From a virus (lineage: Duplodnaviria; Heunggongvirae; Uroviricota; Caudoviricetes), in the IMG/VR virus record IMGVR_UViG_3300042901_002340: a stretch of 64,000 bases of DNA; one strand, 5' to 3'. Both the position numbers and the translations under genes were made by a program. The notes below the pieces were generated by a model, which had not been told where the DNA came from, searched no databases, and worked only from the letters and a program-made list of their open reading frames with translations. Of this stretch, positions 1 through 64,000 are shown piece by piece (position 1 is the first letter of the stretch; every line of letters starts with the position of its first letter).

Positions 1-14
1 TGCTTAAGGGTTCG

Positions 15-539
15 GTGAGCTATGCTTTTACCCAGGCGTTAAATCCAAATCCTACCAAGAATATTAATGGAGTCTATCCTGGTACGGATTATGGTAATAT
101 GACACAAAGATTGAAATTTAATATAATCAATCTGGATGACGATGCCAAATTTATTGGTACATCAGATAATATTGATGCCTGGGAGATAGGGGGGAGTGAT
201 GATTTTATCTTCAAATTTATAATAGAACAAACTATGTTGGATTTTTCTAAATATGACAATAAATTTTTATTCCTTTATGGACTTGATCCGGCCAAGACCG
301 TGGATTTCACACCATACATAGAATCCATGTCCAAATATTTTAATTACCTTCTAAAATTAAATGTTGGTGATCCCATAAAATATGATATAATGGAGGATAT
401 AGATGGCTATTTCAAAAAAAATCCATTAGACTTATATAAGATTGATGACATGCCAACATTTAAGGCAGATGTGCTCAGGAGAACTGGAATAAAAGATTAT
501 AGCGCAATTGGTAGAAAATTAAAATCTGGAATGATATAA
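15..539 (+). CDS. Hypothetical protein, family A paralog 1; the 5' end may lie upstream of the window
   Basis: ORF of 174 aa. Its C-terminal ~45 aa (YFKKNP...GIKDYSAIGRKLKSGMI) are shared with ORFs 539..1330 and 2940..3566. The last ~50 nt are near-identical to 1270..1330. Confidence 0.55.
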   Translation: MSYAFTQALNPNPTKNINGVYPGTDYGNMTQRLKFNIINLDDDAKFIGTSDNIDAWEIGGSDDFIFKFIIEQTMLDFSKYDNKFLFLYGLDPAKTVDFTPYIESMSKYFNYLLKLNVGDPIKYDIMEDIDGYFKKNPLDLYKIDDMPTFKADVLRRTGIKDYSAIGRKLKSGMI

Positions 540-1330
540 TGAGAAATGTAAAAACATTCAATCAACTTTTTGAGGATAAAATTTCTTATTCAGATAAACT
601 AACACCCGAACAAAATGCCTTTGTTAATAAATTGGTTAGAGGGGTTTGGGATTATTCAGAAACAACTGGAAAGATACATGCCAATGGTTCCATAAGTCAT
701 TCGGATCTTAGCAGGACATCAGGAATGACATTTAGAGATCCGATCAGTGATTTTATGGGTGTTAAATTTTCAAGTTGTAATGGGTATTGCTCCCTTGGTG
801 GTAACAATTTAACTTCTTTGGAAGGAACTCCGGATAAGGTTCATGGTGGATTTTCGTGTGAAAATAATAAATTGAAAACCCTAGTTGGAGGACCAAAGTT
901 TGTAAAATTTCAGTATGATTGTTATGGTAACGAACTGACTAATCTTGAAGGCTTGGCAGAGGAGATTGGTGGACGCCTGGATGCTAGAAAAAATCCAATA
1001 ACATCATTGAAGGGATTGGTACTCAGAGATGTTCTTTGGCAGGTAAAGAGTGTCATATACATAGACGGATTAACTATACCACATGGCAAATTCACAAGAA
1101 GCGCGATTAGGAAACAGTTTATCTCAGGGAACGATATAGAAAAATCCCTTTTATCTACCGTTCTTGATAATGAAATTGATTGGGAATTTCTTGATGATTA
1201 TTTTAAAAAAAATCCAATGGAGATGTATGTTCTTGATAACCAGCCGGAGGTCAAAAATGGAATATTGGAAAGAACCGGAATAAAGGATTATAGCGCAATT
1301 GGTAGAAAATTAAAATCCGGAATGATATAA
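539..1330 (+). CDS. LRR-like repeat protein, family A paralog 2 (same C-terminal domain)
   Basis: 263 aa. Central ~22-residue repeats read NNLTSLEG / NKLKTLVG / NELTNLEG / NPITSLKG (leucine-rich-repeat-like). The C-terminal ERTGIKDYSAIGRKLKSGMI is identical to the end of ORF 15..539. Confidence 0.6.
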   Translation: MRNVKTFNQLFEDKISYSDKLTPEQNAFVNKLVRGVWDYSETTGKIHANGSISHSDLSRTSGMTFRDPISDFMGVKFSSCNGYCSLGGNNLTSLEGTPDKVHGGFSCENNKLKTLVGGPKFVKFQYDCYGNELTNLEGLAEEIGGRLDARKNPITSLKGLVLRDVLWQVKSVIYIDGLTIPHGKFTRSAIRKQFISGNDIEKSLLSTVLDNEIDWEFLDDYFKKNPMEMYVLDNQPEVKNGILERTGIKDYSAIGRKLKSGMI

Positions 1331-1333
1331 AAA

Positions 1334-1362
1334 AAGGCTGATATTAATATCAGCCTTTTTTG
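1334..1362. terminator. Bidirectional intrinsic terminator (hairpin aaggctgatattaatatcagcctt flanked by an A-run and a T-run)
   Basis: Perfect 10-bp stem with a T6 tail on the plus strand and an A-run upstream. It overlaps the 3' end of minus-strand gene 1350..2126. Confidence 0.6.
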
Positions 1363-2126
1363 TTCTTACAATTATCGAAATGGTGTCTTTTTAAATTCCC
1401 TGGGTCCATAAACTTACCACAGTGCGGACATTCCAATTTTTTTCTTTTTTTTGCTGCTTCGCTCTGTTTTATCCTTACTTCAATACGTCTGGATCCATTA
1501 TTTTCTGATAGCTTCTTTAAAGTTTCTGGTCTATTCTGTGATTCTATATTTATTAATCTTTTTCTCTCCCTTTCTTCATCAGATATATTTAACCAAAAAT
1601 TTGCTAAGCCTTTCTTTCTCTTATTTACAGTTTCCTCCTTATTTTGGGATATTCTAAGATTTTCTTTATGTGAAATTGATTTTTTTACACCGATAATTTT
1701 AATTTTAATTTTTTCTATAACTTTTGGATCCTTATTGTGTGCTATAGTTTTGACTAATCTCATTTCTCTTTCTTCGGGATTTAGTGAATCCCAATATTTC
1801 TTTATTGATATTGACAATCTTAAATTTGACTCTGCTGACATTTTTCCACCTAACCCATCCATTCTACAACACAAGGACGGGATATTCAAAACGTCATAAT
1901 GTATTTTCCAAGCAGTTTCCCTTAATATTAACATTTTATCGTCCTCCACAATTTCTATTATTTCGAATATATGAGAACACCAGCCATATTTCCTTAATGA
2001 ATTGTACAATTTTGTTTGTTTTTTACAAGAAAGTGATTTATACCTACTTACTCTTTTTTCTATGTTTGTACTTTGTCCTATATAAATTTTACCAGATGGG
2101 CTTGTTATCTTATAAATTCCCTGCAT
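1350..2126 (-). CDS. GIY-YIG homing endonuclease (free-standing), with a C-terminal Cys/His zinc-finger-like segment
   Basis: N-terminus MQGIYKITSPSGKIYIGQST is a canonical GIY...YIG motif. NUMOD-like basic segments follow. The C-terminus reads CPHCGKF...HHFDNC. Confidence 0.75.
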   Translation of the reverse strand: MQGIYKITSPSGKIYIGQSTNIEKRVSRYKSLSCKKQTKLYNSLRKYGWCSHIFEIIEIVEDDKMLILRETAWKIHYDVLNIPSLCCRMDGLGGKMSAESNLRLSISIKKYWDSLNPEEREMRLVKTIAHNKDPKVIEKIKIKIIGVKKSISHKENLRISQNKEETVNKRKKGLANFWLNISDEERERKRLINIESQNRPETLKKLSENNGSRRIEVRIKQSEAAKKRKKLECPHCGKFMDPGNLKRHHFDNCKNKKG

Positions 2127-2132
2127 TATTCC

Positions 2133-2837
2133 TTAATTAAATTTGTATCCTGTTAATTTTTCAATATCTTCCCTTCTAACTAATAATTTTTCCAGTTCAA
2201 TCTTTTCTGAGGTATTTGGAAAAATATATGCTCTGAATTCTTTGGTTTTCTTGATGTATATCACCTTCCAACATTTTACTGGTACTGCTACTTTATGAGG
2301 TCCGAAAGTTTTTAATATTCCTATGGATCCGCACCAAACATGAACACTATCATTTTCCATAGCTAGTAATCTTGTTCGTGTTTCCAGTGTTTTCCACGAT
2401 CCTGCATTTAAGGTATGTGGTTGTGGTGTCATATTGCTGAAATAAAAACATTCCTTCTGTGCAATATCTCCATTACACAAATTGGAAGCTGCTGGACACA
2501 TGTGACCTCTATCATACCCTGACCCCACATAATCTTTCGCTATATCGGTCTCCTTAGGAAGGAGAGGATCAGGTTTAAAATCATCCTTTCTTTTTAGTGG
2601 ATTTGGACACCCGACCTTTGCTTTGGTTTCCCACCATTCAACAAGTACCGGGTACTTTAAAGATTTGCTGTAGACTGTGGTGTAGTTTATATGTTTCAAT
2701 CTTATCGTGTCTTGGGCACTGCTCAACCAAAAAACGAAAAGAAATAGCACAATGTATGGTTTTCTCATTCTGATATGTTTTCTTTTATATATCGGATTTT
2801 GATCCAAAAATCGGGGGTGCTTGGATATATAGAGCAT
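2133..2837 (-). CDS. Secreted DNA/RNA non-specific endonuclease (Serratia NucA / EndoG family, DRGH motif)
   Basis: DRGHMCPAA matches the DRGH active-site signature. A hydrophobic signal-like segment IVLFLFVFWLSSAQ follows the internal Met MRKPYIV. The real start may be that Met at about 2768. Confidence 0.7.
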   Translation of the reverse strand: MLYISKHPRFLDQNPIYKRKHIRMRKPYIVLFLFVFWLSSAQDTIRLKHINYTTVYSKSLKYPVLVEWWETKAKVGCPNPLKRKDDFKPDPLLPKETDIAKDYVGSGYDRGHMCPAASNLCNGDIAQKECFYFSNMTPQPHTLNAGSWKTLETRTRLLAMENDSVHVWCGSIGILKTFGPHKVAVPVKCWKVIYIKKTKEFRAYIFPNTSEKIELEKLLVRREDIEKLTGYKFN

Positions 2838-2939
2838 CCGGCTGACTCTCTGAAGTCAGGTTTTAGGACCGGAATAGTTACGGCTATGTAAAGGTTGGAA
2901 TTCGCTACTCCAACCTTTTTTATTTGTGATATATAAGAG

Positions 2940-3566
2940 ATGAGAATAATAAAATCTTTCAATCTTTTCGGATTTAGTGTAAACGAGAATGTTTATAGAC
3001 CCTATGTGAGTTCATTAGAAAATCTTGATTCCTATAAAAAGATGTCTGAATGGTCAGATGTTAATATAGAACAAAGACAGGATGGTAAACTAACTAAAAT
3101 AAGTATTTTCCCCAATGATAATGACGTTGTTTTAAAATACGAATTAAGAGAGATGCCAAGTTCAGAATCGGACAGTAGAATAAAAATGGGTGTTTATAAA
3201 TTTAAAGATTTTGGTTGGGAATACATTATGGGATATAGTGTATCCAATGTTTCTGATTATGAATCTATATTTAGAGGAATAGAAAAATCATCCATCAAGG
3301 AACTATATGGTATTGATATAGGGAAAAAAGGATTTCTATCATCACCAGAATCTCTTGAACCTATAGAAGATTGTGAAAATCCGGATCTTATGAGATCCCT
3401 TATAACAAGGATACCTGAGGTAAAGGTGATTAATTACTTTAAACAAAACCCAATGTCTATCTATATGTTGCACAGTTGCCCTGATATAAAGAAAAAGATA
3501 ATGGATAAAGCAGGAATAGGTGATTTCTCTAAAATAGGAAGAGCATTAAAAAAAGGGATGATATAG
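2940..3566 (+). CDS. Hypothetical protein, family A paralog 3
   Basis: 208 aa. The C-terminus YFKQNPMSIYMLHSCPDIKKKIMDKAGIGDFSKIGRALKKGMI is homologous to the ends of the other two paralogs. Confidence 0.6.
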   Translation: MRIIKSFNLFGFSVNENVYRPYVSSLENLDSYKKMSEWSDVNIEQRQDGKLTKISIFPNDNDVVLKYELREMPSSESDSRIKMGVYKFKDFGWEYIMGYSVSNVSDYESIFRGIEKSSIKELYGIDIGKKGFLSSPESLEPIEDCENPDLMRSLITRIPEVKVINYFKQNPMSIYMLHSCPDIKKKIMDKAGIGDFSKIGRALKKGMI

Positions 3567-3576
3567 ATAAGAAATA

Positions 3577-6087
3577 TTAAGAAATGAACGTTACAGTTCC
3601 TCCCGGTCTTCTCCAGTCTGGTTCTGAATAAACACCAACCGTTGACCAATAACTCATTCCTCTAGTATCATTTGAGGTGGTTGTTTTAAAATCATCTATA
3701 TTTATCCAACCAGCATTACCATCACAATCTATGTAAAACTCTAATACACAATTATGGCTAACTGCGGGAGTTGTATAGGTTAATGTTTGCCATGCGCCGT
3801 TTGCTGCATTTGTTGCACTAACAGCTACAGTTTCTGTTAAATTTCCAGCTAAAGGGTTAAACGCATACATTAATCGTGGTTGATTACCGTTGTATGCAAT
3901 ACCATCCCCGGCAACAGACTTTCTAACAGCAACGGATATAGTACACGTTTGTCCTGATTGGACAGCCACTCTAACAGAATTTGAGAATGTTTTGTTTGTT
4001 AATACTGCGGGAACTATTCTTATGGTTGGAAGACCATTATATGTAATTATATTATCATTTTCTATTGATCCGTTAGATTGGTATTGTCGGTAATCGTTAG
4101 TTACTCCATTATGTTTTAATGATGTTACGCCATTAAATCCATTCACGGAAGTAAATTGTGTTGTTGAAACAAATGCAGCAGGGGCTCCAAAAAATAAACA
4201 ATTTGTTAATGTGGTTCCAACTTGACCCCCTCTCAAACATGCAGTTGTAAAATTACTTTCCACATTATCAGGTCTTCTTCCAAATGTACAATTTGAAAAA
4301 TGTGTATAATCATTAAGCATTGCTGTATAACCAATCGCACTTAAAAGACCTGTTTTGCCTGCCCAAAAGAAACAATTATTGAACCAAAGTTTTCTAAGAA
4401 ACCCACCAATGGTATCGATATTTATAACATTGCCATAAAAATAACAATTTTCATATTTTTCAAAAGCTGTTCTATCGGTACCTGCTGTTACTGATGTATA
4501 TCTAATGGCAACTGCATTATTAAAAAATACATAATTACTTACTGTATTATTAAAACCCGTTGTTGTGTTATATATGGCACCATTACCTCCAGTTGCATAA
4601 AATCGATTCCCTGTAGATCCATTTGCCAAAGCCACACCGCTAAGCCCTGCATTTTGGGAAGATGCTATAACATTGTTGCTACCAAGTGATCCAGCACCTA
4701 TTGCACCAAATGCAGTGAAACCTATTATTAAGTTATTATTGGTGACTGCTCCTAAAAATTCAGCATAATTATAAAAAACATTATTAGATAGTGAATATGT
4801 AGTGGTTATCAGATAGGAAAATATAGTGGTTGTACCAGGTGAAGTGGTTTGCCAAAATGTACATTGTTGGGTGTTAAATGTTCCTGTATATGTAGAAGTT
4901 CCTGAATTATGTACAAAAGTACCCATTTCAAAAAATTCAACATCAAAGAATGTTGTAACCCCATTTAAACCCTGTACAAAACGGGTTTTAAATGTACCAC
5001 TTACACTTCTTATTTTTATAGTTCGTGTCAGATTACACAGATCTGCTTGTATGTAAATAGCTGCATTCCCATCATGTGCAAATGAGGTTGCCCCGTGGGT
5101 TAATGTTGTACCACTGGCATTAGCATTCAATGTTACTCTTTCATGTTGAGTGGTTGTTCTTGTGGTACTTGGTATCACAATTACGTCATTTTGTTGCCAT
5201 CCAGTGGAAACATCAGTGGTCATACTTGTTGCTCCTGCTGTAATATCTGCAGCTAAAAGCGCCCTATGTAGAACGGTTGTTGCATATTTTGTTTCTAATG
5301 TACCAAAATTATAGATCTGAAATTGTAAAGCAGTAGCACAATTTATTTCCAAAACTGCGGTTGATGTAGCAGGAATAGGTGTAGATGCAGTTCCAATTGT
5401 AAATGTTCCACCCCTTCCGATCCAAATATCACCGGCTAATCTTAAAACATAACTTGTGGAAGCTGCCACCCCATAATTAAATATCCCATTACTTCCAATG
5501 TAGCACTGTCCATATTGTGTTGTGGTTGTGCTATCCATTGTAACCGTGGTTGTGGCATTAACACCAGCTGATGTATAACTTCCTCCTGTGATTAATATGT
5601 CGGTTGCAGCAGGCGCCGCCGTTGTGGTTGTTACTAGTGCTCTACTCCAGTTATTAGCAGTAGCATCTCGATAAACACTAACTTGTGCAGCAACTGATGT
5701 TAGTAATCTTATTGAATAGCTATTCCCTGCAACCAATAATTGATTGGCACCAAATTTAAAATAGGCCCAACCAACATAAGGTGTTGCTTGATTACTCGAG
5801 TTGGGTAAATCGCTGACGTTTAGTACCACTGAAGTAATTACTGCTGCGGTGGTGCTATTAAATAACTGAAGTGTGATGGTTCCGGATGGTGTTGCAATTC
5901 TACCCAGTATTTGAATAGAAACTCCCGAAATGGTTATAGCTCCAGGAATAAATGTGGATGAAGCAACAGCAGAAGTTGTTAGAGTTGTACTTGCTGCCCT
6001 ACTATCTAAATAGGATGTAGCATTAACCACACCCCACGTAGATGAACTTGATAAATTTCCGTCCGCTATTGAATGTAGTACAGCCAT
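3577..6087 (-). CDS. Tail fibre or tailspike-like protein with parallel beta-helix (pectate-lyase-like) repeats
   Basis: 836 aa, very rich in Thr/Ser/Asn/Gly/Ala. Repeated N/G-x-x-x-x-N beta-helix-like rungs. It lies immediately downstream of the collagen-like fibre genes. Confidence 0.55.
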   Translation of the reverse strand: MAVLHSIADGNLSSSSTWGVVNATSYLDSRAASTTLTTSAVASSTFIPGAITISGVSIQILGRIATPSGTITLQLFNSTTAAVITSVVLNVSDLPNSSNQATPYVGWAYFKFGANQLLVAGNSYSIRLLTSVAAQVSVYRDATANNWSRALVTTTTAAPAATDILITGGSYTSAGVNATTTVTMDSTTTTQYGQCYIGSNGIFNYGVAASTSYVLRLAGDIWIGRGGTFTIGTASTPIPATSTAVLEINCATALQFQIYNFGTLETKYATTVLHRALLAADITAGATSMTTDVSTGWQQNDVIVIPSTTRTTTQHERVTLNANASGTTLTHGATSFAHDGNAAIYIQADLCNLTRTIKIRSVSGTFKTRFVQGLNGVTTFFDVEFFEMGTFVHNSGTSTYTGTFNTQQCTFWQTTSPGTTTIFSYLITTTYSLSNNVFYNYAEFLGAVTNNNLIIGFTAFGAIGAGSLGSNNVIASSQNAGLSGVALANGSTGNRFYATGGNGAIYNTTTGFNNTVSNYVFFNNAVAIRYTSVTAGTDRTAFEKYENCYFYGNVINIDTIGGFLRKLWFNNCFFWAGKTGLLSAIGYTAMLNDYTHFSNCTFGRRPDNVESNFTTACLRGGQVGTTLTNCLFFGAPAAFVSTTQFTSVNGFNGVTSLKHNGVTNDYRQYQSNGSIENDNIITYNGLPTIRIVPAVLTNKTFSNSVRVAVQSGQTCTISVAVRKSVAGDGIAYNGNQPRLMYAFNPLAGNLTETVAVSATNAANGAWQTLTYTTPAVSHNCVLEFYIDCDGNAGWINIDDFKTTTSNDTRGMSYWSTVGVYSEPDWRRPGGTVTFIS

Positions 6088-6302
6088 TAATAAATTATTA
6101 TTTCGGTTAGCTGATATTCTTCAGTTGAAAAATTACCTTCAAATATTTCAGTGGCTCTATCAAACATGTCCTGTTCCGTAAATCCCTCCTCAAAAGGAAC
6201 GCACCCAAGTCTGAGCATTTGAACCCCATCCTCATCAAATTCCAAATCAAAATGTGATAAAGGCAAAGCGTTGTATCTTCTGTTTAAATATATTGCTATC
6301 AT
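6087..6302 (-). CDS. Hypothetical small acidic protein (possible fibre assembly factor)
   Basis: 71-aa ORF that overlaps its fibre-gene neighbours by 1 and 4 nt. Confidence 0.4.
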
Positions 6303-9300
6303 TGATATCCCTCTAATGTTAATGTTATTCTTGTTTGTGTAGTTACTGAATCTAAATTGAATCTGATTATGTTACCTGCGGTAATCCCGGTTGTCCAGGC
6401 TGTTAATGTTGTGCTCTGTCCTTTTATAGATCCAGCCAAATTTGGTTTTGTTCCCGATGCACCTATTATGGTGTTTGCCACTGTGGGTGGATATGTTGCA
6501 TAAGGAGCGCTCCATATATCAACTGAGGCTGTTCCGCCAACGTCACCTAAGATGGTCCAACCTGTTATTGTCATTGCATACGGGATAACAACATCCGCCT
6601 GTGAACCAGCAGTAAGGACAGATCCTCCACCATCAAACACCACACCAAAAGCTCTTGGTATTGTCGGGGTAGCACCTGTTGCTCCAGTAGCACCGGCCGA
6701 ACCAGTTGCTCCATTTGTCCCCTGTGAACCTGTTGCTCCTGCGGGTCCAGTAGCACCTTGACTTCCAGTAGCACCTTGACTTCCAGTTGGGCCAACCCCA
6801 TTTGTTATTAAAGCCGCAGTAAACCACGTACCTGAACTGGCTCCATTTATATTTTGTGATGTTGGGTTACCTGTAAATGCTGTGACTTCAATATAATCTG
6901 TTGTGCCATTAAAATATGTGATAATGTCAATTTCTTGACCATATCCTGCACCTGTAACAATTTGAGTTTGTTGAATAGCTACTTGAGTACTACCATTCTT
7001 TCTAAATTGAATATTACTTTGATTGTTTGTAACAGAACCTGCATCCCACCATACTGCAAGTTGCAAATTGTAATATCCTGCAATTGTTGGTTGAAACTTA
7101 TTAGGAGTCCACCAGTTTTGAGGGTCAAACTCGTCTACAAATGTTATAACTTGGTCAGAACCGTTTGTTATCGTTTGAGCACTTCCACCTTTAACTGCTT
7201 TCATTACATAGTCACTAGGTGTTAATGAAACACCCGGTCCAGTGGGACCTTGACTTCCAGTTGCTCCAGTAGCTCCAGTGCTTCCGGTGACTCCATTATT
7301 TCCTGTTGCACCTATGCTTCCAGTAGCTCCTTGACTTCCAGTAGCTCCAGTTGCCCCAGTGTTTCCAGTTGCTCCAGTACTTCCAGCAGATCCAGTTGCC
7401 CCAGTGCTTCCGGTTGCCCCTGTTGCACCCACTCCGCTGGGTCCGGTTAAACCAATAGCACCAGTTGCTCCAGTAGGTCCTAACTGTGTATACATTACTT
7501 GTGTGAATGTAGCAATTACACTTGGTGTTGCCGGATGAACCGGTGCAACACCTGCTGGTAAATATTCAATTGAAACCTGTGTACTATCAGCATGCCACCA
7601 AAGTTCTACGGTATCTCCAGGAGCTACTGATGTTCCCACAAAGTTAACAGTTGCAACTGCATATCCAAATTCAGAAGCATTTTTTCTAGCAGGTACGTGA
7701 AAACGTGTAGTGCTGTCTGGATAGTCAGATCCGTTATATCTTAGCCAAATATCGGCATAATGAATGGCATTATCTATATTCTTGAGCTGTATAGAATAAA
7801 TCATGGTATATGTTCCCGGATTAGCAATGACAACAGTACCTGTGCCGCTCAAAGAAAATCCAACCGAACCTTGATTGCCATTAATTCCCACTATTTGTGC
7901 CGTACCTGAAGATATCAAAGGCTGATCGTTGGTATCATAAAAATTTCCATAGTAACCTAAAGCACCCCCAGCTCCGGTTGGTCCTGTTATTCCGACTGGT
8001 CCACTGGTCAATATTGCAACTATGATATCTTGGTTGTCAGAAAAGGAGTATCCTCCAGCTACATAGGAAACTGGAACTGTAACATAAGTATTGGCAAGTC
8101 CTGTAAGAGGGCCATTCACTTTCCAGGATTGATAATTATTAGAGTTTGATAGGTCCTGAATAATTATAGTATCACCTACTTTAAGTAGATTAAGAAATAT
8201 ATCTACGTCGATTCCTAATTGGGTTAGGTGGGAGAATGTTAATTGAGAAGATGCCGTTTGTGTGGCATTATGCCATATAACATAACCATTACCTGGTGGT
8301 GGTGAAGTGGTTGTTGTTTTTGCTTTGTAGGTATAATATGACGTGGATTGACCATTTGAACCGGTTGGTCCCTGAGAACCTGTAGCACCAGTTGCTCCCT
8401 GAGATCCATTTATACCTGCATCACCACTTCTGGAAAAGGAAACGACTAATGAATCTCCTGGATTAATTGTGCCATTGCTTCCTATATAAGTAACCGTTAT
8501 TATCTCTCGTCCCGAAGAATTGCCACCGGTTAGTATTTGATAGTCCGCATAAATATTTGAAATCCCATTAACGCTTATTCTTAAACTACCTTTTATTGGA
8601 TTAGTGCTATCTGCTAAGGTATTATTCCAATTCGTAATATTACCTCCCTGTGCATCGGTATTACTTATTTGTATTGCTGATGTATCAGTCACATTTGTGC
8701 CATTAAATCCAATATAACCCGGGGTAATACCACCGCTGGAATATGAGTAATTTTCCATTGTCATTAGAACAGAATCACCTCCAAAATTACCAGTAATACC
8801 GATTGATCCGGTAGCTCCTGTGGCTCCAGTAATTCCGGTTGCTCCTGTGCTTCCTGTAGATCCATTGGCACCAGTAATTCCAGTGGCTCCAGTGCTTCCA
8901 TTAGCACCAGTGGCTCCAGTGCTTCCTGCAGAACCAGTAGCACCAACTTCACCAGCAATACTAAAAAACCAAGCTCCATAGGAACCTGCTGACCCAACTA
9001 TATAATCAACCTCAATGACTAATGTGGAAGAAGTAAACGATATTACTTGTCCTTCCATGTAGTTATTTGCATTAACAATTGCTCTAATCCGATTTCCTAC
9101 GGGTGCATATGCTGATTGTGTGGCGCTTAAATTTGTTACAAAAGTTTTTGTACCTACTGAAAGTGTATTTGCTGAACTAGAGGATAGTTTATATCCTGCA
9201 CCTTCCGACCCAGTAGCACCAGTGCTTCCATTAGCACCAGTAGCACCAGTGCTCCCATTAGCACCAGTTGCTCCGGTTGCTCCAGTGCTTCCAGTAGGAC

Positions 9301-9775
9301 CAGTTGCTCCTGTGCTTCCTGTAGATCCAGTAGGGCCAGTTGCTCCTGTGCTTCCTGTAGCACCAGTTGACCCGGCCGGTCCAGGAACTGTTGAATCCGC
9401 ACCTGTTGCTCCAGTGGAACCGGTTGGTCCTGTAGCTCCGGTGGAACCAGTTGCCCCAGCTGGTCCAGGAACTGATGAATCTGCTCCAGTTGCTCCAGTT
9501 GTTCCAGTTGCTCCAGTAGATCCGGTAGGTCCAATTGAACCTTGTGGTCCAATTGAACCTTGTGGTCCAGTTGGACCTGTGGGTCCAACTGGACCACCCG
9601 AAGGACCTGTGGGTCCAGTTGGACCCACAGGTCCAGTAGCACCGTCACCAGTTCCTCCCGTGCCTATATTTGCTAATAGCCACTGATAGCCACTCCAGAT
9701 CCATAATTTTTGAGATCCTTCGTCGGATGATAAAAATGCTTGACCTATTCTAGGTGATTGTGGAAATTGAGCCAA
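6299..9775 (-). CDS. Collagen-like repeat-containing tail fibre protein
   Basis: 1158 aa with several long (G-x-T/S)n and GPxGPxG collagen-like tracts separated by globular Thr/Ser-rich segments. Confidence 0.7.
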
Positions 9776-9877
9776 TTTGATGCGTTACTTTTTCTATATA
9801 TCGAACTCGAAAAGTTGTGGGATTTTACATGATCCCGGGAGCTAACTCTATATTGATTTTAAGTGTATCGCTATGGT

Positions 9878-11326
9878 TTATAAACCTATTATAGCGGGAT
9901 CCAATATTCCAAATGGTGTTTGGATAAATGTGGCATCACCTAAAATTGATAGGGAGGATCCTGACGAGTTATACAAAGTATTAGAATTTCCAATTGAGGT
10001 TCCTACAATTTCAAGTATATTATTTCCATTAGAACCATCATCATACCAAATATTTAATGTATCTGTATTATTAGAATAAAATTTGCAATTGCTTAGAGTT
10101 ACATACATGCATGTTTCAGAGAATCCTGCTCTAGAAAGTATATGAGCTTTTTCTGGTGGTGCTTGCTTATTAGAGTAGTTTACGAATCTTACGTTTTCAA
10201 AATTCCAAATTCCATTGTAGTAATCCTCGCTTTCAGTACCAACATTTTCAAGTAAATTTATATTTGCATATTGCTGAGCTTTAGTATCACCAGTTATAAA
10301 AATACTATTTGTTACTGCTACACAGTCCCTTCTGGAGTTCGATAATTTAATATTATTTGTCAAAGAATATAAATAAGTATTCACTATGTGCAATCTTGTG
10401 CCATCTGCATTACTCATAAGAAAGCCATAGGCGCAATCGTTGGCAAGCATGGAAACATTGGAAATTCTACATTTTAAACCGGTACCGCTTAAAAGAAATA
10501 GACATTGAGGTTCAAATAAATCATTTTGACTTAATATAACAGCATTAGGAGATTCTTCTAGATTATTACTACGATCGTCACCAACTATTGAAAAATTCCT
10601 AGTAATATCTATTAAACGGTCGGCAGAATCCAAGAGATTGAAAACTACCTTTACTCCTCCATTTAGCTTGATTGTTAAATTTACCGCGGGAGCCCATGTT
10701 CTAGTTTCCGTGTAATTCCCAGGAAATACCCAAATAGTATGATCGTCTAATTCTAAGGCATTACAATAGACAATTGCACCGCGAATGGTCTGAAAAGGAA
10801 GATCCAGTCTACCCACTACACCAGTAGAATTATTACCATTAGGATCTACAAAAAGGGTTTTAGCATAAGTAAAGGATGATCCGCTACCGGTGGGACCCTG
10901 TGGACCAGTTACCCCTATCCCAGTAGCACCTTGTGGACCTGTTGGTCCAGTAGCACCAGTTCTACCAGTAGCACCAGTTACTCCAAAAATACCAGTAGCA
11001 CCTTGTGGACCTGTTGGTCCAGTAGCACCAGTTCTACCAGTAGCACCAGTTACTCCCACTCCAACAATACCAGTAGCACCCTGTGGACCTGTTGGTCCAG
11101 TAGCACCCTGTGTTCCTTGTGGACCTGTTACTCCCGAAATACCAGTAGCACCTTGGGCTCCTTGAGGACCAGTAGGACCTTGAGGACCAGTTACCCCCTC
11201 GCCTGTCCCGCCTATAGTATAAATATAATTACCCTCACCATCGTAGACATCATTACCTTGTATCTGTAATAATCTACCATAGGTGTCGGCTATAAATTCG
11301 CCGGTAAGATTTAATGGATTTGACAC
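9878..11326 (-). CDS. Collagen-like repeat plus beta-helix domain fibre protein
   Basis: 482 aa. N-terminal GxTGxQGxTG collagen tracts, then a C-terminal beta-helix-like Asn/Ser-rich domain. Confidence 0.65.
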
Positions 11327-11344
11327 TTATTAAATTTTTTTGCG

Positions 11345-12049
11345 TTAAGCAATTCTAACTCTAGTGCCTGATTGTGCCTGGTTATTTTGCTTTTGTGATA
11401 GTATTTCTACCTTTACATTTTTACTGCTTTGTACTTGGAATGTTTCGTACCAAGGGTAGAAAATCTCACCATCCACGACAACCTCAAGTTTAATTACTCC
11501 CTTGAGTCCAGGTGATAGGATTGATATTTTTTTGAGTGGTATTCTACAAACACCGCCATTTATGGAACCTTTAAAGAATATGTTCCATTCATCAGATTCC
11601 AATATGAGTCTAACTGCGGTGTTCTTAACATCGCTTCCCTCTATCATAACTTTACATTCAAATGACTCCGCTTTATCTCTGAATATCTTGTAAGCAAGCG
11701 GATCCATTGGAATTTGTGGTTCCTCTTCTATGGGTTCTTCCATTATCCCCTCAGGTTCTGGTATGAATGAAGATTTTGCTGATTTTATATAAGCAGGATC
11801 AATAAAATCCGTTATCGTCTTCTCTTTAGGTACCTCGCAATAATCTTCGATCTCGTCATCCTCTCCGTAATTTCTTCTGATGTCAACAGGAATAGGTAGT
11901 TCCATGGTTGATGAAGCTATATCGTCAAGCAGACTTTCCTTTAGAGGTTTCTCCTCTTTCCTGTGTTCTCTTCTCTCTAAAACCGGTTTAGTTTGAGCTT
12001 GTACTCCCTTCTTTGGGTCGAAAACGAAATCTGAATATTTTGTTATCAT
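11345..12049 (-). CDS. Hypothetical acidic protein
   Basis: 234-aa ORF in the same transcriptional direction as the fibre genes. Confidence 0.5.
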   Translation of the reverse strand: MITKYSDFVFDPKKGVQAQTKPVLERREHRKEEKPLKESLLDDIASSTMELPIPVDIRRNYGEDDEIEDYCEVPKEKTITDFIDPAYIKSAKSSFIPEPEGIMEEPIEEEPQIPMDPLAYKIFRDKAESFECKVMIEGSDVKNTAVRLILESDEWNIFFKGSINGGVCRIPLKKISILSPGLKGVIKLEVVVDGEIFYPWYETFQVQSSKNVKVEILSQKQNNQAQSGTRVRIA

Positions 12050-12052
12050 CTC

Positions 12053-12418
12053 TTATTGATTGTCTTTTACTTCGATCCTTATATTATATTTATCGAAGGT
12101 TTTTTGTATGTCACCAACTGTGACTTTCCTAGATATCTCCTTGTGTCTAGTCTCTGTATATATCTTCCCGTTAACTTCACAAACTATCCTTATAAATTGT
12201 TTAACGTCTTCCTCCGGAAGTTTCTTTTCGATGTTTTCGAGTGGATGTATTCCATATCCGCCAGCCATATCAACAGCCGAAGCTGCGTCTTGAACTATCC
12301 TGTATGTTGTTTCCCACTTATAACCATCACGATCACCGAATATTAATGTGTTTCCCTCCCATGTGAAATAGACTCTGCGCTCTGACATTTGATACTTTTT
12401 TATTAGATATATATTCAA
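12053..12418 (-). CDS. Hypothetical protein
   Basis: 121-aa ORF with tight spacing to its neighbour. Confidence 0.5.
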   Translation of the reverse strand: MNIYLIKKYQMSERRVYFTWEGNTLIFGDRDGYKWETTYRIVQDAASAVDMAGGYGIHPLENIEKKLPEEDVKQFIRIVCEVNGKIYTETRHKEISRKVTVGDIQKTFDKYNIRIEVKDNQ

Positions 12419-12429
12419 ATAAATAAATC

Positions 12430-12960
12430 ATGGAATTTAAAGGAATACCAGAAATACTTGAAAAATTCACGCTTACGCAGAGAATACTTGCTCTTCTGAT
12501 GCTCCTGATGGCCATAGTTCTTATTACACTCGGTCCTAAATTAATAGATGCTCTAACAACAAGCAATACTGAATGTATATCAGAAACTAAAAGACAATCG
12601 GTAAGAATAACGTATCTGGAGAAGGTTGTGGATACCCTTGACATGAAGATTATAAAAAATCAAAGAAGATACACAAACGAGAGCGCCCAAAGGGAAGCTG
12701 AATTTATAGCAATGCTGGATGAACTTAAGGGAGATATAAATAGATCAAAAAATAGAAGATCCGTAAAATTGTATCCGATAGTAAGGAAAGAGATGGTGCG
12801 AAATGTAGATTCTGGTGGCGTTGCATATTCCCCCGCTCCTGATAGAATTGAAAGGTCTCCTACCGTTATACAAGAATCGGGAATCAGTGATAAAAAAGTC
12901 AATGATATAGTAAAGAAAATAGAAACACTTAAAAAGAAAGTAAAGAATGATGCACATTAG
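12430..12960 (+). CDS. Hypothetical membrane-anchored protein
   Basis: 176 aa with an N-terminal hydrophobic helix LALLMLLMAIVLITLGP. Confidence 0.5.
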   Translation: MEFKGIPEILEKFTLTQRILALLMLLMAIVLITLGPKLIDALTTSNTECISETKRQSVRITYLEKVVDTLDMKIIKNQRRYTNESAQREAEFIAMLDELKGDINRSKNRRSVKLYPIVRKEMVRNVDSGGVAYSPAPDRIERSPTVIQESGISDKKVNDIVKKIETLKKKVKNDAH

Positions 12961-13648
12961 AATGTTTGAGAATTTCGGAAAAGAAAGTGATTTTGTCTCA
13001 CAATGTGATAGACTTGTTGGCGATTCCGATATATGGAGAAGGAATAAGGATAAGGTTAAGGAATTAAATCCTGATTTGGAGTTGAGACAGGTGAATGTTC
13101 CTGGAGTGGAAGCAAGTTTTGATGCCCATGAATCTAGACCCAATAATATAGTTATAGAAGTTGGTCCAGGAAATGTTGATGACTCAACAATGGCACATGA
13201 ACTTATACATGCATTACAATTCATAGAAAGAGGCGAATTGGAGATATTCACTCAGGATGCAACTAGAGAATTTTCTAATCTATCGGACTCAGAAGTTTGG
13301 GAATATTTTATGCTTGCAATCTACATGAGTGATGAATTAGAAGCTGAAGCTCAAAAAGCAGAGCTTAAATTTGGTCTTCAGAAAACCCAGAAGGATGTGA
13401 TGGACTGGATAAAGATGAACACCCCAGAAAAAATTGCTAAACAAATATCTGTATTAACTCCTATTGACAATGAATTTGATTTGGAAAGCTTTGAAGAATT
13501 TCCGGATCTCTGGGTTAGTGTTTATTTAAACTACACTGAAGTTTCTTTGGATAGGTATCTGGAAGAATTGAAGGATAAATCACTATTGGAATTTATTGCT
13601 TATTATTATTTAAAATTTAGTGCGTTTGTAAGATATATGGAATCATAA
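12947..13648 (+). CDS. Hypothetical protein with HExxH motif (possible zinc metallopeptidase)
   Basis: 233 aa. MAHELIHALQ contains HExxH. There is no further support. Confidence 0.35.
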   Translation: MMHIRMFENFGKESDFVSQCDRLVGDSDIWRRNKDKVKELNPDLELRQVNVPGVEASFDAHESRPNNIVIEVGPGNVDDSTMAHELIHALQFIERGELEIFTQDATREFSNLSDSEVWEYFMLAIYMSDELEAEAQKAELKFGLQKTQKDVMDWIKMNTPEKIAKQISVLTPIDNEFDLESFEEFPDLWVSVYLNYTEVSLDRYLEELKDKSLLEFIAYYYLKFSAFVRYMES

Positions 13649-13655
13649 AAAAAAA

Positions 13656-13676
13656 GCCTGAGAAAAACTCAGGCTT
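13656..13676. terminator. Bidirectional intrinsic terminator (gcctgagaaaaactcaggc between an A9 run and a T6 run)
   Basis: Perfect 7-bp GC-rich stem. It sits between convergent genes 12947..13648 (+) and 13696..14442 (-). Confidence 0.65.
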
Positions 13677-13695
13677 TTTTATAATAGATCCTTGA

Positions 13696-14442
13696 TTACT
13701 TTCCGAACACCACGGTAATCGTAGCACCAGTGCTTTTAGCAATTCTTGAAAGAGCATCAAAATCGCTTTCTTTCATAGGTTGAGCTGCAGAAACCATTTT
13801 TTCTTCCTTAGCAACAGGAACAGAAGCAACTTTTTCTGATACTTGTAAATTTTTATTTTTACCTTTGGCAGCTCTAGCTTTTTCCATTCTCAATAGCATG
13901 TCAGCTTTTTTCATGTCTTCTTTCACGTTTGCTTTTTTATTGGTAATTGCTTGGGATTTTTTCAGTGCATGTTTTCTAACAGTTATAGCAACAGATGTTC
14001 TTCCCAGAATTTTACCAATCTCATTTGCGGATTTGCCCTCAGCAACCAATGATAAAAGCTTAGCATCTTCCTCTTTACTCCAGGTAAGTTTCACAATCTT
14101 GGATTTTTTAGATTTTGTGGTTCCCGTCGCTGGAGCAACGTTGATTGGTTGTGCCACTAGTGTTCTTGAAATAACCTTAACTGGCAATTCTTTTCTTTTG
14201 TTTCTGTTTTTAACTGAAACAGATTTTGGTACATCTACACCTTTACCCTTAGATGATGGTAAACGAACATCAACATGGAGGTTATGCTTTCTTGTTGTTA
14301 CCGCCATGATGGTTCTTCCTAAGATTTTTGCGATCTCAGCAGCAAAAGCACCGCCTCTTGCCATCTTGATCAAAGTTGAGTCATCTGCTGTTGACCATCC
14401 TCTGTTATTAGATGGAGCTTTAGGATTTCTTTTTAATTCCAT
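13696..14442 (-). CDS. DNA-binding protein with two tandem GcrA-like / Myb-like helix-turn-helix repeats
   Basis: Two repeats, W-S/T-x-x-E/D-D-x-x-L ... EIAKILGRT..AV..RKH.L, resemble the GcrA N-terminal domain. Lys-rich linkers separate them. Confidence 0.45.
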   Translation of the reverse strand: MELKRNPKAPSNNRGWSTADDSTLIKMARGGAFAAEIAKILGRTIMAVTTRKHNLHVDVRLPSSKGKGVDVPKSVSVKNRNKRKELPVKVISRTLVAQPINVAPATGTTKSKKSKIVKLTWSKEEDAKLLSLVAEGKSANEIGKILGRTSVAITVRKHALKKSQAITNKKANVKEDMKKADMLLRMEKARAAKGKNKNLQVSEKVASVPVAKEEKMVSAAQPMKESDFDALSRIAKSTGATITVVFGK

Positions 14443-14465
14443 AAGTATTAATTTTAAAATTACTT

Positions 14466-14500
14466 TGCAAATATAAGAAAAACCAACGGTATAAAAAAAT
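14466..14500 (-). promoter_or_regulatory. Conserved promoter element (TAnnTTTG -7 motif within ttgcaaatataag, plus an upstream A-run)
   Basis: Lies 25-35 nt upstream of the start of 13696..14442 on the minus strand. It is one of at least 13 copies of the same composite motif. Confidence 0.5.
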
Positions 14501-14506
14501 TATTTT

Positions 14507-14905
14507 GTGATTTTTTTTGAGATATATATGAAAAATTTATCATCCATGGACAATTACATTAAATTATATTCAGATTTCCTAAACGAAGGGGACAAAAAAG
14601 GGGAAAGCTTTGAGGAGTTTTCTAAAACAAGATTAGCTGGAGCTGCTAAGATAACAGAAGCTGCTAAGGAAAAAGGTGGTGATGCTCTTTTAACATACCA
14701 CCATTTTAGAGTTAAACTTCCGGTTTATGAAAAAGCTGCCGCTGGTAAATTTGATGAAGCCGAGGCAAGAGAGGAAATGGAAGCTCTAGTAAAAGCTTTG
14801 GTTAAAGGAACAGCTGGATCTATAAAACTGGAACAGGTAGAATTTCAGAAACTCGTTGGCCTCATAGAGGTCTTTGGTGAATTACTAATAAGAAAAGGTG
14901 CTTAA
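14507..14905 (+). CDS. Hypothetical protein (true start probably an internal Met near 14528)
   Basis: 132-aa ORF. A terminator hairpin overlaps its stop codon. Confidence 0.5.
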   Translation: MIFFEIYMKNLSSMDNYIKLYSDFLNEGDKKGESFEEFSKTRLAGAAKITEAAKEKGGDALLTYHHFRVKLPVYEKAAAGKFDEAEAREEMEALVKALVKGTAGSIKLEQVEFQKLVGLIEVFGELLIRKGA

Positions 14906-14920
14906 ATAAGCACCTTTTTT
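14893..14920. terminator. Bidirectional intrinsic terminator (aaaaggtgcttaaataagcacctttttt)
   Basis: 8-bp stem, A-run and T-run. It overlaps the stop codons of convergent genes. Confidence 0.6.
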
Positions 14921-15207
14921 GTTTCGTTCAGTTTGTCATAATACTTCATCTTGATTGACTTGTATCCATGACCTCCATAGAAAATCCTATTCTTAATAAC
15001 GTTCTTTGCGTCATTGTCATAGTTATCAATGAACCAATCTATATTAATGTTTAATTTGGATTGAACTCCTACGTTAAACTCATTAAATACTTCATTCTCG
15101 ATCTCCTCGATTTTAAATATTCCTTTCTCTCCTCTAAGAAATGCATGTTTAGAAGTTGTTCTTAAGTAGTTAACTACGTCTTGTCTGTTTTGTTCTTTTG
15201 TTTTCAT
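14902..15207 (-). CDS. Hypothetical protein
   Basis: 101-aa ORF. Confidence 0.45.
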   Translation of the reverse strand: MKTKEQNRQDVVNYLRTTSKHAFLRGEKGIFKIEEIENEVFNEFNVGVQSKLNINIDWFIDNYDNDAKNVIKNRIFYGGHGYKSIKMKYYDKLNETKKVLI

Positions 15208-15227
15208 TTTTCTTTTGTTTTATTTAA

Positions 15228-15845
15228 TTATTTTTTTAGAATCCATTGATAGAATCCTGGTTTTATGTTATTGTCCAATTTTTCCCAAAGCCCTGACAGC
15301 TGGACTGATTCTGTCATGTGTATGTTTGATCCCTGTGATTTCCCATTCTCGTCAAATATCTCCCATGTGTAATAGACGTGCATACCTCTTTCTGAATCAA
15401 CCATCTTGTTTTGGAACCAGGTCCATCCCTTATTGGAATTTTCAATCATCTTCTGCTTACCCTGCTCGAATAGTCTATCATCAATCTCCTTACTGGAATC
15501 AAATGCCTCTTTTGCTTGTTTTAATATTGTGTCCTCTCTTTCCTTTCTTTGTGACTCGTTGGCATAGGTTAGTTCGAACTTGAACAGCTTCTCAACGTCT
15601 TCCCATTTTTTGTCTCTTGAGTATTGATTTGAAGCAAAGTCGTAGACATCTTCACAGTATATGTCAATCTTATAACCTCTTGTTGAATAAACATATTCGC
15701 CGTTTTCATTTATGTAGGAATATGGTCCATCCCAATATCCCTCTTTTCCTATTGCATGGATTGGTACACCACCTTCCATTCTGATGTGTCCATTTCCTTC
15801 AGGATCCGCTTCCTGTAGCATCTTAATAAATTCTTTTGTTGTCAT
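15228..15845 (-). CDS. Hypothetical protein
   Basis: 205-aa ORF. Confidence 0.5.
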   Translation of the reverse strand: MTTKEFIKMLQEADPEGNGHIRMEGGVPIHAIGKEGYWDGPYSYINENGEYVYSTRGYKIDIYCEDVYDFASNQYSRDKKWEDVEKLFKFELTYANESQRKEREDTILKQAKEAFDSSKEIDDRLFEQGKQKMIENSNKGWTWFQNKMVDSERGMHVYYTWEIFDENGKSQGSNIHMTESVQLSGLWEKLDNNIKPGFYQWILKK

Positions 15846-15942
15846 CTTATTTGATTGTTATTAATTTTTGTTCATGTAAGCCTAAATAAGGCTCGCTGCT
15901 TGATTATTTTTATATTTTGATATCAATGTATGTCCGAGGATT

Positions 15943-16293
15943 TTAATCGCCAAATTCCTTCTTTAATGCTTCATATTGTTTCTTTCTCTCAGCTTTTTTA
16001 GCCTCCTCATACCTTTTCCTATCCTCCTGTTGTTTTTTCTCCCTGATGATTCTTTCTGCCTCCTCCCGCTCTTTTCTTTCATTAAATAAAGCATCAAGAT
16101 CCGATGTTAGTTCATCAATGTCGATATAATCAGTTATACATTCGCTATCACCACGGCATGTCCAACTATATTGACAATAAAATTGGCCATCCTCTTCTAT
16201 CTCGATTGAATCCGGTTTGTGTCCGGTCTTTGCAATAAATACCTGTTCAACTCTACCTCTAAGAGTTTTTAATTGTTCTAGTGTGATTTCCAT
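15943..16293 (-). CDS. Hypothetical protein with a charged coiled-coil C-terminus
   Basis: 116 aa with a KR/E-rich tail. Confidence 0.5.
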   Translation of the reverse strand: MEITLEQLKTLRGRVEQVFIAKTGHKPDSIEIEEDGQFYCQYSWTCRGDSECITDYIDIDELTSDLDALFNERKEREEAERIIREKKQQEDRKRYEEAKKAERKKQYEALKKEFGD

Positions 16294-16294
16294 T

Positions 16295-16702
16295 TTATTT
16301 GTTTTTAAGTTCCAATTCTTTTTCTCTCCCTATTATAATGTCCCTGTATTTGTAATGGAGTTCGTATGGTAGATTACTTGAAACTCTGTGTGAATTGACA
16401 GAGATTTTTTTAATGTACTCATCCATGGTTTCCTGTGATAGTGTGGAGTAGTTAATCCAGGAGCTTCTTTTTCTAATGTAGATCAGATACTGTAATTTAG
16501 AATATTCGATTTGATAATTTAGATAGACCCCCAATATGTCCCATAACTGCTCGACTGTTAGCATTTTATGTTCCTCCAGAAATAGAATTGTGGTTCTGAT
16601 CTTCATCATTCTAAACCGTAGACCTTTCTGTTTGCCTACGGCTCTTTTAAGACTCAGCTTTTTAATAGAGTCAATGTTTCTAACTTTTAGAATTCCTTTC
16701 AT
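16295..16702 (-). CDS. Hypothetical protein
   Basis: 135-aa ORF. Confidence 0.5.
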   Translation of the reverse strand: MKGILKVRNIDSIKKLSLKRAVGKQKGLRFRMMKIRTTILFLEEHKMLTVEQLWDILGVYLNYQIEYSKLQYLIYIRKRSSWINYSTLSQETMDEYIKKISVNSHRVSSNLPYELHYKYRDIIIGREKELELKNK

Positions 16703-17350
16703 GATGTTTGTAGATTTTTTAGAGATAACGAAAGGTGGGACAAAGATTTCCTAACCTGCGGAGTACCAAAAAAGCACGCAGAAGTATAGGCGTCAACATC
16801 AGGCTCAAAAAACAATGATGCCTCTGTGACGTGTCTGAATTTTTCGTAAAGTTTAATTAAATGTGCTTCTGATTTTGCGGAGAGACAAATTATAGAATTT
16901 GATGTCTCTTTCCATTCTTTGAACTTTGTAGGATGTTCGTGTGCAAAATCTGCGATTGAATGTGTACTCTGTACAATTTGGTAACCTCCGGTGAGGTCGG
17001 ATCTGGTGATTACTACCAGTTTCGTTTCTTGAAATTTGTTAATCTAAGTCATTGTGCTCTAATTTTAGTTTTTTAATAAATCCAGTAATAGCGCAGTGAA
17101 CGGACTGCGTGTTACGTCTTTTAATTTCTACCGTTACCGGATTTATGTTTATTATATATTCAATTTTTTATTTTGTTTCACTTTTTATGCCCTATATTCT
17201 TCTGGATTAATTCCTTCCAGAAATGATAGCTTTGCATCGGTTAGATTGATCGATGAATAAACATCGGTGATCTCCCTCCTAGTTCTCGTGCTTCTATATA
17301 AGCAAACCTCGTAAATCCATTCATCAAATGTCATATTCTATATTTTTTAG

Positions 17351-17442
17351 TGACCAGTACAGGATTCGAACCTGTCATCCGTTCTATCGCCATTTCTTGT
17401 GGGATTCGAACCCCGATAGATAGGACTGCCAACATCCGGTCA
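17351..17442 (-). tRNA. tRNA-like element T1 (92 nt): canonical T-arm plus 7-bp acceptor stem, non-canonical interior
   Basis: Minus-sense 3' end is ACAGG-TTCGAAT-CCTGT-ACTGGTC-A. The 5' end TGACCGG pairs fully with it. The interior holds a second T-loop-like GGG-TTCGAAT-CCC inside a 7-bp hairpin TCTATCG/CGATAGA. Confidence 0.4.
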
Positions 17443-17587
17443 TAAAAATCATCCATATAAACACCCTTGAGGTTGGATCGTTCTGAAATACGTTCAGAAA
17501 CCTTAGTTGATTACCCCGGTTTAGTTTACATCGTCCAATTGACCACACCCTCTGACCCTTAGCGAGGTATGATGAATGAATGATTAG

Positions 17588-17697
17588 TGGTCGGTATAGG
17601 ATTCGAACCCATTTATATCGTGTGCATAGCCTTACACATAAAGTTCGTTTGACTATCCCTTCAATTTACGATTGCCTAGCCAATCAGCCACCTGACC
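17588..17697 (-). tRNA. tRNA-like element T2 (110 nt)
   Basis: 3' end ATGGG-TTCGAAT-CCTAT-ACCGACC-A. 5' end GGTCAGGTGGCTGATTGG... pairs with the 3' strand at 5 of 7 positions. Too long for a standard tRNA. Confidence 0.35.
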
Positions 17698-17943
17698 AAA
17701 AATGATGAATCAAAAAATTTCCGCCTTGGCTAAAAAATATCATCATCTGCTAAGACTTCTTTGAATGGTTCAGGTACCTAAATAGTTCAAGCTATTCTGA
17801 ATCTACATGTCATTAAAGCATTAGCTTTTTTAAGGTTCAAATCCGAACTGTAACTCATTTAATCCTTAACTTGTCGAAGCAAGTTTCTAGGTTTACCCCT
17901 AGCACTCCGTAGATACCACAGAGTAGTTAACATCGCTGATTTG

Positions 17944-18047
17944 TGGTCTGGACAGGATTTGAACCTGTATGAAGTTTACACCATTAAGGGACTTACACCC
18001 ACCTATTAAGGCTTTCTTTAAGCGTCTACCAATTCCGCCACCTGACC
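17944..18047 (-). tRNA. tRNA-like element T3 (104 nt) with a type-II (Leu/Ser/Tyr-like) D-arm
   Basis: 5' end GGTCAGG-TG-GCGGAATTGGTAGACGC is essentially the E. coli tRNA-Leu D-arm. 3' end ACAGG-TTCAAAT-CCTGT-CCAGACC-A. About 53 nt lie between the D-arm and T-arm, too many for a canonical anticodon arm plus variable arm. Confidence 0.45.
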
Positions 18048-18052
18048 AATTA

Positions 18053-18559
18053 TTATTCGCAATTAATTTTTCGAATGTTATAATTTGTAAATAAATTTAC
18101 ATAGTAATTTATTTCGTCTGGTCCCATTTTATATTGAAAAGAGACGTTATCAATCCCGTTAATGTATCTAACATAATTAATTTTTTTACTTTTCAAAATT
18201 ATGAATTCCAATTCTGATAATTTAAAATAAAAAATATTTCCACTTTTTGATTCATCCGTGGATTTTATTTTTAATCTACCCCCATCCTTAAATGAAAAGA
18301 GCAATTGACATTTTTTACTTGGACCACCAATGTTTGATTTAATTACTATAAGGCCATGGCAAGACAATCTATTGCCATCTATTTGGTAATTTGGTTTTAA
18401 TGTAAACCACTTTGTTCTATCAATATTTGAACAAACCACACCACTTGGTCCATAAATTTCGGTCTTATTGGTGCAGTCATCAATGGTAACTCGATCGTTT
18501 TGTGAATATATTGAATTTATCGCTAATATTAAAGCTAATGCAATCAATGTTTTTTTCAT
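18053..18559 (-). CDS. Secreted or lipoprotein-like hypothetical protein (start moved to the internal Met MKKTLIALALILAINS)
   Basis: The ORF-track N-terminal extension (18560..18676) overlaps tRNA-like element T4. The internal Met is followed by a signal-peptide-like segment. Confidence 0.5.
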   Translation of the reverse strand: MKKTLIALALILAINSIYSQNDRVTIDDCTNKTEIYGPSGVVCSNIDRTKWFTLKPNYQIDGNRLSCHGLIVIKSNIGGPSKKCQLLFSFKDGGRLKIKSTDESKSGNIFYFKLSELEFIILKSKKINYVRYINGIDNVSFQYKMGPDEINYYVNLFTNYNIRKINCE

Positions 18560-18578
18560 TATTTTTATATTCTTATTA

Positions 18579-18736
18579 GTAGTCAGAGTGGGATTCGAAC
18601 CCACGATGGTAATTGGAGCGTTGATTCTTCCACTGTCGCTAACAGGGGTTCCAAATCCTGTGCGTCCTTTCTCCAATTTAGCGTCTGCCTCGTTATAACA
18701 GGATTTCTCGCATTATAAGCCTTCCGCCACCTGACT
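18579..18736 (-). tRNA. tRNA-like element T4 (158 nt) with a ~32-nt insertion in the D-loop region
   Basis: 5' end AGTCAGG-TG-GCGGAA[GGCTTATAATGCGAGAAATCCTGTTATAACGAG]GCAGACGC. 3' end GTGGG-TTCGAAT-CCCAC-TCTGACT-A. The acceptor stem is 7 of 7 with one G-U pair. Confidence 0.35.
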
Positions 18737-18810
18737 CCTAGCTTCTAACAGATTAGGAATGTCTGTCGCTTTACACAGCTTAGCTATTTTTGGGTTTCCC
18801 CTACTCTCCG

Positions 18811-19176
18811 CTAATTGAGTTTTTCTATATGAGCAATAGATCCAATGACTCTACCATAATGTGATGGTGTTTTCATTGTGCCTATTATCTCACCTTTTTG
18901 ATTTATGTAAGCCGCCTCCCTTATCCAACCTATCTCTTTTGGGATTGGTAATGGCTTCCATGGTAATCTTTCTCCCTTGAATCTCCTTTTTAATTCTGAA
19001 TTTAAAAGCCTCTGAGCCTCACAGTTACAAAAATTAGCTCCTGTTAAAATCTCTCTGAACCAAAGTATATTCGATAGGTGCTGATGATCTATTTCCGAGA
19101 ATTTTTTAGTTTCTCCTAGAGCTGTTTTCCATAAATATTCTTTCATCGTTATGTTTTTTGTGATCCCACCGTGCAT
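18811..19176 (-). CDS. Hypothetical protein
   Basis: 121-aa ORF. Confidence 0.45.
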   Translation of the reverse strand: MHGGITKNITMKEYLWKTALGETKKFSEIDHQHLSNILWFREILTGANFCNCEAQRLLNSELKRRFKGERLPWKPLPIPKEIGWIREAAYINQKGEIIGTMKTPSHYGRVIGSIAHIEKLN

Positions 19177-19273
19177 CGAACACGTTACATCAGTTTTAGA
19201 GGCTGACCCAATTGCCGAATTGGATTAAGTTGAAGGACCATTTAAAACCAGAACCTAAATCCTGGTTTTATTT

Positions 19274-20095
19274 TTATTCAATATCTTCGATACCGCTACC
19301 AAATATTTGCTTCGTTTTTGTCGAGGTAAATCCTGGTTTGTAATCAATCTCCTGTCTCTTCAGAATTCTGTTATATGCATTATTAGGAAAGGTCTGCAGT
19401 AATATATTATTAGCTTTTGCTATGTTTTGTGACTTCACTTCTAAAGCTAAATATCCAGCTCTTTGTGTTTCAACGAATTGTGATAAGTCTGCATAGAAGT
19501 TGCTAAATTGATCATATGGTATCGGTTGATTTTCTTGTAACCATTTCCAGGTAAGTTTTTCTCCGTCACGTCTTCCGTCCATGATCATCTTAGTTATCTC
19601 GATGAACGTCTCTTTATTTTCGATCAGCACATTGTGTTTAAGGGTATAAGATTTCCACATGTTGTCGTAGTATGTTTCTTTCTCCTGGCTCACTTGAGCA
19701 TAATCATTTTGGTATAGAACGGTTTGGTTATAGATGGCTTTTGAATCCTTATAGAATCGGCTCAATCCGATAACTAGAAGTAACAGAACTAATAAACCAG
19801 CTACGCTTCCGAATGGATTTTTATCGCCGTCCTTAGATTCTCTGAAATCCCATTCTAAATTCTCATCCAATGACTTTCTCATTAGAATAACTACGTAGAC
19901 AAATAATCCTACTAGGAAAGCAATGTTGAATGTTGTGTGCATTGCTGAAAAACTTAAGGAACCATTGTCCTTTACCGTGTCACCTGGGAACTGTACCGTC
20001 CACATGAAGCCAAATGCCAAAAGCGAGATGACTGTGCCAATCATCTTCGAGATGAATTCTGGCTTACTTAATTTACCTTTTTTAAAGATACTCAT
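19274..20095 (-). CDS. LemA-like membrane protein (paralog of 25938..26495)
   Basis: N-terminal TM helices. The shared block YD.MWK...M.GR.DG..L..KW.QE..P...F..LYADLS...E.QR.G resembles the LemA family. Confidence 0.45.
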   Translation of the reverse strand: MSIFKKGKLSKPEFISKMIGTVISLLAFGFMWTVQFPGDTVKDNGSLSFSAMHTTFNIAFLVGLFVYVVILMRKSLDENLEWDFRESKDGDKNPFGSVAGLLVLLLLVIGLSRFYKDSKAIYNQTVLYQNDYAQVSQEKETYYDNMWKSYTLKHNVLIENKETFIEITKMIMDGRRDGEKLTWKWLQENQPIPYDQFSNFYADLSQFVETQRAGYLALEVKSQNIAKANNILLQTFPNNAYNRILKRQEIDYKPGFTSTKTKQIFGSGIEDIE

Positions 20096-20120
20096 AGAAT
20101 TGATTGTTAATTGTTAATTT

Positions 20121-21374
20121 TTATTTTTGCTCGTCATCAGTCCATGTAATGACTGGACAATTCTTTTTATACATACTATGAATTAAATCCCTAACCATTC
20201 CGAAGAAATCCACCATATATATAATACCCTGTACGATTGATCTGAATAGAGGTTCTACCCAACCAAAGAGGAATTTAAAACCTCTCCCTATACCCCTGCC
20301 GAATTTATAAACTGGCATCTTGGGACTTGGAATTTTTGGTGGATTGATCTTGCTCATTTGCATAAAGGTCCATTTGAGGGATGGGTTTATAACATACTTG
20401 AATGATATGTATATTACAAATCCTGCAGCTACCACCGAAGCTATTGTTAAAATTGCATATCCCACATATTTCCAATTTATCCAACCAACTGCTTTAACAG
20501 TGGCTACACCTAATCCCCAGATTATAAAGTAAGACATGATAACCACCAGACCTATACCAATGATCTTAGAAGTTTTGGACTGTTTAAATTCCTCTATCTT
20601 TACTTCTCTCACCTTTTTATTTTGGTATTTTTCCTCATCTTTCTGATCTCGTATTTCTCTTTTTAGCCTTGCTTCCTCGTCTCTTCTCATTCTTTCCTCC
20701 CTCTCCTCTTGACATTTTTGGTTATACCAAGCGGATCCTTTATCCTCTATTGCATATCTGTCCTTAAAATGAAGTTCGTATTGATACTTCTTAAAGATCT
20801 TACTGTGTGTAAGTACATAGGCTTCTCTATCAGTCATGGTTGGAAGTTTATCCAAGCAACTTTTAACAAAAGCTGCTCTTCTTTTTTCGTCCATCCTTTT
20901 AGAATATGTTGAGCAAGATTCGATGAAATTTGCCCCCATCTTACCAGTCATTTTGACAAGTAAAATAAGTGGGAATGTTAAAAATACCACAACCATTATC
21001 CAGAAATAAGGACACATGGTAGGGTGAACTTTATGTGGTTCTTTACCAAAAACCCATTTGTATACTTTACAATGCCAAGCATCCTTCTTGAAAGTGTAGA
21101 AATTCTTTTTTGGTTTTGGTTCTGCTGTTAGCCCGGGAATGTATTTGTTTTCCAGGCTAATGTCATACCCCTCAATACCCAGCTGACATTTACAGATTTT
21201 GTTCTCTCTGTCAATATCCCATTTTGTTGAGATGTAGACAGATTCAATATCTGGATTTTCTTTGATTTGATCTTTGTCCTGAACCTTACCGATTATTACG
21301 GTTCTAGATTCATTTAGGATCATGCTCTTCAATTCATATCCAGATTTGGTGGTGTGCAAATTTGAAAGTTTCAT
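20121..21374 (-). CDS. Hypothetical membrane protein with a charged coiled-coil segment
   Basis: 417 aa, several predicted TM helices, and an E/K/R-rich central region. Confidence 0.55.
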   Translation of the reverse strand: MKLSNLHTTKSGYELKSMILNESRTVIIGKVQDKDQIKENPDIESVYISTKWDIDRENKICKCQLGIEGYDISLENKYIPGLTAEPKPKKNFYTFKKDAWHCKVYKWVFGKEPHKVHPTMCPYFWIMVVVFLTFPLILLVKMTGKMGANFIESCSTYSKRMDEKRRAAFVKSCLDKLPTMTDREAYVLTHSKIFKKYQYELHFKDRYAIEDKGSAWYNQKCQEEREERMRRDEEARLKREIRDQKDEEKYQNKKVREVKIEEFKQSKTSKIIGIGLVVIMSYFIIWGLGVATVKAVGWINWKYVGYAILTIASVVAAGFVIYISFKYVINPSLKWTFMQMSKINPPKIPSPKMPVYKFGRGIGRGFKFLFGWVEPLFRSIVQGIIYMVDFFGMVRDLIHSMYKKNCPVITWTDDEQK

Positions 21375-21395
21375 TTTTGTTTTATTTAATTACAT

Positions 21396-21430
21396 GGCAA
21401 ATGTATGAAACATTTTCGATATAAAAAAAT
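21396..21430 (-). promoter_or_regulatory. Conserved promoter element (ggcaaatgtatg ... ttcgatataaaaaaat)
   Basis: Lies upstream of the start of 20121..21374. In gene orientation TACATTTG matches TAnnTTTG. Confidence 0.5.
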
Positions 21431-21445
21431 TATTTTGCATATTTT

Positions 21446-21844
21446 TTATATTATAAAATGAACATATTTACCTCTATAGCTTTCAAGCTCTTTAAATATG
21501 GAATGACCATTCTCATCAGCAACATAATCGAATCCACCATATCCACAAGTCCATTCCGAATAGCATCCATATATCAGATTAGCATAAAGCATGGATGTTA
21601 CCACCTCGGCGCTTTGCTGTTCGAAAGATTTCTCATCTTCCGGCTTCTCGTCAAGTATAACATAACGAACGTGATATCTTGGACTTTGTTTCGTGGAGTC
21701 ATTCCAATGATCCTCCTCGCTTTGAGCAAATAGCTCCTCTAGTTTCTTATATAAAGAAACTCCATCTATTTCTATATCCTGAATGCTTTCACAGCATGTA
21801 ACTGATATTCTCTCTCCTGATTTTATAACACCTTTTAATTCCAT
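21446..21844 (-). CDS. Hypothetical protein
   Basis: 132-aa ORF. Confidence 0.5.
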   Translation of the reverse strand: MELKGVIKSGERISVTCCESIQDIEIDGVSLYKKLEELFAQSEEDHWNDSTKQSPRYHVRYVILDEKPEDEKSFEQQSAEVVTSMLYANLIYGCYSEWTCGYGGFDYVADENGHSIFKELESYRGKYVHFII

Positions 21845-21847
21845 AAT

Positions 21848-22405
21848 TTAAACTTTTTCGTCAAAAAATACTTCAAATTCGTCTCTCGAGTAAACCCCAA
21901 AAAGACCAGATCGTGCTGGTTCATTGATTGATACGGTTCCTCCAAAATCATCTCTTTCACCATATCTATATTTTAGTGATCTCTTGGTGAATGCCTTTTG
22001 CCATGACTTTATATCTGTTTTAACCCAAGATCCGTGTCTATCTATAACTTCATTTGGTTTTACGTGATCCCTCAAATGATGCCAGATGTTCCCATCCATT
22101 TTAATAAACTCTTTTCTCATGGAGCTTATAGCTTTCTTTCTTCTTTTATTGTAATCATCCCAGAGTTTTTCTGATTCCTCTATTGTTCTATTTTCATCAT
22201 ATTCAACCTCCTTTGGAACAGTACTTGGTTGGTATCTTCCCATAGAACTAATAAGAAAAAACTCTTGGGCAATCTTAGGCATAGCGTAGAAACCTCTAGT
22301 AGCGGGTGGGGAATGATACGTAGCCGGTTCTGGCTTGTACCCCTTCTGCTTCTTTGGGTTAACCCCGCCGAATCTAACGAACGTATTTAGATCTTTTCCT
22401 TTCAT
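21848..22405 (-). CDS. Hypothetical protein
   Basis: 185-aa ORF. Confidence 0.5.
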   Translation of the reverse strand: MKGKDLNTFVRFGGVNPKKQKGYKPEPATYHSPPATRGFYAMPKIAQEFFLISSMGRYQPSTVPKEVEYDENRTIEESEKLWDDYNKRRKKAISSMRKEFIKMDGNIWHHLRDHVKPNEVIDRHGSWVKTDIKSWQKAFTKRSLKYRYGERDDFGGTVSINEPARSGLFGVYSRDEFEVFFDEKV

Positions 22406-22447
22406 GCTGCAAATGTATTAAATGGAAGCGAAATAAAAAAATAAAAT

Positions 22448-22834
22448 TCATCTTATTTTACTCCATTCTATTAAAGTGGAGTCTGAAATTATTTGGTCCC
22501 TATTCGGATCATATAGATTAAGTGATAATTTGAATGGCCTTCCTCCATCCTCAATTCCAAAAATATCCAATCTTGGTTGATAGAAATACTCTTTATCTGG
22601 ATCGGGTATTCTACATTCTAAACATCTACCGAAAAGTTTACCGTATATCATGGCGTCACCCAGAACAGGTGATTCACATCTGGCTACACCGTTTCCTTCC
22701 GTCCAATATTGAACACACTCAGATACACCGCATGTCTGACAGACGTGATGTTTTGCATAATGTAGTCTATTATTTATAAGAATAGTTTCTTTTAGATCAT
22801 AGCCATTAGGATTTATGAGTGTTATTTCATCCAT
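22448..22834 (-). CDS. Hypothetical Cys-rich protein
   Basis: 128 aa. CQTCGVSEC...CLEC is a zinc-binding-like motif. Confidence 0.45.
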   Translation of the reverse strand: MDEITLINPNGYDLKETILINNRLHYAKHHVCQTCGVSECVQYWTEGNGVARCESPVLGDAMIYGKLFGRCLECRIPDPDKEYFYQPRLDIFGIEDGGRPFKLSLNLYDPNRDQIISDSTLIEWSKIR

Positions 22835-23154
22835 TATAAATCTTTGGCCAATACCTTGACCCTCTCTATGGATTCGGAGGGTATGGTATAATATGCATTT
22901 TTTAAATTTCCAATTGATTCATTATACCTTGCTTGATCAAATGTTATATTATAGTAGGATTCATTTGATCGAATATCTGGTGAAAGCTTATGAATCTCTT
23001 CTATCTTTTCGTTAGATAGAACATAGTATGAGGATTTTAATTTATTAATTGCTCTGGAGTATTCTAACTGATCAAATGTTTGTTCGTAAGATTTTGGTAG
23101 TTTAAGCATGATGTTATGTTTTATGTTGATGTTAATTATAGATAAAAAAGGCAA
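22834..23154 (-). CDS. Hypothetical protein with an internal duplication
   Basis: 106 aa. Two similar halves (..YSRAINKLKSSYYVLSNEKIEEIHKL.. and ..YNESIGNLKNAYYTIPSESIERVKVL..). Confidence 0.45.
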   Translation of the reverse strand: MPFLSIININIKHNIMLKLPKSYEQTFDQLEYSRAINKLKSSYYVLSNEKIEEIHKLSPDIRSNESYYNITFDQARYNESIGNLKNAYYTIPSESIERVKVLAKDL

Positions 23155-23228
23155 AAGTTTTCAATTTTTTTCCAATATATAGATCAGATAACTAGAATCT
23201 CTCAATTTTTTTCCACTAAAGATGAAAA

Positions 23229-23495
23229 TTGTGCAAAAAAATTCCATTATGGACATCGAAACCCCCAAGAAAAATGCAGAGAAAAAACATTCAGACAATT
23301 GTTCTGATCCTGGCGACATTCTTCAACCCACTAGGCTTCGACGCACTTTTTGCATTAGTGATGCATTGGACAGGATCATATCTGATAACAGATGGTATAT
23401 TTTATTGCCTCTCGGCTTTTTTCTTTGGAATCTATTTTTGGATTTCAGGAAAGAAAATTAGTATACCAAAGTTAAAAAGAAAAAGTCAATCCTGA
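23229..23495 (+). CDS. Small membrane protein (holin-like topology, speculative)
   Basis: 88 aa with two hydrophobic helices, followed by the hairpin terminator aagtcaatcctgagattgactttttt. Preferred over the overlapping frame 23222..23461. Confidence 0.4.
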   Translation: MCKKIPLWTSKPPRKMQRKNIQTIVLILATFFNPLGFDALFALVMHWTGSYLITDGIFYCLSAFFFGIYFWISGKKISIPKLKRKSQS

Positions 23496-23506
23496 GATTG
23501 ACTTTT

Positions 23507-23689
23507 TTATACATTTTCCTTAAATAGAAGCTTTAGACATTCTTTTATATCTTCATCATCGGTTTCATTATAAAGAACTGATGGATGTTTCCCGCTACAT
23601 TTCAGCATGACATTATCAACAAATTCCTCACTCCACTTAAGCTTGGCCTGGTGTACATCCCAGCCCTTAATAACTATAGCTCCAATCAT
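23507..23689 (-). CDS. Hypothetical small protein
   Basis: 60-aa ORF. Confidence 0.35.
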   Translation of the reverse strand: MIGAIVIKGWDVHQAKLKWSEEFVDNVMLKCSGKHPSVLYNETDDEDIKECLKLLFKENV

Positions 23690-23714
23690 TTTATTTTTTT
23701 AAGATATATATTCC

Positions 23715-24317
23715 ATGATAAATTTAATGAATTTCCGAATCTTCGAAAGCTACGGTGAGAAATATTCGATGGATGATATAAAAGAACTCCCAGCCTTTAA
23801 ATTGCTTCTTGCTATGGGATATTATGAAACTAGTACACCAGCGATGAAAAAACACACGAGCGTAAGGTTATACAACGATGAACTTGAATTGAATGATCCC
23901 GATGATAATATTATTGTTTATTCTAGTGGTTACATTAGAAGAAATACACCAGCCAGATATAAGCCTAGTAATCAAAGTGTTAGAATAAAATTTGACGGAG
24001 AGGAAACATTGGGAAGATGGAACGATCAGTTTCTATATGTTTATGATTGGACACTGAAACAATACAAGAAGAAGGGAATAGCTAGTAAATATGGAGATAT
24101 TGAAAAATCAGAATTTTTAAATACCGATTCTATTATCGATTTCATGGTTAAAAAAAATGCTAAGGATGCAACATTGATATTTTCTCTATATGATTCACTT
24201 AATGATATGCAAAGGGATAAATTTATAAAAAAAATAAAAACAACCAGAAAAGATTTTGAGGATAGAATGAGGAAATATAAGACAGCAATGAATATATTAG
24301 ACAAATGGTTAAAATAA
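23715..24317 (+). CDS. Hypothetical protein
   Basis: 200-aa ORF. A terminator hairpin lies at 24320..24338. Confidence 0.5.
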   Translation: MINLMNFRIFESYGEKYSMDDIKELPAFKLLLAMGYYETSTPAMKKHTSVRLYNDELELNDPDDNIIVYSSGYIRRNTPARYKPSNQSVRIKFDGEETLGRWNDQFLYVYDWTLKQYKKKGIASKYGDIEKSEFLNTDSIIDFMVKKNAKDATLIFSLYDSLNDMQRDKFIKKIKTTRKDFEDRMRKYKTAMNILDKWLK

Positions 24318-24319
24318 AA

Positions 24320-24344
24320 AATCCAGCTTAAGCTGGATTTTTTA
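24320..24344. terminator. Intrinsic terminator (atccagcttaagctggat plus a T-run)
   Basis: Perfect 7-bp stem followed by T6. Confidence 0.6.
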
Positions 24345-24711
24345 TTTTCTTCCATTTTATTTTATCTAAGATGTATTCACACTGGATTACGATTTTACTG
24401 AATTGGACCATATCGAAATTTATTGCTATGACCTTCATTCCTTTCCATTTCTTATCGAATTCACCTAAATCGGTAGAAGGCCAAGTGTTCTCCTGATGCG
24501 CACTTATCAATGGTCCTCCTGGCGGGTCAATAGCTATAATGTTTGTTCCAACCTCACCCCTTATAGTTCTAAGACCACCTGGCATAAACCCAGTCATTTC
24601 AAATTCTAATAGACCAATTCTTTTAAAGAGAATCTTATCCGAATGTCTATTTAGATATGTTGCTTTTTCCTTAATAGTATCCATTCCTTTTGTTACCGTT
24701 GAACATGTCAT
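24328..24711 (-). CDS. Hypothetical protein
   Basis: 127-aa ORF. Confidence 0.45.
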   Translation of the reverse strand: MTCSTVTKGMDTIKEKATYLNRHSDKILFKRIGLLEFEMTGFMPGGLRTIRGEVGTNIIAIDPPGGPLISAHQENTWPSTDLGEFDKKWKGMKVIAINFDMVQFSKIVIQCEYILDKIKWKKIKNPA

Positions 24712-25882
24712 TTAGTGGATCATCATTTCCGTCTATATCATTAACAACTGCCCAATAACAAATCCATATAGTTAGTGCAAGAGTTATAAGGAATGTAACC
24801 CATTTAGCCCAGGTTGGCGGATCCACTGAGATGTATGAGAATTCACTAAAGTCTTTTCTCTTAAATTCCCTATCAACATTATACCAAACCGCATTTGATA
24901 ACTTTGAAGCATCAAACTCTTTGTGCTTCATTATGTCCTCCCGAACATCCGGTATTATTCTTCTGATTGGACTCCAACTGAAAGGTTTAACCCATTGTAT
25001 ATGTCTCGATTTACTTGATAATCCAACACATACTACAATTTCGTTATCGTTACCCCCGTCCCAATAAGCCTCCTGCATATCTGCAGCAACCGATGGCATG
25101 TCTTTGAAATATAGAAAATATATTCTTGCGTGTTTCTTTACGCCAAGCTTTCCATTTAGGAACGTAGCCCATTGGTTCATGTACCACTTGTCTCTCTTAT
25201 TTACCCATTTAATGCTATCTAAACCAAGAACCATTTTTTGATCATATCCGTTAACGTTGGGATAATCAAATAGTTTATATTGTTTCTTGTCATTGTCGGA
25301 TATAATCGGATAATCAAATGCTGTATGGGCTGCCTGAACTCTATTTTCGTAACTGTTCTCTGTTGTTGTAGATTCAGCAGTAAGTGGTAACCCGTTCCAG
25401 TTTATCTGGTATGCATCACCATCCTGTCCACAACCCCCGTGATAGTTGATATTCCTGCCGAGTTCAATAAATTGTGGTTTAGCTGACCATTTTTTCATTA
25501 GCCTATTATACTCAGCCTGTGTGATATTCCAGGTTTGTCCCAATGAATTCTTAATTTCCCATTCGGGTCCGTTTTCGTCACAGTATGAGCAATCATAGTA
25601 AACTGTTCTTCTGCAATTCTTACCACACGAGACAGTATAACTACATGTTTTATTAACCCATGTTGTGTATGGTTCGTAATATCTTGCCGATACAATTAAA
25701 GCTCCGCGATATTCGGTATCGGTCACCTGTACCTTCTCGACTATGGCCTTAAAGATAGCTATGAATGATAGACAAGCCAATAGCGGGATCAAAACTTCCC
25801 ACCAAGTCAATTTCTTCGAGAAAAATTTAAGCAGCACTATGGCGCCTATAATCGGTATTAAGAGACATAACCAGATAGACAT
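24671..25882 (-). CDS. Hypothetical membrane protein (TM helices at both ends)
   Basis: 403 aa. Hydrophobic segments at the N-terminus and C-terminus. Confidence 0.55.
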   Translation of the reverse strand: MSIWLCLLIPIIGAIVLLKFFSKKLTWWEVLIPLLACLSFIAIFKAIVEKVQVTDTEYRGALIVSARYYEPYTTWVNKTCSYTVSCGKNCRRTVYYDCSYCDENGPEWEIKNSLGQTWNITQAEYNRLMKKWSAKPQFIELGRNINYHGGCGQDGDAYQINWNGLPLTAESTTTENSYENRVQAAHTAFDYPIISDNDKKQYKLFDYPNVNGYDQKMVLGLDSIKWVNKRDKWYMNQWATFLNGKLGVKKHARIYFLYFKDMPSVAADMQEAYWDGGNDNEIVVCVGLSSKSRHIQWVKPFSWSPIRRIIPDVREDIMKHKEFDASKLSNAVWYNVDREFKRKDFSEFSYISVDPPTWAKWVTFLITLALTIWICYWAVVNDIDGNDDPLNDMFNGNKRNGYY

Positions 25883-25937
25883 AATCTTTACTTTTTAGAA
25901 GAAAGGCAGACCGAAGTCTGCCTTTGATTTGTTTTTA

Positions 25938-26495
25938 TTAAAATACTTTGGTGTCGTTGTCCTTGCCAGTTTTTATGACGTCGTCAGTTTTATCGGAAGT
26001 GATTGGCTTATAGGTTAATCGGGTTCTGCCCATGAAGCTGGAAAGAATAAATCCTGACGGGAATTTGGTCATGATGTTATCATGTGCTAATACAATATCC
26101 ATAATCATTTTCTCCTGCATGAAGAAACCATCCCTCTGGCCTTCTATAGTACGACTAAGATCCGCATATAAAGCTGATACTTGATCAAAGTTTGCATTTG
26201 GGTTTGATTCTTGCACCCATTTCATAACAAGTCCCTGTGCGTCCTTACGTCCCGACATAATGATGTTAACGTTACGAACGAATGAACTGTCATTCTTAAC
26301 AGCGATTTGTGATTTCTGAGAGATAGTTTTCCACATTTTATCGTAGAAAGCTGTACGTTCGTCCATTTTTTGTTTGAAGCGATTTCTTAAATCTACTTCT
26401 TCATTGCTTGTCGAGATAACGCTTGAGAATAACCCGAAGATCACGATAAGTACCAAACCAATAATACCAAACTTGATAATTTTACTAGTGTCCAT
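25938..26495 (-). CDS. LemA-like membrane protein (paralog of 19274..20095)
   Basis: 185 aa with an N-terminal TM helix. Motifs are shared with 19274..20095. Length and topology fit LemA. Confidence 0.45.
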   Translation of the reverse strand: MDTSKIIKFGIIGLVLIVIFGLFSSVISTSNEEVDLRNRFKQKMDERTAFYDKMWKTISQKSQIAVKNDSSFVRNVNIIMSGRKDAQGLVMKWVQESNPNANFDQVSALYADLSRTIEGQRDGFFMQEKMIMDIVLAHDNIMTKFPSGFILSSFMGRTRLTYKPITSDKTDDVIKTGKDNDTKVF

Positions 26496-26537
26496 TTTTG
26501 TGTTTTTTAATTTTAATTGTTGTTATTTAATTATAGG

Positions 26538-26571
26538 GCAAATATATGGAAAAGATTCAACATAAAAAAAT
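26538..26571 (-). promoter_or_regulatory. Conserved promoter element (ggcaaatatatg ... ttcaacataaaaaaat)
   Basis: Lies upstream of 25938..26495. Confidence 0.5.
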
Positions 26572-26607
26572 ATTTAAGGAATTATTTCATTAAATTGTCA
26601 TATAATA

Positions 26608-27192
26608 ATGAAAATAAATATGAAGGAAGAAACAAAATCAAAGGCCATAACTTTCTGCGGTGCTCCGAGTTCGGGAAAAAGTACATTAGCAACTTCAATA
26701 CATCATGGACTTAAGGTTAGAAAGAAAAATTCCATATTTGTTGGTGAAGCTGCAACCGATTACATAGCTGAATGGGGAATACCGGACACACCAACGGATC
26801 AATTAGTCATATTCTATAAGCAGCTCGGAAGGGAAAGAATGTATGTTGGTTCTAAGGATTGGATAATATGTGATTCGAGTACAATCTTAAATTACTTTTA
26901 TTTCAGATCTCTCTTTGGAAACCAGTTATCTCTTAAAGATATTGCAACTATTAACCACGTACAAAAGGAGATACTTAAATCTTTGAGCCAGTGGCATAAG
27001 ATCTACTATGTTCCTCCATTCTTGGAGGACGATGAGAACGATGGAATAAGGTTCCACAATAAGGAGGAAATAATTAGATTGGATTCCATAATTAAAAACT
27101 ATTTGGAACTTGAAAGAATACCATATGTTGATCTTTCAGTTATTCCAATAGAAAATAGAACGGAGTGGGTTCTTAAGGATCTGTTGTCCTAG
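26608..27192 (+). CDS. P-loop NTPase, NadR-type (AAA_28) kinase; possible nicotinamide riboside kinase
   Basis: Walker A ITFCGAPSSGKSTLA. Block order resembles the NadR ribosylnicotinamide-kinase domain: ..DTDF/ICDSS.., DG.R.., then the tail ..VPYIEI/IPYVDL... Confidence 0.4.
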   Translation: MKINMKEETKSKAITFCGAPSSGKSTLATSIHHGLKVRKKNSIFVGEAATDYIAEWGIPDTPTDQLVIFYKQLGRERMYVGSKDWIICDSSTILNYFYFRSLFGNQLSLKDIATINHVQKEILKSLSQWHKIYYVPPFLEDDENDGIRFHNKEEIIRLDSIIKNYLELERIPYVDLSVIPIENRTEWVLKDLLS

Positions 27193-27419
27193 TCGATCAT
27201 TCCCTTTGCTTTGAACATGTTGTAGTTGACTCTTATCTCACCACCTTCAACATCATCACTTCTTAGAAGTACGTCAAATTCACCAGGTTCTTCTACTATA
27301 TAGCGATCCCCCATATATTTAACCTTGTCCCCTCTCCTTAGGGCCATGAATTTGTCAAGTGTTGTTGCTCCGTAAGCTGAAGATATTGAATAATCTTCGA
27401 ATATTTGTAAGTGTTTCAT
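27189..27419 (-). CDS. Hypothetical small protein
   Basis: 76-aa ORF. Confidence 0.4.
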   Translation of the reverse strand: MKHLQIFEDYSISSAYGATTLDKFMALRRGDKVKYMGDRYIVEEPGEFDVLLRSDDVEGGEIRVNYNMFKAKGMID

Positions 27420-27848
27420 TTAGTAAGTTATATCTTTCCATGAATCTAATACTGATGCATTGTCATTCAGGAATTTTTTAAAATTTGTCTCTAAAACAGA
27501 TTCCCGCCATAATGGGGTTTTTCCATTTTTTGCATTTAGCATTATTCTAGGACCCTTAAGTCCCATATTTTTCTTTATGTGGGACGGATCAGAAACTATA
27601 GATACGGCTTTAAAGTTACCGTCTTGTTTTGCTATTCTGTAAGGTTGGAAATCTAAATGAGCCATCCTACCCCCACCTGCTGATGTTATCTTTTTAATTT
27701 TAAATGCGTACATTCTAGTTATCTCGTTGATGGTTAAACCTCTAACAAGTAATATACCACCTTCAACCCAATCCTGTGGGTCTGCCATTTGATTTTCATT
27801 TATGAATGAATTGAAGTTTAATATGTTTTCCATACTGTATATATTCAA
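27420..27848 (-). CDS. Hypothetical protein
   Basis: 142-aa ORF. Confidence 0.45.
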   Translation of the reverse strand: MNIYSMENILNFNSFINENQMADPQDWVEGGILLVRGLTINEITRMYAFKIKKITSAGGGRMAHLDFQPYRIAKQDGNFKAVSIVSDPSHIKKNMGLKGPRIMLNAKNGKTPLWRESVLETNFKKFLNDNASVLDSWKDITY

Positions 27849-27883
27849 ACAAATAAAGATATATAGAATAAAAAATTAGCGAC

Positions 27884-28150
27884 ATGAAAAAATTTCTGAT
27901 AGACATGTTTTCTAGCAATAATGAGGTTTCTTCGAAAAGAATTGCTTCTATTTTTGTGCTAATTAATATTGTGATACTAGCTTATATTGCTACATTCAGA
28001 TCAGAGGATGGAGTAACACCGGAATTTATGTACGATTCTCTTTGCCTTATAGCAGGTGGGGGATTGGGATTAAGCGTTATTGAAAAAATACTTGCATTAA
28101 AATATAAGGGTAAGGATGAAACCCCATCGGATTCAAATCAAACTAAATAA
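27884..28150 (+). CDS. Small membrane protein
   Basis: 88 aa with two hydrophobic helices. Confidence 0.4.
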   Translation: MKKFLIDMFSSNNEVSSKRIASIFVLINIVILAYIATFRSEDGVTPEFMYDSLCLIAGGGLGLSVIEKILALKYKGKDETPSDSNQTK

Positions 28151-28151
28151 A

Positions 28152-28424
28152 ATGGAAAATATTAAAAGTTACGAAAGATTCAACGATTACGTTGGTGAAA
28201 ATTGGGATGCTGATTCACAGAAACAATCATGTATGAGTGAAAAAGCAATAACCAAAATGAAAAAACTTTGCGAAAAGCATTTAATGGACGAGGCTAACGA
28301 ATATCATAATGATATGGACGAGGCTCATACATATGAGGGGTATATAGAGGAATGTCAGAGTATGTTGAAGGAGATGCTAGGACAACCTGGATACGCATCG
28401 GTAGGAAAGCCATTTGCAAATTAA
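28152..28424 (+). CDS. Hypothetical small acidic protein (start moved to MENIKSY to avoid overlap)
   Basis: ORF 28116..28424 has an internal Met at 28152. A terminator hairpin follows at about 28430..28455. Confidence 0.4.
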   Translation: MENIKSYERFNDYVGENWDADSQKQSCMSEKAITKMKKLCEKHLMDEANEYHNDMDEAHTYEGYIEECQSMLKEMLGQPGYASVGKPFAN

Positions 28425-28437
28425 AAAAGCTGAAGAT

Positions 28438-29007
28438 TTATTCTTCAGCTTTTTTTACCCCGAAGGTTTTATTATAAACATCCTCGATGGCCTTTATTCC
28501 TGATTCGTCTATCTCCCTTGTACCTACGCCTGCAAAATTTTCGGTCAATTTGGGTGTTTCAATAATTGTCCAAGATCCTGAAGAATATGTGTGCCATTCT
28601 TTAACTAATTGACAGAAAACAAAAACTGGCATTTCTTTATCAATTGCCATCTGAACTGCCCAGCCTGTTCCTCCACTTACTAGATTGTTTTCTATTCTTG
28701 ATATTGCAAAAACAGAATCAGATTTATTAACCTGAAACCAATTTCTTCTCAGAAGATTATTAACATAAGCATTTCTGGTTGGGTATTTCCTTTTCAGAGT
28801 TTTATTTGCTTTAATAAGATCCGAATCAATTATCTTTTCTAGTTTATCTGACATCTTTATTGATGCATTACCCTTCGTTGTTTTATATCCATCTATAAAA
28901 TAATGATTGAATTCTCTTAGACCAAAACGACGTCCGATGATTTCCCATGTGATATCCGCTCCTATTGCTCCACCAGAATGTAAAACATAAGTTTTATTAT
29001 TCATCAT
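28438..29007 (-). CDS. SLOG / DprA-like Rossmann-fold nucleotide-binding protein
   Basis: N-terminal VLHSGGAIGADITWE is a GGAxGAD glycine-rich loop like SLOG, LOG and DprA families. Central ...SGGTGWAVQMAI. Confidence 0.4.
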   Translation of the reverse strand: MMNNKTYVLHSGGAIGADITWEIIGRRFGLREFNHYFIDGYKTTKGNASIKMSDKLEKIIDSDLIKANKTLKRKYPTRNAYVNNLLRRNWFQVNKSDSVFAISRIENNLVSGGTGWAVQMAIDKEMPVFVFCQLVKEWHTYSSGSWTIIETPKLTENFAGVGTREIDESGIKAIEDVYNKTFGVKKAEE

Positions 29008-29461
29008 TGGGTTTCAATTGGCAATCCTCAACAGCTACAGCTTTCTTGTTTTTATAGTAAACTCTATGAACATCTGCAAGAAAAGAAACCTCATCCGGAC
29101 CTAGAAATTCCATCATGAGTCTTAGAACTGATGGGAGAACTTCCGATTCATGGAAGATCATTCGGATCTCCTTATAACCATTTCTCTTTCCCTCCTCCCA
29201 ATCCTCCGGATCCTTGATGTTGCTTTCATTGGTGTGTGTCTTGTGTTCATAGATCTGTCCATCGTAGTAACTGAACTCGCTAGTTTCCCCAACTATGCCG
29301 TCCAATTCCTTGACGTCATTAAAGAATTGATCGGTTCCCTTTTCCTCTATATACTTTTTGAATTCTGCAAATATCTCCGGAAATTCTTTCTCGTGTATTT
29401 TGAATTCTTTGTGATCGTGACCCATCTTATCCCAAAGGATCGAAGAATATAAACTCACCAT
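28997..29461 (-). CDS. Hypothetical protein
   Basis: 154-aa ORF. Confidence 0.45.
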   Translation of the reverse strand: MVSLYSSILWDKMGHDHKEFKIHEKEFPEIFAEFKKYIEEKGTDQFFNDVKELDGIVGETSEFSYYDGQIYEHKTHTNESNIKDPEDWEEGKRNGYKEIRMIFHESEVLPSVLRLMMEFLGPDEVSFLADVHRVYYKNKKAVAVEDCQLKPNDE

Positions 29462-30366
29462 TATTTTTTCTTTTTAAAGTACTTATCCATAATATGTGTG
29501 ATGATATTATGTTTTTTATCGGTACAAGTTATTGTTATATAATTTTTTGATGCGTTTTGTGTGTGAACTAGACCATATCTTTTCATCAATGTAATATCAA
29601 CCTCAGGTGTAAGAGAAGCTGAGTTTACTCTCTCACTTTTATTGAAAACCTCACCCTCTGAATGCTCAACCAGAAATATTCCTTCGTTCATCGGTCCGTT
29701 ATTTCTGCCTATAACCACTCTTTTATCCTTCCAGCTAAGATTTGGATTTACTAGGATTTCAATTTTTCCCCTGTATACCCCACATTTATAGATTAATCCT
29801 GATAGTCCTCTCTGTCCCATTGATGAATCATGTTCAATTGGACTGAATCCTTCGCTGTCGGAAAAATGTGGTAATAATCCGGGCCCTATTATAACAAAGT
29901 TTGCTGGTCCGATTCTTGAAGCAGCCGCTATTCGGTTGGATAAAAGTAGTACCTTTCTTGGCAATTCCCCATCCTTTGATAGGTCAAGCATTGGAATATA
30001 TCCCGTCCATTTATTGGCAAGGTTCTGGATTTTTGTCCATAGCTTTCTGTTTGATTCGTAACCAAGCAATTTCATTTTTTTATAAATCTGCTTTTCCTGA
30101 CCTGTACTGGATTCTCCTATAAGAGTGGATTCAATCATTGTCATAGCATCAATACCATAAGCATCAAGATCTTTTATCTGTTCGCCGTTGATTGTCGATT
30201 TAACCCGGTATGTCTCTAGTTCAACAAGTTTTGTTTTTGTTGTTACCCCGATTTCTGGAAATCCGTCTTCGCTAGGTGTATCTTTTAATTCTGTGGTCAG
30301 GTAAGTTAATATCCCATGTCCACTGTCTACCTGTGATACAGATATATGTTTTTTAATCTCACTCAT
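29461..30366 (-). CDS. Hypothetical protein
   Basis: 301-aa ORF with no recognised motif. Confidence 0.5.
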   Translation of the reverse strand: MSEIKKHISVSQVDSGHGILTYLTTELKDTPSEDGFPEIGVTTKTKLVELETYRVKSTINGEQIKDLDAYGIDAMTMIESTLIGESSTGQEKQIYKKMKLLGYESNRKLWTKIQNLANKWTGYIPMLDLSKDGELPRKVLLLSNRIAAASRIGPANFVIIGPGLLPHFSDSEGFSPIEHDSSMGQRGLSGLIYKCGVYRGKIEILVNPNLSWKDKRVVIGRNNGPMNEGIFLVEHSEGEVFNKSERVNSASLTPEVDITLMKRYGLVHTQNASKNYITITCTDKKHNIITHIMDKYFKKKK

Positions 30367-30429
30367 TTACATAAGTTATTTTTAAATCGCTTCTTAGAAG
30401 CTCGCAGGATTTTGTGGATTCCCAACCAT

Positions 30430-30942
30430 TTAATATTTTCTTCTGGCTTCTCTCCCTATTGTTGTAAGTAAAGCACCAAAAGCAGAATCGAAGTCCGGAT
30501 ATTGTGGCATTTCGTATCTTGTACATAGGATATCAACGTTGCCCTTTCTGTAGAATCCATCAGGACAGCAAACTATAACTTTAGCGTTACTACCTGCACA
30601 TAGGCCTAATTCTAATAGAGTTATTGGACTTTTGGATTCTGGTAGGATGTTAAAGAATATCACATCCGAATCCTCGATGTTGTCAAGTTCCCAGTTTACT
30701 TGGTAGTTGAATACTGAGTTGGATTCTTCCTGTTCCCATGTGTTGTCCCATGAATCCCTTCTTGGGTTGTAAACATCTACGTGATGTGTGAAACCAATCT
30801 CATTATCGAAGGATGATAATCTTCTGTAAGTTTCCTCTTGCCAATCCTCAGAATTTCCCATCTCAATGGTTCCAGCTAGGAACACCGATATTGGGTCTGG
30901 TTGCTGTGTGAAATCGTTGTCAGGTTTTATTAAAGTTACCAT
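30430..30942 (-). CDS. Nucleoside 2-deoxyribosyltransferase-like (NDT/Rcl superfamily) protein
   Basis: VFLAGTIEMG...W near the N-terminus and ...DSDVIFFNILPESKSPITLLELGLCAGSNAKVIV resemble the NDT-like fold. Confidence 0.45.
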   Translation of the reverse strand: MVTLIKPDNDFTQQPDPISVFLAGTIEMGNSEDWQEETYRRLSSFDNEIGFTHHVDVYNPRRDSWDNTWEQEESNSVFNYQVNWELDNIEDSDVIFFNILPESKSPITLLELGLCAGSNAKVIVCCPDGFYRKGNVDILCTRYEMPQYPDFDSAFGALLTTIGREARRKY

Positions 30943-31033
30943 GTTAATTATTTAGAATTTATACAAATTTAAGTGATTTTGTTTCATAAAAAAACCCGTG
31001 ATTACTCACGGGTTTTGCATATATGTTCAGGTA

Positions 31034-32947
31034 TTATTTGTTACCTCTTTTAGGTCCTTCCTGACTAATTGGACTTGATGGAGTTACCTCTGGAGTTTCC
31101 TTAACCTCAGCAGCAGCTTTTCTAGCGTTAACCTGGTTTAGTAATTCCATCCCAAGCAATCCTGAGATTGGTCCATTAGAACCATCTCCTCCGCTGATAA
31201 GGATTTCAGGAATGATCTTGATGTTATTAACCCCGATTGACTCTACAACTTTTAATTGTCCGAAGTTATCAGCACCCATCGCTTGAACTTGTTTCTCGTA
31301 AGCTTCTGCTGTCGCTCTACCGATAGCTTCAATCTTAGAAGCCTCAGCCTTACCTGTTACTTCGATTTGAGTAGCATCTGCTTTTGCCATCAGTTCTTTT
31401 GCTTTTGCCTCCGCTCCAGCTTTGATTTCAATAGCTTTTGCTTCCCCTTCAGATCTCTTAACTTCAGCTTCAGCTTTTCTTTGCGAGATCTCAACTGATT
31501 GCTGTGCACTTACCATTTCTCCTTGCATGTTAGCCAAGGCTTTTGCTGATTCAAGGGTTTTACGTTGATCTTGTGCTTTTTTCTGAGTCTCGAATGTTAC
31601 CTCCTCTTCCTGTGCGATCTTACGATCTGTTAATGTTTTCATTAACGATTCAGGTGGGACGATGTCTCCGATTAATGTATCTACTGCATGTACATTGTAC
31701 TCATCCAGAACTTTTGATATATTCGCCTTTGCAGCATCTTGTCTTTGCTGACGTGTTGATAGGAACGCAATAACATCTGAATCCTGTGCAGAGTTACGGA
31801 AGTAGTTACCAATTGTTGGCTCTAGTACTTGTGATACAAGATTTGACATAGAACCGAATCTAGCAATAACCTTTGGTGCCTCTGTGGAGGGAATGTGAAT
31901 AATTTGAGATACGTCCAGATTGAATGGGAATCCATCCTTAGATCTAACCGTGATGGTGCTTAGATTTTTATCCAAATTGTGGGATTCTGATCTGGCATTT
32001 GCCCAGTTGAGTACCAGATTTGTTGTTGGAACAACTTCAATTTTCTGTGTGTATGGATTGATTGCATATTTACCTGGATCCAATGGCGTAATGCAAACAC
32101 CTTTTTGTCCCTTCTGAACAATATTTCCATGTTTGAATGTATCCCCTGTGGTATCAACACCCTCGTCACCAACATAAGATATAACAACACCAACGTGACC
32201 AATTGGTATCTGTGTCATCTCCTTCTTCTCTATTTCTATTGCCCAAGGATTAATCGAATATGAACCTGCTTGAATAACCTGAACTTGAAGTCCTCTTTGG
32301 CCTCCATTTTCTAAGAATTTATCAAAATCCTGGAAGTTATTATGCCCATCCACCGTTGATCCTGCGATCGATCCGGTTTTAAGAGGTATACCATCCAATG
32401 CAGTTATTACCCCAACCATTCCGTCTTCAATGTAAGTGATATCTGCTTCGTATATCTCGAATATATGTTTGTTGATACGATATACCCCGTTATTAAGATA
32501 TCCGACCTGCTTACCACGTTGACCTCCATTAGTTAAGAATTCTCTAGCTGACTGGTAGTTATCGCAATCAACGTGTCTGGCTAAAATGGACCCTGTTGGG
32601 AGTTGGGCACCGTCCTTAGATGTAATTATTCCAATTTTTCCTTTCTGGATAACCGTTAATGGTGATTGGTCAATTGTGAATTGCCAAGGCCAATAGAACC
32701 AATATAATCCTGGTGCTAATGTATCAGCCTGAAATCCAGGTTCTCCATTAAGAGCAATAATCTTACCATCAGGTAATGTTTTGTTTGCTCCGAAAAGTAC
32801 GAATTTTTTGGTAACTAGACCAATTTTATCCTCTGGGATAATTACCATACCGAAGAATACTCGGAGCGTGAATTTGTAAAATAGTACAGCTAGAATTGGA
32901 ATAATCCACCAAGCATACCCTAATAAATTTGAAATTTGTTCGTGCAT
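31034..32947 (-). CDS. SPFH / band-7 / flotillin-like protein
   Basis: 637 aa. N-terminal TM segment, SPFH-like beta-rich region, and a C-terminal flotillin-like EA-repeat coiled coil (QRKAEAEVKRSEGEAKAIEIKAGAEAKAKELMAKADATQIEVTGKAEASKIEAIGRATAEAYEKQ). Confidence 0.65.
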   Translation of the reverse strand: MHEQISNLLGYAWWIIPILAVLFYKFTLRVFFGMVIIPEDKIGLVTKKFVLFGANKTLPDGKIIALNGEPGFQADTLAPGLYWFYWPWQFTIDQSPLTVIQKGKIGIITSKDGAQLPTGSILARHVDCDNYQSAREFLTNGGQRGKQVGYLNNGVYRINKHIFEIYEADITYIEDGMVGVITALDGIPLKTGSIAGSTVDGHNNFQDFDKFLENGGQRGLQVQVIQAGSYSINPWAIEIEKKEMTQIPIGHVGVVISYVGDEGVDTTGDTFKHGNIVQKGQKGVCITPLDPGKYAINPYTQKIEVVPTTNLVLNWANARSESHNLDKNLSTITVRSKDGFPFNLDVSQIIHIPSTEAPKVIARFGSMSNLVSQVLEPTIGNYFRNSAQDSDVIAFLSTRQQRQDAAKANISKVLDEYNVHAVDTLIGDIVPPESLMKTLTDRKIAQEEEVTFETQKKAQDQRKTLESAKALANMQGEMVSAQQSVEISQRKAEAEVKRSEGEAKAIEIKAGAEAKAKELMAKADATQIEVTGKAEASKIEAIGRATAEAYEKQVQAMGADNFGQLKVVESIGVNNIKIIPEILISGGDGSNGPISGLLGMELLNQVNARKAAAEVKETPEVTPSSPISQEGPKRGNK

Positions 32948-32980
32948 TTTTTTAATTATTAATTGTTAATATTATTGAAT

Positions 32981-33014
32981 GCAAATATATGACAAAATTT
33001 CGAATTAAAAAAAT
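32981..33014 (-). promoter_or_regulatory. Conserved promoter element (gcaaatatatg ... ttcgaattaaaaaaat)
   Basis: Lies upstream of 31034..32947. The terminator hairpin aaaaaatccgaaatttatttcggatttttt follows it. Confidence 0.5.
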
Positions 33015-33196
33015 AAATCACAAAAAAAATCCGAAATTTATTTCGGATTTTTTGTTAGTATATTCCCCAATCTGGAATGGTTATTATCTTTTCCTTCCTT
33101 GGCCTTTTAACCTTTGATTTTTTAGGAAATTCCATGTCTTCATCAATCTTTTGTATGAAGGTTTTAAATGTTTTTATATTCTCAAAAGTTTTCATT

Positions 33197-33943
33197 TTAA
33201 GTGATTATTTTTGCGGCTATATTCTCAACGAATGCCTTCATATCTGCAGGTGATATCTTATCTACAGAGTCTTCCATGCTATGACATAGAAATAGAACTT
33301 CAAAATCTAAGCATCTCCCATCGGAACAAACAACTGGTGTTTTCTTATCTGTTGGAGGCAATGGATTGATAACAACAGAATCTATACCATTCCTTCTGAA
33401 AATAACAGAATCGTTGAAAGGTGTTCTAACTATTGGACAATCAAAGATGGATTGGATGTGATCTGTTAGTGGCCCTGGGTAGTCTCCAATAAAGAAATCT
33501 TCACCCCCTCTGCCGGTTAACTCGAAATTAAGTACCCATTTGATATCACCAAAATCTCCAGCATTAATTCTTTCGCTCAGATGTTTGGATCCAAATCCTC
33601 CATACTCTTCACCGTCCAATATCGATACGTTTATTGAAGGTACCAATTTCTTAAGTGCAATCGCATTAATAACTGAACAGCTATTATCATTTGCATTGTC
33701 TGATTTTGGATTAACTATATCGTGATGAGCAACAACAAACTGGTTTGAATTACCTAACAGATTGATATTGAACCCGTCAGTTTTCTCATCGACAGGGAAA
33801 CGATCAATCTCGTATTCTATCCCCTCTTTTTTAAGAAGAGACACTATAAACTCCAGCCTGGGGGTAAGTTCCTTCCCATTGGTGAAGATAGGACCTACAT
33901 TTTTTGCGGCACAGAGCCCATAAATTTCATTGTATATACTCAT
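33197..33943 (-). CDS. Zn-dependent peptidase-like protein (M28/M20-like motifs)
   Basis: VVAHHDIV (H.D), ANDNSCSV (GA.DD.SG-like) and ...NDSVIFRRNGIDSV (SDH..F...GIP-like). Confidence 0.4.
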   Translation of the reverse strand: MSIYNEIYGLCAAKNVGPIFTNGKELTPRLEFIVSLLKKEGIEYEIDRFPVDEKTDGFNINLLGNSNQFVVAHHDIVNPKSDNANDNSCSVINAIALKKLVPSINVSILDGEEYGGFGSKHLSERINAGDFGDIKWVLNFELTGRGGEDFFIGDYPGPLTDHIQSIFDCPIVRTPFNDSVIFRRNGIDSVVINPLPPTDKKTPVVCSDGRCLDFEVLFLCHSMEDSVDKISPADMKAFVENIAAKIIT

Positions 33944-33961
33944 CAGATTATTTTAATTTAT

Positions 33962-34972
33962 CTATATATCATCCTCGTCCCCATCCTCATCGTAGCCATA
34001 GTACTCTTTCATTTTGGCGACTGATGGTTCTAAGGATGTTATGATTCTTTTCCAACCTTCCCAGTTGAAGTGTTGTGACCCGTACTGAGATCTTTGGAGT
34101 TTGAAACACATCCCTCCCATTGCTGAAGTTAATCTCGCAGTTTCAATTAGCCACTCAAAATCAGTTCCTTCTCTTAGACAAGATGTAACTAAAACTACTG
34201 CATGCTCACGCTTCATGCTTTCTAATAAATGTATTCTTGAGGAGTACATAGCTTCCCTTAGTTTCTCGGGAAATGTTTTACTTTTTCTGTTACCTTCACC
34301 AATCTTGATGAACTTGGCTATACCTTTTCTCATGCCATCGGTATATTCTTTTTGCCATTTTGCTTCGTAGCTGTCTTTCCTACCTTCTGCTGAGAAGTCC
34401 GGATCGGTTAACGTGTCATAAACAGGAGCATGGATATAAGTAACCGTTAGTGCCTTGCAGATATCAAGTATAAACTCGGGTAAATTATTATCCACTCCTT
34501 TAAGTTTCCACCTGTTATCGGATTCCCCATCAGTTCCTTTCATACCATACGTGAACCATCTGTCATCAGTTGCTACATCCATCAAGCTGGCAAAGGGAAT
34601 TCCACATAGGATCCCCTCCATTAACTTTACTCTTTTTTGGGTCTCCTCGTCATCCATAGGAACGACATCACCGCAATCGTTATACTTACCTCTAATAGCA
34701 GGTCCAAATGGAACATAGTCAGACATAGCACCTTCGTTAGAAACCTCCATGCCTTTGTGGTCCATGTTGTTACCCCAATTTTCGGTTGTTCGTTCCCATG
34801 TTTGCAAAGCTTTTTCCAGACCTTCCTTCTTTGCTTGTTTAATAAAAGATGAAACCATGTAACCGCTACCTTCTTGTGCGGTTCTCCTTGGTAACATGAA
34901 TTGGACTACTAATTCTTGTCTATCTACGATTGTTTGATTTGTGATTGAACACAATGTGTAAAAACTTCCCAT
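33962..34972 (-). CDS. Hypothetical protein
   Basis: 336-aa ORF with an acidic C-terminal tail. Confidence 0.5.
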   Translation of the reverse strand: MGSFYTLCSITNQTIVDRQELVVQFMLPRRTAQEGSGYMVSSFIKQAKKEGLEKALQTWERTTENWGNNMDHKGMEVSNEGAMSDYVPFGPAIRGKYNDCGDVVPMDDEETQKRVKLMEGILCGIPFASLMDVATDDRWFTYGMKGTDGESDNRWKLKGVDNNLPEFILDICKALTVTYIHAPVYDTLTDPDFSAEGRKDSYEAKWQKEYTDGMRKGIAKFIKIGEGNRKSKTFPEKLREAMYSSRIHLLESMKREHAVVLVTSCLREGTDFEWLIETARLTSAMGGMCFKLQRSQYGSQHFNWEGWKRIITSLEPSVAKMKEYYGYDEDGDEDDI

Positions 34973-35355
34973 TATTTTTTTAGATTAATTGCTTTTTTTA
35001 GACCCTCCTCCAGGGCATCTTCATAGATAGTGAATGCTTCGTCACATTCAAAAGTTGTTTCATTATCGTCCATTATTAGCCATTCGTAATGACCTTCTTT
35101 TAGTGCGGGAACAATGAAAACATTTATTCCTAATTCTTCCCTCAGCCATTTCTGAAGAAGTGATTGTGTTGGCGCCGATATTGATTCTTCAGTATTATTA
35201 CATTTTCCAATACCTTGTTTTGAGAGTAGTACCTTCAAATACTCAGGATCCCAATAGTATCTTCCATCAACTGGAATATTGAATCCCTTTGACTTAGCTA
35301 ATTCTGCGGTCTCTATGGTTATTAATTTTTCTTCCATTCCTTTATTATTCCTCAA
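34972..35355 (-). CDS. Hypothetical protein, family B paralog (see 54794..55939)
   Basis: Shares LAKSKGFNIP...YYWDP and PTQSLLQKWLREELGINVFI with three tandem ORFs at 54.8-55.9 kb. Confidence 0.5.
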   Translation of the reverse strand: MRNNKGMEEKLITIETAELAKSKGFNIPVDGRYYWDPEYLKVLLSKQGIGKCNNTEESISAPTQSLLQKWLREELGINVFIVPALKEGHYEWLIMDDNETTFECDEAFTIYEDALEEGLKKAINLKK

Positions 35356-35385
35356 ATATATGAAATCCTTTCGAATAAAAAAAAT
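35351..35385 (-). promoter_or_regulatory. Conserved promoter element (ctcaaatatatg ... ttcgaataaaaaaaat)
   Basis: Lies upstream of 34972..35355. Confidence 0.45.
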
Positions 35386-35421
35386 CCCGAATGATATATT
35401 CGGGATTTTTTATTTTGGTGA

Positions 35422-37083
35422 TTATTTTAATCTCTCTCTAATTTCTGTTAGCGTGACCTGATTGTGGAATTTACCATCCTCATAGATGGTAAATAATAAA
35501 CCACTGTCTTCCTGCTCCTTAGTGCATTCGGTATTTACCTCCAACTGATCCTTACCATCGTACTTGATCTCGTAAGGTAAGGCATCTGGCCTGTTATTGA
35601 ATACCTGACAGAAACCCTTTAATGATTTTTTAGTACCATTATCTGTTATTGGGTCTTTGTAGATATTATATTCGGTCGTGATGTAATCAGTTTGACCGTC
35701 AGGATCAACACCATTAAATTCCTTAGTAGAGAACCAAGCTCCTTTAGCTGCATATCCAGCAGAGTCTCTTGTTAGCATGACATATGTGTAAGAACCAACC
35801 CCTACAACGACGTTAGTAGATGCAAATCCTTTGGCTTCTGACCTTGTGTAGATAGCAATTTGTCTTTCCAAGTTGATTGAATCACCGTAGATGGCTCCAA
35901 TGTGTGGGTCCAATCTTTTATATCCTTGTTCATTGATAGTTCCACCAAAGATATCCCAAAGTAATTCAATAACACCTTTACCTTCTGGAGTTCCAGTGTG
36001 TAATGTTGATTCGCTACCGCAAATAATATCGACTGGGTCTCCAGAATCAGGACGAATTACAAGTTTACCATCTCTTGCAAGGATTTCCTTTTTAAGTCTT
36101 GGTAGAATGTGCGTAATAACTTTCCATAAATCCATTGTATCAGAAACTGCAGAAAGAATGCCTTTAGGGAATTTTTTCAACCAATCTCGAAGATTAAGGT
36201 ATTCTGCAATTGCTAGGTAGTCCGGAGCATCAACCGATCCCTCGCAAGGGGAATCGAAAGAATAGTAGTTTAGAATCTCATGGTTTAATTTTCCAGATTT
36301 TAATTTTTTCTCGTAGAAGAAAATACCTGTACAAGTCACGCTGTGCTCTGAAGCATTAACGCTATAAACAGGAACCTCATTCTCATCAAAATCGTAGTAG
36401 TATCTTGATGCCGGGATAACATTTAATGTGTCGCTACCAGAATTACTCATGGCGTGTCCTAAACCGATTGCGATTGAGGTGAAAGGATTACCACCTCTAC
36501 TATGAAAATCGTGACACATGAAATCAGCTAACCAAAGATTCTCCGGATCTGTTTTGGTAACCCATTCCACAGCATTCTTTTTGAATCTGTGTGCAATGGT
36601 AGCAGCAGTAGGTAATTGCCAAGCCAATTTAGAAACCAATGTCTCTAAGTAAAGTCCAAGCCATGCATAACCATCAACAGTATTAATACCCGTCATGTGA
36701 GGGATATTTGGTTTGGTGAAGGTTCCTTCTGGGATAGCTTTGATTTTAACTGGAAGGTATCCAAGTTTATGAAGCTCTGTGAAATGCCCAGCATCATAGT
36801 CCATCATAAGATACTTAGCCATATCTCTTCCAAATTTCTCTGCCACCTCCACATGTTTATTGAAGAAAAGCTCCTGAAAGTTACTATGAATGTATCTCCA
36901 AACTAATTGTTGACCTGCTGACATGATGCCGTCTATCGATGGATGCATGTACTTGATGCTTCTTGGAATCCATGTCCAATATTCGGTTGCTGTGTTTTCA
37001 GCTAACATTGCCTTGTGCCCAACTTTATACCCGTCGGATTCGTAAAGGGGGTTGATTTTAAACGTTTCGTTTAGTTTTTCCAT
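35422..37083 (-). CDS. nadV: Nicotinamide phosphoribosyltransferase (NAMPT / NadV-like; could be a Namat-type enzyme)
   Basis: Recalled NAMPT blocks aligned by eye: DGYKVGHKAM (cf. DSYKVTHYKQ), KIKAIPEGT, CHDFHSRGG (cf. LHDFGYRG), LVIRPDSGDPVDII (cf. LIIRPDSGNPLDTV), GAIYGDSIN. Confidence 0.8.
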   Translation of the reverse strand: MEKLNETFKINPLYESDGYKVGHKAMLAENTATEYWTWIPRSIKYMHPSIDGIMSAGQQLVWRYIHSNFQELFFNKHVEVAEKFGRDMAKYLMMDYDAGHFTELHKLGYLPVKIKAIPEGTFTKPNIPHMTGINTVDGYAWLGLYLETLVSKLAWQLPTAATIAHRFKKNAVEWVTKTDPENLWLADFMCHDFHSRGGNPFTSIAIGLGHAMSNSGSDTLNVIPASRYYYDFDENEVPVYSVNASEHSVTCTGIFFYEKKLKSGKLNHEILNYYSFDSPCEGSVDAPDYLAIAEYLNLRDWLKKFPKGILSAVSDTMDLWKVITHILPRLKKEILARDGKLVIRPDSGDPVDIICGSESTLHTGTPEGKGVIELLWDIFGGTINEQGYKRLDPHIGAIYGDSINLERQIAIYTRSEAKGFASTNVVVGVGSYTYVMLTRDSAGYAAKGAWFSTKEFNGVDPDGQTDYITTEYNIYKDPITDNGTKKSLKGFCQVFNNRPDALPYEIKYDGKDQLEVNTECTKEQEDSGLLFTIYEDGKFHNQVTLTEIRERLK

Positions 37084-37088
37084 TTTTA

Positions 37089-37574
37089 TTAATTGTTTTC
37101 GTTTCCTATTATTTTTCTAATTTCCTCGTCAGTAAGAATAAATTTTGGATCTTCTCTATCTACGAATGTTGATTTATTTGTTTCAAACCACTTTGAGAAT
37201 TTTTTAGCATATATCTTAGTGTATGGATCTATAGAAAAAAGAAGTTCCGTGTGTATGAATGCGAAATTTCCATCCGTCGCGGGTAATCGGATTGCGCTAA
37301 CTTTCCCGTTTTTATTCAGTGAAAAAACTAGGGACAAATCTGAATTTGTATCTATTGAAGAGTACTTCCCAACCAGATCTTTATGTGCAAAGAAGTACAT
37401 GGAGCTATCGCCTCTCCAATTAAATTGGTACTCTCCGCTGGTAAGAAGTTCATAACTATACTTATATTTATGGAAATTCCTAAAATTAACCAATGTCGAC
37501 ATTAGCATCATAAGTAGAATGGTGATGCACACTGATAATATAACCGATGTGATTATTGTAATTGCTGTTGTCAT
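37089..37574 (-). CDS. Hypothetical membrane protein
   Basis: 161 aa with an N-terminal TM helix. Confidence 0.45.
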   Translation of the reverse strand: MTTAITIITSVILSVCITILLMMLMSTLVNFRNFHKYKYSYELLTSGEYQFNWRGDSSMYFFAHKDLVGKYSSIDTNSDLSLVFSLNKNGKVSAIRLPATDGNFAFIHTELLFSIDPYTKIYAKKFSKWFETNKSTFVDREDPKFILTDEEIRKIIGNENN

Positions 37575-37957
37575 TATAAAGTATTTAAAGATTTTTGTTT
37601 GGACTCTTCGAATGCGATTATAATTTTTTTTCTCCAGTATAGTGTATATGGGTCAAAGAAAGTAAAACTTGCCTCATGTATATAAGCGCTGATATTTCTT
37701 TTTCCAGTTAACAATTTTATTGATCCCTTTCCATCCCCAAAAAATATAATTTCGTTATCAGTAAAAGGATCTGTATTATCAGGTCTTCTGAAGTAGATGG
37801 TACTATCTGAGCTAAGATTTCTATCGCGAACATAGCTGCCATTCACTATAGCATCATATGTTGGTTTGTAGAATTGATAGTATTCTCTTAGTGTTAAGAA
37901 TGAGGATAACCATAGGATACCTATGATTATTACTAAAAGTAATATAATTGCTGTCAT
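37574..37957 (-). CDS. Hypothetical membrane protein
   Basis: 127 aa with an N-terminal TM helix. It shares the motif F..P.T..W.KK with 37089..37574. Confidence 0.45.
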   Translation of the reverse strand: MTAIILLLVIIIGILWLSSFLTLREYYQFYKPTYDAIVNGSYVRDRNLSSDSTIYFRRPDNTDPFTDNEIIFFGDGKGSIKLLTGKRNISAYIHEASFTFFDPYTLYWRKKIIIAFEESKQKSLNTL

Positions 37958-37959
37958 TA

Positions 37960-38451
37960 TTATTGGGTTTTATAGATTAATTCGTCTTTTTTGATGTATG
38001 GAATATGTATGTACTCATCCACTAAAGCTTTCTGTTTTTCTAAACATGATTCTAACATTTTAGATTTCTCTATTATAGCGGATTCTGGAACTTTTCTTTC
38101 TCTATTTTTATTTCTTTCCAAGCAAACTTTTAAAGGTGCTTCAACATAAACTAGTGTTATGTGATAACCTTTGTCCTTAAGCATTCCAATAATTCTCAAA
38201 GAGTAAGAGTTATTAACTCCACCAGAGTCCATGCACATAGAAATTCCTTTATCCGATAGTTCACACATTTGTCTTTCCGCTTCTTTAACACTCCATTGGT
38301 GAAGGGGTTCTGGATCCTTTGGGTCATAATCCTTATGTGATTGTTTGATAAGGTCAGCAGAAACTATAGAATAGTCTCCGGCATAGTCTCTATTGACTAT
38401 GGATGTTTTTCCTGATCCAGGTAAGCCGATAAAAAGTATTGCTTTTTTCAT
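37960..38451 (-). CDS. P-loop kinase (AAA_33 / polynucleotide-kinase or zeta-toxin-like fold)
   Basis: Walker A LFIGLPGSGKTSIV at the N-terminus. Size fits a small nucleotide or nucleoside kinase. Confidence 0.5.
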   Translation of the reverse strand: MKKAILFIGLPGSGKTSIVNRDYAGDYSIVSADLIKQSHKDYDPKDPEPLHQWSVKEAERQMCELSDKGISMCMDSGGVNNSYSLRIIGMLKDKGYHITLVYVEAPLKVCLERNKNRERKVPESAIIEKSKMLESCLEKQKALVDEYIHIPYIKKDELIYKTQ

Positions 38452-38466
38452 TCCCTTTAATTGTTA

Positions 38467-38500
38467 GGCAAATATAAAAAAAAATTCCGGATAAAAAAAT
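38467..38500 (-). promoter_or_regulatory. Conserved promoter element plus hairpin terminator
   Basis: ggcaaatataaa ... aattccggataaaaaaattttattcggaattttttt. The hairpin ends gene 38520..38852 and the promoter serves 37960..38451. Confidence 0.5.
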
Positions 38501-38519
38501 TTTATTCGGAATTTTTTAA

Positions 38520-38852
38520 CTAACAATCAATATATTTTATTTCGATGCCTTTCTTGACAGCAAATTCTATTTCCTCTGCGACACCTCTTGAATGATTCCA
38601 GCCTTCCATTTTGTAGACATGTAGCTCATCACTAACTTGAAGAAAGCTTAGACAGAAATTCTGCCAGAATGGCCAGTCTGTTGGCATTTCTTTAAATTGA
38701 GTAAGAGTGTGTCCGTATGTTATGGGTGAAAATGCTACGTTCCCTTTAGCACAAAGATCCGCTGCTATTTTTGATATTTTCTCGAAATTCTCCTCCCTTT
38801 TTTTGTCATCTGGATTGCTGTATGGCGATGCTAGGTAGATTATTTTTCCCAT
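38520..38852 (-). CDS. DUF1937-like protein (NDT-like clan)
   Basis: IYLASPYSNPD...FSPI...EGWNHSRGVAEEIEFAVKKGIEI matches the YLAsPYS / GW..S.GV..EI..A...G DUF1937 pattern as I recall it. Confidence 0.5.
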   Translation of the reverse strand: MGKIIYLASPYSNPDDKKREENFEKISKIAADLCAKGNVAFSPITYGHTLTQFKEMPTDWPFWQNFCLSFLQVSDELHVYKMEGWNHSRGVAEEIEFAVKKGIEIKYIDC

Positions 38853-39188
38853 TTAGAAATCTGTTATATTGTTTAATTCAGTCATACTGATGAAATTTGG
38901 TGGATCTAATTTATCTGATAGTTTTGCATATGTGGTATATGTTGGATATCCTGTATGCCCACACCCTCCTACAAAATCTTCCTCTTCAATAAGAATATAA
39001 AATGCCCATAGACCCAAATCTCTAACGTTGGTATGTTTATGCATAAAATCAAAGTCCTCGTAGTCCGATGGATGAAGTTTATATTCTATTGGCATACATA
39101 TATTATCTATACCATTACAACCTCCACAACAGCTGCTGATGTACCATCTGTTATCCCTTCTTACTGCGAGTCCTCTCTTTTCTAACAT
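38853..39188 (-). CDS. Hypothetical Cys-rich protein
   Basis: 111 aa. SSCCGGCNGIDNICMP...GGCGH. Confidence 0.4.
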   Translation of the reverse strand: MLEKRGLAVRRDNRWYISSCCGGCNGIDNICMPIEYKLHPSDYEDFDFMHKHTNVRDLGLWAFYILIEEEDFVGGCGHTGYPTYTTYAKLSDKLDPPNFISMTELNNITDF

Positions 39189-39454
39189 CGGTACAATGTC
39201 CCGTCTTCACCCCTTCCAGGAAATCCGTTATGCTCACCCGGGAATCCATGTGTCACCTCAAATCCATGTTGTTCTCCCAATTCCTCGAGGGTGGGATTCG
39301 GTTTCTTTGGCTCTTCTGCTTCGTGCTCAAAAAGATCATTTAGCTTTTTCTTAACAGTTTTCGTTTGATCGACTGTTAAATTGTCTCCCGTTGCAGATAG
39401 AAATCCATCTAACCACATTACAAATCCTTGTAGCTTATTCATCGTCCTCGTCAA
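39182..39454 (-). CDS. Hypothetical small protein
   Basis: 90-aa ORF. Confidence 0.4.
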   Translation of the reverse strand: MTRTMNKLQGFVMWLDGFLSATGDNLTVDQTKTVKKKLNDLFEHEAEEPKKPNPTLEELGEQHGFEVTHGFPGEHNGFPGRGEDGTLYRC

Positions 39455-39641
39455 TAAAGATTATACCTTCGCGGTCAATTAATATCTCGTCTGCAATCTC
39501 AGCAAGATACTCTGGTGCTTCGATGAGAGAGTCATCATCCTGCATTATCATTTCCCCAATTCCGTGTTTTTCGAAGTATTCTGTCAATTTTTGGATTGCA
39601 GCTTCTTTCTTTTCTGGTGTCCAGATCACTTTAATAATCAT
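39435..39641 (-). CDS. Hypothetical small acidic protein
   Basis: 68-aa ORF. Confidence 0.4.
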   Translation of the reverse strand: MIIKVIWTPEKKEAAIQKLTEYFEKHGIGEMIMQDDDSLIEAPEYLAEIADEILIDREGIIFIDEDDE

Positions 39642-39653
39642 AATTTATATCAT

Positions 39654-39887
39654 TTAGCATTTTACAATTATGTCTCGTTGTCTCTTTGGCGGTTTTGTAC
39701 CACCATCGTGGATAGCTTGCATTTCTGCTTGTACCACTGGATCCTCCGAATATGACGGATCTATATCGTGGTAGAAAACCAATTTTAAATGGTTTCTGAT
39801 TATCTCCACCTGCCTTGGGGTTAACTGTTCAGATTCTGATAACTCAAAGAAGCCTTGAATCCAAAAACAAAATTCCGTTGCTTTCAT
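39654..39887 (-). CDS. Hypothetical small protein
   Basis: 77-aa ORF. Confidence 0.4.
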   Translation of the reverse strand: MKATEFCFWIQGFFELSESEQLTPRQVEIIRNHLKLVFYHDIDPSYSEDPVVQAEMQAIHDGGTKPPKRQRDIIVKC

Positions 39888-40252
39888 TATTTTAAAAATT
39901 TAGGTTCATGATGTGTAATCTTTATATTTGGTTTGGTCCTGGTTTGTTCCGGCTGATAATCAGGTAGATACTCGCCAAACTCTCGGATCATGTTGAATTT
40001 AGCTATTGGAGCTATTTTTTGATCCAGAAAATCCTCCGAATCAACACCACAGGAAAGTATATTGAAGGCGGTTGCTGTGGAAATTGATTTGTTAACTTTG
40101 CTAACTTTTTCCCATCCACCCCATTGTGTTAGAGATCTTTGTGCATTATAGAACATTTCTCTCAGCTCCTGATTTGTTACACCTTCAGCTAATTGTTTTG
40201 CATAGGATCTTCTCATCCTATTTTTCTCTAGTCTTATACCAATCACCAGCAT
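39887..40252 (-). CDS. Hypothetical protein
   Basis: 121-aa ORF. Confidence 0.45.
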   Translation of the reverse strand: MLVIGIRLEKNRMRRSYAKQLAEGVTNQELREMFYNAQRSLTQWGGWEKVSKVNKSISTATAFNILSCGVDSEDFLDQKIAPIAKFNMIREFGEYLPDYQPEQTRTKPNIKITHHEPKFLK

Positions 40253-40580
40253 GCCAAACTATGAAGCCCATTATGCTATCCTCTTTCACATATTCCCCCT
40301 CAGGATCAACCAATATCCTATTCCCCTGCTGACTCATATAAACCTCGTATGTTCCTAGAGCATTGTGTCTAAGCTGAACTCTTTTTCTTTTGCTCAATTC
40401 GGTTAATATAAGTTTGGCTTTTGCTATATTAAAAAATCCTATGCTTTCTCCTGGTTCATCGCTTCCTGTTAGAAATTCCCATTTATAGAACTCTTCGGAT
40501 TTCTTTAGCTCCAATTCTAAGGTTGCTATTTCTTCTTCTGCTGTTGCTATTTCTTCCCTGATTTCTTTTGGATCCCTCAT
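40218..40580 (-). CDS. Hypothetical protein
   Basis: 120-aa ORF with an N-terminal coiled-coil EEIATAEEEIATLELELKK. Confidence 0.45.
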   Translation of the reverse strand: MRDPKEIREEIATAEEEIATLELELKKSEEFYKWEFLTGSDEPGESIGFFNIAKAKLILTELSKRKRVQLRHNALGTYEVYMSQQGNRILVDPEGEYVKEDSIMGFIVWHAGDWYKTREK

Positions 40581-40792
40581 TACTCTTTTTCTTTTATTAG
40601 TACATAAACCTCCTCAACCAATGCTTCCCTTGACCCCCATTTTAATGTCTCCTTTGATTTCAGGATTGAATTAATTATGTCCTGTTCCGATGGTGCAGTG
40701 TCTTGCATATCGACATGGGTTCCGTAGTGATCACTGAAATTATAAGCATTTACACTTATTTTATATCGCTTGACTAATCTATTCCCTTCCAT
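40580..40792 (-). CDS. Hypothetical small protein
   Basis: 70-aa ORF. Confidence 0.4.
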   Translation of the reverse strand: MEGNRLVKRYKISVNAYNFSDHYGTHVDMQDTAPSEQDIINSILKSKETLKWGSREALVEEVYVLIKEKE

Positions 40793-41354
40793 ATTCTCCA
40801 GGTTTTATTCTACCGGATGCAATATCTGCATCTATTAAATCGAAAGCACAATCCAAAAATATCATAAGTCCTTCTCGGAACGACCCTGGGTGGATAAGGA
40901 TACCTTTGATGATTTTATCGTTGACAACGAGACGATCTCCTCTCCCTCTCTCGACGGAGTATTCTGGGAGCTTGTATTTTCTGCGAAGAATTTCCATCGC
41001 TTCCCAGTAAACAGAACATTTCTTAACGAGTTCGTTATATTCTTCATTGTCGGAATAAACCATTTGACCCGTTTCGTTAACGATGTACCAACCCATCCCA
41101 TAGGCGTGTCCTCTGTCGCCAAACATATGGTGTGACTCGTGACTCGTAATGGTGCTAAACATACTTCCCTCATGCTGTGTAACAGTCTCTCCCCAGTGAT
41201 TTTCATATTGTTTCTTGATTTTTCCAGGAGCTTTTGGCGTAACAGATTCTAACGAATCTGCTATTGTCTTTCCGCTCACATTTCTAACTATTGGAAATTC
41301 GAATGCCATAAATGGCTCCGTTTCTGGATTTCCCTTTGGGTCTTCTGTCTTCAT
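40779..41354 (-). CDS. Hypothetical protein
   Basis: 191-aa ORF. The nested ORF 40862..41206 in another frame is rejected. Confidence 0.5.
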   Translation of the reverse strand: MKTEDPKGNPETEPFMAFEFPIVRNVSGKTIADSLESVTPKAPGKIKKQYENHWGETVTQHEGSMFSTITSHESHHMFGDRGHAYGMGWYIVNETGQMVYSDNEEYNELVKKCSVYWEAMEILRRKYKLPEYSVERGRGDRLVVNDKIIKGILIHPGSFREGLMIFLDCAFDLIDADIASGRIKPGEYGRE

Positions 41355-41356
41355 AA

Positions 41357-42139
41357 TTATCCGCTCCAGTGTAAATAATATTGTTCTCTTTTATCCTTAC
41401 TTAGAACATACTCGATTGTGGATTTAACTATCTCCAAAGCTTCGATGTACCAAGTGTTATCACTTTCAGTTACAACATACACACATGGTGACTTTCTAAG
41501 TACATGTGTGTATCCAGGTATGAGAGCAACAATTTTTTGTGGCTCTGCTATGCTAAATTCACCCTCAGAGCAGGAGTAATTGTATTCGTGTTTCTCCCTA
41601 TTTAATTTCTCTTTGAGTATTGCCATTGCATCCTGCTCCGAATTAACATCTGGATCACGGAATATGTTTGGTCCAACCGCTTTAATTCTGTAGGCTGGTT
41701 CAACCTTGAGTTTCTCTATTGCTGAATTGACCCTCTCCAAAGACTCCTCCCAATTTGGTTGGATATAATAGTCCTCATTTTCCACTGAGAATATTTCGCT
41801 AAGCGTTGGAACCCCCATATTTCCTAATATTCTCTCGATGCCACTATCGTTATAGGAGCTTCTAAAATAACCAATCTTGAAGTAGTGATCCGGATAGCAC
41901 GGATGTGGTTCCTCTATTGATTCAACGTTGGCTTCATCAGAACCCCAGGTATTAAGTCCAAGTCTTTGTGCATTTGCATTAACCTGTGATCTGCGGGATT
42001 CTTTTTCTTCATCCGACATATCGTCATATTTCACCTCACCTTCTTCCCAGATTTTGTTTGATAATTTCTCATACTCTTCCTCTGATTGTCTGGTTGCTTT
42101 GAAATCATCGTACCTTTTCAAATAAATGTCTAATCCCAT
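41357..42139 (-). CDS. Hypothetical protein
   Basis: 260-aa ORF. Confidence 0.5.
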   Translation of the reverse strand: MGLDIYLKRYDDFKATRQSEEEYEKLSNKIWEEGEVKYDDMSDEEKESRRSQVNANAQRLGLNTWGSDEANVESIEEPHPCYPDHYFKIGYFRSSYNDSGIERILGNMGVPTLSEIFSVENEDYYIQPNWEESLERVNSAIEKLKVEPAYRIKAVGPNIFRDPDVNSEQDAMAILKEKLNREKHEYNYSCSEGEFSIAEPQKIVALIPGYTHVLRKSPCVYVVTESDNTWYIEALEIVKSTIEYVLSKDKREQYYLHWSG

Positions 42140-42141
42140 AA

Positions 42142-42471
42142 CTATTCTTTATCTATGTTATTAATTATATCACTAATTCCGTCACTCTCTGACATGCCTT
42201 CTAATTTCTTGGCTAATTCTACGAATGCTGTATATCCAATATCCTGCATCTCCATGATGAGATCAACAACTCTAACGTCGACGTTTAATTCCTCTGCACA
42301 TTTTATTGCAGTTTTCTCCTCGAGTTTAACCCCAGATTCAACAAGATCCATTGCCATGTCGAATCCCTTTTCTGTTATGAGTGTTCCTCCTTCCAGAAAA
42401 CCACCCTCTCTTAGTTTGTTACACCAGTAAACAAACAGGAGTGCCTGTTCTTTAAGCTCCTCGAAGTTCAT
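42142..42471 (-). CDS. Hypothetical small acidic protein
   Basis: 109-aa ORF. Confidence 0.45.
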   Translation of the reverse strand: MNFEELKEQALLFVYWCNKLREGGFLEGGTLITEKGFDMAMDLVESGVKLEEKTAIKCAEELNVDVRVVDLIMEMQDIGYTAFVELAKKLEGMSESDGISDIINNIDKE

Positions 42472-42931
42472 TTTTCACAAGTGTTAATGCTTGACCTAAT
42501 AAATTAAGACCTAACCAATATGACGGATCCTCAACTCCTTGTGCATCCTCGTCCATACCAATTCCCCACACATTATCAAGAGGTGAAGCTTCAACAAAAA
42601 ATGCATTCCCTGTTGATAGCATTTCTTCCTTTAAGCCTGGATTCTGTGAAAATTTGGCTAGATTTCCTTCATATACAATAGCTAAGCAATTCCTTTCCCA
42701 AATTGATTTGTCAAAGTTCTTAACCATCCTTCCGAATTTCTTTTGTTCCCTTGGATTTTTTTCCTGCATGATTAATTCTGCAGTTTCTTCATCGCCAAAT
42801 AACAATGCCTTCTGGTGCATCATGTATTGCTCGCATGAATTATATTCTATTTTACCAATGGTCATATTTGCTTTATGCCATTGCGAGTAAATTCCATTCC
42901 AGAAAAACACGTATTTATTTGTTGTTTTCAT
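42452..42931 (-). CDS. NADAR domain protein (YbiA-like, DUF1768; ADP-ribose / NAD-associated N-glycosidase family)
   Basis: FFW....S.W, EQ.MM..KA, KFSQNP.L...LL.TG...VEAS..D..WGIG and LG..L..VR match the NADAR family pattern as I recall it. Confidence 0.65.
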   Translation of the reverse strand: MKTTNKYVFFWNGIYSQWHKANMTIGKIEYNSCEQYMMHQKALLFGDEETAELIMQEKNPREQKKFGRMVKNFDKSIWERNCLAIVYEGNLAKFSQNPGLKEEMLSTGNAFFVEASPLDNVWGIGMDEDAQGVEDPSYWLGLNLLGQALTLVKNELRGA

Positions 42932-43088
42932 ATCTTAAATATAGTTTAGTATAATATTCATCGGGATTTGTTAAATCCTCGAATGTTGCTGTTTCTATTT
43001 TAACTTTTTTTGTGTCCAATTTTAAGGACTCGCACTTTTTGATAATCGAGCTCAATTTAGAATCCTTGATTTCTATTCTTGGCATATG

Positions 43089-43787
43089 TTATATTTTAAG
43101 TTCGTACCTTTTATAAATTCTCCCACCGCCCTCCTTTGGATAGTATGATACATTTAATTCAGTAAATAGATATTTAACCCCCGATTTATCATTAAAAATT
43201 TCGAGTTTCCTCGCTGCTTCAAGTTTATATGGGGTTAAGTCCTTTAGTTCAACCCCGTTTCTGAATATGGATTCCTGACTTTCAATGGAATAACAAAACG
43301 AGATGCTGATATGTGGTGAATTGAGTGCATAGAGATTAACAAAAAGTCTCAGATCAGTATGTAAACAGATTGGGAACTCGTTGGTAACAATTCTAGCAGA
43401 AACTTTGTCTAGAAAATTCTCTATCTCCTCCTTTGTTCCTCTCTTTTGTTTGGCTATGTTCAATTTTTTGAATTCCTCGGACACCACCTTTTTCTCTGTT
43501 TTAAATTCTGACAAATAGTTTTCGTCCGGATCTTCAAGATCACATTCTATTCCCCTCTTCTTGAGTCTATCTATAATGTAAGCAGCATTCTTTGGTGCTA
43601 GAATCATACTAAATAAATAGTTTATTGCACCATCAAATGAATAAAAAGTCATCCCTGGGGAGATGTGATAAGACTCCTCAAGTTTGGCTATCGAAATTTT
43701 CGAGTACCAATCTTTAAGATCAGTTTTATATGGGAATCTTATTGATCCTCCAGCATCTAATATTTCCTCTATGGATTCCTTTCTCAT
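43089..43787 (-). CDS. Hypothetical protein
   Basis: 232-aa ORF. Confidence 0.5.
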   Translation of the reverse strand: MRKESIEEILDAGGSIRFPYKTDLKDWYSKISIAKLEESYHISPGMTFYSFDGAINYLFSMILAPKNAAYIIDRLKKRGIECDLEDPDENYLSEFKTEKKVVSEEFKKLNIAKQKRGTKEEIENFLDKVSARIVTNEFPICLHTDLRLFVNLYALNSPHISISFCYSIESQESIFRNGVELKDLTPYKLEAARKLEIFNDKSGVKYLFTELNVSYYPKEGGGRIYKRYELKI

Positions 43788-43792
43788 GCCTA

Positions 43793-44041
43793 TTATGATG
43801 TAAATTCTAACCAGGTGCCTTCTCGCTGATCGGATTTCATTTCAACTTTTTTCCATCCAGCCTTGATGTACCTGCCTCTTATTATTTCAAGATGTAAATA
43901 ACTCATACCTTCTGGAACCTTAAGAGTTAAAGTTCCCCCTGACCTAAGTTTAGAATTTGATAGATGAAGATCTATCTTTTTTTCAAATCCATCGGCTTCC
44001 TTTTGGAGATTTTCGTCCAATAATTGTGGTGAAACTGCCAT
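43793..44041 (-). CDS. Hypothetical small protein
   Basis: 82-aa ORF. Confidence 0.4.
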   Translation of the reverse strand: MAVSPQLLDENLQKEADGFEKKIDLHLSNSKLRSGGTLTLKVPEGMSYLHLEIIRGRYIKAGWKKVEMKSDQREGTWLEFTS

Positions 44042-44042
44042 A

Positions 44043-45116
44043 TTATACGTATTTATGTGTTTGGTCGTTAATCATAGCAATTGTGCCGGTGGTCAATTGC
44101 TTCAACGTCTCTTTAAAAACTTGTATTGCAGCCGCTACGTCATCTTTATGCACCATCTCTACTGTAGTATGCATATACTTCAACGGACTAGCTACGATCA
44201 CTGTAGGGACGTTTTCAAGGAAGAATGAAACTGTGTCATTTCCATAAGATCCAACAGATAGTTGCAACGGAATTTCTTTTTTCTTAGCAACATCTCTAAC
44301 GATATTGATTAGATCCTTGTGGTTTTGAGACGAGTACTCGATAACCGGACCTGCACCTCCTTTAACATCACCAGATTTGGCTTTGTTCATCTTAGGAGAG
44401 TTTGTGTTATGGGTAACGTCGTGAACCAATGCGATGTCTGGTTTAATTGTTTGAGCAATCAATCTTGCTCCAAATAACCCAACTTCCTCCTGGACAGCAT
44501 TAACTATGTAAAGATCGAATGGTAACACTGTTCCTTCCTCTTTAAGTTCTCTTGCAACTTCAGCAATGATGTAACCACCGATCTTATTGTCTAGTGATCT
44601 ACCCACGTAATATTTGCCCATCTCGAAGAATGGCTGGTCAAACGTGATACAATTTCCAACCTCGACCCCAAGTTTTGCAACCTTCTTTGCTGTGTCAACT
44701 CCAAGATCAACCCAAAGTTCATGAACTTCCGGTCCCATCTCAACTCTTTTTTCTCTAACGTGAATAGCAGGCCATCCAAAAACTCCAGGTACTTTTTTAC
44801 CGTCATGTGTGTGAACAAAAACAGTCATTGATGGAGCAATCATATTGTCTGATCCACCGTTTGTTTTCACTCTAATCATTCCGTTTTCCTCTATCTGCGA
44901 AATTACAAATGCTATCTCGTCGCAGTGGGCTTCCAAAATTACTTTCTTGGTTCCTGTCCCTTTGATTAAACCATATGCTGTTCCGTATGCATCAACTTTC
45001 ATTTCACTAACGAATGGTTTAACATAATCGATCCATATTTTCTGTCCTTCAAATTCTCTTCCAACCGGTGAGAAAGCGTCTAAATACCCTTTTAAAAACT
45101 TTTTATTATCGCTCAT
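44043..45116 (-). CDS. M42 family metallo-aminopeptidase (FrvX / glutamyl aminopeptidase-like)
   Basis: ILEAHCDEIAFVIS matches the M42 AHmDEiG motif. Overall length and layout fit the M42/M20 clan. Confidence 0.65.
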   Translation of the reverse strand: MSDNKKFLKGYLDAFSPVGREFEGQKIWIDYVKPFVSEMKVDAYGTAYGLIKGTGTKKVILEAHCDEIAFVISQIEENGMIRVKTNGGSDNMIAPSMTVFVHTHDGKKVPGVFGWPAIHVREKRVEMGPEVHELWVDLGVDTAKKVAKLGVEVGNCITFDQPFFEMGKYYVGRSLDNKIGGYIIAEVARELKEEGTVLPFDLYIVNAVQEEVGLFGARLIAQTIKPDIALVHDVTHNTNSPKMNKAKSGDVKGGAGPVIEYSSQNHKDLINIVRDVAKKKEIPLQLSVGSYGNDTVSFFLENVPTVIVASPLKYMHTTVEMVHKDDVAAAIQVFKETLKQLTTGTIAMINDQTHKYV

Positions 45117-45140
45117 TTTTATTGATTTTCATTATTATAT

Positions 45141-45174
45141 TGCAAATATATGGCATTATTTCGAGATATTAAAA
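45141..45174 (-). promoter_or_regulatory. Conserved promoter element (tgcaaatatatg ... ttcgagatattaaaat)
   Basis: Lies 25 nt upstream of the start of 44043..45116. Confidence 0.5.
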
Positions 45175-45212
45175 TATTTTTTGATATATATGCATATACA
45201 AAAAATCAAAAT

Positions 45213-45362
45213 ATGAAAAAATTAATAACTGTAAGGATAGACGCAGCGACATATGATCAATACAGAAAGGTGTTGGAAGAAAATGGAATGGATATGAGCA
45301 AAAGAATACGTAATTTTATAGATTCAGAAATAAAAGATCTTGGTGATGGAAAAAATTGTTAA
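45213..45362 (+). CDS. Ribbon-helix-helix (CopG/Arc-like) small DNA-binding protein
   Basis: MKKLITVRIDAATYDQYRKVLEENGMDMSKRIRNFI has the beta-strand then two helices pattern. The ORF-track N-terminal extension is rejected. Confidence 0.45.
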   Translation: MKKLITVRIDAATYDQYRKVLEENGMDMSKRIRNFIDSEIKDLGDGKNC

Positions 45363-46122
45363 ATCATACATATACTCACTCATAGATCCGGTTACTGAGG
45401 AAATAAGATACATAGGAAAAACAGTAAATCCATCACAAAGATTATCTGCTCATATAAAAAGCGGATATAAAAAAGGTAGTCATAAGGAATGCTGGATATA
45501 TGGACTATTAGAGAAAAATCTAAAACCAAAAATGAACATAATTGAGGAATGTTTGGATGATAGCTGGATAGAAAGGGAAAAATATTATATAAGAACGTTA
45601 CCAAATCTAACTAACCATACGGAAGGCGGTGATTCACCTTCCGGTCATAAGATGTCGGAAGAGACTAGAAAAAAAATGTCGGAGAGCAGAAGAGGAGAAC
45701 AAAACTCATTCTTTGGTAAATCACATTCCAATGAATCCAGAAAATTGATCTCGAAATCTATCAAGGAAATTCCAAAGAATGAGGGCTACGGATTTACTGG
45801 TAAAAATCACAAGGAATCATCCAGAGAGATAATATCTAAAAGAGCAAAGGAAAGAGCAAATAGAGGTGAATTACCTAAGCTGCCAATTATGTCAGGTAAG
45901 GATAATCCTGCATCGAAGGAGAGAATTTTCATATCCCCGTCAGGTGAAATATTCATTGTTTATAATTTAAGAAAATTTTGTAAAGAAAACAGCTTATCTC
46001 ACAATATAATATTTAGAAATATAAACAATGGACCTATAGAAAAACCAACGGATAAAAAAACTCTCGATAGACAAAGAACCAAGAGTCTAAATACCATAGG
46101 ATGGGAAGTGATACAGAAATAG
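45346..46122 (+). CDS. GIY-YIG homing endonuclease with NUMOD3-like repeats
   Basis: KSYIYSLIDPVTEEIRYIGKT is the GIY-YIG motif. Repeated H.EETRKKMSESRRG / HSNESRKLISKS / HKESSREIISKRAKE are NUMOD3-like DNA-binding motifs. The track start is TTG at 45340, so I use the ATG at 45346. Confidence 0.75.
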   Translation: MEKIVKSYIYSLIDPVTEEIRYIGKTVNPSQRLSAHIKSGYKKGSHKECWIYGLLEKNLKPKMNIIEECLDDSWIEREKYYIRTLPNLTNHTEGGDSPSGHKMSEETRKKMSESRRGEQNSFFGKSHSNESRKLISKSIKEIPKNEGYGFTGKNHKESSREIISKRAKERANRGELPKLPIMSGKDNPASKERIFISPSGEIFIVYNLRKFCKENSLSHNIIFRNINNGPIEKPTDKKTLDRQRTKSLNTIGWEVIQK

Positions 46123-46704
46123 TTATTTTTTTAGATGTACTATTGTTACCTTACAATCTTTTAGCTCCTCCTTTATTAGGGATTTAACCGTTTTCTCATC
46201 ACCTCCGGCCAATCCACACCCGATAAGGGGGAGTCCGACGTGTCTACCTTTGAATTGGTGGTTTATTTTTCTCATACAGAGTCTAAGTGCATCATAATCA
46301 AGGGGCCTAGCAGTTCCGCCCTCATGATTTAATCCAAACCCATATTGGGTGTAGCTATTAACAACTGCAAGATCAAATTTGCCATTTTCTCCGGTGTATG
46401 TATTAACCTTCCAATCTATCTGACCAAGCTTGTTATAGTCACCCCTATGCTGTTGACCTTCCATTGGAAATTTGTCACACCCAAATGCCCCAGCCATTTG
46501 TGGTGCTATTCCAGCTCCCATGGTACAGAAACAGTTACATCCATGGGTGATCACTTGGAATTTTCCCTGTTGTGCCATGGTTATTAGATTGCCAACTACC
46601 TCCCGATATGCTGGGTGGATTGGCTGACTAATAAGGGATTCTGGCAAACATGACCTGTCACACTCGCCGTTGCAATACATACAACCTCCTATTAGTGTTC
46701 TCAT
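46123..46704 (-). CDS. Macro domain protein (ADP-ribose binding or hydrolysing) with an N-terminal Cys cluster
   Basis: QVITHGCNCFCTMGAGIAPQ matches the macro VNaaN..l.gGgGva / Macro_2 pattern. LPLIGCGLAGGD is the distal macro motif. N-terminus has CMYCNGECDRSC. Confidence 0.55.
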   Translation of the reverse strand: MRTLIGGCMYCNGECDRSCLPESLISQPIHPAYREVVGNLITMAQQGKFQVITHGCNCFCTMGAGIAPQMAGAFGCDKFPMEGQQHRGDYNKLGQIDWKVNTYTGENGKFDLAVVNSYTQYGFGLNHEGGTARPLDYDALRLCMRKINHQFKGRHVGLPLIGCGLAGGDEKTVKSLIKEELKDCKVTIVHLKK

Positions 46705-47009
46705 TATTTAAGGTCTTCCGATTTAGTTGTTCCATCTCTATTGATGTGAACCACAATGTTATCCATGGTTTCTCTTACCCCTTCCTCGTGTCCTTTTTTT
46801 CTAGAATTCGCACTTATTAATGCAACCCCAATTGACAATAGAACCCAACCCACTGCGTTTAGTGGAGCATTCATTTTGAACGAGAAGGGAGAGAATGTGA
46901 TTTCAGTATCGCCAATAAACAGGAATCCTGCTATTACAAAAAGACCCAATAGTATAATTTCTAACATACTTTTCATTTTATTTGATTTTATAAACGTATA
47001 ACGTGTCAA
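46704..47009 (-). CDS. Small membrane protein
   Basis: 101 aa with two TM helices. Confidence 0.4.
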   Translation of the reverse strand: MTRYTFIKSNKMKSMLEIILLGLFVIAGFLFIGDTEITFSPFSFKMNAPLNAVGWVLLSIGVALISANSRKKGHEEGVRETMDNIVVHINRDGTTKSEDLK

Positions 47010-47196
47010 TTTTTTTACCGTCCGTTGTTAATTTGATAGCTGGTTCAATTTTTGTTTTAGATTCTATAAATTCAGAATTACCCCAAATTGTATTACCTAA
47101 AAAAACACCTAAAGCCCCTGCGACAAAAAATACAAAGATGATTATGGTTACGACAAATTTAAAAATTTCGCCGAAAACTTCTTCAGAATTAAACAT
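46978..47196 (-). CDS. Small membrane protein
   Basis: 72 aa with one TM helix. Confidence 0.4.
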   Translation of the reverse strand: MFNSEEVFGEIFKFVVTIIIFVFFVAGALGVFLGNTIWGNSEFIESKTKIEPAIKLTTDGKKIDTLYVYKIK

Positions 47197-47197
47197 A

Positions 47198-48103
47198 TTA
47201 GATAACTTTTAATTGTTTAAGTTTGTGCATCTCATTATCGTTTCTTAATGAGAATTCAGGATCGGACATATCAACATAACTGTTGGTTGTGTAGATACCA
47301 TCGAAGTGTTCATTTAGTGGCTTTAAACCAGCTGAAAAGATTCCATGGGTTACAACAAGGAAAATCTTACCTGTTGCATTTTTTTCTCTGAGTGCTTTAG
47401 CAATCTCGATAAATGTGCGTCCTCCGTCGCAAATATCATCTAAGATAAAGAAGTCTTTATCTAGATCCTCAGGTTTTAAAGGAACATCAGTGTGTGTAAT
47501 CTTGCCAGTCCCAATGTCTCTGTGTTTTGAAGCTATAACTATGTCCTGCTTATATCCAATGGACTCGGCAACATCGTAAACTTTCTTAAGAGCTCCAGCA
47601 TCCGGAGATATTAATCTCATTTTGGAATAATCAGTGCTTCCAGAATTGAAATAGTCACGCAATACAAATGTTAGTAAACCCTGACCATATTGAGTTACCT
47701 TTTTGAATTTTTTGATACATGCCTCAGTCACATCCGAATGCGGGTCAAGTATTGTTACTCTTTTGAATTTCTGTGCATTGATAATAGGAGCAAGAACCTC
47801 TTTGATGTAATTAACACTTCCTTCCTCGAATTTTCTGTCCGATCTCGCACCTAATAGGTATGATATCTCAAGTGAAGTTGCTTTAACTCCAAGCTCTTTA
47901 AGAGCTTTATTTGCACAAATAACCAATTCAAGATCCAAGAATGAAGTTATTCTGGATTTTATTAAAACTGGTTCCATTTTCTCAAACATATCATGTTTGA
48001 GAACTTCACCCTCCAATATGGTGATGGCTTGCTGGCCATCCGGAAATTTGGAGACCTTGAATTTGATACCGTAGCTTAACGGTTCGGAAAGATTTATTAC
48101 CAT
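47198..48103 (-). CDS. Ribose-phosphate pyrophosphokinase (PRPP synthetase)-like protein; could be an ADPR-pyrophosphate synthetase (Adps) type
   Basis: RVTILDPHSDVTEAC matches the PRPP-synthetase DLHA..IQGFF region. FFILDDICDGGRTF matches the PRPP-binding loop VDDMIDTGGT. 301 aa. Confidence 0.65.
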   Translation of the reverse strand: MVINLSEPLSYGIKFKVSKFPDGQQAITILEGEVLKHDMFEKMEPVLIKSRITSFLDLELVICANKALKELGVKATSLEISYLLGARSDRKFEEGSVNYIKEVLAPIINAQKFKRVTILDPHSDVTEACIKKFKKVTQYGQGLLTFVLRDYFNSGSTDYSKMRLISPDAGALKKVYDVAESIGYKQDIVIASKHRDIGTGKITHTDVPLKPEDLDKDFFILDDICDGGRTFIEIAKALREKNATGKIFLVVTHGIFSAGLKPLNEHFDGIYTTNSYVDMSDPEFSLRNDNEMHKLKQLKVI

Positions 48104-48115
48104 TATTTTTATTTT

Positions 48116-48862
48116 TTAAGATTCTAATTTGTTCCAGAATTGATTCTTGGCCAATCTTTCATTGATTGATGTGTATAGCTCACTAACCTTCAGTGCTTCT
48201 GTTAGTTTTTCGATAGTGCAACCTCTTTCTGCATAAGGATTGTTAAATCTTTGGTACATACCATCACTACCGAAATGAGGTGTTTCCAGAATCTCAGTTG
48301 GCTCATACATGTCAACGGCACCATCTTTTATCGAGTACTCAACAACAGCTTCGAGTGGTCTATCGTCCTCTCCTGCTTCCTGGTTCATTAGCTGTACCCT
48401 CATTTCAAGAAAAGGAAATGCTTCAGCAATTTTAACACAGTCGTCATAAACATCCTGTACGCTTGGCCACTTTCCTATATTGTAATTACTAGATCCAATT
48501 GTACCGTCCCAGTTGCACCAACCGTGTGGACCTCCAATCCAAGAAGAAACAATTCTGGAGTTGCTTAGGTAGTTAAGTTCAAGAACTCCGTATTTTTTAC
48601 CAGTTGATTCTGTCAAATCCCAGGCACCGTTAAAATCGAGGTTGTGCTTTTCTTTAAGTGTATCTCTGAGATCACTCCATGACACATCCACATCATAAAT
48701 TAGTTTATGGATCTTTTTTTCAAATTCTCTGTCATTGGAACAGAAACTAAATCGATCTGTCATGACATTAATAACCATTGCCTGCTGTTCAGTAACAGGT
48801 TTGCCAACAACAACTAGTGCTGGCCATTTAGGAAGTCCCTTGTTGAATAATTCTTCGTTCAT
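48116..48862 (-). CDS. Hypothetical protein
   Basis: 248-aa ORF. Confidence 0.5.
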   Translation of the reverse strand: MNEELFNKGLPKWPALVVVGKPVTEQQAMVINVMTDRFSFCSNDREFEKKIHKLIYDVDVSWSDLRDTLKEKHNLDFNGAWDLTESTGKKYGVLELNYLSNSRIVSSWIGGPHGWCNWDGTIGSSNYNIGKWPSVQDVYDDCVKIAEAFPFLEMRVQLMNQEAGEDDRPLEAVVEYSIKDGAVDMYEPTEILETPHFGSDGMYQRFNNPYAERGCTIEKLTEALKVSELYTSINERLAKNQFWNKLES

Positions 48863-48878
48863 ATCATTAAATTATATG

Positions 48879-48913
48879 CAAATATAAAAAAAAGATTCGA
48901 AATAAAAAAATTA
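48879..48913 (-). promoter_or_regulatory. Conserved promoter element plus a perfect hairpin terminator (gattcgaaataa-aaaaa-ttatttcgaatc, T6)
   Basis: Lies upstream of 48116..48862 and downstream of 48911..49267. Confidence 0.55.
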
Positions 48914-49156
48914 TTTCGAATCTTTTTTGATCCCGTCCCAAAGCTGTTTAAAGTGATTGTCACCTGTGGGAGTTGATGTTATTATCACCTTGCCCTCAAA
49001 GTCCCCCTCTATTTTAGGAAAGGTCTTCTCGTATGTTTCTGGATGAATTGTATTGATGTAATTTTCTCTGAAATATTCCTCAGATTCAATGCATTTTCTC
49101 AATTCCTTCTTGATCTTTTTTTTCTTATGATTCTCGTTATATTGTCCCATTTGCTT
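48911..49156 (-). CDS. Hypothetical small basic protein (start moved to MGQYNEN)
   Basis: ORF 48911..49267 overlaps 49137..49511 by 130 nt. The internal Met at 49156 removes the overlap. Confidence 0.35.
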   Translation of the reverse strand, partial: KQMGQYNENHKKKKIKKELRKCIESEEYFRENYINTIHPETYEKTFPKIEGDFEGKVIITSTPTGDNHFKQLWDGIKKDSK

Positions 49157-49511
49157 CCAATATGATTTTAAATGTGTACCATAACTGAAGATAATGTAGG
49201 ATTTGATCAAATCCAACAACAACGAATCCATTATGATAATCTCCCTTGTCCCAGAAAGGTTTACCAATTCTACTTGTAAGAAAATCTGTACACCAGTGAC
49301 AAACGAATGTCACGGTAGCAAAGAATACTGCTTGTCTAAAATCACCAAAGTAAAACCAGGAAGCCATTAACCATATAATCGAATAAACAGCAACGTGATA
49401 CGTTAGCCATTTTGGGTCTGTGCTTTTACCTTTTGCCTGGTCATCAGTTTGTAATGCGAAGTCTGCTAGGAAGTGTATTAGCAGAATGAAGATGAATATT
49501 TTATCCGTCAT
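49137..49511 (-). CDS. Hypothetical membrane protein
   Basis: 124 aa with 3-4 hydrophobic helices. Confidence 0.45.
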   Translation of the reverse strand: MTDKIFIFILLIHFLADFALQTDDQAKGKSTDPKWLTYHVAVYSIIWLMASWFYFGDFRQAVFFATVTFVCHWCTDFLTSRIGKPFWDKGDYHNGFVVVGFDQILHYLQLWYTFKIILEANGTI

Positions 49512-49512
49512 T

Positions 49513-49965
49513 TTATTTTATTTGTTTCCAAGCTACATGCAATCTAAAATCATCGTGATATTGTATTACATCAAAACTTATAACGTTGCTCACCGTAATC
49601 TTTTTTGTTATTGGATCAAGGGTACCAGCAATTGTTGGTCTTATGACACCAGCCGCAGATTCAACTAAGTTTCTAGCTATTTCGCCATGAGGAGTATCCA
49701 TAAACTCAACATCAGCAACAAGAAACCCATCAACCACATCCACCCTTGATACCTGATGAGTCACCTTTGATAGATCAATCGAAAAGTTTTCGTAGGTCCT
49801 ATCGCTAGCATCATGTATTAGCTCACCTCCAAAGAATCCCTTGTCTATTGCTTCCTTGGCATTCTCGTACATTTTAGTTATAGCCTCTTTTGTGTAGATG
49901 TTACCTATCAGATTAGGTACGTCAGCTTGCGCTATTGCTATTGTCATATGTTTATTAGAAGACAT
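49513..49965 (-). CDS. Hypothetical protein
   Basis: 150-aa ORF. Confidence 0.5.
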   Translation of the reverse strand: MSSNKHMTIAIAQADVPNLIGNIYTKEAITKMYENAKEAIDKGFFGGELIHDASDRTYENFSIDLSKVTHQVSRVDVVDGFLVADVEFMDTPHGEIARNLVESAAGVIRPTIAGTLDPITKKITVSNVISFDVIQYHDDFRLHVAWKQIK

Positions 49966-50209
49966 TTGTGATCTGTCTTGTTAAGATTGCTGAATCCTCC
50001 TCAGGTCTGGATTTTATATCCAAAGAGACACTTTCACCATAGGCAACAGCTTTAACTATGGTTTCTCCATAGCTGTCGACTTCGGTTCTGAAATCTACAA
50101 ATCCCGCTCCATCTATTCTGCCCATTCCCTTAGCCATGGTAGAATGTGTTATGACTGCAGAGAAAATGATTGCACTTCCGTCTGCTATAATATACTTTGG
50201 TTTATACAT
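49955..50209 (-). CDS. Hypothetical small protein
   Basis: 84-aa ORF. Confidence 0.4.
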   Translation of the reverse strand: MYKPKYIIADGSAIIFSAVITHSTMAKGMGRIDGAGFVDFRTEVDSYGETIVKAVAYGESVSLDIKSRPEEDSAILTRQITNVF

Positions 50210-50471
50210 CTTTTTGGTATTTATCTAAAAATTTTTGTATTATCGAAGATCCGCTCGATGACTTTCCAACAATCATGTTTAGCTCACCATCCTGTGGGCC
50301 AACCATATTATTCAAAGCCTCTGCCATTCTTTCCTTGAGTGACATGTTAGCTAATCTCTCCTCAGCTGCTTTATTTTCAAGATCAATGAACTCCTTCCAC
50401 TCCGGAGAGGACACGATTTCATTTATGCTATTGTACTTCAACTTCTTCAGATTTAGGTGATTTAATTTCAA
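50202..50471 (-). CDS. Hypothetical small protein
   Basis: 89-aa ORF. Confidence 0.4.
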   Translation of the reverse strand: MKLNHLNLKKLKYNSINEIVSSPEWKEFIDLENKAAEERLANMSLKERMAEALNNMVGPQDGELNMIVGKSSSGSSIIQKFLDKYQKDV

Positions 50472-51282
50472 ACTCCGGAATCATGACATCCATAAATTCT
50501 CTCTCCTGTGTGAATATAGGTGTCGGAATCATTTGCCATTTCAGTCTTTCAACCTGGCCATCTCTACCTTCAATCATTGTTGGTACCTTAGCAATAATGC
50601 CACCTCTTTTTTCTCTGAAGTGATAGTCATTCCAGTTGATTCCTTTCTGAAAAATCATCTCTTGCATGTCCTTCTCCTTCTTGCCATTTAATTCACTTTG
50701 TGAATATAGGCTTTGCGCAACGGATTGGATTGAGTTTCTAGTTCCATCTTGCTGTCTGAAGATGAAATAGTTCTCAACCTCACTTTTTTGTGGAATCTGA
50801 AACACCCTAGCATCGAACTCTGCTAGTTTAAATTTTTCGATCTCTGCTTGACTCATTGTTTGATCCAATATCGAAGATGCTAAACTTGCCATTGGATCAA
50901 CATTGTTCTTAGCATATCTGATCATTCTCAGCTGGTTGAACTTTGCAGTTGCCATAGAAGCTGCAACCGATGCCATTTTTTGTAGATTCCCATCGAACCA
51001 CATTTGAGTGTCTCTCTCTTCGAAATCAGTAATAAGTATACTGATCTCATCTGATTGAACATAGCCAAATTTTGCTCCCTGTATATTCTTACAAAGGTAG
51101 GCGGTGGTCTCGTTCATGTCTGCAATTAAACCTGCATCAAATGGAGATACCAAACCTTTTGTGTAGGTGTGGAAAGCTTTCCCGTCGATTCTGATTATTG
51201 TGTACGTTCTCCGTGGAACATAGTATCTAAAACGGTCTTCGTAGAATTCTTTCATACGATCGCCAAGGCTAAAGATTTTCAT
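50428..51282 (-). CDS. Thg1-like protein (tRNA-His guanylyltransferase family 3'-5' nucleotidyltransferase)
   Basis: TIIRIDGKAFHTYTKG...FGYVQSDEISILI and ..KMASVAASMATAKF match the Thg1/TLP catalytic core (cf. VVVRLDGRNFHRF...AYGQSDEYSFVF, ..KFMTHVASQFASSY, as recalled). Confidence 0.75.
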   Translation of the reverse strand: MKIFSLGDRMKEFYEDRFRYYVPRRTYTIIRIDGKAFHTYTKGLVSPFDAGLIADMNETTAYLCKNIQGAKFGYVQSDEISILITDFEERDTQMWFDGNLQKMASVAASMATAKFNQLRMIRYAKNNVDPMASLASSILDQTMSQAEIEKFKLAEFDARVFQIPQKSEVENYFIFRQQDGTRNSIQSVAQSLYSQSELNGKKEKDMQEMIFQKGINWNDYHFREKRGGIIAKVPTMIEGRDGQVERLKWQMIPTPIFTQEREFMDVMIPEFEIKSPKSEEVEVQ

Positions 51283-51284
51283 AG

Positions 51285-52169
51285 TTAATTTTTTAATTCG
51301 TATAATCCCTCCCTAACTAGAACGCTGTGCAGATCTCTAATTCTAAAGTAGTAACATGCATTTTTTGTTGATCCTCCATAGTAATCATGATCGTAAGATT
51401 CATCAACATCAACACACTCAGCCCATATTTTTTTGTATAGCATGAATGATATATGTGGACAAACCTCGTTGATTATATCGTCGAAGGCACTAAAGTTGGA
51501 TACTGGTGCTTCCCCAGAAACCGTTCCTCCGCCTCCCCAGCAATCTTTCCAATCTCCACCTAGACACCAGGATTGTGAGGTAACTTTTCCATCCCGATCT
51601 GGGCAAGAATGCTTGGATGCAATCTCATCCCTAAAAACCTCCCATGCTAATTTCATTACAGTTTTATGTGTTTGTATCGAAACTTTGACATCCTTCATTT
51701 CTGATAGACTTTCTGATATTTTAGCAAGATCTGGTGTTTCTATTGTTGAATTTGCGATTGATATCGATGAGTTCTTATCCCTTCTTCCTCTATCGTTGTG
51801 CATGCACGCATCAATATCGGGTGTCCAGTAATTGATTACAACCTCAGTATTCTTTCTGATTTGTAACTTATTCAAAAGATCTATAATACCGCCATTCGTT
51901 GAAACGAAAAGATCCAATATAACCTCATCATAATGCGTGGAGCTATTTTGATATTCTCTGATCATCTCAACATCAGGTTTGGTCAGTGAAGCGGATGGAT
52001 ACCTTCTTCTGATCTCGTATCTCTCCCTCAACTTATCAAATTCTATATGAAGAACCCCACCTTTGCTCCTCATGCTTCCTGCTGGCCCCTGTTTATCTTT
52101 AGCCCATGTGGTCTTTCCTGATCCCGGTAAACCAACTGTTATATGTAATTTTTGATTATTCATTCTCAC
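51285..52169 (-). CDS. P-loop kinase (polynucleotide-kinase-like) next to the Thg1-like gene
   Basis: Walker A ITVGLPGSGKTTWAKD at the N-terminus. The downstream region has no clear HAD phosphatase motif. Confidence 0.45.
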   Translation of the reverse strand: MRMNNQKLHITVGLPGSGKTTWAKDKQGPAGSMRSKGGVLHIEFDKLRERYEIRRRYPSASLTKPDVEMIREYQNSSTHYDEVILDLFVSTNGGIIDLLNKLQIRKNTEVVINYWTPDIDACMHNDRGRRDKNSSISIANSTIETPDLAKISESLSEMKDVKVSIQTHKTVMKLAWEVFRDEIASKHSCPDRDGKVTSQSWCLGGDWKDCWGGGGTVSGEAPVSNFSAFDDIINEVCPHISFMLYKKIWAECVDVDESYDHDYYGGSTKNACYYFRIRDLHSVLVREGLYELKN

Positions 52170-52392
52170 TTATAAATATAAATGGGTATTTTTCCTTCAT
52201 CTTTTCAGAATCCTCCGTTGCTTTATCCAGATGTTCTTTGTGGTATTTTTTAGAGTCTAATTTTCTTGAATAAATTATTCTTAATAGATCTTTTATTATC
52301 TCTTCCTGTGATTCGAAGTTATAATTAGCAAGCATCGGATAGATTCTATCTGCTGCTTCGTGAATTTCTAGGTTCTGAGATGAATCTTCCAT
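52156..52392 (-). CDS. Hypothetical small acidic protein
   Basis: 78-aa ORF. Confidence 0.4.
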   Translation of the reverse strand: MEDSSQNLEIHEAADRIYPMLANYNFESQEEIIKDLLRIIYSRKLDSKKYHKEHLDKATEDSEKMKEKYPFIFISENE

Positions 52393-52394
52393 TA

Positions 52395-52595
52395 CTATAA
52401 AGTTTCGTCTGGAAAGAATTTTTCAAATAGAATACCAAATCCTCCATGTTCTGTTACAGCAACCTTTCCTGTTGATACTTCTCTTGCTGTTACTGAGATG
52501 ATTCTCCACCCGTCGTTTAACACAGCATCAACTTCTTCCTGTGCATTAATTTTACCGCTTGAGGTAATTAAAAATTTTTGTCTAGTTACTGCCAT
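52395..52595 (-). CDS. Hypothetical small protein
   Basis: 66-aa ORF. Confidence 0.35.
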   Translation of the reverse strand: MAVTRQKFLITSSGKINAQEEVDAVLNDGWRIISVTAREVSTGKVAVTEHGGFGILFEKFFPDETL

Positions 52596-52607
52596 TTTAT
52601 TTGGTTT

Positions 52608-53040
52608 TTATAATGAAAAAATACATTCTTTTTTTGGATTGAATATTCTTAGAACAGTCCCCTGTCCAAATACCCAATTGAAGTAATGACCTCGATATTT
52701 AATAGTACCTCCACCAAAACTTGCATCAAAGCTATCAAGTTGTTTGTTATAAGGTCTCCCACCTATCTCGGCAGCATCGAATACAAAGTACATCAGATTT
52801 CTAGGATGTGGCATGTGACCTTTAGCGTAACATCTTCCCTCATATGCATCATCATGTCTAGCAATCTCCTTAGCTAATTTGAATTCAAATTCCGCTCTGG
52901 ATAGGCTCTCGATATACTTGAAGGCTCTTTGTTTTCTGTCAGCCTCCCTTTTCATCTTAGCCCCAATTCTTTCCATTGAAGCCTTTCCCTCTGGGGTCTC
53001 CATGAAAGCCTCTAATTTCTCCAACATATCCGATGCCATG
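52608..53040 (-). CDS. Hypothetical protein (start moved to the ATG for MASDMLEKL)
   Basis: The ORF-track start at 53066 is TTG and lies inside the conserved promoter motif. The ATG at 53040 sits about 25 nt downstream of the motif, as at other genes. Confidence 0.5.
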
Positions 53041-53062
53041 ATTCCTTTTATTAAATTATATT

Positions 53063-53096
53063 GCAAATATATGGATTTAATTCGAGATATAAAAAT
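53063..53096 (-). promoter_or_regulatory. Conserved promoter element (gcaaatatatg ... ttcgagatataaaaat)
   Basis: Lies upstream of 52608..53040. Confidence 0.5.
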
Positions 53097-53106
53097 TTAT
53101 TTCAAA

Positions 53107-53403
53107 TTATTTTTTAAGATTTGGAAACTCAAGAAACTCAGAATCCAATATTTCTTTTATCATTTTCAGTTTAATACCTGATGGATCTGTTATATGGAGA
53201 TGTCTTATGCTGGATGTTATTGATTTTATATCGTACGTAAGTCCCCATCCGGAAGCACAGGTATCTGCATCTCTACCAAACATAGCTTCAAAAGTATCCT
53301 TAACCCTTTGTCTCAATGGGAAATCCGCACCAAATTCCATCTCGCTTCTTTTAACTGGACCGATCTCGCAGTACCAATACTCGTCTTTTTCTTCTTTATT
53401 CAT
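53107..53403 (-). CDS. Hypothetical protein
   Basis: 98-aa ORF. Confidence 0.45.
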   Translation of the reverse strand: MNKEEKDEYWYCEIGPVKRSEMEFGADFPLRQRVKDTFEAMFGRDADTCASGWGLTYDIKSITSSIRHLHITDPSGIKLKMIKEILDSEFLEFPNLKK

Positions 53404-53405
53404 TT

Positions 53406-53804
53406 TTAATTTTGATTTACAACCTCAAGTCCAATGAAGCTCTCAAGATCTAGATTAATTCTGAACCAGTATTCATATCCTCCATCATGTCTTCCACCCT
53501 CATTAGAGTAGCTTGTGTCCTCCCAGAAATAGATCTCTATAACGTCGTTCTTAACCACTATTTGATTATCCTCACCAACTTCAAAGTCCATGAAAATCTC
53601 ATCGTGTTTCGGATCTGTTATGAAACGATAAAGGCTTTCTCCCTTCACCTTGTCCTCCTCAATATCCTCGATGAATTGTAGATATTCCTCCAATGTTGAG
53701 TATTCATCTAATGTATTTTTTCTCGTTTCCTGATATAGGCCAATAAAGTCGAAGAAGTTCTTCAACATATCTGATTCTGTCATAATTTTTGTTTTCTGTT
53801 CCAA
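53406..53804 (-). CDS. Hypothetical acidic protein
   Basis: 132-aa ORF. Confidence 0.45.
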   Translation of the reverse strand: MEQKTKIMTESDMLKNFFDFIGLYQETRKNTLDEYSTLEEYLQFIEDIEEDKVKGESLYRFITDPKHDEIFMDFEVGEDNQIVVKNDVIEIYFWEDTSYSNEGGRHDGGYEYWFRINLDLESFIGLEVVNQN

Positions 53805-54205
53805 TTATAATTAACAACCTCTCCATTAATATATTCCTTCCACGTCTTTTTCCATGGCCCCGAAAATAGTATTGTCATGCATCCAGTTCCATTTCCTATT
53901 TTATGATACGAATCCCTAGGAAAGTATTGAAAAACCTTCACTCTTGGTATAACCTTATATTCCCCACTCTCCTCGTTTAATAGGAGGTATTCATTATATC
54001 TACCAAAAAGTTTTACTGAGAATGCATTAAACGCATGAGTATGAAATCTATCCTGAACACCATCGCTTTTATGAAAATAAAAGAAGATAATGGAGAATAA
54101 CCATTTGCATTCAAACAGGACAAATTGAGAAACCATCTGGTCTCCAAATATGAACCTATTATAAGCTAATATTGATATTATTCTACCTTTCATGGCATCA
54201 CCCAA
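53780..54205 (-). CDS. Hypothetical protein
   Basis: 141-aa ORF. Confidence 0.45.
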   Translation of the reverse strand: MGDAMKGRIISILAYNRFIFGDQMVSQFVLFECKWLFSIIFFYFHKSDGVQDRFHTHAFNAFSVKLFGRYNEYLLLNEESGEYKVIPRVKVFQYFPRDSYHKIGNGTGCMTILFSGPWKKTWKEYINGEVVNYNWNRKQKL

Positions 54206-54444
54206 TAATATTTGCCACGATGTTTACAAACTGGTATATTGTAAAGTGGTTGTTCCAATGGAACCCTGTATATGATAACTCTTCCTGATTTTGTTTCTAG
54301 TGTAACTGTCCTTCCCCAAGCCGATGGGACTGCATAAATAACTTCGCCATTCATTCTTTCGTCCGTCTTACATATGTTCCGTAATCCCCCGCATGATACA
54401 CTAAGACAAAAAAGAGCTATTGATAATGCTATTTTGACTCTCAT
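54190..54444 (-). CDS. Small secreted protein (signal peptide MRVKIALSIALFCLSVSCGG, lipoprotein-like)
   Basis: 84 aa. The N-terminal hydrophobic segment ends in LSVSC. Confidence 0.4.
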   Translation of the reverse strand: MRVKIALSIALFCLSVSCGGLRNICKTDERMNGEVIYAVPSAWGRTVTLETKSGRVIIYRVPLEQPLYNIPVCKHRGKYYWVMP

Positions 54445-54794
54445 GATTTGAAATATATTGTGGCAGGAAATCCACCAAATACAAACTTAGTAACATCACA
54501 AAGCCACATATCAATATCATATCTGATACCCATATATTTTTCCATCCTATACCATGCACCCTCTCCCAATTCCCAATTTTCCAAGCGACCAAGATATAAA
54601 AACTCCATAAAATTCGCACCCTCGAAATTCTCATTAGCTAGAGTAACATAAATTGTTGTGTCCCCTTGCGAAAGTATATCCAGAAATGTATCAGCACCGG
54701 AAACCATCTGTAGATCAGCTTTTGATCCCTCCCATTCAGGTAGATCAACAAACCATCCGATTTCATCCTTATAAAATTTAAAAAGTCTTCTCAT
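54441..54794 (-). CDS. Hypothetical protein
   Basis: 117-aa ORF. Confidence 0.45.
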   Translation of the reverse strand: MRRLFKFYKDEIGWFVDLPEWEGSKADLQMVSGADTFLDILSQGDTTIYVTLANENFEGANFMEFLYLGRLENWELGEGAWYRMEKYMGIRYDIDMWLCDVTKFVFGGFPATIYFKS

Positions 54795-55204
54795 TATAAA
54801 AGTTTTAGAGCCTCCCTGATTCCCTCAGCTAAGCATTCTCTCATATCCCTTGTTGAATATGAGTTGTATTTTTCCATGTAGCCATATCCATCAGCATCAT
54901 GATCCTCCCAAACTCTAACCCGTAGATCAAGAAACCCATCATCACCTCTAAAAGTTTCTATCAGTGTGCTGCATCTTTTTTCCAACCAATTAACAACCTG
55001 TGAATATAATGGAGCAGAAATGGACTCAGGTAAACCACCAAAATGGTTATAATCCATTGGATGAAGCTTATAGGTATTAACGTTAATACACTCCTCTAGT
55101 GTACCATCTTCGTTGTAAATCATGAAGCATGGTTCACTAAATCCTCTATTTTTAAGTTGTACCGCTATATCAACTGGTACACAATGTTCCTCCATTATAT
55201 GCAT
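54794..55204 (-). CDS. Family B paralog
   Basis: AVQLKNRGFSEPCFMIYNEDG ... YSQVVNWLEK. Related to 55195..55587, 55580..55939 and 34972..35355. Confidence 0.5.
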   Translation of the reverse strand: MHIMEEHCVPVDIAVQLKNRGFSEPCFMIYNEDGTLEECINVNTYKLHPMDYNHFGGLPESISAPLYSQVVNWLEKRCSTLIETFRGDDGFLDLRVRVWEDHDADGYGYMEKYNSYSTRDMRECLAEGIREALKLL

Positions 55205-55587
55205 GATAGTGCTGATTTTATTGCTGCGTTTATTGCATCATAGTAATCCTCATAAGGTCCGTCGCCATGATCCATTTCGTCCTGGTCTTTGTCAGTGTAA
55301 TTTGTGTACTCGTAGGTGATTGTGTTATCTTCCATTAGAAATGGCATAATGACAATAATGATCCCGTGTTCATCTCTAAGCCAATCAGTTACCTGTTGAT
55401 GAGTTGGTGCAAGTATTAGATCATCAATCCTATATCCCAATGCTTTAGATATTCCGCTAATGCCTGATCCCCAATGTTGATCAGTAGCTGATAATTTATC
55501 ATACTTATAGAAGCACACACATTCCATATCGAACCCTAATGCTTTTAAAGCAATAGCCAATTCCAAACTAACAAATAATTTATTCAT
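55195..55587 (-). CDS. Family B paralog
   Basis: LAIALKALGFDMECVCFYKYD ... THQQVTDWLRDEHGIIIVI. Confidence 0.5.
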   Translation of the reverse strand: MNKLFVSLELAIALKALGFDMECVCFYKYDKLSATDQHWGSGISGISKALGYRIDDLILAPTHQQVTDWLRDEHGIIIVIMPFLMEDNTITYEYTNYTDKDQDEMDHGDGPYEDYYDAINAAIKSALSCI

Positions 55588-55939
55588 TTTCTCCTACTAT
55601 TTTAAAAGCTCTTAACAAGCAAACTTCCAATGCTCCCTCGTATTCATCGTATCTTCCACCAACGTCATAATAAATAGCCCCTTTACCTCTAACCACAGAG
55701 CATCTGTAACCGCATCCATTAATGGATGCATCAATTAAAAAATGCAATCCATGGACCTCTCTAAACCATCTCTGTAATAAAGACTGTGTCGGTGCGCATG
55801 GTAAAGCACACTCTGAATTATGACATTTTGTCGTTTGCTTTTCATATCTACCATTCTGATAGAACCCATCACATTGCCAATCAAAATTAAAATTTCTGGC
55901 TATCATGGCTATATTTGGGGAAACTATTTGATCCTGCAT
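55580..55939 (-). CDS. Family B paralog
   Basis: IARNFNFDWQCDGFYQNG ... PTQSLLQRWFREVHGLHFLI is nearly identical to PTQSLLQKWLREELGINVFI in 34972..35355. Confidence 0.5.
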   Translation of the reverse strand: MQDQIVSPNIAMIARNFNFDWQCDGFYQNGRYEKQTTKCHNSECALPCAPTQSLLQRWFREVHGLHFLIDASINGCGYRCSVVRGKGAIYYDVGGRYDEYEGALEVCLLRAFKIVGENE

Positions 55940-56468
55940 TATCTGAAATTTTCCATTCTTTTTCTTATCGCTTCCGCAGCTTTATAATCTTCTGATTCAA
56001 TTGCATTTTTTAAATAAACCTGACACTCAATCTCAGTTAATAACTCGATTGGTTTTCCGTCTATGGTTCCTCGAGGTGAACTTGATGATGTGGAGTTTTT
56101 TGGTTCCTCTATATCTGCACTAAATGACGGATCGATCCCCATGACCTTCTTAGCCTCCTCGTAATTTCTTCTCCAGCAGGCAGATTTGTTCGATTTTACT
56201 TCCTTCCATTTTATCTTATAAACATTTCCATCATGAACATCGACATAGACATTATCTTCTGTCCACCCACAAAGCTTTGCGTAACTTTTACCATTTTTTC
56301 TTAGAACATCGTATGCAGTGTCCGAATTAAATTGGTCCAGAATCAATTTATCACCAACCTTCCAATCCTTATATTCAGATTTTCTTGATCTTATTTTAAA
56401 AAAAGATCCAATGGCGATTATAATCACTATTGCAAATATTGCTAATGCTATGTAAGTTAATGTTTCCA
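55939..56468 (-). CDS. Hypothetical membrane-anchored protein (start moved to the ATG for METLTYIALAIF)
   Basis: The track start at 56487 is TTG within the promoter motif. The ATG at 56468 is followed by a TM helix. Confidence 0.5.
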
Positions 56469-56483
56469 TATGTAAAATTTTAT

Positions 56484-56517
56484 ACAAATGTATGAAAAAA
56501 TTTCGAATTAAAAAAAT
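56484..56517 (-). promoter_or_regulatory. Conserved promoter element (acaaatgtatg ... ttcgaattaaaaaaat)
   Basis: Lies upstream of 55939..56468. Confidence 0.5.
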
Positions 56518-57251
56518 CTTTTTTTCTTTTTTGCAAGGATCTTTATCCTCCTAACCTTAACCGGATATAATATCTTTATAAGAAACATGGAGATCAATTT
56601 ATATCTCCTTCTGTCCTTGTAACCACTAAGAGTCGAGCATCTGATGTACTCCATGCATTTATCAATTGACCAATCTGGATATTTGGTTTTTGAATTAAAT
56701 GCATCCAGATAATTTGATCTAAAATCGGATAATGAATGCTTCACCATGCTGTAATCACTAAGTATAAGCGTATTACAACCATCGGATGTTTCTTTTAGTA
56801 TATCCATTTTATATGAGAACCTTCTTGGCATGTATTGTTCATTTGTTGGGTATTTGTAACCCTTCTCTTTGGGTACAAATCTGAATGTATATTTACCGAG
56901 ATTGAATGTTCTAATTCTTTTTTTAATTTCAATTTGTCCTAGTCGATAGAAAAAATTCCAAGAATTTACTGCTATTGTTTTAGTTTCAAATTTCCAATGC
57001 TTATCCAGTATATCTCTGATGTCCCCATAATTCATGCCCTCCGGTGGGGTACCACAAAAGAAGTCTCCATCCTCCAGCCAGGTACATTTGTAAATCGAGG
57101 CAAAGCACCAATCAAAGTTTAGACATTGATATCCATCCTTCATTGAAGGTGTTCCGTTGGGATTTGATACATGATCACTCACATCTTGATATCTGTCTTG
57201 GTGAGTGACTACCAATGGCGATAAACAGCAGGGACAAAGTATACGTGGCAT
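56508..57251 (-). CDS. Hypothetical Cys-rich protein
   Basis: 247 aa with an N-terminal CPCC...C cluster. Confidence 0.5.
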   Translation of the reverse strand: MPRILCPCCLSPLVVTHQDRYQDVSDHVSNPNGTPSMKDGYQCLNFDWCFASIYKCTWLEDGDFFCGTPPEGMNYGDIRDILDKHWKFETKTIAVNSWNFFYRLGQIEIKKRIRTFNLGKYTFRFVPKEKGYKYPTNEQYMPRRFSYKMDILKETSDGCNTLILSDYSMVKHSLSDFRSNYLDAFNSKTKYPDWSIDKCMEYIRCSTLSGYKDRRRYKLISMFLIKILYPVKVRRIKILAKKKKRFF

Positions 57252-57252
57252 G

Positions 57253-57789
57253 CTAGGATTCCTTCGCTTCTAGTTCAACGTTTTTAGCAAGAAATTTCCA
57301 CATGAAATTGAACAGCTCATCATTACCATTTTTGATACATTGGTAAAGTATGGAGTCAAGATGCCCGGAGATTGACGTTCTTTCGTACGTGGTATTTTTC
57401 CTGTTCAACTGACTCAATTCAACACCGAGTGAATAGTATTCAGTTTCTCTGTTGTTCACGTCAAAATCTGCTTCCCTTCTAATCTTTGCTCTTATAGATA
57501 GAATTTCATTTCTCCTTTTGTTCTCTTCGTCAGTTATGATTGAATTTGTCATGCATAACGAGGCACTAAAATAATCACACTGTCTAAGAGCCTTATGGAA
57601 GTTAATAAACCACCAACTATCATCGGGAGCTTGTTGATATTCAGTAACTATGTACTCTAGAAAATCTGGATCACCTAGATGTAGAATGCTAAAGAGATTC
57701 CAATAAATAAAAAGTTTTGGTTCATTGTCTGACTTTTTTCTTAGAGAATCCAGAAATTTCTCCTCCAGTGTTTGATTTTTATTTTCCAT
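57253..57789 (-). CDS. Hypothetical protein
   Basis: 178-aa ORF. Confidence 0.5.
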   Translation of the reverse strand: MENKNQTLEEKFLDSLRKKSDNEPKLFIYWNLFSILHLGDPDFLEYIVTEYQQAPDDSWWFINFHKALRQCDYFSASLCMTNSIITDEENKRRNEILSIRAKIRREADFDVNNRETEYYSLGVELSQLNRKNTTYERTSISGHLDSILYQCIKNGNDELFNFMWKFLAKNVELEAKES

Positions 57790-58000
57790 CTGATATCCTC
57801 TCGTATTTCTTAATTAGACCATTCATTTTGAAGTAGATGAATGTGAGTACTATCGCTCCAATTGAAATAAGTACTGTGGTATCAATTGATTCTGAATCCG
57901 ATAAGTAAACGAAGAATGGAATAAAAGTCCAAAGAACTATTGCCATTATTCCGGTGCTTCTTCTGAAATCCTTAGCCTCCTTTAATGTTTCTGGTGTCAT
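57779..58000 (-). CDS. Small membrane protein
   Basis: 73 aa with two TM helices. Confidence 0.4.
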   Translation of the reverse strand: MTPETLKEAKDFRRSTGIMAIVLWTFIPFFVYLSDSESIDTTVLISIGAIVLTFIYFKMNGLIKKYERISDGK

Positions 58001-58034
58001 GAGTTTATTTTTAAATTAAAAATCCGAATTATCA

Positions 58035-58069
58035 CACAAATATATGATAATAATTCGGATTAAAAAAAT
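58035..58069 (-). promoter_or_regulatory. Conserved promoter element (cacaaatatatg ... ttcggattaaaaaaat)
   Basis: Lies upstream of 57779..58000. Confidence 0.5.
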
Positions 58070-58271
58070 AACAATAACAATTATTTTAAATTGTTTCTTT
58101 GGTATTTTATGGGATGGCTTAGTTCTTTCTATCTAAATTGGCAGTTTTATCTTGCGATTTTTCTTGAGGTGTAGTGCAGCAGCCCACTGCAGTTCTCTCC
58201 TTACCCAACTATTACCAATGCGTCCATCCTATAAAATACCGTTCATTCACCACGAAGAACATTTTATTTTT

Positions 58272-58340
58272 GTGGAGAGAGAAGGATTCGAACCTCCAAT
58301 CTTATTGCTTTACCTACACGTGACTTTAAGCATATCTCCC
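58272..58340 (-). tRNA. tRNA-like element T5 (69 nt)
   Basis: 5' end GGGGAGA pairs 7 of 7 (one G-U) with 3' TCTCTCC-A. T-arm GGAGG-TTCGAAT-CCTTC. The interior GCTT-AAAGTCACGTGTAGGTA-AAGC does not give a canonical D-arm or anticodon arm. Confidence 0.4.
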
Positions 58341-58351
58341 CATTTATATTT

Positions 58352-58458
58352 GTGGCCAGTGCAGGAATCGAACCTGCTGTTAATGCCAAAGCTCCACGAC
58401 ATCAACCATTGCTTTATAGGAACTTTCTAATGTGCAGGTTCCATCCCTGCATTCTGGC
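58352..58458 (-). tRNA. tRNA-like element T6 (107 nt)
   Basis: 5' end GGCCAGA; 3' end GCAGG-TTCGATT-CCTGC-ACTGGCC-A. The D-arm-like hairpin is GCAGGGATGGAACCTGC. Confidence 0.4.
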
Positions 58459-58543
58459 CGTTAAAAACAGAGGTCATCCAGTATACGGGGTGCGCCTCAC
58501 CTTATGCATCTAGGGCCCGTGCGTTTGTGTTTTACTTGTTTTG

Positions 58544-58620
58544 TGATTGGAACAGGATTCGAACCCATTTTTACCAGTACTCTCAATAGGCGTCGCGCCA
58601 CAATCAAGCTATTTCCAATC
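58544..58620 (-). tRNA. tRNA-like element T7 (77 nt)
   Basis: Perfect 7-bp terminal stem GATTGGA/TCCAATC, discriminator A, T-arm ATGGG-TTCGAAT-CCTGT. The interior has a GGCG-CGA-CGCC hairpin and no obvious anticodon stem. Confidence 0.45.
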
Positions 58621-58806
58621 GTTTAAAGAGCCTAGCCTGACCTGCCAGACAGTACATGTCGAGATTAATTTGGCGCCTCGTTATGTAGTAGACCCTTATG
58701 TTTTAACCCTGGACTTGGACTCTGCCTCGAACGATTTTATTAGTGATCCGCGGAACCACCTTATTTCGTGTCCAGTTATCACTGCAGCTTACAGTGACGT
58801 GGCTAG

Positions 58807-58933
58807 TGGGGGAAACAGGAATCGAACCTGTGACACTTTGAATCAGCTAAACCTCGCCTTTGTGTGAAGACGTCATAGATGCTATCTATGATGTAAGTTA
58901 GAGATGGATACCATACCGTTGGTCTATTCCCCC
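58807..58933 (-). tRNA. tRNA-like element T8 (127 nt)
   Basis: Perfect 7-bp terminal stem GGGGGAA/TTCCCCC-A, T-arm ACAGG-TTCGATT-CCTGT. The interior has a perfect 8-bp hairpin TCATAGAT-AGC-ATCTATGA. Confidence 0.4.
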
Positions 58934-59172
58934 TGTTGGAAACCAGTTAAAGCCGACCGATTTCCCTGTTATACCGACTTTTCCACTAGGTTAGGAAACT
59001 GTCTTCTGCAAAACCACCCTTACTTTTCCTTAAGGCTAGGAAAACTTTTAAACTACCCGGTCCTATTAACCTTGTTTTTAAATCTAAAACAATGTTCTCG
59101 TCCGATGGAGATGCACAATAAAAACTGCTTTATCTTCGTATTCTTTATCTTATTTCCCTTATTAATTACATT

Positions 59173-59206
59173 GCAAATATATGAAATTCTTTCGGAATAA
59201 AAAAAT
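59173..59206 (-). promoter_or_regulatory. Conserved promoter element placed to drive the minus-strand tRNA-like cluster 58272..58933
   Basis: gcaaatatatg ... ttcggaataaaaaaat. No protein gene lies between it and element T8, about 240 nt downstream on the minus strand. Confidence 0.45.
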
Positions 59207-59221
59207 AAATAATGAAAAAAA

Positions 59222-60124
59222 TTACATATTTAATCCTTCCTTCATTGATTCCTCCGAAAGCTTTCTAGCTTCCTCCATCTCTAAAGTGGATAAGAATTTA
59301 TCCAGTGTCAGATCACAATATTCATCTATCCAGTCGCCTATAAAGTACAATTTTCTAGTACCTTTAAGCACACCAAATAGAATTGGATCCTTGGCCTTTT
59401 CAACCTCGGCTTTTGTCATCTTTGTGGAATTGTCATACTTATCAAAATGCATAACCGCATAATTATCAAATAGCTCCGAAACGTCATATTTTTTCTTTTC
59501 CTCTATAACATCTTCCGGAATCATTCTGGCGTAGTTTTTTATCCACGTCAGTTTCAGCATTTTATCTTTTAGGTTTGCTTTTTTATAGAACTTAACTACA
59601 TCCTCCTCGGTAACGTATTTCATCTCACCAACCTCCAATAGTTTAGCTTCCGCAAGAACCCCATCCTTCTTATCTCTAAGTATTTCCAAGAAAGCTATCT
59701 GTCCATTATTCTTTGCAGTTTCTATTGCATTTGTATAGAATTCGACCGAGCCTGGATTTACCTCCAGAGTTTTTATTGAATCCTTAACATCATTAAAGAA
59801 TTCATCCACTGATTGATATCGGATTTTTGTTATCTTCTTGTTTGGAAATAGCATCTCCGCAGCTTTCAATTTAATCCAACTTTTAAACGTGTGCTCATGC
59901 ATGTGCCTATAGTGAAAATAATCAACCGCACGTACTTCTATTGAATCGGTGAGTGAATTTGCAGAATTTGAATCCCTTGTCATGGCATCCGAGAATGAAC
60001 TCATTCCACCAACCACGAAAGATCCGTTTGCTACTGATATGCTATTATTTTCCACCTTCTTGATGGCCTTGGGCATAGAGATGAAATTTTCAAATATCTC
60101 TAACTTGTTGGAATTTGTTATCAT
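59222..60124 (-). CDS. Hypothetical protein
   Basis: 300-aa ORF. Confidence 0.5.
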   Translation of the reverse strand: MITNSNKLEIFENFISMPKAIKKVENNSISVANGSFVVGGMSSFSDAMTRDSNSANSLTDSIEVRAVDYFHYRHMHEHTFKSWIKLKAAEMLFPNKKITKIRYQSVDEFFNDVKDSIKTLEVNPGSVEFYTNAIETAKNNGQIAFLEILRDKKDGVLAEAKLLEVGEMKYVTEEDVVKFYKKANLKDKMLKLTWIKNYARMIPEDVIEEKKKYDVSELFDNYAVMHFDKYDNSTKMTKAEVEKAKDPILFGVLKGTRKLYFIGDWIDEYCDLTLDKFLSTLEMEEARKLSEESMKEGLNM

Positions 60125-60127
60125 TGA

Positions 60128-60712
60128 CTAGTCTTTAAAAAGGTTTAATAAATATTCAAACATTGGTGCTAACTTATGATCCTTGTCATCGCCTCCGAGT
60201 TTAGTAACAAAATTGGCATTCTCTTTTTTGTACTTATCGTACATGGAGCTGCCTGTCATTTTTCCATATTGCACATTAGCTATACGGTCACAAAGCTTAA
60301 CGAAAACTGCTCCTGGTGTTGCTACTATTCCTGCATAGTATTTGTCATTGGCTCTCTCCGCACGATTTTTACCTTTCTCGTTGGTAACTGCATAAACTAT
60401 GTCAGCAGCATCTTTACCGAGATGATTTACCACGTCGTTATATGATGTTCTAGTATCTTCGATTGTATCATGCCCCCAACCAGCTTTTCTACAAGCCATT
60501 CTAAGGGAGACAAAGCCAATTCTGCTTCCGTCCAGAATCTCTCTAGATTTTCCGGTTTGCATGTCTTTCGTGTCGTCTAGGAGGTGTTCAAATTGCTGAG
60601 CCACCCTATCCACCATTCTTAGGTGAAAGCTGTATGGGATATATTTGTCATACATGTGGTTGGTGTTATCGTGTTGTGCTATGCACCAGTCTACGTAGGT
60701 TGTCAAATCCAT
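60128..60712 (-). CDS. HD-domain hydrolase, RelA/SpoT-Mesh1-like (possible small alarmone (p)ppGpp hydrolase)
   Basis: GWGHDTIEDT matches the SpoT/Mesh1 HD.xED signature. Upstream histidines HLRMVDRV precede it. 194 aa, typical of stand-alone hydrolases. Confidence 0.5.
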   Translation of the reverse strand: MDLTTYVDWCIAQHDNTNHMYDKYIPYSFHLRMVDRVAQQFEHLLDDTKDMQTGKSREILDGSRIGFVSLRMACRKAGWGHDTIEDTRTSYNDVVNHLGKDAADIVYAVTNEKGKNRAERANDKYYAGIVATPGAVFVKLCDRIANVQYGKMTGSSMYDKYKKENANFVTKLGGDDKDHKLAPMFEYLLNLFKD

Positions 60713-60730
60713 TTCTTTTATTTTTTATAT

Positions 60731-60764
60731 CGCAAATGTAATAATTAATTTCGATATAAAAAAA
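60731..60764 (-). promoter_or_regulatory. Conserved promoter element (gcaaatgtaa ... ttcgatataaaaaaat) followed by the terminator hairpin aagccggaaaaaatccggctt
   Basis: Lies upstream of 60128..60712 and downstream of 60812..61384. Confidence 0.5.
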
Positions 60765-60811
60765 TAAAGCCGGAAAAAATCCGGCTTTATTTAAAATTTT
60801 TATTGAATGAA

Positions 60812-61384
60812 TTAGAAATACCTTTCCTCAAATACGAGGAGATCTAATTTGTTATTTACGTTGATTAATTGAAGTGCATTCAGAAGATCTGAGTATTCAC
60901 CAACAGAATCATTTTGTATATCAACATACTTCTGGATGAAATTAAATGTTGGTGGATGTGCATCGCAAAGTGCATGCTGCATTGATGAGTAATTCATCAA
61001 TAGCTTATATTCTATGTCGTATCCCTCGTCGATAATACTAACTAATGAATCAAACTCATTTGGTACATTTACTGCAGGTATCTGTGGAAGTATATTCCAC
61101 TGGATTAAATAATCCTGTAAGCCTTTTGCGTGATCGAGTTCGGATGCTGCCTCAGCTTCAAAGAAAGCTGTTGCTTTTTTATAGTTTGCGTTTTTGCACC
61201 AATTGGCTGCATTTCTATATGTATAGTGTGCAGTGTATTCATCAGCTATTCTTTTCTCGAATGCAGCAACTATATCAGCTGATAAAACTTTTGGATTTGT
61301 AATTCCGTTTGATACTCCAATCTCTATGGCTTCAATCTCCACATTCTCGTTGGTTTTATCTTTGAAGTGTTTAAATGTTCTCAT
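60812..61384 (-). CDS. Ferritin-like protein
   Basis: AHYTYRNAANW...ATAFFEAEAASELDHAKGLQDYL matches the ferritin helix A/B pattern (Y.Y......F..FF...S.EE..HA.KL..Y). Confidence 0.6.
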   Translation of the reverse strand: MRTFKHFKDKTNENVEIEAIEIGVSNGITNPKVLSADIVAAFEKRIADEYTAHYTYRNAANWCKNANYKKATAFFEAEAASELDHAKGLQDYLIQWNILPQIPAVNVPNEFDSLVSIIDEGYDIEYKLLMNYSSMQHALCDAHPPTFNFIQKYVDIQNDSVGEYSDLLNALQLINVNNKLDLLVFEERYF

Positions 61385-61438
61385 AGATTATTATTATTTT
61401 GTCTACTATATATCAATACTGCAGACAAAATAAAATGC

Positions 61439-61816
61439 CTATGGAGCAATTCCCTCATCCACACAATAACCTGCTTCCTCCGTCTCCTCCACATATTTTT
61501 TATATGCTTCTGAATCCTCGCCAAGATTTATTCTGTATTCGGTTTCTCCATTATCCCATGAGGCCAATCTAATCATAACCGGTGTTCCGTGATAGATTTT
61601 TGTACATTGGTTCATTACCCAATCCTTGTGGTGTGCACCGTCAATCGATCCGTATCTCTCGATGAACTCAAACATCCAATCTTTGATTCCAAATCCAGTG
61701 TATGGATTTCCTGGATCTTCCATCCCTACCTCAACCTCTCCTAAATATTTTGCCATGATTTTTTTATTTAATTTCAACATGTAAGCAACATCCTGAACCA
61801 CCACACCCGCAAGCAT
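61439..61816 (-). CDS. Hypothetical protein
   Basis: 125-aa ORF. Confidence 0.45.
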   Translation of the reverse strand: MLAGVVVQDVAYMLKLNKKIMAKYLGEVEVGMEDPGNPYTGFGIKDWMFEFIERYGSIDGAHHKDWVMNQCTKIYHGTPVMIRLASWDNGETEYRINLGEDSEAYKKYVEETEEAGYCVDEGIAP

Positions 61817-61997
61817 AGATCTTATGTTTTATACCTTTTTCAATTTCACCTCTTTTTAATTGGGCATTATGTACCGCCTCATCATGTTTGATGATTGCCA
61901 TATCCAGGCTATCAAATAGTCTGTTGCCCTCCCTGGTAGTTTTGGTGCTTCTACCTTTTTTCCTTGCGATTCCTACAGCATCATATAACTTTGCCAT
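61764..61997 (-). CDS. Hypothetical small protein with a C-terminal Cys cluster (CGCGGSGCC)
   Basis: 77-aa ORF. Confidence 0.35.
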   Translation of the reverse strand: MAKLYDAVGIARKKGRSTKTTREGNRLFDSLDMAIIKHDEAVHNAQLKRGEIEKGIKHKIYACGCGGSGCCLHVEIK

Positions 61998-62174
61998 TAT
62001 TGTTCCTCCACTATTGTGTTAACGATTGGATAGTATCTAAATCTTCCATTGTCGTCTTTAAAGCAGTAGTAGTTATCACCAATTTCAGCAAGCTCTCCTT
62101 TTATGGTTGTATCCAAACCAAAGTATGACGTTGATCCGCTATTCAATAGCAATCTTATCCTATATTTTTTCATA

Positions 62175-62660
62175 TTAGTGTCCTTTAAATGCTTTTAAAT
62201 CGTTCATTTTCTTAGCTATTCTAATTCCCATTGGTGTGCTCATTAGTTCAATTTTAGGAACTATGCCACAGCGGATTAGTTCTATTCTATCCGCATCAAA
62301 GCATGCACCTATTGTGATGTCATCCGTTTCAACTACACCCTTGTGATGTTGCAAACATGCTCTCCATAGTTGGATATATTGGCTATATTCTAAGAATTCC
62401 AGCTTTCCACTGTTTCTTAGCCAAACAACAAAATCAGCAGCCCTATCCCCATGCTCGGGATCCTGATGATCATCTTCCCTTTTGCAATCATGTAGGTATG
62501 CAAAAAGACGAACAACAGTAAGATCCACACCGGGTTGTCGGGATAGCATCACTCCATTCTCATGGACCTCGTCCCAGTGATGTACCCCGTGTATCGATTC
62601 CTTGTCCATGACAAATGTCTCAATAGCTATTTTTTTAATTCCCTCTATGTGTTGTCTCAT
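62175..62660 (-). CDS. HD-domain phosphohydrolase
   Basis: HGVHHWDEVH...VVRLFAYLHDCKRED fits the H..H...D HD pattern. Confidence 0.45.
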   Translation of the reverse strand: MRQHIEGIKKIAIETFVMDKESIHGVHHWDEVHENGVMLSRQPGVDLTVVRLFAYLHDCKREDDHQDPEHGDRAADFVVWLRNSGKLEFLEYSQYIQLWRACLQHHKGVVETDDITIGACFDADRIELIRCGIVPKIELMSTPMGIRIAKKMNDLKAFKGH

Positions 62661-62665
62661 AATTG

Positions 62666-62908
62666 TTAAAATTGATCTTTGTATTTATTATAGTCCTCCT
62701 CTGATATTTCGCAGGTATTTATAACTGTAAAGAATTTATAGTTCCTATAGGGAGTTCCTTTATCCTCAGCAGCATCAACCTTTTTTATAAATTCCATTGG
62801 TGACGTGTTAATAACTTGGTTCCATTGGGACATTGAACCCGAACTGTTAGTTGCCTGATATGTTATAAAATAATACTTCATACTAACTATCATGAAATAA
62901 TCCGTCAC
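62666..62908 (-). CDS. Hypothetical small protein
   Basis: 80-aa ORF. Confidence 0.4.
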   Translation of the reverse strand: MTDYFMIVSMKYYFITYQATNSSGSMSQWNQVINTSPMEFIKKVDAAEDKGTPYRNYKFFTVINTCEISEEDYNKYKDQF

Positions 62909-63051
62909 CGTCTTCCATTATTTTTACGTCGCATTCCCCCTCGACAACATCGCCAACATTGGTCCAACCAATTCCATCGGGATCCGTCAGAATGACCATT
63001 TTATCTCCGTCTATTTTCTCTAGTATTTTTATTAAATCTTTTACTGTCATC

Positions 63052-63345
63052 TTATTGCGGATTTGTTGTTGCTATGTCTCCTATTAGATCGCCACCTGTC
63101 CAAACTGTAATTACCTGCCCCTTAGTGAATCTTTCGAACCTTCGAGGTTTAACCTCAATGATGGTGTCTTGTCCCCTTTTATTCTTTGTTTTTAAGCTCG
63201 CTGCTCCATCCCAGGAGCTTACCTTCATTACAGTACCCACATATCTATTTGGTTCAGTATGCATCACTATAATAAGTACTAGAACCAATATTGGGATTCC
63301 GACAAAGATTAATGGCAACGAAAGGTCTTTTAATGATTCTTTCAT
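63052..63345 (-). CDS. Small membrane protein
   Basis: 97 aa with an N-terminal TM helix. Confidence 0.4.
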   Translation of the reverse strand: MKESLKDLSLPLIFVGIPILVLVLIIVMHTEPNRYVGTVMKVSSWDGAASLKTKNKRGQDTIIEVKPRRFERFTKGQVITVWTGGDLIGDIATTNPQ

Positions 63346-63602
63346 TAGAAAAGATCATTAAATGGTGGATCCCAATTTTTCCTCTTTCTAGCAGTTTTTC
63401 CAATCTTTACGGAACCTGATGATAGATTTACCTGCCAACTTACCCCAACAGGTCCAGGGTTACCTGTAGGTCCAGCAGAGCCAAGTGATCCCATTTCCTT
63501 GTTGGATGGTAGATGCTTATGAGATTTTTTACCTGGATTTGTTGGCGCCTCACTTTGTGGGTTTGCTCTATTCGTCTTATCCCTCATTTCAACTCTTTCC
63601 AT
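63345..63602 (-). CDS. Hypothetical small basic protein
   Basis: 85-aa ORF. Confidence 0.4.
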   Translation of the reverse strand: MERVEMRDKTNRANPQSEAPTNPGKKSHKHLPSNKEMGSLGSAGPTGNPGPVGVSWQVNLSSGSVKIGKTARKRKNWDPPFNDLF

Positions 63603-64000
63603 TATATACTTCTTTTAGTGTCTCTGTCAATATCCTTCTCTTTGATAGCTGCTCTTTTATCATAGGTCTTCTTTCCCTTTGCAAGTGCTATATCCAACTT
63701 GATTAATCCTTTCTCGTTGGTAAAAATTCTAAATGGAACTATAGTCATTCCTCTGTCCATATCATTCTGTAGCTTTTTAAGCTCACTTCTATTAAGAAGT
63801 AATTTTCTTTCCCTATTAGGTTCATGAGAATATGTCGAAGATATTGGAGTTATGTTTAGATTCTTTAGAAAAAGTTCCTTTCCATTGAAATAACAGTAGG
63901 AATCCACAAAAGAAACCCTACCGTCCCTAATAGCCTTTACTTCAGATCCCATTAGTTGCATTCCAGCAGTTAGAGTCCTAATAAACTCATAATCGAACCT
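63602..64000 (-). CDS. smpB: SmpB (SsrA/tmRNA-binding protein); the N-terminus runs past the window end
   Basis: SEVKAIRDGRVSFVDSYCYF..ELFLKNLNI.P.......HEPNRERKLLLNRSELKKL.......GMTIVPFRIF.NEKGLIKLDIALAKGKKTYDKRAAIKEKDIDRD aligns block by block with recalled bacterial SmpB (..TEVKSLRAG..SDSYA...LHISPY......HEPRRTRKLLLHRREL.KL...GLTLVPLKLY...G..K.ELALAKGKK.HDKR..IK.RD). Confidence 0.75.
   Translation of the reverse strand, partial: RFDYEFIRTLTAGMQLMGSEVKAIRDGRVSFVDSYCYFNGKELFLKNLNITPISSTYSHEPNRERKLLLNRSELKKLQNDMDRGMTIVPFRIFTNEKGLIKLDIALAKGKKTYDKRAAIKEKDIDRDTKRSI

Follow-up and report, generated by a model that had tools for sequence, protein, structure and literature searches.

Phage tRNA genes are usually read as a codon supply, or as substitutes for tRNAs that host defences cleave. 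In T4, the tRNA operon ends with rnaC and rnaD (species 1 and 2), which encode stable RNAs that are not tRNAs and whose function, to our knowledge, is still unknown. The C4 and CI antisense RNAs of phages P1 and P4 are matured by RNase P, and the mascRNA-type signals of MALAT1 and MEN-beta are tRNA-like structures at which RNase P and RNase Z create RNA ends. In engineered tRNA scaffolds, a cargo RNA reportedly replaces the anticodon arm for stability and precise processing, and in polycistronic tRNA-guide-RNA arrays the tRNAs are said to act as excision signals separating functional RNAs. Plant mitochondrial t-elements are non-decoding acceptor/T-arm mimics inside longer transcripts, where RNase P and RNase Z make the ends of the flanking RNAs (PMC1920247). 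The tRNA-like domain of YrlA, bound by Ro60, has acceptor-like, D and T arms and no anticodon (PMC4201824), and Ro/TROVE is encoded by some jumbo phages (PMC7824862).

The locus described here belongs to a large, T4-like phage of Bacteroidota and was studied in a single stretch of 64,000 nucleotides (the window), which also encodes a gp23-like capsid paralogue. It is a 1.2-kb protein-free operon with its own promoter, in which four non-decoding tRNA-shaped RNAs (the mimics T5 to T8) are interleaved with conserved folded RNAs (Table 1). The original prediction had placed four minus-strand elements, each made of a T-arm and an acceptor stem, at 58272-58933, and all of them were found at these positions. 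The region had also been described as ORF-free and served by a dedicated promoter, and it is: the minus strand has no ORF from 58001 to 59221, and the promoter is one of nine minus-strand copies of a phage motif whose chance expectation is 0. This copy is kept in the related contigs L001, L002, L009 and L093. On the plus strand, ORFs of 92-106 aa were rejected as coding, since they are broken up differently in each relative and are not conserved. Blastn found nothing matching the locus in 50,697 phage records, and blastn-short of every module against the window, looking for antisense targets, returned only the self-similarity of the T-arms.

Table 1. Features of the RNA operon and its surroundings (window coordinates).
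Feature	Position	Strand	Description
Cluster 1	17351..18736	-	At least 4 more non-canonical tRNA-like elements of this type, 92-157 nt
Thg1-like 3'-5' nucleotidyltransferase	50431..51282	-	Pfam Thg1 1.4e-25
P-loop, polynucleotide-kinase-like protein	51288..52169	-	AAA_33 9e-5; PHROG polynucleotide kinase 7e-6
Next promoter-motif copy	58037..58067	-	Marks the downstream end of the RNA unit
Trailer RNA	58085..58272	-	~140-nt structured module; long closing stem GGTATTTTATAGGATGG / CCATCCCATAAAATACC; core GAGAACTGCAGTGGGCTGCTGCAC
T5	58273..58341	-	69 nt; acceptor GGGGAGA/TCTCTCC with G3:U70, A73; anticodon-arm-less tRNA mimic
T6	58353..58459	-	107 nt; acceptor GGCCAGA/ACTGGCC, 6 bp + A.A mismatch; D-arm; T-arm
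sp7-6	58460..58543	-	84-nt conserved RNA module separating T7 and T6
T7	58544..58620	-	77 nt; acceptor GATTGGA/TCCAATC, 7/7 pairs; T-arm; irregular interior
Spacers A and B	58621..58806	-	Conserved structured RNAs (A, about 58703-58806; B, about 58621-58697)
T8	58807..58933	-	127 nt; acceptor GGGGGAA/TTCCCCC, 7/7 pairs; 3-bp D-stem; T-arm
Leader RNA module	58934..59166	-	Two AAAAGTTT-hairpin-AAAGTA motifs and other helices
Promoter motif TTTTTTATTCCGAAAGAATTTCATATATTTG	59174..59204	-	Bacteroidota-type TAnnTTTG -7 box, T-tract upstream; drives the RNA operon
HD-domain protein resembling MESH1 / small alarmone hydrolase	60131..60712	-	Two genes upstream of the operon
SmpB	63605..64000	-	Pfam SmpB 6.8e-40; ORF runs off the window end

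The clustering of T-arm elements is far above chance. The exact sequence GGTTCRAWTCC occurs nine times in the 64-kb window, each time inside either this operon or cluster 1, where one element bears two T-arm hairpins. With a strict detector (T-arm plus 7-bp acceptor), the window yields four elements, where 200 Markov-shuffled windows average 0.26; with relaxed criteria, the figures are six and 1.0.

T5 to T8 retain several canonical tRNA parts. Each has an acceptor stem (7/7 pairs in T5, T7 and T8; 6/7 in T6) stacked on a T-arm with a 5-bp stem and a UUCRANY-type loop (TTCGAWT), followed by the discriminator A and then by C. The perfect 7-bp terminal stems first noticed in T7 and T8 are present, as is the 8-bp hairpin of T8. 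The interiors had been thought to lack both D-arms and anticodon arms. The absence of anticodon arms stands, but that of D-arms does not: they are seen in T6, in T5 and, in a weak 3-bp form, in T8. The defect is thus specifically one of the anticodon arm. Inside its acceptor stem, T5 has a D-arm with an enlarged 17-nt loop, an 8-nt linker and the T-arm, and it scores 30.6 bits against the Rfam tRNA model (gathering score 29) with the anticodon arm down to 3 nt. T6 has a 5-bp D-arm with a GG loop (GCAGG-GATGGAA-CCTGC), and a conserved insert of about 55 nt stands in for its anticodon and variable arms; it is absent from the reported Rfam tRNA matches. In the interior of T7 (18 bits, under threshold), neither a D-arm nor an anticodon arm is recognisable by folding or in ARAGORN models. 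T8 scores 31.2 bits against the same gathering score, through an alignment with a 71-nt insertion, and its anticodon arm is replaced by a branched insert combining the 8-bp hairpin TCATAGAT/ATCTATGA with a CGTCTT/AAGGCG hairpin.

These RNAs are not decoding tRNAs. ARAGORN reports no tRNA in the window, the Rfam tRNA scores are marginal, and T5, T6 and T7 contain no 5-bp stem with a 7-nt U33/R37 loop. T8 has a single one, with the triplet AGC in the window but AGA in L001 and L002. In L093 and L090 the anticodon loop of T8 gives way to an AGUA/GAA internal loop and a UUCG-capped hairpin; among T8 orthologues the loop is thus swapped either for a UUCG-capped helix or for unrelated 25-70-nt inserts. 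Decoding would be restored if the elements were genuine tRNAs whose small introns or insertions are removed by a phage or host activity. When introns are allowed, ARAGORN does call T6 at its default threshold, as tRNA-Thr(GGT) with a 20-nt intron, and T8 and T7 once the threshold is lowered; a kinase and other RNA-end enzymes are also encoded nearby. However, these models are weak and inconsistent, the introns would sit at non-canonical positions (31/32, 34/35), the proposed stems are mismatched, and the putative anticodons and insert architecture differ among orthologues. T5 and the 57-mers of relatives wholly lack an anticodon arm. Rfam shows neither a group I intron nor a ribozyme at the locus, and the roughly 60 window ORFs scanned have no Pfam match to a splicing endonuclease or an RNA ligase. 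The T8 insert of L093 and L090 forms a symmetric 5x5 internal loop (CAGUA/GAACA) and not a bulge-helix-bulge, a motif that in the T8 and T6 inserts of the window was judged by folding alone. The intron reading is already largely refuted, and we consider it highly improbable.

That the elements are non-canonical tRNA-like RNAs and not decaying pseudogenes was put to the comparison proposed beforehand as its refutation, namely ordinary tRNAs at this locus in homologous phages and random substitutions in these copies, and the idea held up. ARAGORN calls no tRNA at the locus in any of about ten related contigs. The acceptor and T stems diverge through compensatory double changes, and hardly any of their pairs are broken. 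To judge from these alignments, the acceptor, T and D stems are maintained by compensatory changes in these contigs. In nine distinct T8 orthologues, 99.1% of the cells in the acceptor and T helices are paired, with double changes at three pairs; the covariation score is 0.222 against 0.130 in shuffles, a value reached by 0 of 500 shuffles, and slid controls are free of double changes. The T8 D-stem has an A-U to G-C compensatory change in L200. Comparing T6 in the window and L199, in L001 and in L093 reveals compensatory changes at acceptor pairs 2:71 and 3:70, together with an A-U to G-C change in the D-stem. The minimum-free-energy fold of T6, a long-range one pairing the D-arm with the T-arm, was rejected because the changes in L093 compensate within the D hairpin and would mismatch the long-range helix. 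Among orthologues the covariation counts cover T6 and T8, those of T5 and T7 being all near-identical. Four compensatory pairs are found in the armless paralogue family, the 57-59-nt elements of relatives to which T5 is paralogous.

The tRNA descent of the elements is clear, as L093 T8 keeps a canonical D-arm (GCTCAGTTGGTAGAGC) and class-II-type D-arms are present in some other elements. They could accordingly be seen as decaying tRNA pseudogenes, or as traces left in the DNA, for instance by attachment sites or by recombination, that do nothing as RNA, and breakpoints at element ends would fit recombination between similar T-arms. This reading must contend with the compensatory double changes that preserve stems of which very few pairs are broken, with a retained 5' acceptor strand that an attachment site does not need, and with a dedicated promoter. 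The locus is also conserved above its flanking genes: identity to L001 is 96.5% against about 82-90% for the flanks, and the ordering is the same with L002 and L093, a difference that could partly stem from recent recombination. Divergence from L001 is much the same in every module of the locus, at 2-6%, and so carries no information. An attachment-site origin was further rejected for armless mimics elsewhere: around 75 other phage loci with such elements, the 25 commonest Pfam families in 136 neighbouring ORFs do not include integrase. Covariation has already largely refuted the pseudogene reading, and of all the explanations weighed here we find it the hardest to credit.

The RNAs that lie between the mimics are structured as well. 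The leader is 87-98% identical in relatives, and RNAalifold gives it 43 pairs, 10 of which show compensatory change; a scan of viral contigs for its hairpin motif gave 26 loci, of which 24 were new and showed no homology to the operon. Spacer A is a self-contained closed fold that begins at N74, the base right after the T8 discriminator, and is near-invariant across 8 sequences. Module sp7-6 is 97.5% identical in L001 and L200, and in L200 it is flanked by two different tRNA-like elements. The trailer, whose closing stem shows three compensatory pairs, occurs in most relatives with enough downstream sequence and was not detected in L202; its core is also seen in unrelated phage contexts and had no match in bacterial genomes. 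A small GTG-start frame in the trailer was rejected as coding, given its frame-shifting indels and a stop after 7 codons in L082. The idea that GGAGAGA in the trailer pairs with the 3' strand of T5, as in a two-piece tmRNA, was also dropped because relatives have T6 at that position.

Module maps of the window and ten relatives show that mimics and non-mimic modules come, go and recombine as whole cassettes, whose breakpoints fall at the edges of mimics. Spacers A and B are split by inserted cassettes in L093, L200 and L202. T7 is found only in the window and L001, and is missing from L199, a 95%-identical relative, and T5 is carried only by the window, L001 and L199. The T8 insert comes in three different types among relatives, and the T6 insert of L093 departs from that of the window at 0-1 positions. 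In L002 and L201 spacer B runs straight into the trailer with no mimic in between, so punctuation is not obligatory at every junction. The base after the discriminator is C in all clade elements examined. In relatives, the 57-59-nt armless mimic is located 8-10 nt past the stop codon of a small ORF, which is the position of an mRNA 3'-end processing signal.

We favour, at somewhat better than even confidence, the view that the operon produces a polycistronic non-coding RNA array punctuated by tRNA mimics that host enzymes would excise and stabilise. On this view T5 to T8 are non-decoding, tRNA-derived structural modules under selection. The analysis itself establishes their anatomy, their inability to decode, the selection acting on their stems, the cassette organisation and the dedicated promoter; cutting, product stability and any later function are what the model predicts. 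They keep what processing enzymes are expected to recognise, that is the stack of 7-bp acceptor and 5-bp T-arm, the T-loop, usually a GG D-arm (forming the elbow), the discriminator A and C74; the anticodon arm has been deleted in T5 and exchanged for other RNA in T6, T8 and T7. From its promoter, the operon would be transcribed into a single non-coding precursor, about 1.1 kb long, in which mimics alternate with the self-contained leader, spacer A, spacer B, sp7-6 and trailer. Host RNase P would cut at the 5' end of every mimic, RNase Z or exonucleases would cut past the discriminator, and the CCA-adding enzyme would finish the 3' end. The precursor would thereby be diced into discrete and presumably stable small RNAs, with each mimic both punctuating the transcript and lending its own insert a stabilising scaffold. 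Punctuation by itself would need no more than one minimal type of element. The varied inserts, and the near-invariance of the one in T6, point to insert functions that lie outside this view.

Such a processed array follows the beads-on-a-string logic of t-elements and mascRNA, with mimics at the boundaries of other RNA modules. However, those systems come from eukaryotes or organelles and mostly border mRNAs or long non-coding RNAs, while the phage arrays many insert-bearing mimics, and its processing is predicted. T6 and T8 look like natural versions of engineered tRNA scaffolds, the known examples of which are synthetic. P1 C4 and P4 CI are single regulatory RNAs whereas here there is an array, and Rfam gives no C4 or isrK-type match at the locus at threshold. 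In YrlA both RNA ends are found on the side of the anticodon, with a loop closing the acceptor; the mimics instead run from the acceptor 5' strand through D and T to the acceptor 3' strand, leaving the acceptor ends free. Rfam has no Y-RNA match at the locus, and the roughly 60 window ORFs scanned contain no TROVE domain. T4 offers a phage precedent: as here, RNAs that are not tRNAs, stable ones in T4, lie beside tRNA-type genes in a T4-type phage. A consensus T-arm (CCGGGTTCGAATCCCGG) located 10 nt from the annotated 3' end of rnaC is a further likeness to the mimics, but a terminal 7-bp acceptor stem was not found at its annotated 5' end. rnaC and rnaD have no sequence similarity to the locus apart from the generic T-arm, and T4 has eight canonical tRNAs alongside them, whereas the locus here has none.

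The genes around the operon suggest a role in conflicts over tRNA ends. The Thg1-like, polynucleotide-kinase-like and smpB genes pointed out in the original prediction are indeed there; the connection it made between them and the RNAs is one of proximity. They are joined by the HD-domain protein, which matches HDDC3/MESH1 and 'Small Alarmone Hydrolase' entries (PDB phmmer 1.4e-6 to 1e-5), NCBIfam spoT_relA (1.5e-6) and a PHROG metal-dependent phosphohydrolase, and is thus SAH-like. SmpB is 91-95% identical in amino acids in L001, L002, L009 and L093, and lies 4.7 kb upstream of the operon in the window and only about 1.1 kb from it in L009.

The toxSAS enzymes pyrophosphorylate the CCA end of tRNAs, a reaction that some SAH enzymes reverse (10.1101/2021.04.30.441581). 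FaRel2 recognises its tRNAs by their acceptor stem, and a link to antiphage immunity has been drawn for toxSAS (PMC11245113, PMC9712102), while MenT toxins extend tRNA acceptor stems (PMC10435456). The mimics could thus be decoys or sponges for host defence enzymes directed against the acceptor ends of tRNAs (MenT nucleotidyltransferases, or toxSAS such as CapRel and FaRel2), or for other tRNA-binding factors. They would offer an acceptor stem, a CCA end and an elbow without an anticodon, leaving decoding undisturbed, and would act with the SAH-like, Thg1-like, kinase and SmpB proteins. Besides this gene context, the fast turnover and variety of mimic types among close relatives fit an arms race, and armless mimics are widespread across unrelated phages. 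However, the linked genes are 1-7 kb off with unrelated genes in between, and synteny is kept inside one clade: near the SmpB gene of two distant phages, neither mimics nor a tmRNA were found. A catalytic toxin would demand a very abundant or very tightly bound decoy, and the conserved non-mimic modules and T6 insert would be left unexplained. We therefore hold the decoy explanation to be unlikely as the primary one, although it is compatible with the processing model, of which it could be a downstream function.

A combined form can be proposed, which we see as a rather long shot: a natural display system built on tRNA scaffolds, in which mimic bodies excise and stabilise small RNAs and also serve as acceptor-end decoys or ligands, together with the SAH-like, Thg1-like, kinase and SmpB proteins. 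The decoys would protect the real tRNA pool or occupy toxSAS, MenT or similar enzymes, and the armless mimics of at least 75 other viral contigs would be the minimal and widespread form of that counter-defence.

SmpB also invites comparison with tmRNA, whose tRNA-like domain resembles the mimics in having an acceptor and a T-arm but no anticodon arm. The mimics could be minimal tmRNA-like tRNA-like domains in which SmpB fills the place of the anticodon arm and delivers, for example, alanyl-T5 to stalled ribosomes. G3:U70 and A73 form the identity set of AlaRS, and T5 combines them with a missing anticodon arm, as in the tmRNA domain; the SmpB gene is conserved in all close relatives, and five phage loci searched to within 8 kb of SmpB yielded no tmRNA. 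The alanine pair is found in T5 only, however: position 3:70 is C:G, U:A and G:C in T6, T7 and T8, and G3:U70 is absent from the armless 57-mers. SmpB is present in all relatives, whereas T5 is restricted to its three carriers. The mimics have no mRNA-like domain, tag frame or pseudoknots, and possess real D-stems, which tmRNA does not. In tmRNA mode with a lowered threshold ARAGORN finds nothing, and the Rfam tmRNA match is a 17-nt T-arm at 10.2 bits. A canonical tmRNA may also be encoded elsewhere in this several-hundred-kb genome, or that of the host may be used. A partnership with SmpB is accordingly very unlikely in our view.

Returning to the favoured processed array, this phage clade maintains a whole repertoire of non-decoding tRNA bodies, under evident structural selection and with its own promoter. 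If the processing model is true, the operon would be a natural counterpart of the engineered tRNA scaffold and of the tRNA-guide-RNA array, and, in a bacterial virus, an equivalent of the tRNA punctuation of organelles. Should the decoy reading be true, it would represent a new RNA-based anti-defence principle directed against enzymes that recognise tRNA ends. Standard tRNA finders miss such elements, and the non-coding RNA content of phages is therefore undercounted. Comparative data of this kind may open the 50-year-old question of the role of the T4 species 1 and 2 RNAs.

Beyond the clade, anticodon-arm-less tRNA mimics of 55-60 nt were found in at least 75 other viral contigs, many of them unrelated, which suggests that the class is broad and easy to survey. 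Upstream of the operon, a 300-aa ORF was considered as a tRNA enzyme and rejected, with no match in Pfam and no sequence match in the PDB; its PHROG family is labelled 'transposase', and its AlphaFold model (pLDDT 71) had no Foldseek match in the PDB (best E-value 1.7). Homologues of this ORF adjoin canonical tRNA arrays in L006, L007 and L014.

The elements T5-T8 are real and under selection. As anticipated from the sequence, each of the four has a consensus T-arm and complementary ends that form a terminal stem; they lie on the minus strand, in a region free of ORFs on that strand. All nine exact matches to GGTTCRAWTCC in the 64-kb window fall within T5-T8 or within cluster 1, the similar elements at 17.3-18.7 kb, and a detector requiring a T-arm and a 7-bp acceptor stem finds four elements, versus a mean of 0.26 in 200 Markov-shuffled windows. 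The predicted promoter does point into the region: it is one of nine window copies of a 31-nt motif (TTTTTTWWTYCGRAW..CATATATTTG; chance expectation, none), which lie on the minus strand only (26539-59204) and probably represent a phage-specific promoter class. The unit is bounded by the next copy. No intrinsic terminator is predicted inside it, and the opposite-strand ORFs across it are not conserved in related phages. The base after the discriminator is C in all clade elements examined, and CCA is not encoded. In one cluster 1 element and two elements of relatives, a second, internal T-arm-like hairpin, GGTTCGAATCC, replaces the D or anticodon region.

Positions of the tRNA mimics and of associated features (L, other contigs)
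Feature	Contig	Position	Strand	Length	Remarks
T8	window	58807-58933	minus	127 nt	acceptor GGGGGAA/TTCCCCC
T7	window	58544-58620	minus	77 nt	acceptor GATTGGA/TCCAATC
T6	window	58353-58459	minus	107 nt	acceptor GGCCAGA/ACTGGCC, one A.A mismatch
T5	window	58273-58341	minus	69 nt	acceptor GGGGAGA/TCTCTCC, G3:U70
ORF-free region	window	58001-59221	minus		
Promoter motif into region	window	59174-59204	minus	31 nt	
Next promoter motif	window	58037-58067	minus	31 nt	
300-aa ORF	window	59225-60124	minus	300 aa	directly upstream
HD protein gene	window	60131-60712	minus	194 aa	two genes upstream of operon
Trailer RNA	window	58085-58272	minus		core GAGAACTGCAGTGGGCTGCTGCAC
Trailer core	L082	1015-1135			
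Trailer core	L083	4375-4495	minus		
Trailer core	L084	5935-6055	minus		
Leader hairpin motif	window	~58975-59065			two copies
Tandem hairpin units	L094	1600-1900		~100 nt each	three units
Cassette ORF remnant	window	~59135-59170			start only
Cassette	L001	7426-7738			
Cassette	L002	6951-7262			
Cassette	L009	6337-6646			
Cassette	L093	5424-5738			
Internal T-arm-like hairpin	window	17351-17442	minus		
Internal T-arm-like hairpin	L009	6659-6750			
Internal T-arm-like hairpin	L202	5240-5359			
tRNA-Leu-like genes	L006	407-486, 651-730, 1016-1095		80 nt each	
T4 rnaC	L169 (AF158101)	70908-71046			
DUF805b motif	L194	1990-2024			
Viral armless mimics (examples)	L212, L239, L266	3085, 2788, 11124			

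Nowhere in the window does ARAGORN detect a tRNA or tmRNA. The Rfam tRNA model (gathering score 29) gives 31.2 bits to T8, 30.6 to T5 and 18 to T7, and does not report T6. T8 and T5 barely pass, and only with the anticodon arm modelled as 71 inserted nt in T8 and as 3 remaining nt in T5. By direct search, T5-T7 have no 5-bp stem closing a 7-nt loop with U33 and purine 37, and the sole candidate loop of T8 is the top of its 8-bp hairpin, where the “anticodon” reads AGC in the window and AGA in the relatives L001 and L002. The original prediction that neither D-arms nor anticodon arms could form stands for the latter only: D-arms exist in T6, T8 (weak) and T5 (enlarged loop), and it is specifically the anticodon arm that is defective. 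T5-T8 are not decoding tRNAs, and they fail the defining tests of tRNA, intron-containing tRNA, tmRNA and Y RNA. With introns allowed, the models that ARAGORN returns are weak, place the introns at non-canonical positions and contain mismatched stems; these models, the relatives, the selection on stems and the varied replacements of the anticodon arm largely exclude intron-containing tRNAs, which we consider very improbable.

The 300-aa ORF served as the anchor for finding about 10 close relatives in viral and metagenomic collections (L001, L002, L009, L090, L091/L093, L094, L199-L205), on contigs of up to 434 kb. Among the window's genes are those for a gp23-like capsid paralogue, NAD-salvage enzymes and a GIY-YIG endonuclease, and its promoters are of the Bacteroidota type; it belongs to a large T4-like Bacteroidota phage found in freshwater, wastewater or marine samples. 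Ordinary tRNAs at this locus in related phages had been named as one mark of decaying pseudogenes, and none of the roughly 10 relatives has a canonical tRNA there. In nine distinct T8 orthologues, 99.1% of cells at the 12 pairs of the acceptor and T stems are paired, and both sides have changed at three pairs. The covariation score is 0.222 versus 0.130 when shuffled (0/500 shuffles reach 0.222), and no double change survives a shift of the 3' partner by 1-3 columns. True T6 orthologues (window/L199, L001, L093) differ by compensatory changes in two acceptor pairs, 2:71 and 3:70, and A-U becomes G-C in the D-stems of T6 and, in L200, of T8. The 57-59-nt armless family of the relatives, paralogous to T5, has four compensatory pairs. 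For T5 and T7, whose only orthologues are near-identical, the folds are predicted from sequence features. Over 1.2 kb the locus shares 96.5% identity with L001, versus ~82-90% for the flanking genes, and it is likewise more conserved than its flanks against L002 and L093. This compensation, together with conservation above the flanks, rules out decaying pseudogenes; pseudogenes or attachment-site relics, largely excluded on the same grounds, are extremely improbable.

What replaces the anticodon arm varies. T8 has at least three versions among the window and its relatives: a 124-127-nt form with a stem bearing two hairpins (window, L001, L002, L200, L201), a 90-102-nt form (L093, L203, L090, L202), and a 101-nt form in L094. 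The 90-102-nt form combines a D-arm of textbook shape, GCTCAGTTGGTAGAGC, with what is left of the anticodon stem, 4 bp that covary (UCUU/AAGA to UCCU/AGGA), a conserved internal loop of AGUA/GAA type and a hairpin cap that is UUCG or a longer loop. The ~55-nt insert is the most constrained part of T6, since it differs between the window and L093 at 0-1 positions versus about nine in the scaffold stems. In T5 and the 57-59-mers the anticodon arm is absent, and N26, 2-4 nt and a variable-loop-like segment lead from D-arm to T-arm. Further types in relatives are a 153-nt element whose D-arm is of class II and others measuring 92, 120 and 140 nt; like cluster 1, relatives also have some elements in which a second T-arm-like hairpin occurs.

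Mapped onto the relatives in RNA-strand order, the operon is arranged like beads on a string. The window reads leader, T8, spacer A/B, T7, sp7-6, T6, T5, trailer; L199, with an anchor protein of 95% identity, is missing precisely T7 and sp7-6. L002 and L201 read small ORF with its armless mimic, leader, T8, spacer A/B, trailer, and L093 and L203 read ORF-armless, leader, T8 (90 nt), spacer A, insert, 153-nt mimic, spacer B, T6, trailer. L200 has sp7-6 between two other mimics, and the module sets of L009 and L202 are largely different. The breakpoints fall at the edges of mimics. The other modules are likewise conserved RNAs with folds of their own: spacer A hardly varies across eight sequences, with a predicted closed domain whose first base follows the T8 discriminator, the leader has compensatory changes at 10 of 43 predicted pairs, and so have three pairs in the long stem that closes the trailer.

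The trailer core recurs in three unrelated phage contigs, directly 3' of an SPFH/band-7-like gene, where its closing and inner stems differ in sequence and keep their complementarity. It matches nothing in Rfam or in bacterial genomes and looks like an undescribed structured RNA motif. The cassette found in four relatives consists of an 82-83-aa Cys-rich ORF (ending ...SWPDPDSPTGYSQKCSYEVWGTCQSPCNGDC) and, 8-10 nt further on, a 57-59-nt armless mimic; in the window only a vestige of the ORF start is left. The hairpin motif TTAAAAGTTTCTTT..AAGAAAGTACGG of the leader is present in each tandem unit of L094 and could be a repeat that binds a protein.

The mimics keep the features by which RNase P, RNase Z and the CCA-adding enzyme know a tRNA: a 12-bp acceptor/T stack, a T-loop and, for the elbow, a D-loop containing GG. 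Mimics alternating with self-contained RNAs have the layout of tRNA punctuation, of which mascRNA and engineered tRNA-guide-RNA arrays are examples; plant mitochondrial t-elements are another (PMC1920247). Because of these retained features, this layout and the armless mimic right after the small ORF of relatives, the likeliest explanation on balance is that the tRNA-processing machinery dices the precursor into stable small RNAs. The mimics would be both excision signals and scaffolds for their own inserts. Punctuation is not strictly required, since L002 and L201 have junctions with no mimic, and the processing reading leaves the diversity of inserts and the role of the released RNAs unexplained. 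If processed as we infer, T5-T8 would resemble t-elements, mascRNA and engineered tRNA scaffolds in function, as tRNA mimics that serve for processing and as scaffolds; the array is mechanistically suggestive. Among phages the nearest precedent is the stable RNA pair at the end of the T4 tRNA operon: although not homologous to this locus, its rnaC has a consensus T-arm near the 3' end. In rnaC (species 1 RNA) this perfect T-arm, CCGGGTTCGAATCCCGG, lies 10 nt from the annotated 3' end, and the sequence after it is complementary to an internal segment, not to the annotated 5' end.

The surrounding 14 kb is rich in tRNA-end and ribosome-rescue functions. The predicted neighbours Thg1, SmpB and a P-loop kinase (PHROG polynucleotide kinase) were recovered, along with an HD protein resembling MESH1/small alarmone hydrolases (SAH), whose gene always adjoins the 300-aa ORF in relatives. 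The toxSAS defence toxins pyrophosphorylate tRNA CCA ends, which some SAH enzymes undo (10.1101/2021.04.30.441581), FaRel2 chooses tRNAs via the acceptor stem (PMC11245113), and MenT toxins extend acceptor ends (PMC10435456). Since such enzymes would still recognise an anticodon-less tRNA body, a downstream function of the mimics as decoys or ligands of tRNA-end enzymes is attractive in this neighbourhood; the argument is one of context, however, and we think it rather unlikely. Partnership with the phage SmpB, near which no tmRNA is detectable, would suit T5 with its G3:U70/A73, but T5 occurs in three genomes only and SmpB in all, and nothing similar to an mRNA-like domain is present, making it quite improbable. 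Upstream of SmpB, the L009 phage contig carries a DUF805b RNA motif (Rfam RF02914, 36.5 bits).

The 300-aa ORF family has 887 homologues (E <= 1e-5) and the PHROG label “transposase”; its AlphaFold model (pLDDT 71) has no fold match in the PDB. It adjoins the mimic operon here and canonical tRNA arrays in the distant phages L006, L007 and L014. The 388-kb L006 contig has, among canonical tRNA-Leu genes, three non-canonical tRNA-Leu-like genes missed by ARAGORN, with acceptor GCCCCTG/CAGGGGT, 4-bp anticodon stems and loops CUUAAAC, CUUAGAC and UUCAAAC.

Mimics of 55-60 nt with no anticodon arm are widespread. A pattern of canonical D-arm and then GGTTCRA within 6-12 nt, leaving no room for an anticodon arm, matches at least 120 viral contigs and yields at least 75 distinct 55-60-nt viral sequences with complete acceptor and T stems (G+C 46-72%; L208-L326), built of acceptor stem, canonical D-arm, ~9-nt linker and T-arm. 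No published description of this class was found in the full-text collection searched, which is not proof that it is undescribed. In bacterial genomes the pattern mostly matches ordinary tRNAs; 14 of 120 among the matches listed are truly armless (including L328, L344, L348, L352, L378 and L403), probably in prophages. The 25 commonest Pfam families of ORFs neighbouring the listed viral elements do not include integrase. Among the matches listed, these neighbours include several terminase and portal genes, and a canonical tRNA is nearby at 22 of 75 viral loci.

Follow-up and report, generated by a model that had tools for sequence, protein, structure and literature searches.

The window, by which we mean the whole stretch of 64,000 nucleotides that was analysed, carries almost all of its genes on one strand, densely packed, and most of these are ORFans or lack a Pfam family. 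Among the products are a Gp23-type (T4-like) major capsid domain (29461-30366), collagen-repeat proteins that match tail-fibre PHROGs, proteins with matches to homing endonuclease (GIY-YIG) and nuclease PHROGs, NAD-salvage enzymes, a Thg1-like enzyme and a kinase-like ATPase. The last open reading frame, at 63602-64000, had been assigned to SmpB in an earlier note, which did not give a strand. It lies on the minus strand, as do nearly all genes of the window, and its translation yields 132 residues and a stop (stop codon 63604-63602) with no internal stops. The frame is open up to the edge of the window, so that the N terminus is cut by the window. Full-length orthologues have 144 to 150 amino acids, and 12 to 18 N-terminal residues are therefore expected beyond position 64000; the coding sequence 63602..64000 then covers approximately codons 13-144 of 144-150, with its 5' end past the window edge. 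In the orthologues, the N terminus reads M..NKV.INNRKAKFDYEF. A shorter ORF that begins at an internal ATG (63602-63961, 119 aa) was considered as the real start of smpB and was ruled out by the length of the full-length orthologues.

The fragment matched the Pfam SmpB family PF01668 with an E value of 2.6e-45 and 154.3 bits (cut-off, 27) over profile positions 8-140 of 143. It also matched the NCBIfam equivalogs NF003843 (155 bits; cut-off, 130) and TIGR00086 (152.8 bits; cut-off, 119.1), and the Pfam and NCBIfam cut-offs were passed despite the truncated N terminus. Furthermore, solved SmpB structures were matched down to an E value of 5e-37, with 7ljp as the best, and the PHROG family matching the protein was phrog_6791 (E = 3.9e-37). 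Pfam, both NCBIfam equivalogs and the PDB chains agree, with matches far past chance, and judged by these profiles the ORF is unambiguously SmpB. The earlier assignment of the ORF holds, with the strand now corrected to minus. The SmpBs of E. coli, T. thermophilus and the Bacteroidota fall into the same equivalog-level family, and the signatures common to these and the window protein are NRKA.FDY (seen in the relatives of the window), G.EVK..R, RKLLL, the equivalent of K124 and GKK..DKR.

The stop codon of smpB overlaps the ATG of an 85-aa ORF without a Pfam match (63345..63602, minus strand) in the sequence TAATG, and this ORF is therefore probably cotranscribed and translationally coupled with smpB. 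The context past position 64000 was taken from related contigs that have 73 to 85% nucleotide identity to the window in smpB. In these relatives, a gene for a short Pth2-like protein, here called mini-Pth2, lies immediately upstream of smpB and abuts or overlaps its start. Since a stop/ATG overlap is found on one side and mini-Pth2 abuts the gene on the other, smpB can be placed in a minus-strand operon. The mini-Pth2 ORF encodes 82 to 86 aa, about 30 residues fewer than Pth2, and matched PF01981 with 25.1 to 27.6 bits (cut-off, 23) in the N-terminal motif only. Its matches to PDB profiles were all to Pth2/Bit1 (7/7; E = 0.002 to 0.3) and were colinear over the N- and C-terminal motifs. The catalytic positions of Pth2 are, as we take it, Lys, Asp and Thr. 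Genes for tRNA maintenance are also found around smpB: a CCA-adding enzyme and RNA ligases upstream in the relatives, and in the window the kinase-like ATPase and the Thg1-like enzyme, a 5'-end repair enzyme. Jumbo phages carry PTH2, CCA-adding enzyme and Thg1, which have been read there as serving RNA repair and ribosome rescue (PMC7824862). By its gene content, the neighbourhood of smpB points to the upkeep of translation while RNAs are cut.

The tRNA-like domain of tmRNA lacks an anticodon arm, and SmpB sits where this arm would be. Together with EF-Tu, SmpB carries Ala-tmRNA to ribosomes with an empty mRNA channel, and its tail probes this channel. The window protein retains the equivalents of L91, K124, G132-K133-K134 and D137-K138-R139 (E. 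coli numbering), of which L91 and K124 are presumably, going by the mutagenesis literature, tmRNA-binding residues. When we compared the 47 SmpB columns that are at least 85% conserved among 75 Bacteroidota-type SmpBs, the consensus residue was kept in 41, and the six exceptions were T>S, I>V, S>A, K>R, Y>I and A>I. The C-terminal tail (...ALAKGKKTYDKRAAIKEKDIDRDTKRSI) is basic and has 24 residues counted from the GKK motif; the corresponding length is 21 to 29 in Bacteroidota SmpBs and 23 in T. thermophilus, and the tail of the window SmpB is thus of normal length. Pairwise dN/dS ratios between the smpB of the window and seven orthologues were 0.03 to 0.15, with dS near or past saturation, and at the codon level the gene is under strong purifying selection. 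We regard it as very probable that the window encodes a functional, phage-borne SmpB.

If SmpB is present, where is its RNA? The earlier note had seen no tmRNA in the window, and in fact, ARAGORN (default, intron-tolerant and relaxed settings, with a working positive control) found none in the 64 kb of the window or in any of over 20 related loci. Rfam searches of the window and of more than 20 related loci, in both gathering and permissive E-value modes, also gave no tmRNA, so that ARAGORN and both Rfam modes agree on this point. The sole match to a tmRNA model comprised 17 nt with 10 bits and was located at the 3' end of a tRNA-like unit. In at least 15 related or SmpB-bearing loci, no tmRNA was found within 8 to 10 kb on either side of smpB; the search as a whole covers about 20% of the ~400-kb genomes. 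IMG/VR was also searched with a canonical tmRNA 3'-end plus CCA pattern, which is narrow, and the nine SmpB-bearing contigs were absent among the at least 60 matches listed. Since no tmRNA gene was detected in these parts, a self-contained trans-translation pair of the phage would be hypothetical, and the RNA partner is presumably either the tmRNA of the host or one that the phage encodes in another part of its genome. Other phages carry the RNA partner: Bxz1-like mycobacteriophages and DS6A, Bacillus phage G and marine myophages with a two-piece tmRNA. Phage-encoded tmRNA and TLD-only genes have been described as phage-borne components of trans-translation (PMC4131195; PMC9004378). Unlike the phages that carry tmRNA genes, the window phage has the protein partner and no canonical tmRNA was found in it.

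From the intact motifs and the selection on them, we consider it rather probable that the phage SmpB acts in ordinary trans-translation, with the host tmRNA or with a phage tmRNA encoded elsewhere. During infection, it would bind a tmRNA, either that of the host or a copy in the ~400-kb phage genome, by its tRNA-like domain and would bring alanyl-tmRNA to ribosomes that have stalled on non-stop or broken mRNAs, with the C-terminal tail probing the empty mRNA channel. Ribosomes would thereby continue to be recycled while RNAs are damaged by nucleases of the host and by host shut-off. Which RNA is the partner, when SmpB acts and what the phage gains from it are the conditional parts of this scheme. 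Huge phages carry pieces of the machinery for translation rescue, and these presumably serve to keep ribosomes available during infection. An SmpB made by a phage might also be directed against the host, by sequestering or redirecting the host tmRNA so that a host response that depends on tmRNA is blocked or tagging is altered. The viral SmpB clade does share two small deletions, of 2 aa and of 1 aa, relative to Bacteroidota SmpBs, and Janssen and Hayes are said to have described that trans-translation status influences the development of several phages. However, GKK, DKR, the basic tail of normal length and the core positions are all intact and under purifying selection. An intact and selected tail and core are as expected of a working rescue factor and not of a dominant-negative one, and we therefore consider such a hijacking or decoy role very unlikely.

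A noncoding stretch of about 1.1 kb (~59170-58100, same strand) lies 4.7 kb downstream of smpB and is preceded by one of the promoter-like motifs of the window, at 59174-59184. Scans of this region for sigma-70 promoters and terminators were uninformative. The stretch contains four units, each with its own acceptor stem, a T-arm of the sequence GGTTCGAWTCC and an abnormal body: U1 (58933-58807; 127 nt), U2 (58620-58544; 77 nt), U3 (58459-58353; 107 nt) and U4 (58341-58273; 69 nt), all on the minus strand. ARAGORN called none of the four with default settings; with intron and relaxed-score options it called U1 to U3, mostly with introns at non-canonical positions. U4 has the pairs G1-C72, G2-C71, G3:U70 and G4-C69 followed by A73, a D-like hairpin and a T-arm, and the anticodon arm is absent. 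Its acceptor set is that of tRNA-Ala and of tmRNA. A tag ORF, pseudoknots and a match to a tmRNA model were all absent from U4. The units do not encode CCA, and a gene for a CCA-adding enzyme is located nearby.

Several identities were considered for this region and rejected. A one-piece or permuted tmRNA was dismissed on the grounds that each unit pairs with its own 5' strand. The short ORFs of the region do not qualify as a tag, as they are unconserved, with frame-breaking indels and different stops between relatives. Also, Rfam gave zero matches at E <= 10 to GOLLD, ROOL, RNase P, group I or group II introns, Y RNA or HEARO.

Apart from the window, U4 was found in a single contig, the close relative L010. 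When metagenomes were scanned with an 18-mer of U4, 15 of the 16 matches were chance occurrences in coding DNA and the one true match was again L010, which means that U4 is restricted to this lineage. Six relatives have a different unit of 57 to 59 nt, 1.1 to 5.3 kb downstream of smpB, in which the D-arm and T-arm are normal and the anticodon arm is missing; one copy lies at 15616-15672 of L010. Covariation supports the three helices of this unit: 98% of cells were paired, compensatory changes were seen in five pairs, and the score was reached by 0 of 500 shuffles. It is absent from the window and lacks the G3:U70 pair. In more distant SmpB-bearing phage contigs, no tRNA-like unit was found within 8 to 10 kb on either side of smpB. 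In mycobacteriophage DS6A, a "TLD only" gene that resembles tmRNA has been described, and RNAs of the TLD-only type interfere with tmRNA, perhaps through titration of SmpB (PMC4131195). The DS6A RNA is the nearest described analogue of U4, whose kinship to tmRNA is putative.

These RNAs could be given a more daring role. Instead of a canonical tmRNA, SmpB might work with the armless tRNA-like RNAs of the phage, as TLD-only mimics, in a tag-free module in which the nascent chain is moved to the RNA and is released from it by mini-Pth2. The alanine identity set and the missing anticodon arm of U4, the covariation-supported armless family downstream of smpB in six relatives, the mini-Pth2 gene that abuts or overlaps smpB, and the CCA-adding enzyme next to RNAs without an encoded CCA would all fit such a module, and DS6A would provide a precedent, since a functional interaction between TLD-only RNAs and the SmpB system has been described (PMC4131195). 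However, U4 is confined to the window and one closely related contig, and the 57- to 59-nt unit is missing from the window and has no G3:U70. Since the distant SmpB-bearing contigs have no such units, the co-occurrence with smpB is explained by shared synteny alone. Moreover, the published TLD-only molecule inhibited tmRNA function and did not rescue ribosomes (PMC4131195). We consider a tag-free module very unlikely, and any functional tie of mini-Pth2, the tRNA-repair genes or the tRNA-like RNAs to SmpB is speculative. The suggestion that a phage RNA with a tRNA-like domain might be the partner of SmpB can be retained as a hypothesis, with unusual tRNA-like RNAs present 4.7 kb downstream on the same strand. 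If a tag-free module did exist, ribosomes would be recycled without the host tmRNA and phage proteins would not be marked for degradation; should the armless RNAs prove to be SmpB ligands, ribosomes would be rescued in a new and minimal way. A modest residual interest attaches to the gene pair of Pth2 and smpB and to the tRNA-like RNAs. With these neighbours, the locus somewhat sharpens the question of which RNA serves a phage SmpB in cases where a tmRNA of the phage is not apparent.

A search of 5.8 billion proteins gave a tight set of orthologues with 70 to 94% protein identity, all metagenomic, some of them located on contigs of great length. The same smpB is present in eight syntenic relatives, well away from the ends of viral contigs of 80 to 434 kb. 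In the contig Ga0502763_0000020, of 386,471 bp, the smpB locus spans 81.7-102.1 kb, and in one of 110,875 bp it spans 39-59 kb; relative viral contigs from IMG/VR have 434,509 (IMGVR_UViG_3300032236_001850), 118,848 and 79,910 bp. The gene order downstream of smpB in the window recurs in the relatives, and synteny extends to both sides of smpB with 72 to 90% nucleotide identity. The position of smpB is conserved in relatives down to 70% protein identity, and the ORF is intact in all of them. The 10 kb beyond smpB in the relatives encode mini-Pth2, nucleotidyltransferases, a CCA-adding enzyme, RNA ligases, homing endonucleases and many ORFans, and a polynucleotide kinase-phosphatase (PNKP) in one relative (L001) only. 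Neither ssrA nor bacterial housekeeping or core genes were found in these 10 kb. From this gene order, smpB is a phage gene deep inside a very large phage genome. Of the two explanations put forward in the earlier note, the one by which the phage encodes its own rescue factor is therefore upheld, since the window is of phage type and smpB is internal in eight syntenic relatives.

The other explanation, by which smpB is a host gene and the window crosses a prophage/host junction near ssrA, has a basis in other phage records. Some carry smpB at their very ends, such as the Staphylococcus phage StauST398-5 (bases 58-459 of 43,301) and records of Acinetobacter and Listeria phages with smpB at contig ends, and such positions are consistent with the known use of ssrA-proximal sites for integration. 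In the relatives of the window, the sequence past smpB is not bacterial chromosome with ssrA. Phage genes extend for at least 10 kb on both sides without ssrA and without bacterial core genes beyond smpB, and the junction reading is therefore not supported. No integrase or att-like feature was seen, and cellular SmpBs are at most 57% identical (185,579 species; best 80 of ~600 candidates). The smpB of temperate phages or prophages, e.g., in StauST398-5, lies at the extreme end of ~43-kb records and is about 40% identical to that of the window, whereas the gene of the window is internal. The end copies in temperate-phage records fit host DNA at an integration junction; for the window, a junction is extremely improbable. 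The present finding is mainly of use as a correct annotation, and the placement in the phage interior excludes the integration-site reading.

Composition speaks for the same placement. The smpB fragment has a GC content of 34.1% and a GC3 of 30.1%, and the 22 other ORFs of the window have 38.6 ± 2.3% and 33.0 ± 5.7%, respectively, whereas the nearest bacterial smpB genes have a GC3 of 39 to 58%. The observation, made before, that smpB is composed like the rest of the window can be confirmed: GC and GC3 match those of the phage ORFs, and GC3 is unlike that of the nearest bacterial smpB genes and does not fit smpB genes of the Bacteroidota. That smpB is a recently acquired passenger or a decaying pseudogene without a role in the phage, for which there is the rarity of smpB in phages and nothing further, is hardly credible, since none of the relatives has a disrupted ORF, dN/dS is low with synonymous sites near saturation, the position is conserved to 70% protein identity, the composition is ameliorated and a wider clade of SmpBs in phage context exists.

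Huge phage genomes were reported to include tmRNAs and SmpB (Al-Shayeb et al. 2020, Nature 578:425, PMC7162821). One of these phages, ALT_PHAGE_35_11 in the supplementary GenBank files (238,333-bp scaffold ALT_09252017_20_scaffold_111, from mine tailings, with a predicted Bacteroidetes host), has a coding sequence at 203,968-204,420 that is annotated as "SsrA-binding protein." Its SmpB is identical to that of the window in 126 of 132 residues; six differ. The order mini-Pth2, smpB, MERVEMRDK ORF, MKEA..VGTVMKVSSWDG ORF, MTVKDLIKILEK ORF, ferritin and HD hydrolase is common to both, with mini-Pth2 expected past the edge of the window, and GC contents are similar (~35%). However, the MERVEMRDK... 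ORF that follows smpB in ALT_PHAGE_35_11 is homologous to the 85-aa ORF and longer there, that of the window being much shorter, and ALT_PHAGE_35_11 alone has an insert with an HNH endonuclease; it and the window phage are separate isolates or species. With the terminal 12 kb of the window as the query, megablast gave zero matches among 50,697 phage records, which do not contain ALT_PHAGE_35_11. We judge it likely that the window contains the larger part of a functional smpB of a huge phage with a T4-like capsid, closely related to ALT_PHAGE_35_11, and that the product works in rescue together with tmRNA.

An SmpB match was present in 68 of the 50,697 phage records (INPHARED). The view that phages rarely carry smpB is thus roughly right, but as a novelty it does not stand, since the gene is documented in huge phages. 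Indeed, smpB in huge phages has been known since 2020, and the copy in the window is one more orthologue. Lak megaphages (Prevotella phages of ~540 to 550 kb) and the 735-kb phage LR756501, likewise huge phages, the former with a host in the Bacteroidota, have full-length SmpBs that are 50 to 54% identical to that of the window, but they are distant in sequence and belong to phage clades different from that of the window phage.

Among one genome per species from 185,579 species, the nearest cellular SmpBs were almost all from Bacteroidota, with 45 to 57% identity; this comparison covers the best 80 of ~600 candidates. Compared to these bacterial proteins, the SmpB of the window is encoded by a phage, and no ssrA was detected nearby. 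In a neighbour-joining tree, the window fell into a tight clade with P0001 to P0023, which is nested in a wider metagenomic clade. Both members of the wider clade that were inspected (2/2) have a phage-like context, and one of them, on a contig of 288 kb, comes from a sample that also yielded a close relative. smpB was probably captured long ago from a Bacteroidota-like lineage and has presumably since been inherited vertically in a broad clade of huge phages. The host is probably a member of the Bacteroidota. A repeated motif, TCATATATTTG, may be a further pointer to the host: it contains the element TAnnTTTG, which we take to be typical of promoters of Bacteroidota. The motif had 11 matches, all on the coding strand, a count that was reached by 0 of 100 shuffles, and six of the matches were located 24 to 44 nt upstream of ORF starts.

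Directly upstream of smpB, the relatives of the window phage carry an ORF of 82 to 86 aa (9749-9997 in locus L010, 9750-10001 in L004, 9748-10008 in L017 and 9748-9999 in L018; 203735-203986 in the published huge phage ALT_PHAGE_35_11), which abuts or overlaps smpB. The ORF matched PF01981 with 25 to 28 bits, and all seven matches in a profile search against the PDB were Pth2/Bit1. Judged from these matches, it is a predicted shortened peptidyl-tRNA hydrolase of the Pth2 type. The pairing of this gene with smpB is kept in relatives down to 70% SmpB identity, and we know of no earlier description of it. In the genome of the window, the counterpart would lie just past position 64000. Also upstream of smpB in relatives are a CCA-adding enzyme and RNA ligases. 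Together with a Thg1-like 3'-5' nucleotidyltransferase (PF04446, E = 1.4e-25; phrog_4717, E = 1.5e-83), which in the window stands beside a polynucleotide-kinase-like ATPase (50428-52169, minus strand), they form an extensive tRNA end-repair set.

Four tRNA-like units of 127, 77, 107 and 69 nt (U1 to U4) lie on the minus strand at 58273-58933 of the window. Each has an acceptor stem of its own and a GGTTCGAWTCC T-arm, and the anticodon arm is aberrant or absent. None of the four was called by ARAGORN at default settings, and they scored just 18 to 31 bits against the Rfam tRNA model. In the 69-nt unit U4 (58341-58273), the G3:U70/A73 alanine identity set is present and the anticodon arm is missing; the unit resembles the tRNA-like domain of a tmRNA standing alone. 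A further tRNA-like RNA, of 57 to 59 nt, was found in relatives (L010, 15616-15672; L009, 15289-15345; L008, 11507-11563; L004, 15610-15668; L017, 13744-13802; L018, 13736-13794) and not in the window itself. Its D-arm and T-arm are canonical, the acceptor stem has 6 to 7 bp, and an 8-nt linker stands where the anticodon arm would be. The fold is backed by compensatory changes in the acceptor stem.

The noncoding DNA that separates and flanks the four units (window ~59170-58100, minus strand) is 88 to 96.5% identical to its counterparts in relatives (L010, 15671-16815; L004, 15675-16872; L009, 15347-16127), an identity that equals or exceeds that of the flanking protein genes (84 to 90% in L010). 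It is modular, with subsets of blocks varying from relative to relative, and an Rfam search of this region gave no family at E ≤ 10. The region could be a processed multi-RNA transcript in which the tRNA-like units serve as punctuation. A conserved core, GGTRAKGAGAGAACTGCAGTGGGCTGCTGCACTACAC ... GAGAACTWAGC (~58215-58100, minus strand), also occurs in intergenic regions of otherwise unrelated viral contigs of 43 to 215 kb (L021, at ~1000-1120; L022; L023) and appears to be a small, structured RNA motif in its own right or a protein-binding site.

The motif TCATATATTTG, with at most one mismatch, occurs 11 times in the window, always on the coding, minus strand (e.g., 59174-59184, 58037-58047, 35353-35363 and 32982-32992), a number reached in none of 100 shuffles. 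Six of the sites are 24 to 44 nt upstream of ORF starts. The motif is probably the -7 region of the phage's promoter and resembles the TAnnTTTG element typical of Bacteroidota promoters.

Another four or five tRNA-like units, of 90 to 160 nt, form a second cluster at 17351-18736 (minus strand). Several start with a class-II-like 5' half (GGTCAGGTGGCGGAATTGGTAGACGC), and the units contain odd inserts, including one T-arm nested within another unit. They were called only by intron-tolerant ARAGORN, which for some of them places an "intron" at position 37.

Selfish endonuclease genes have a hotspot around smpB. In some relatives, a 344-aa LAGLIDADG/HTH homing-endonuclease-like gene is inserted immediately 3' of smpB (10467-11501 in both L010 and L004); the matching insertion point in the window (~63602-63620) is without it. 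ALT_PHAGE_35_11 has an HNH endonuclease insert a few genes past smpB. Adjoining the RNA region, a 300-aa ORF (59222-60124, minus strand) without a Pfam match hit phrog_10081 ("transposase"; E = 2.9e-20), and its position is conserved among relatives. The window also encodes an auxiliary set typical of large phages: a NAPRTase-family enzyme (35422-37083), a PRPP-synthetase-like protein (47198-48103), M42 (44043-45116) and M28 (33197-33943) peptidases, an SPFH/Band 7 protein (31034-32947) and a ferritin-like protein (60812-61384).
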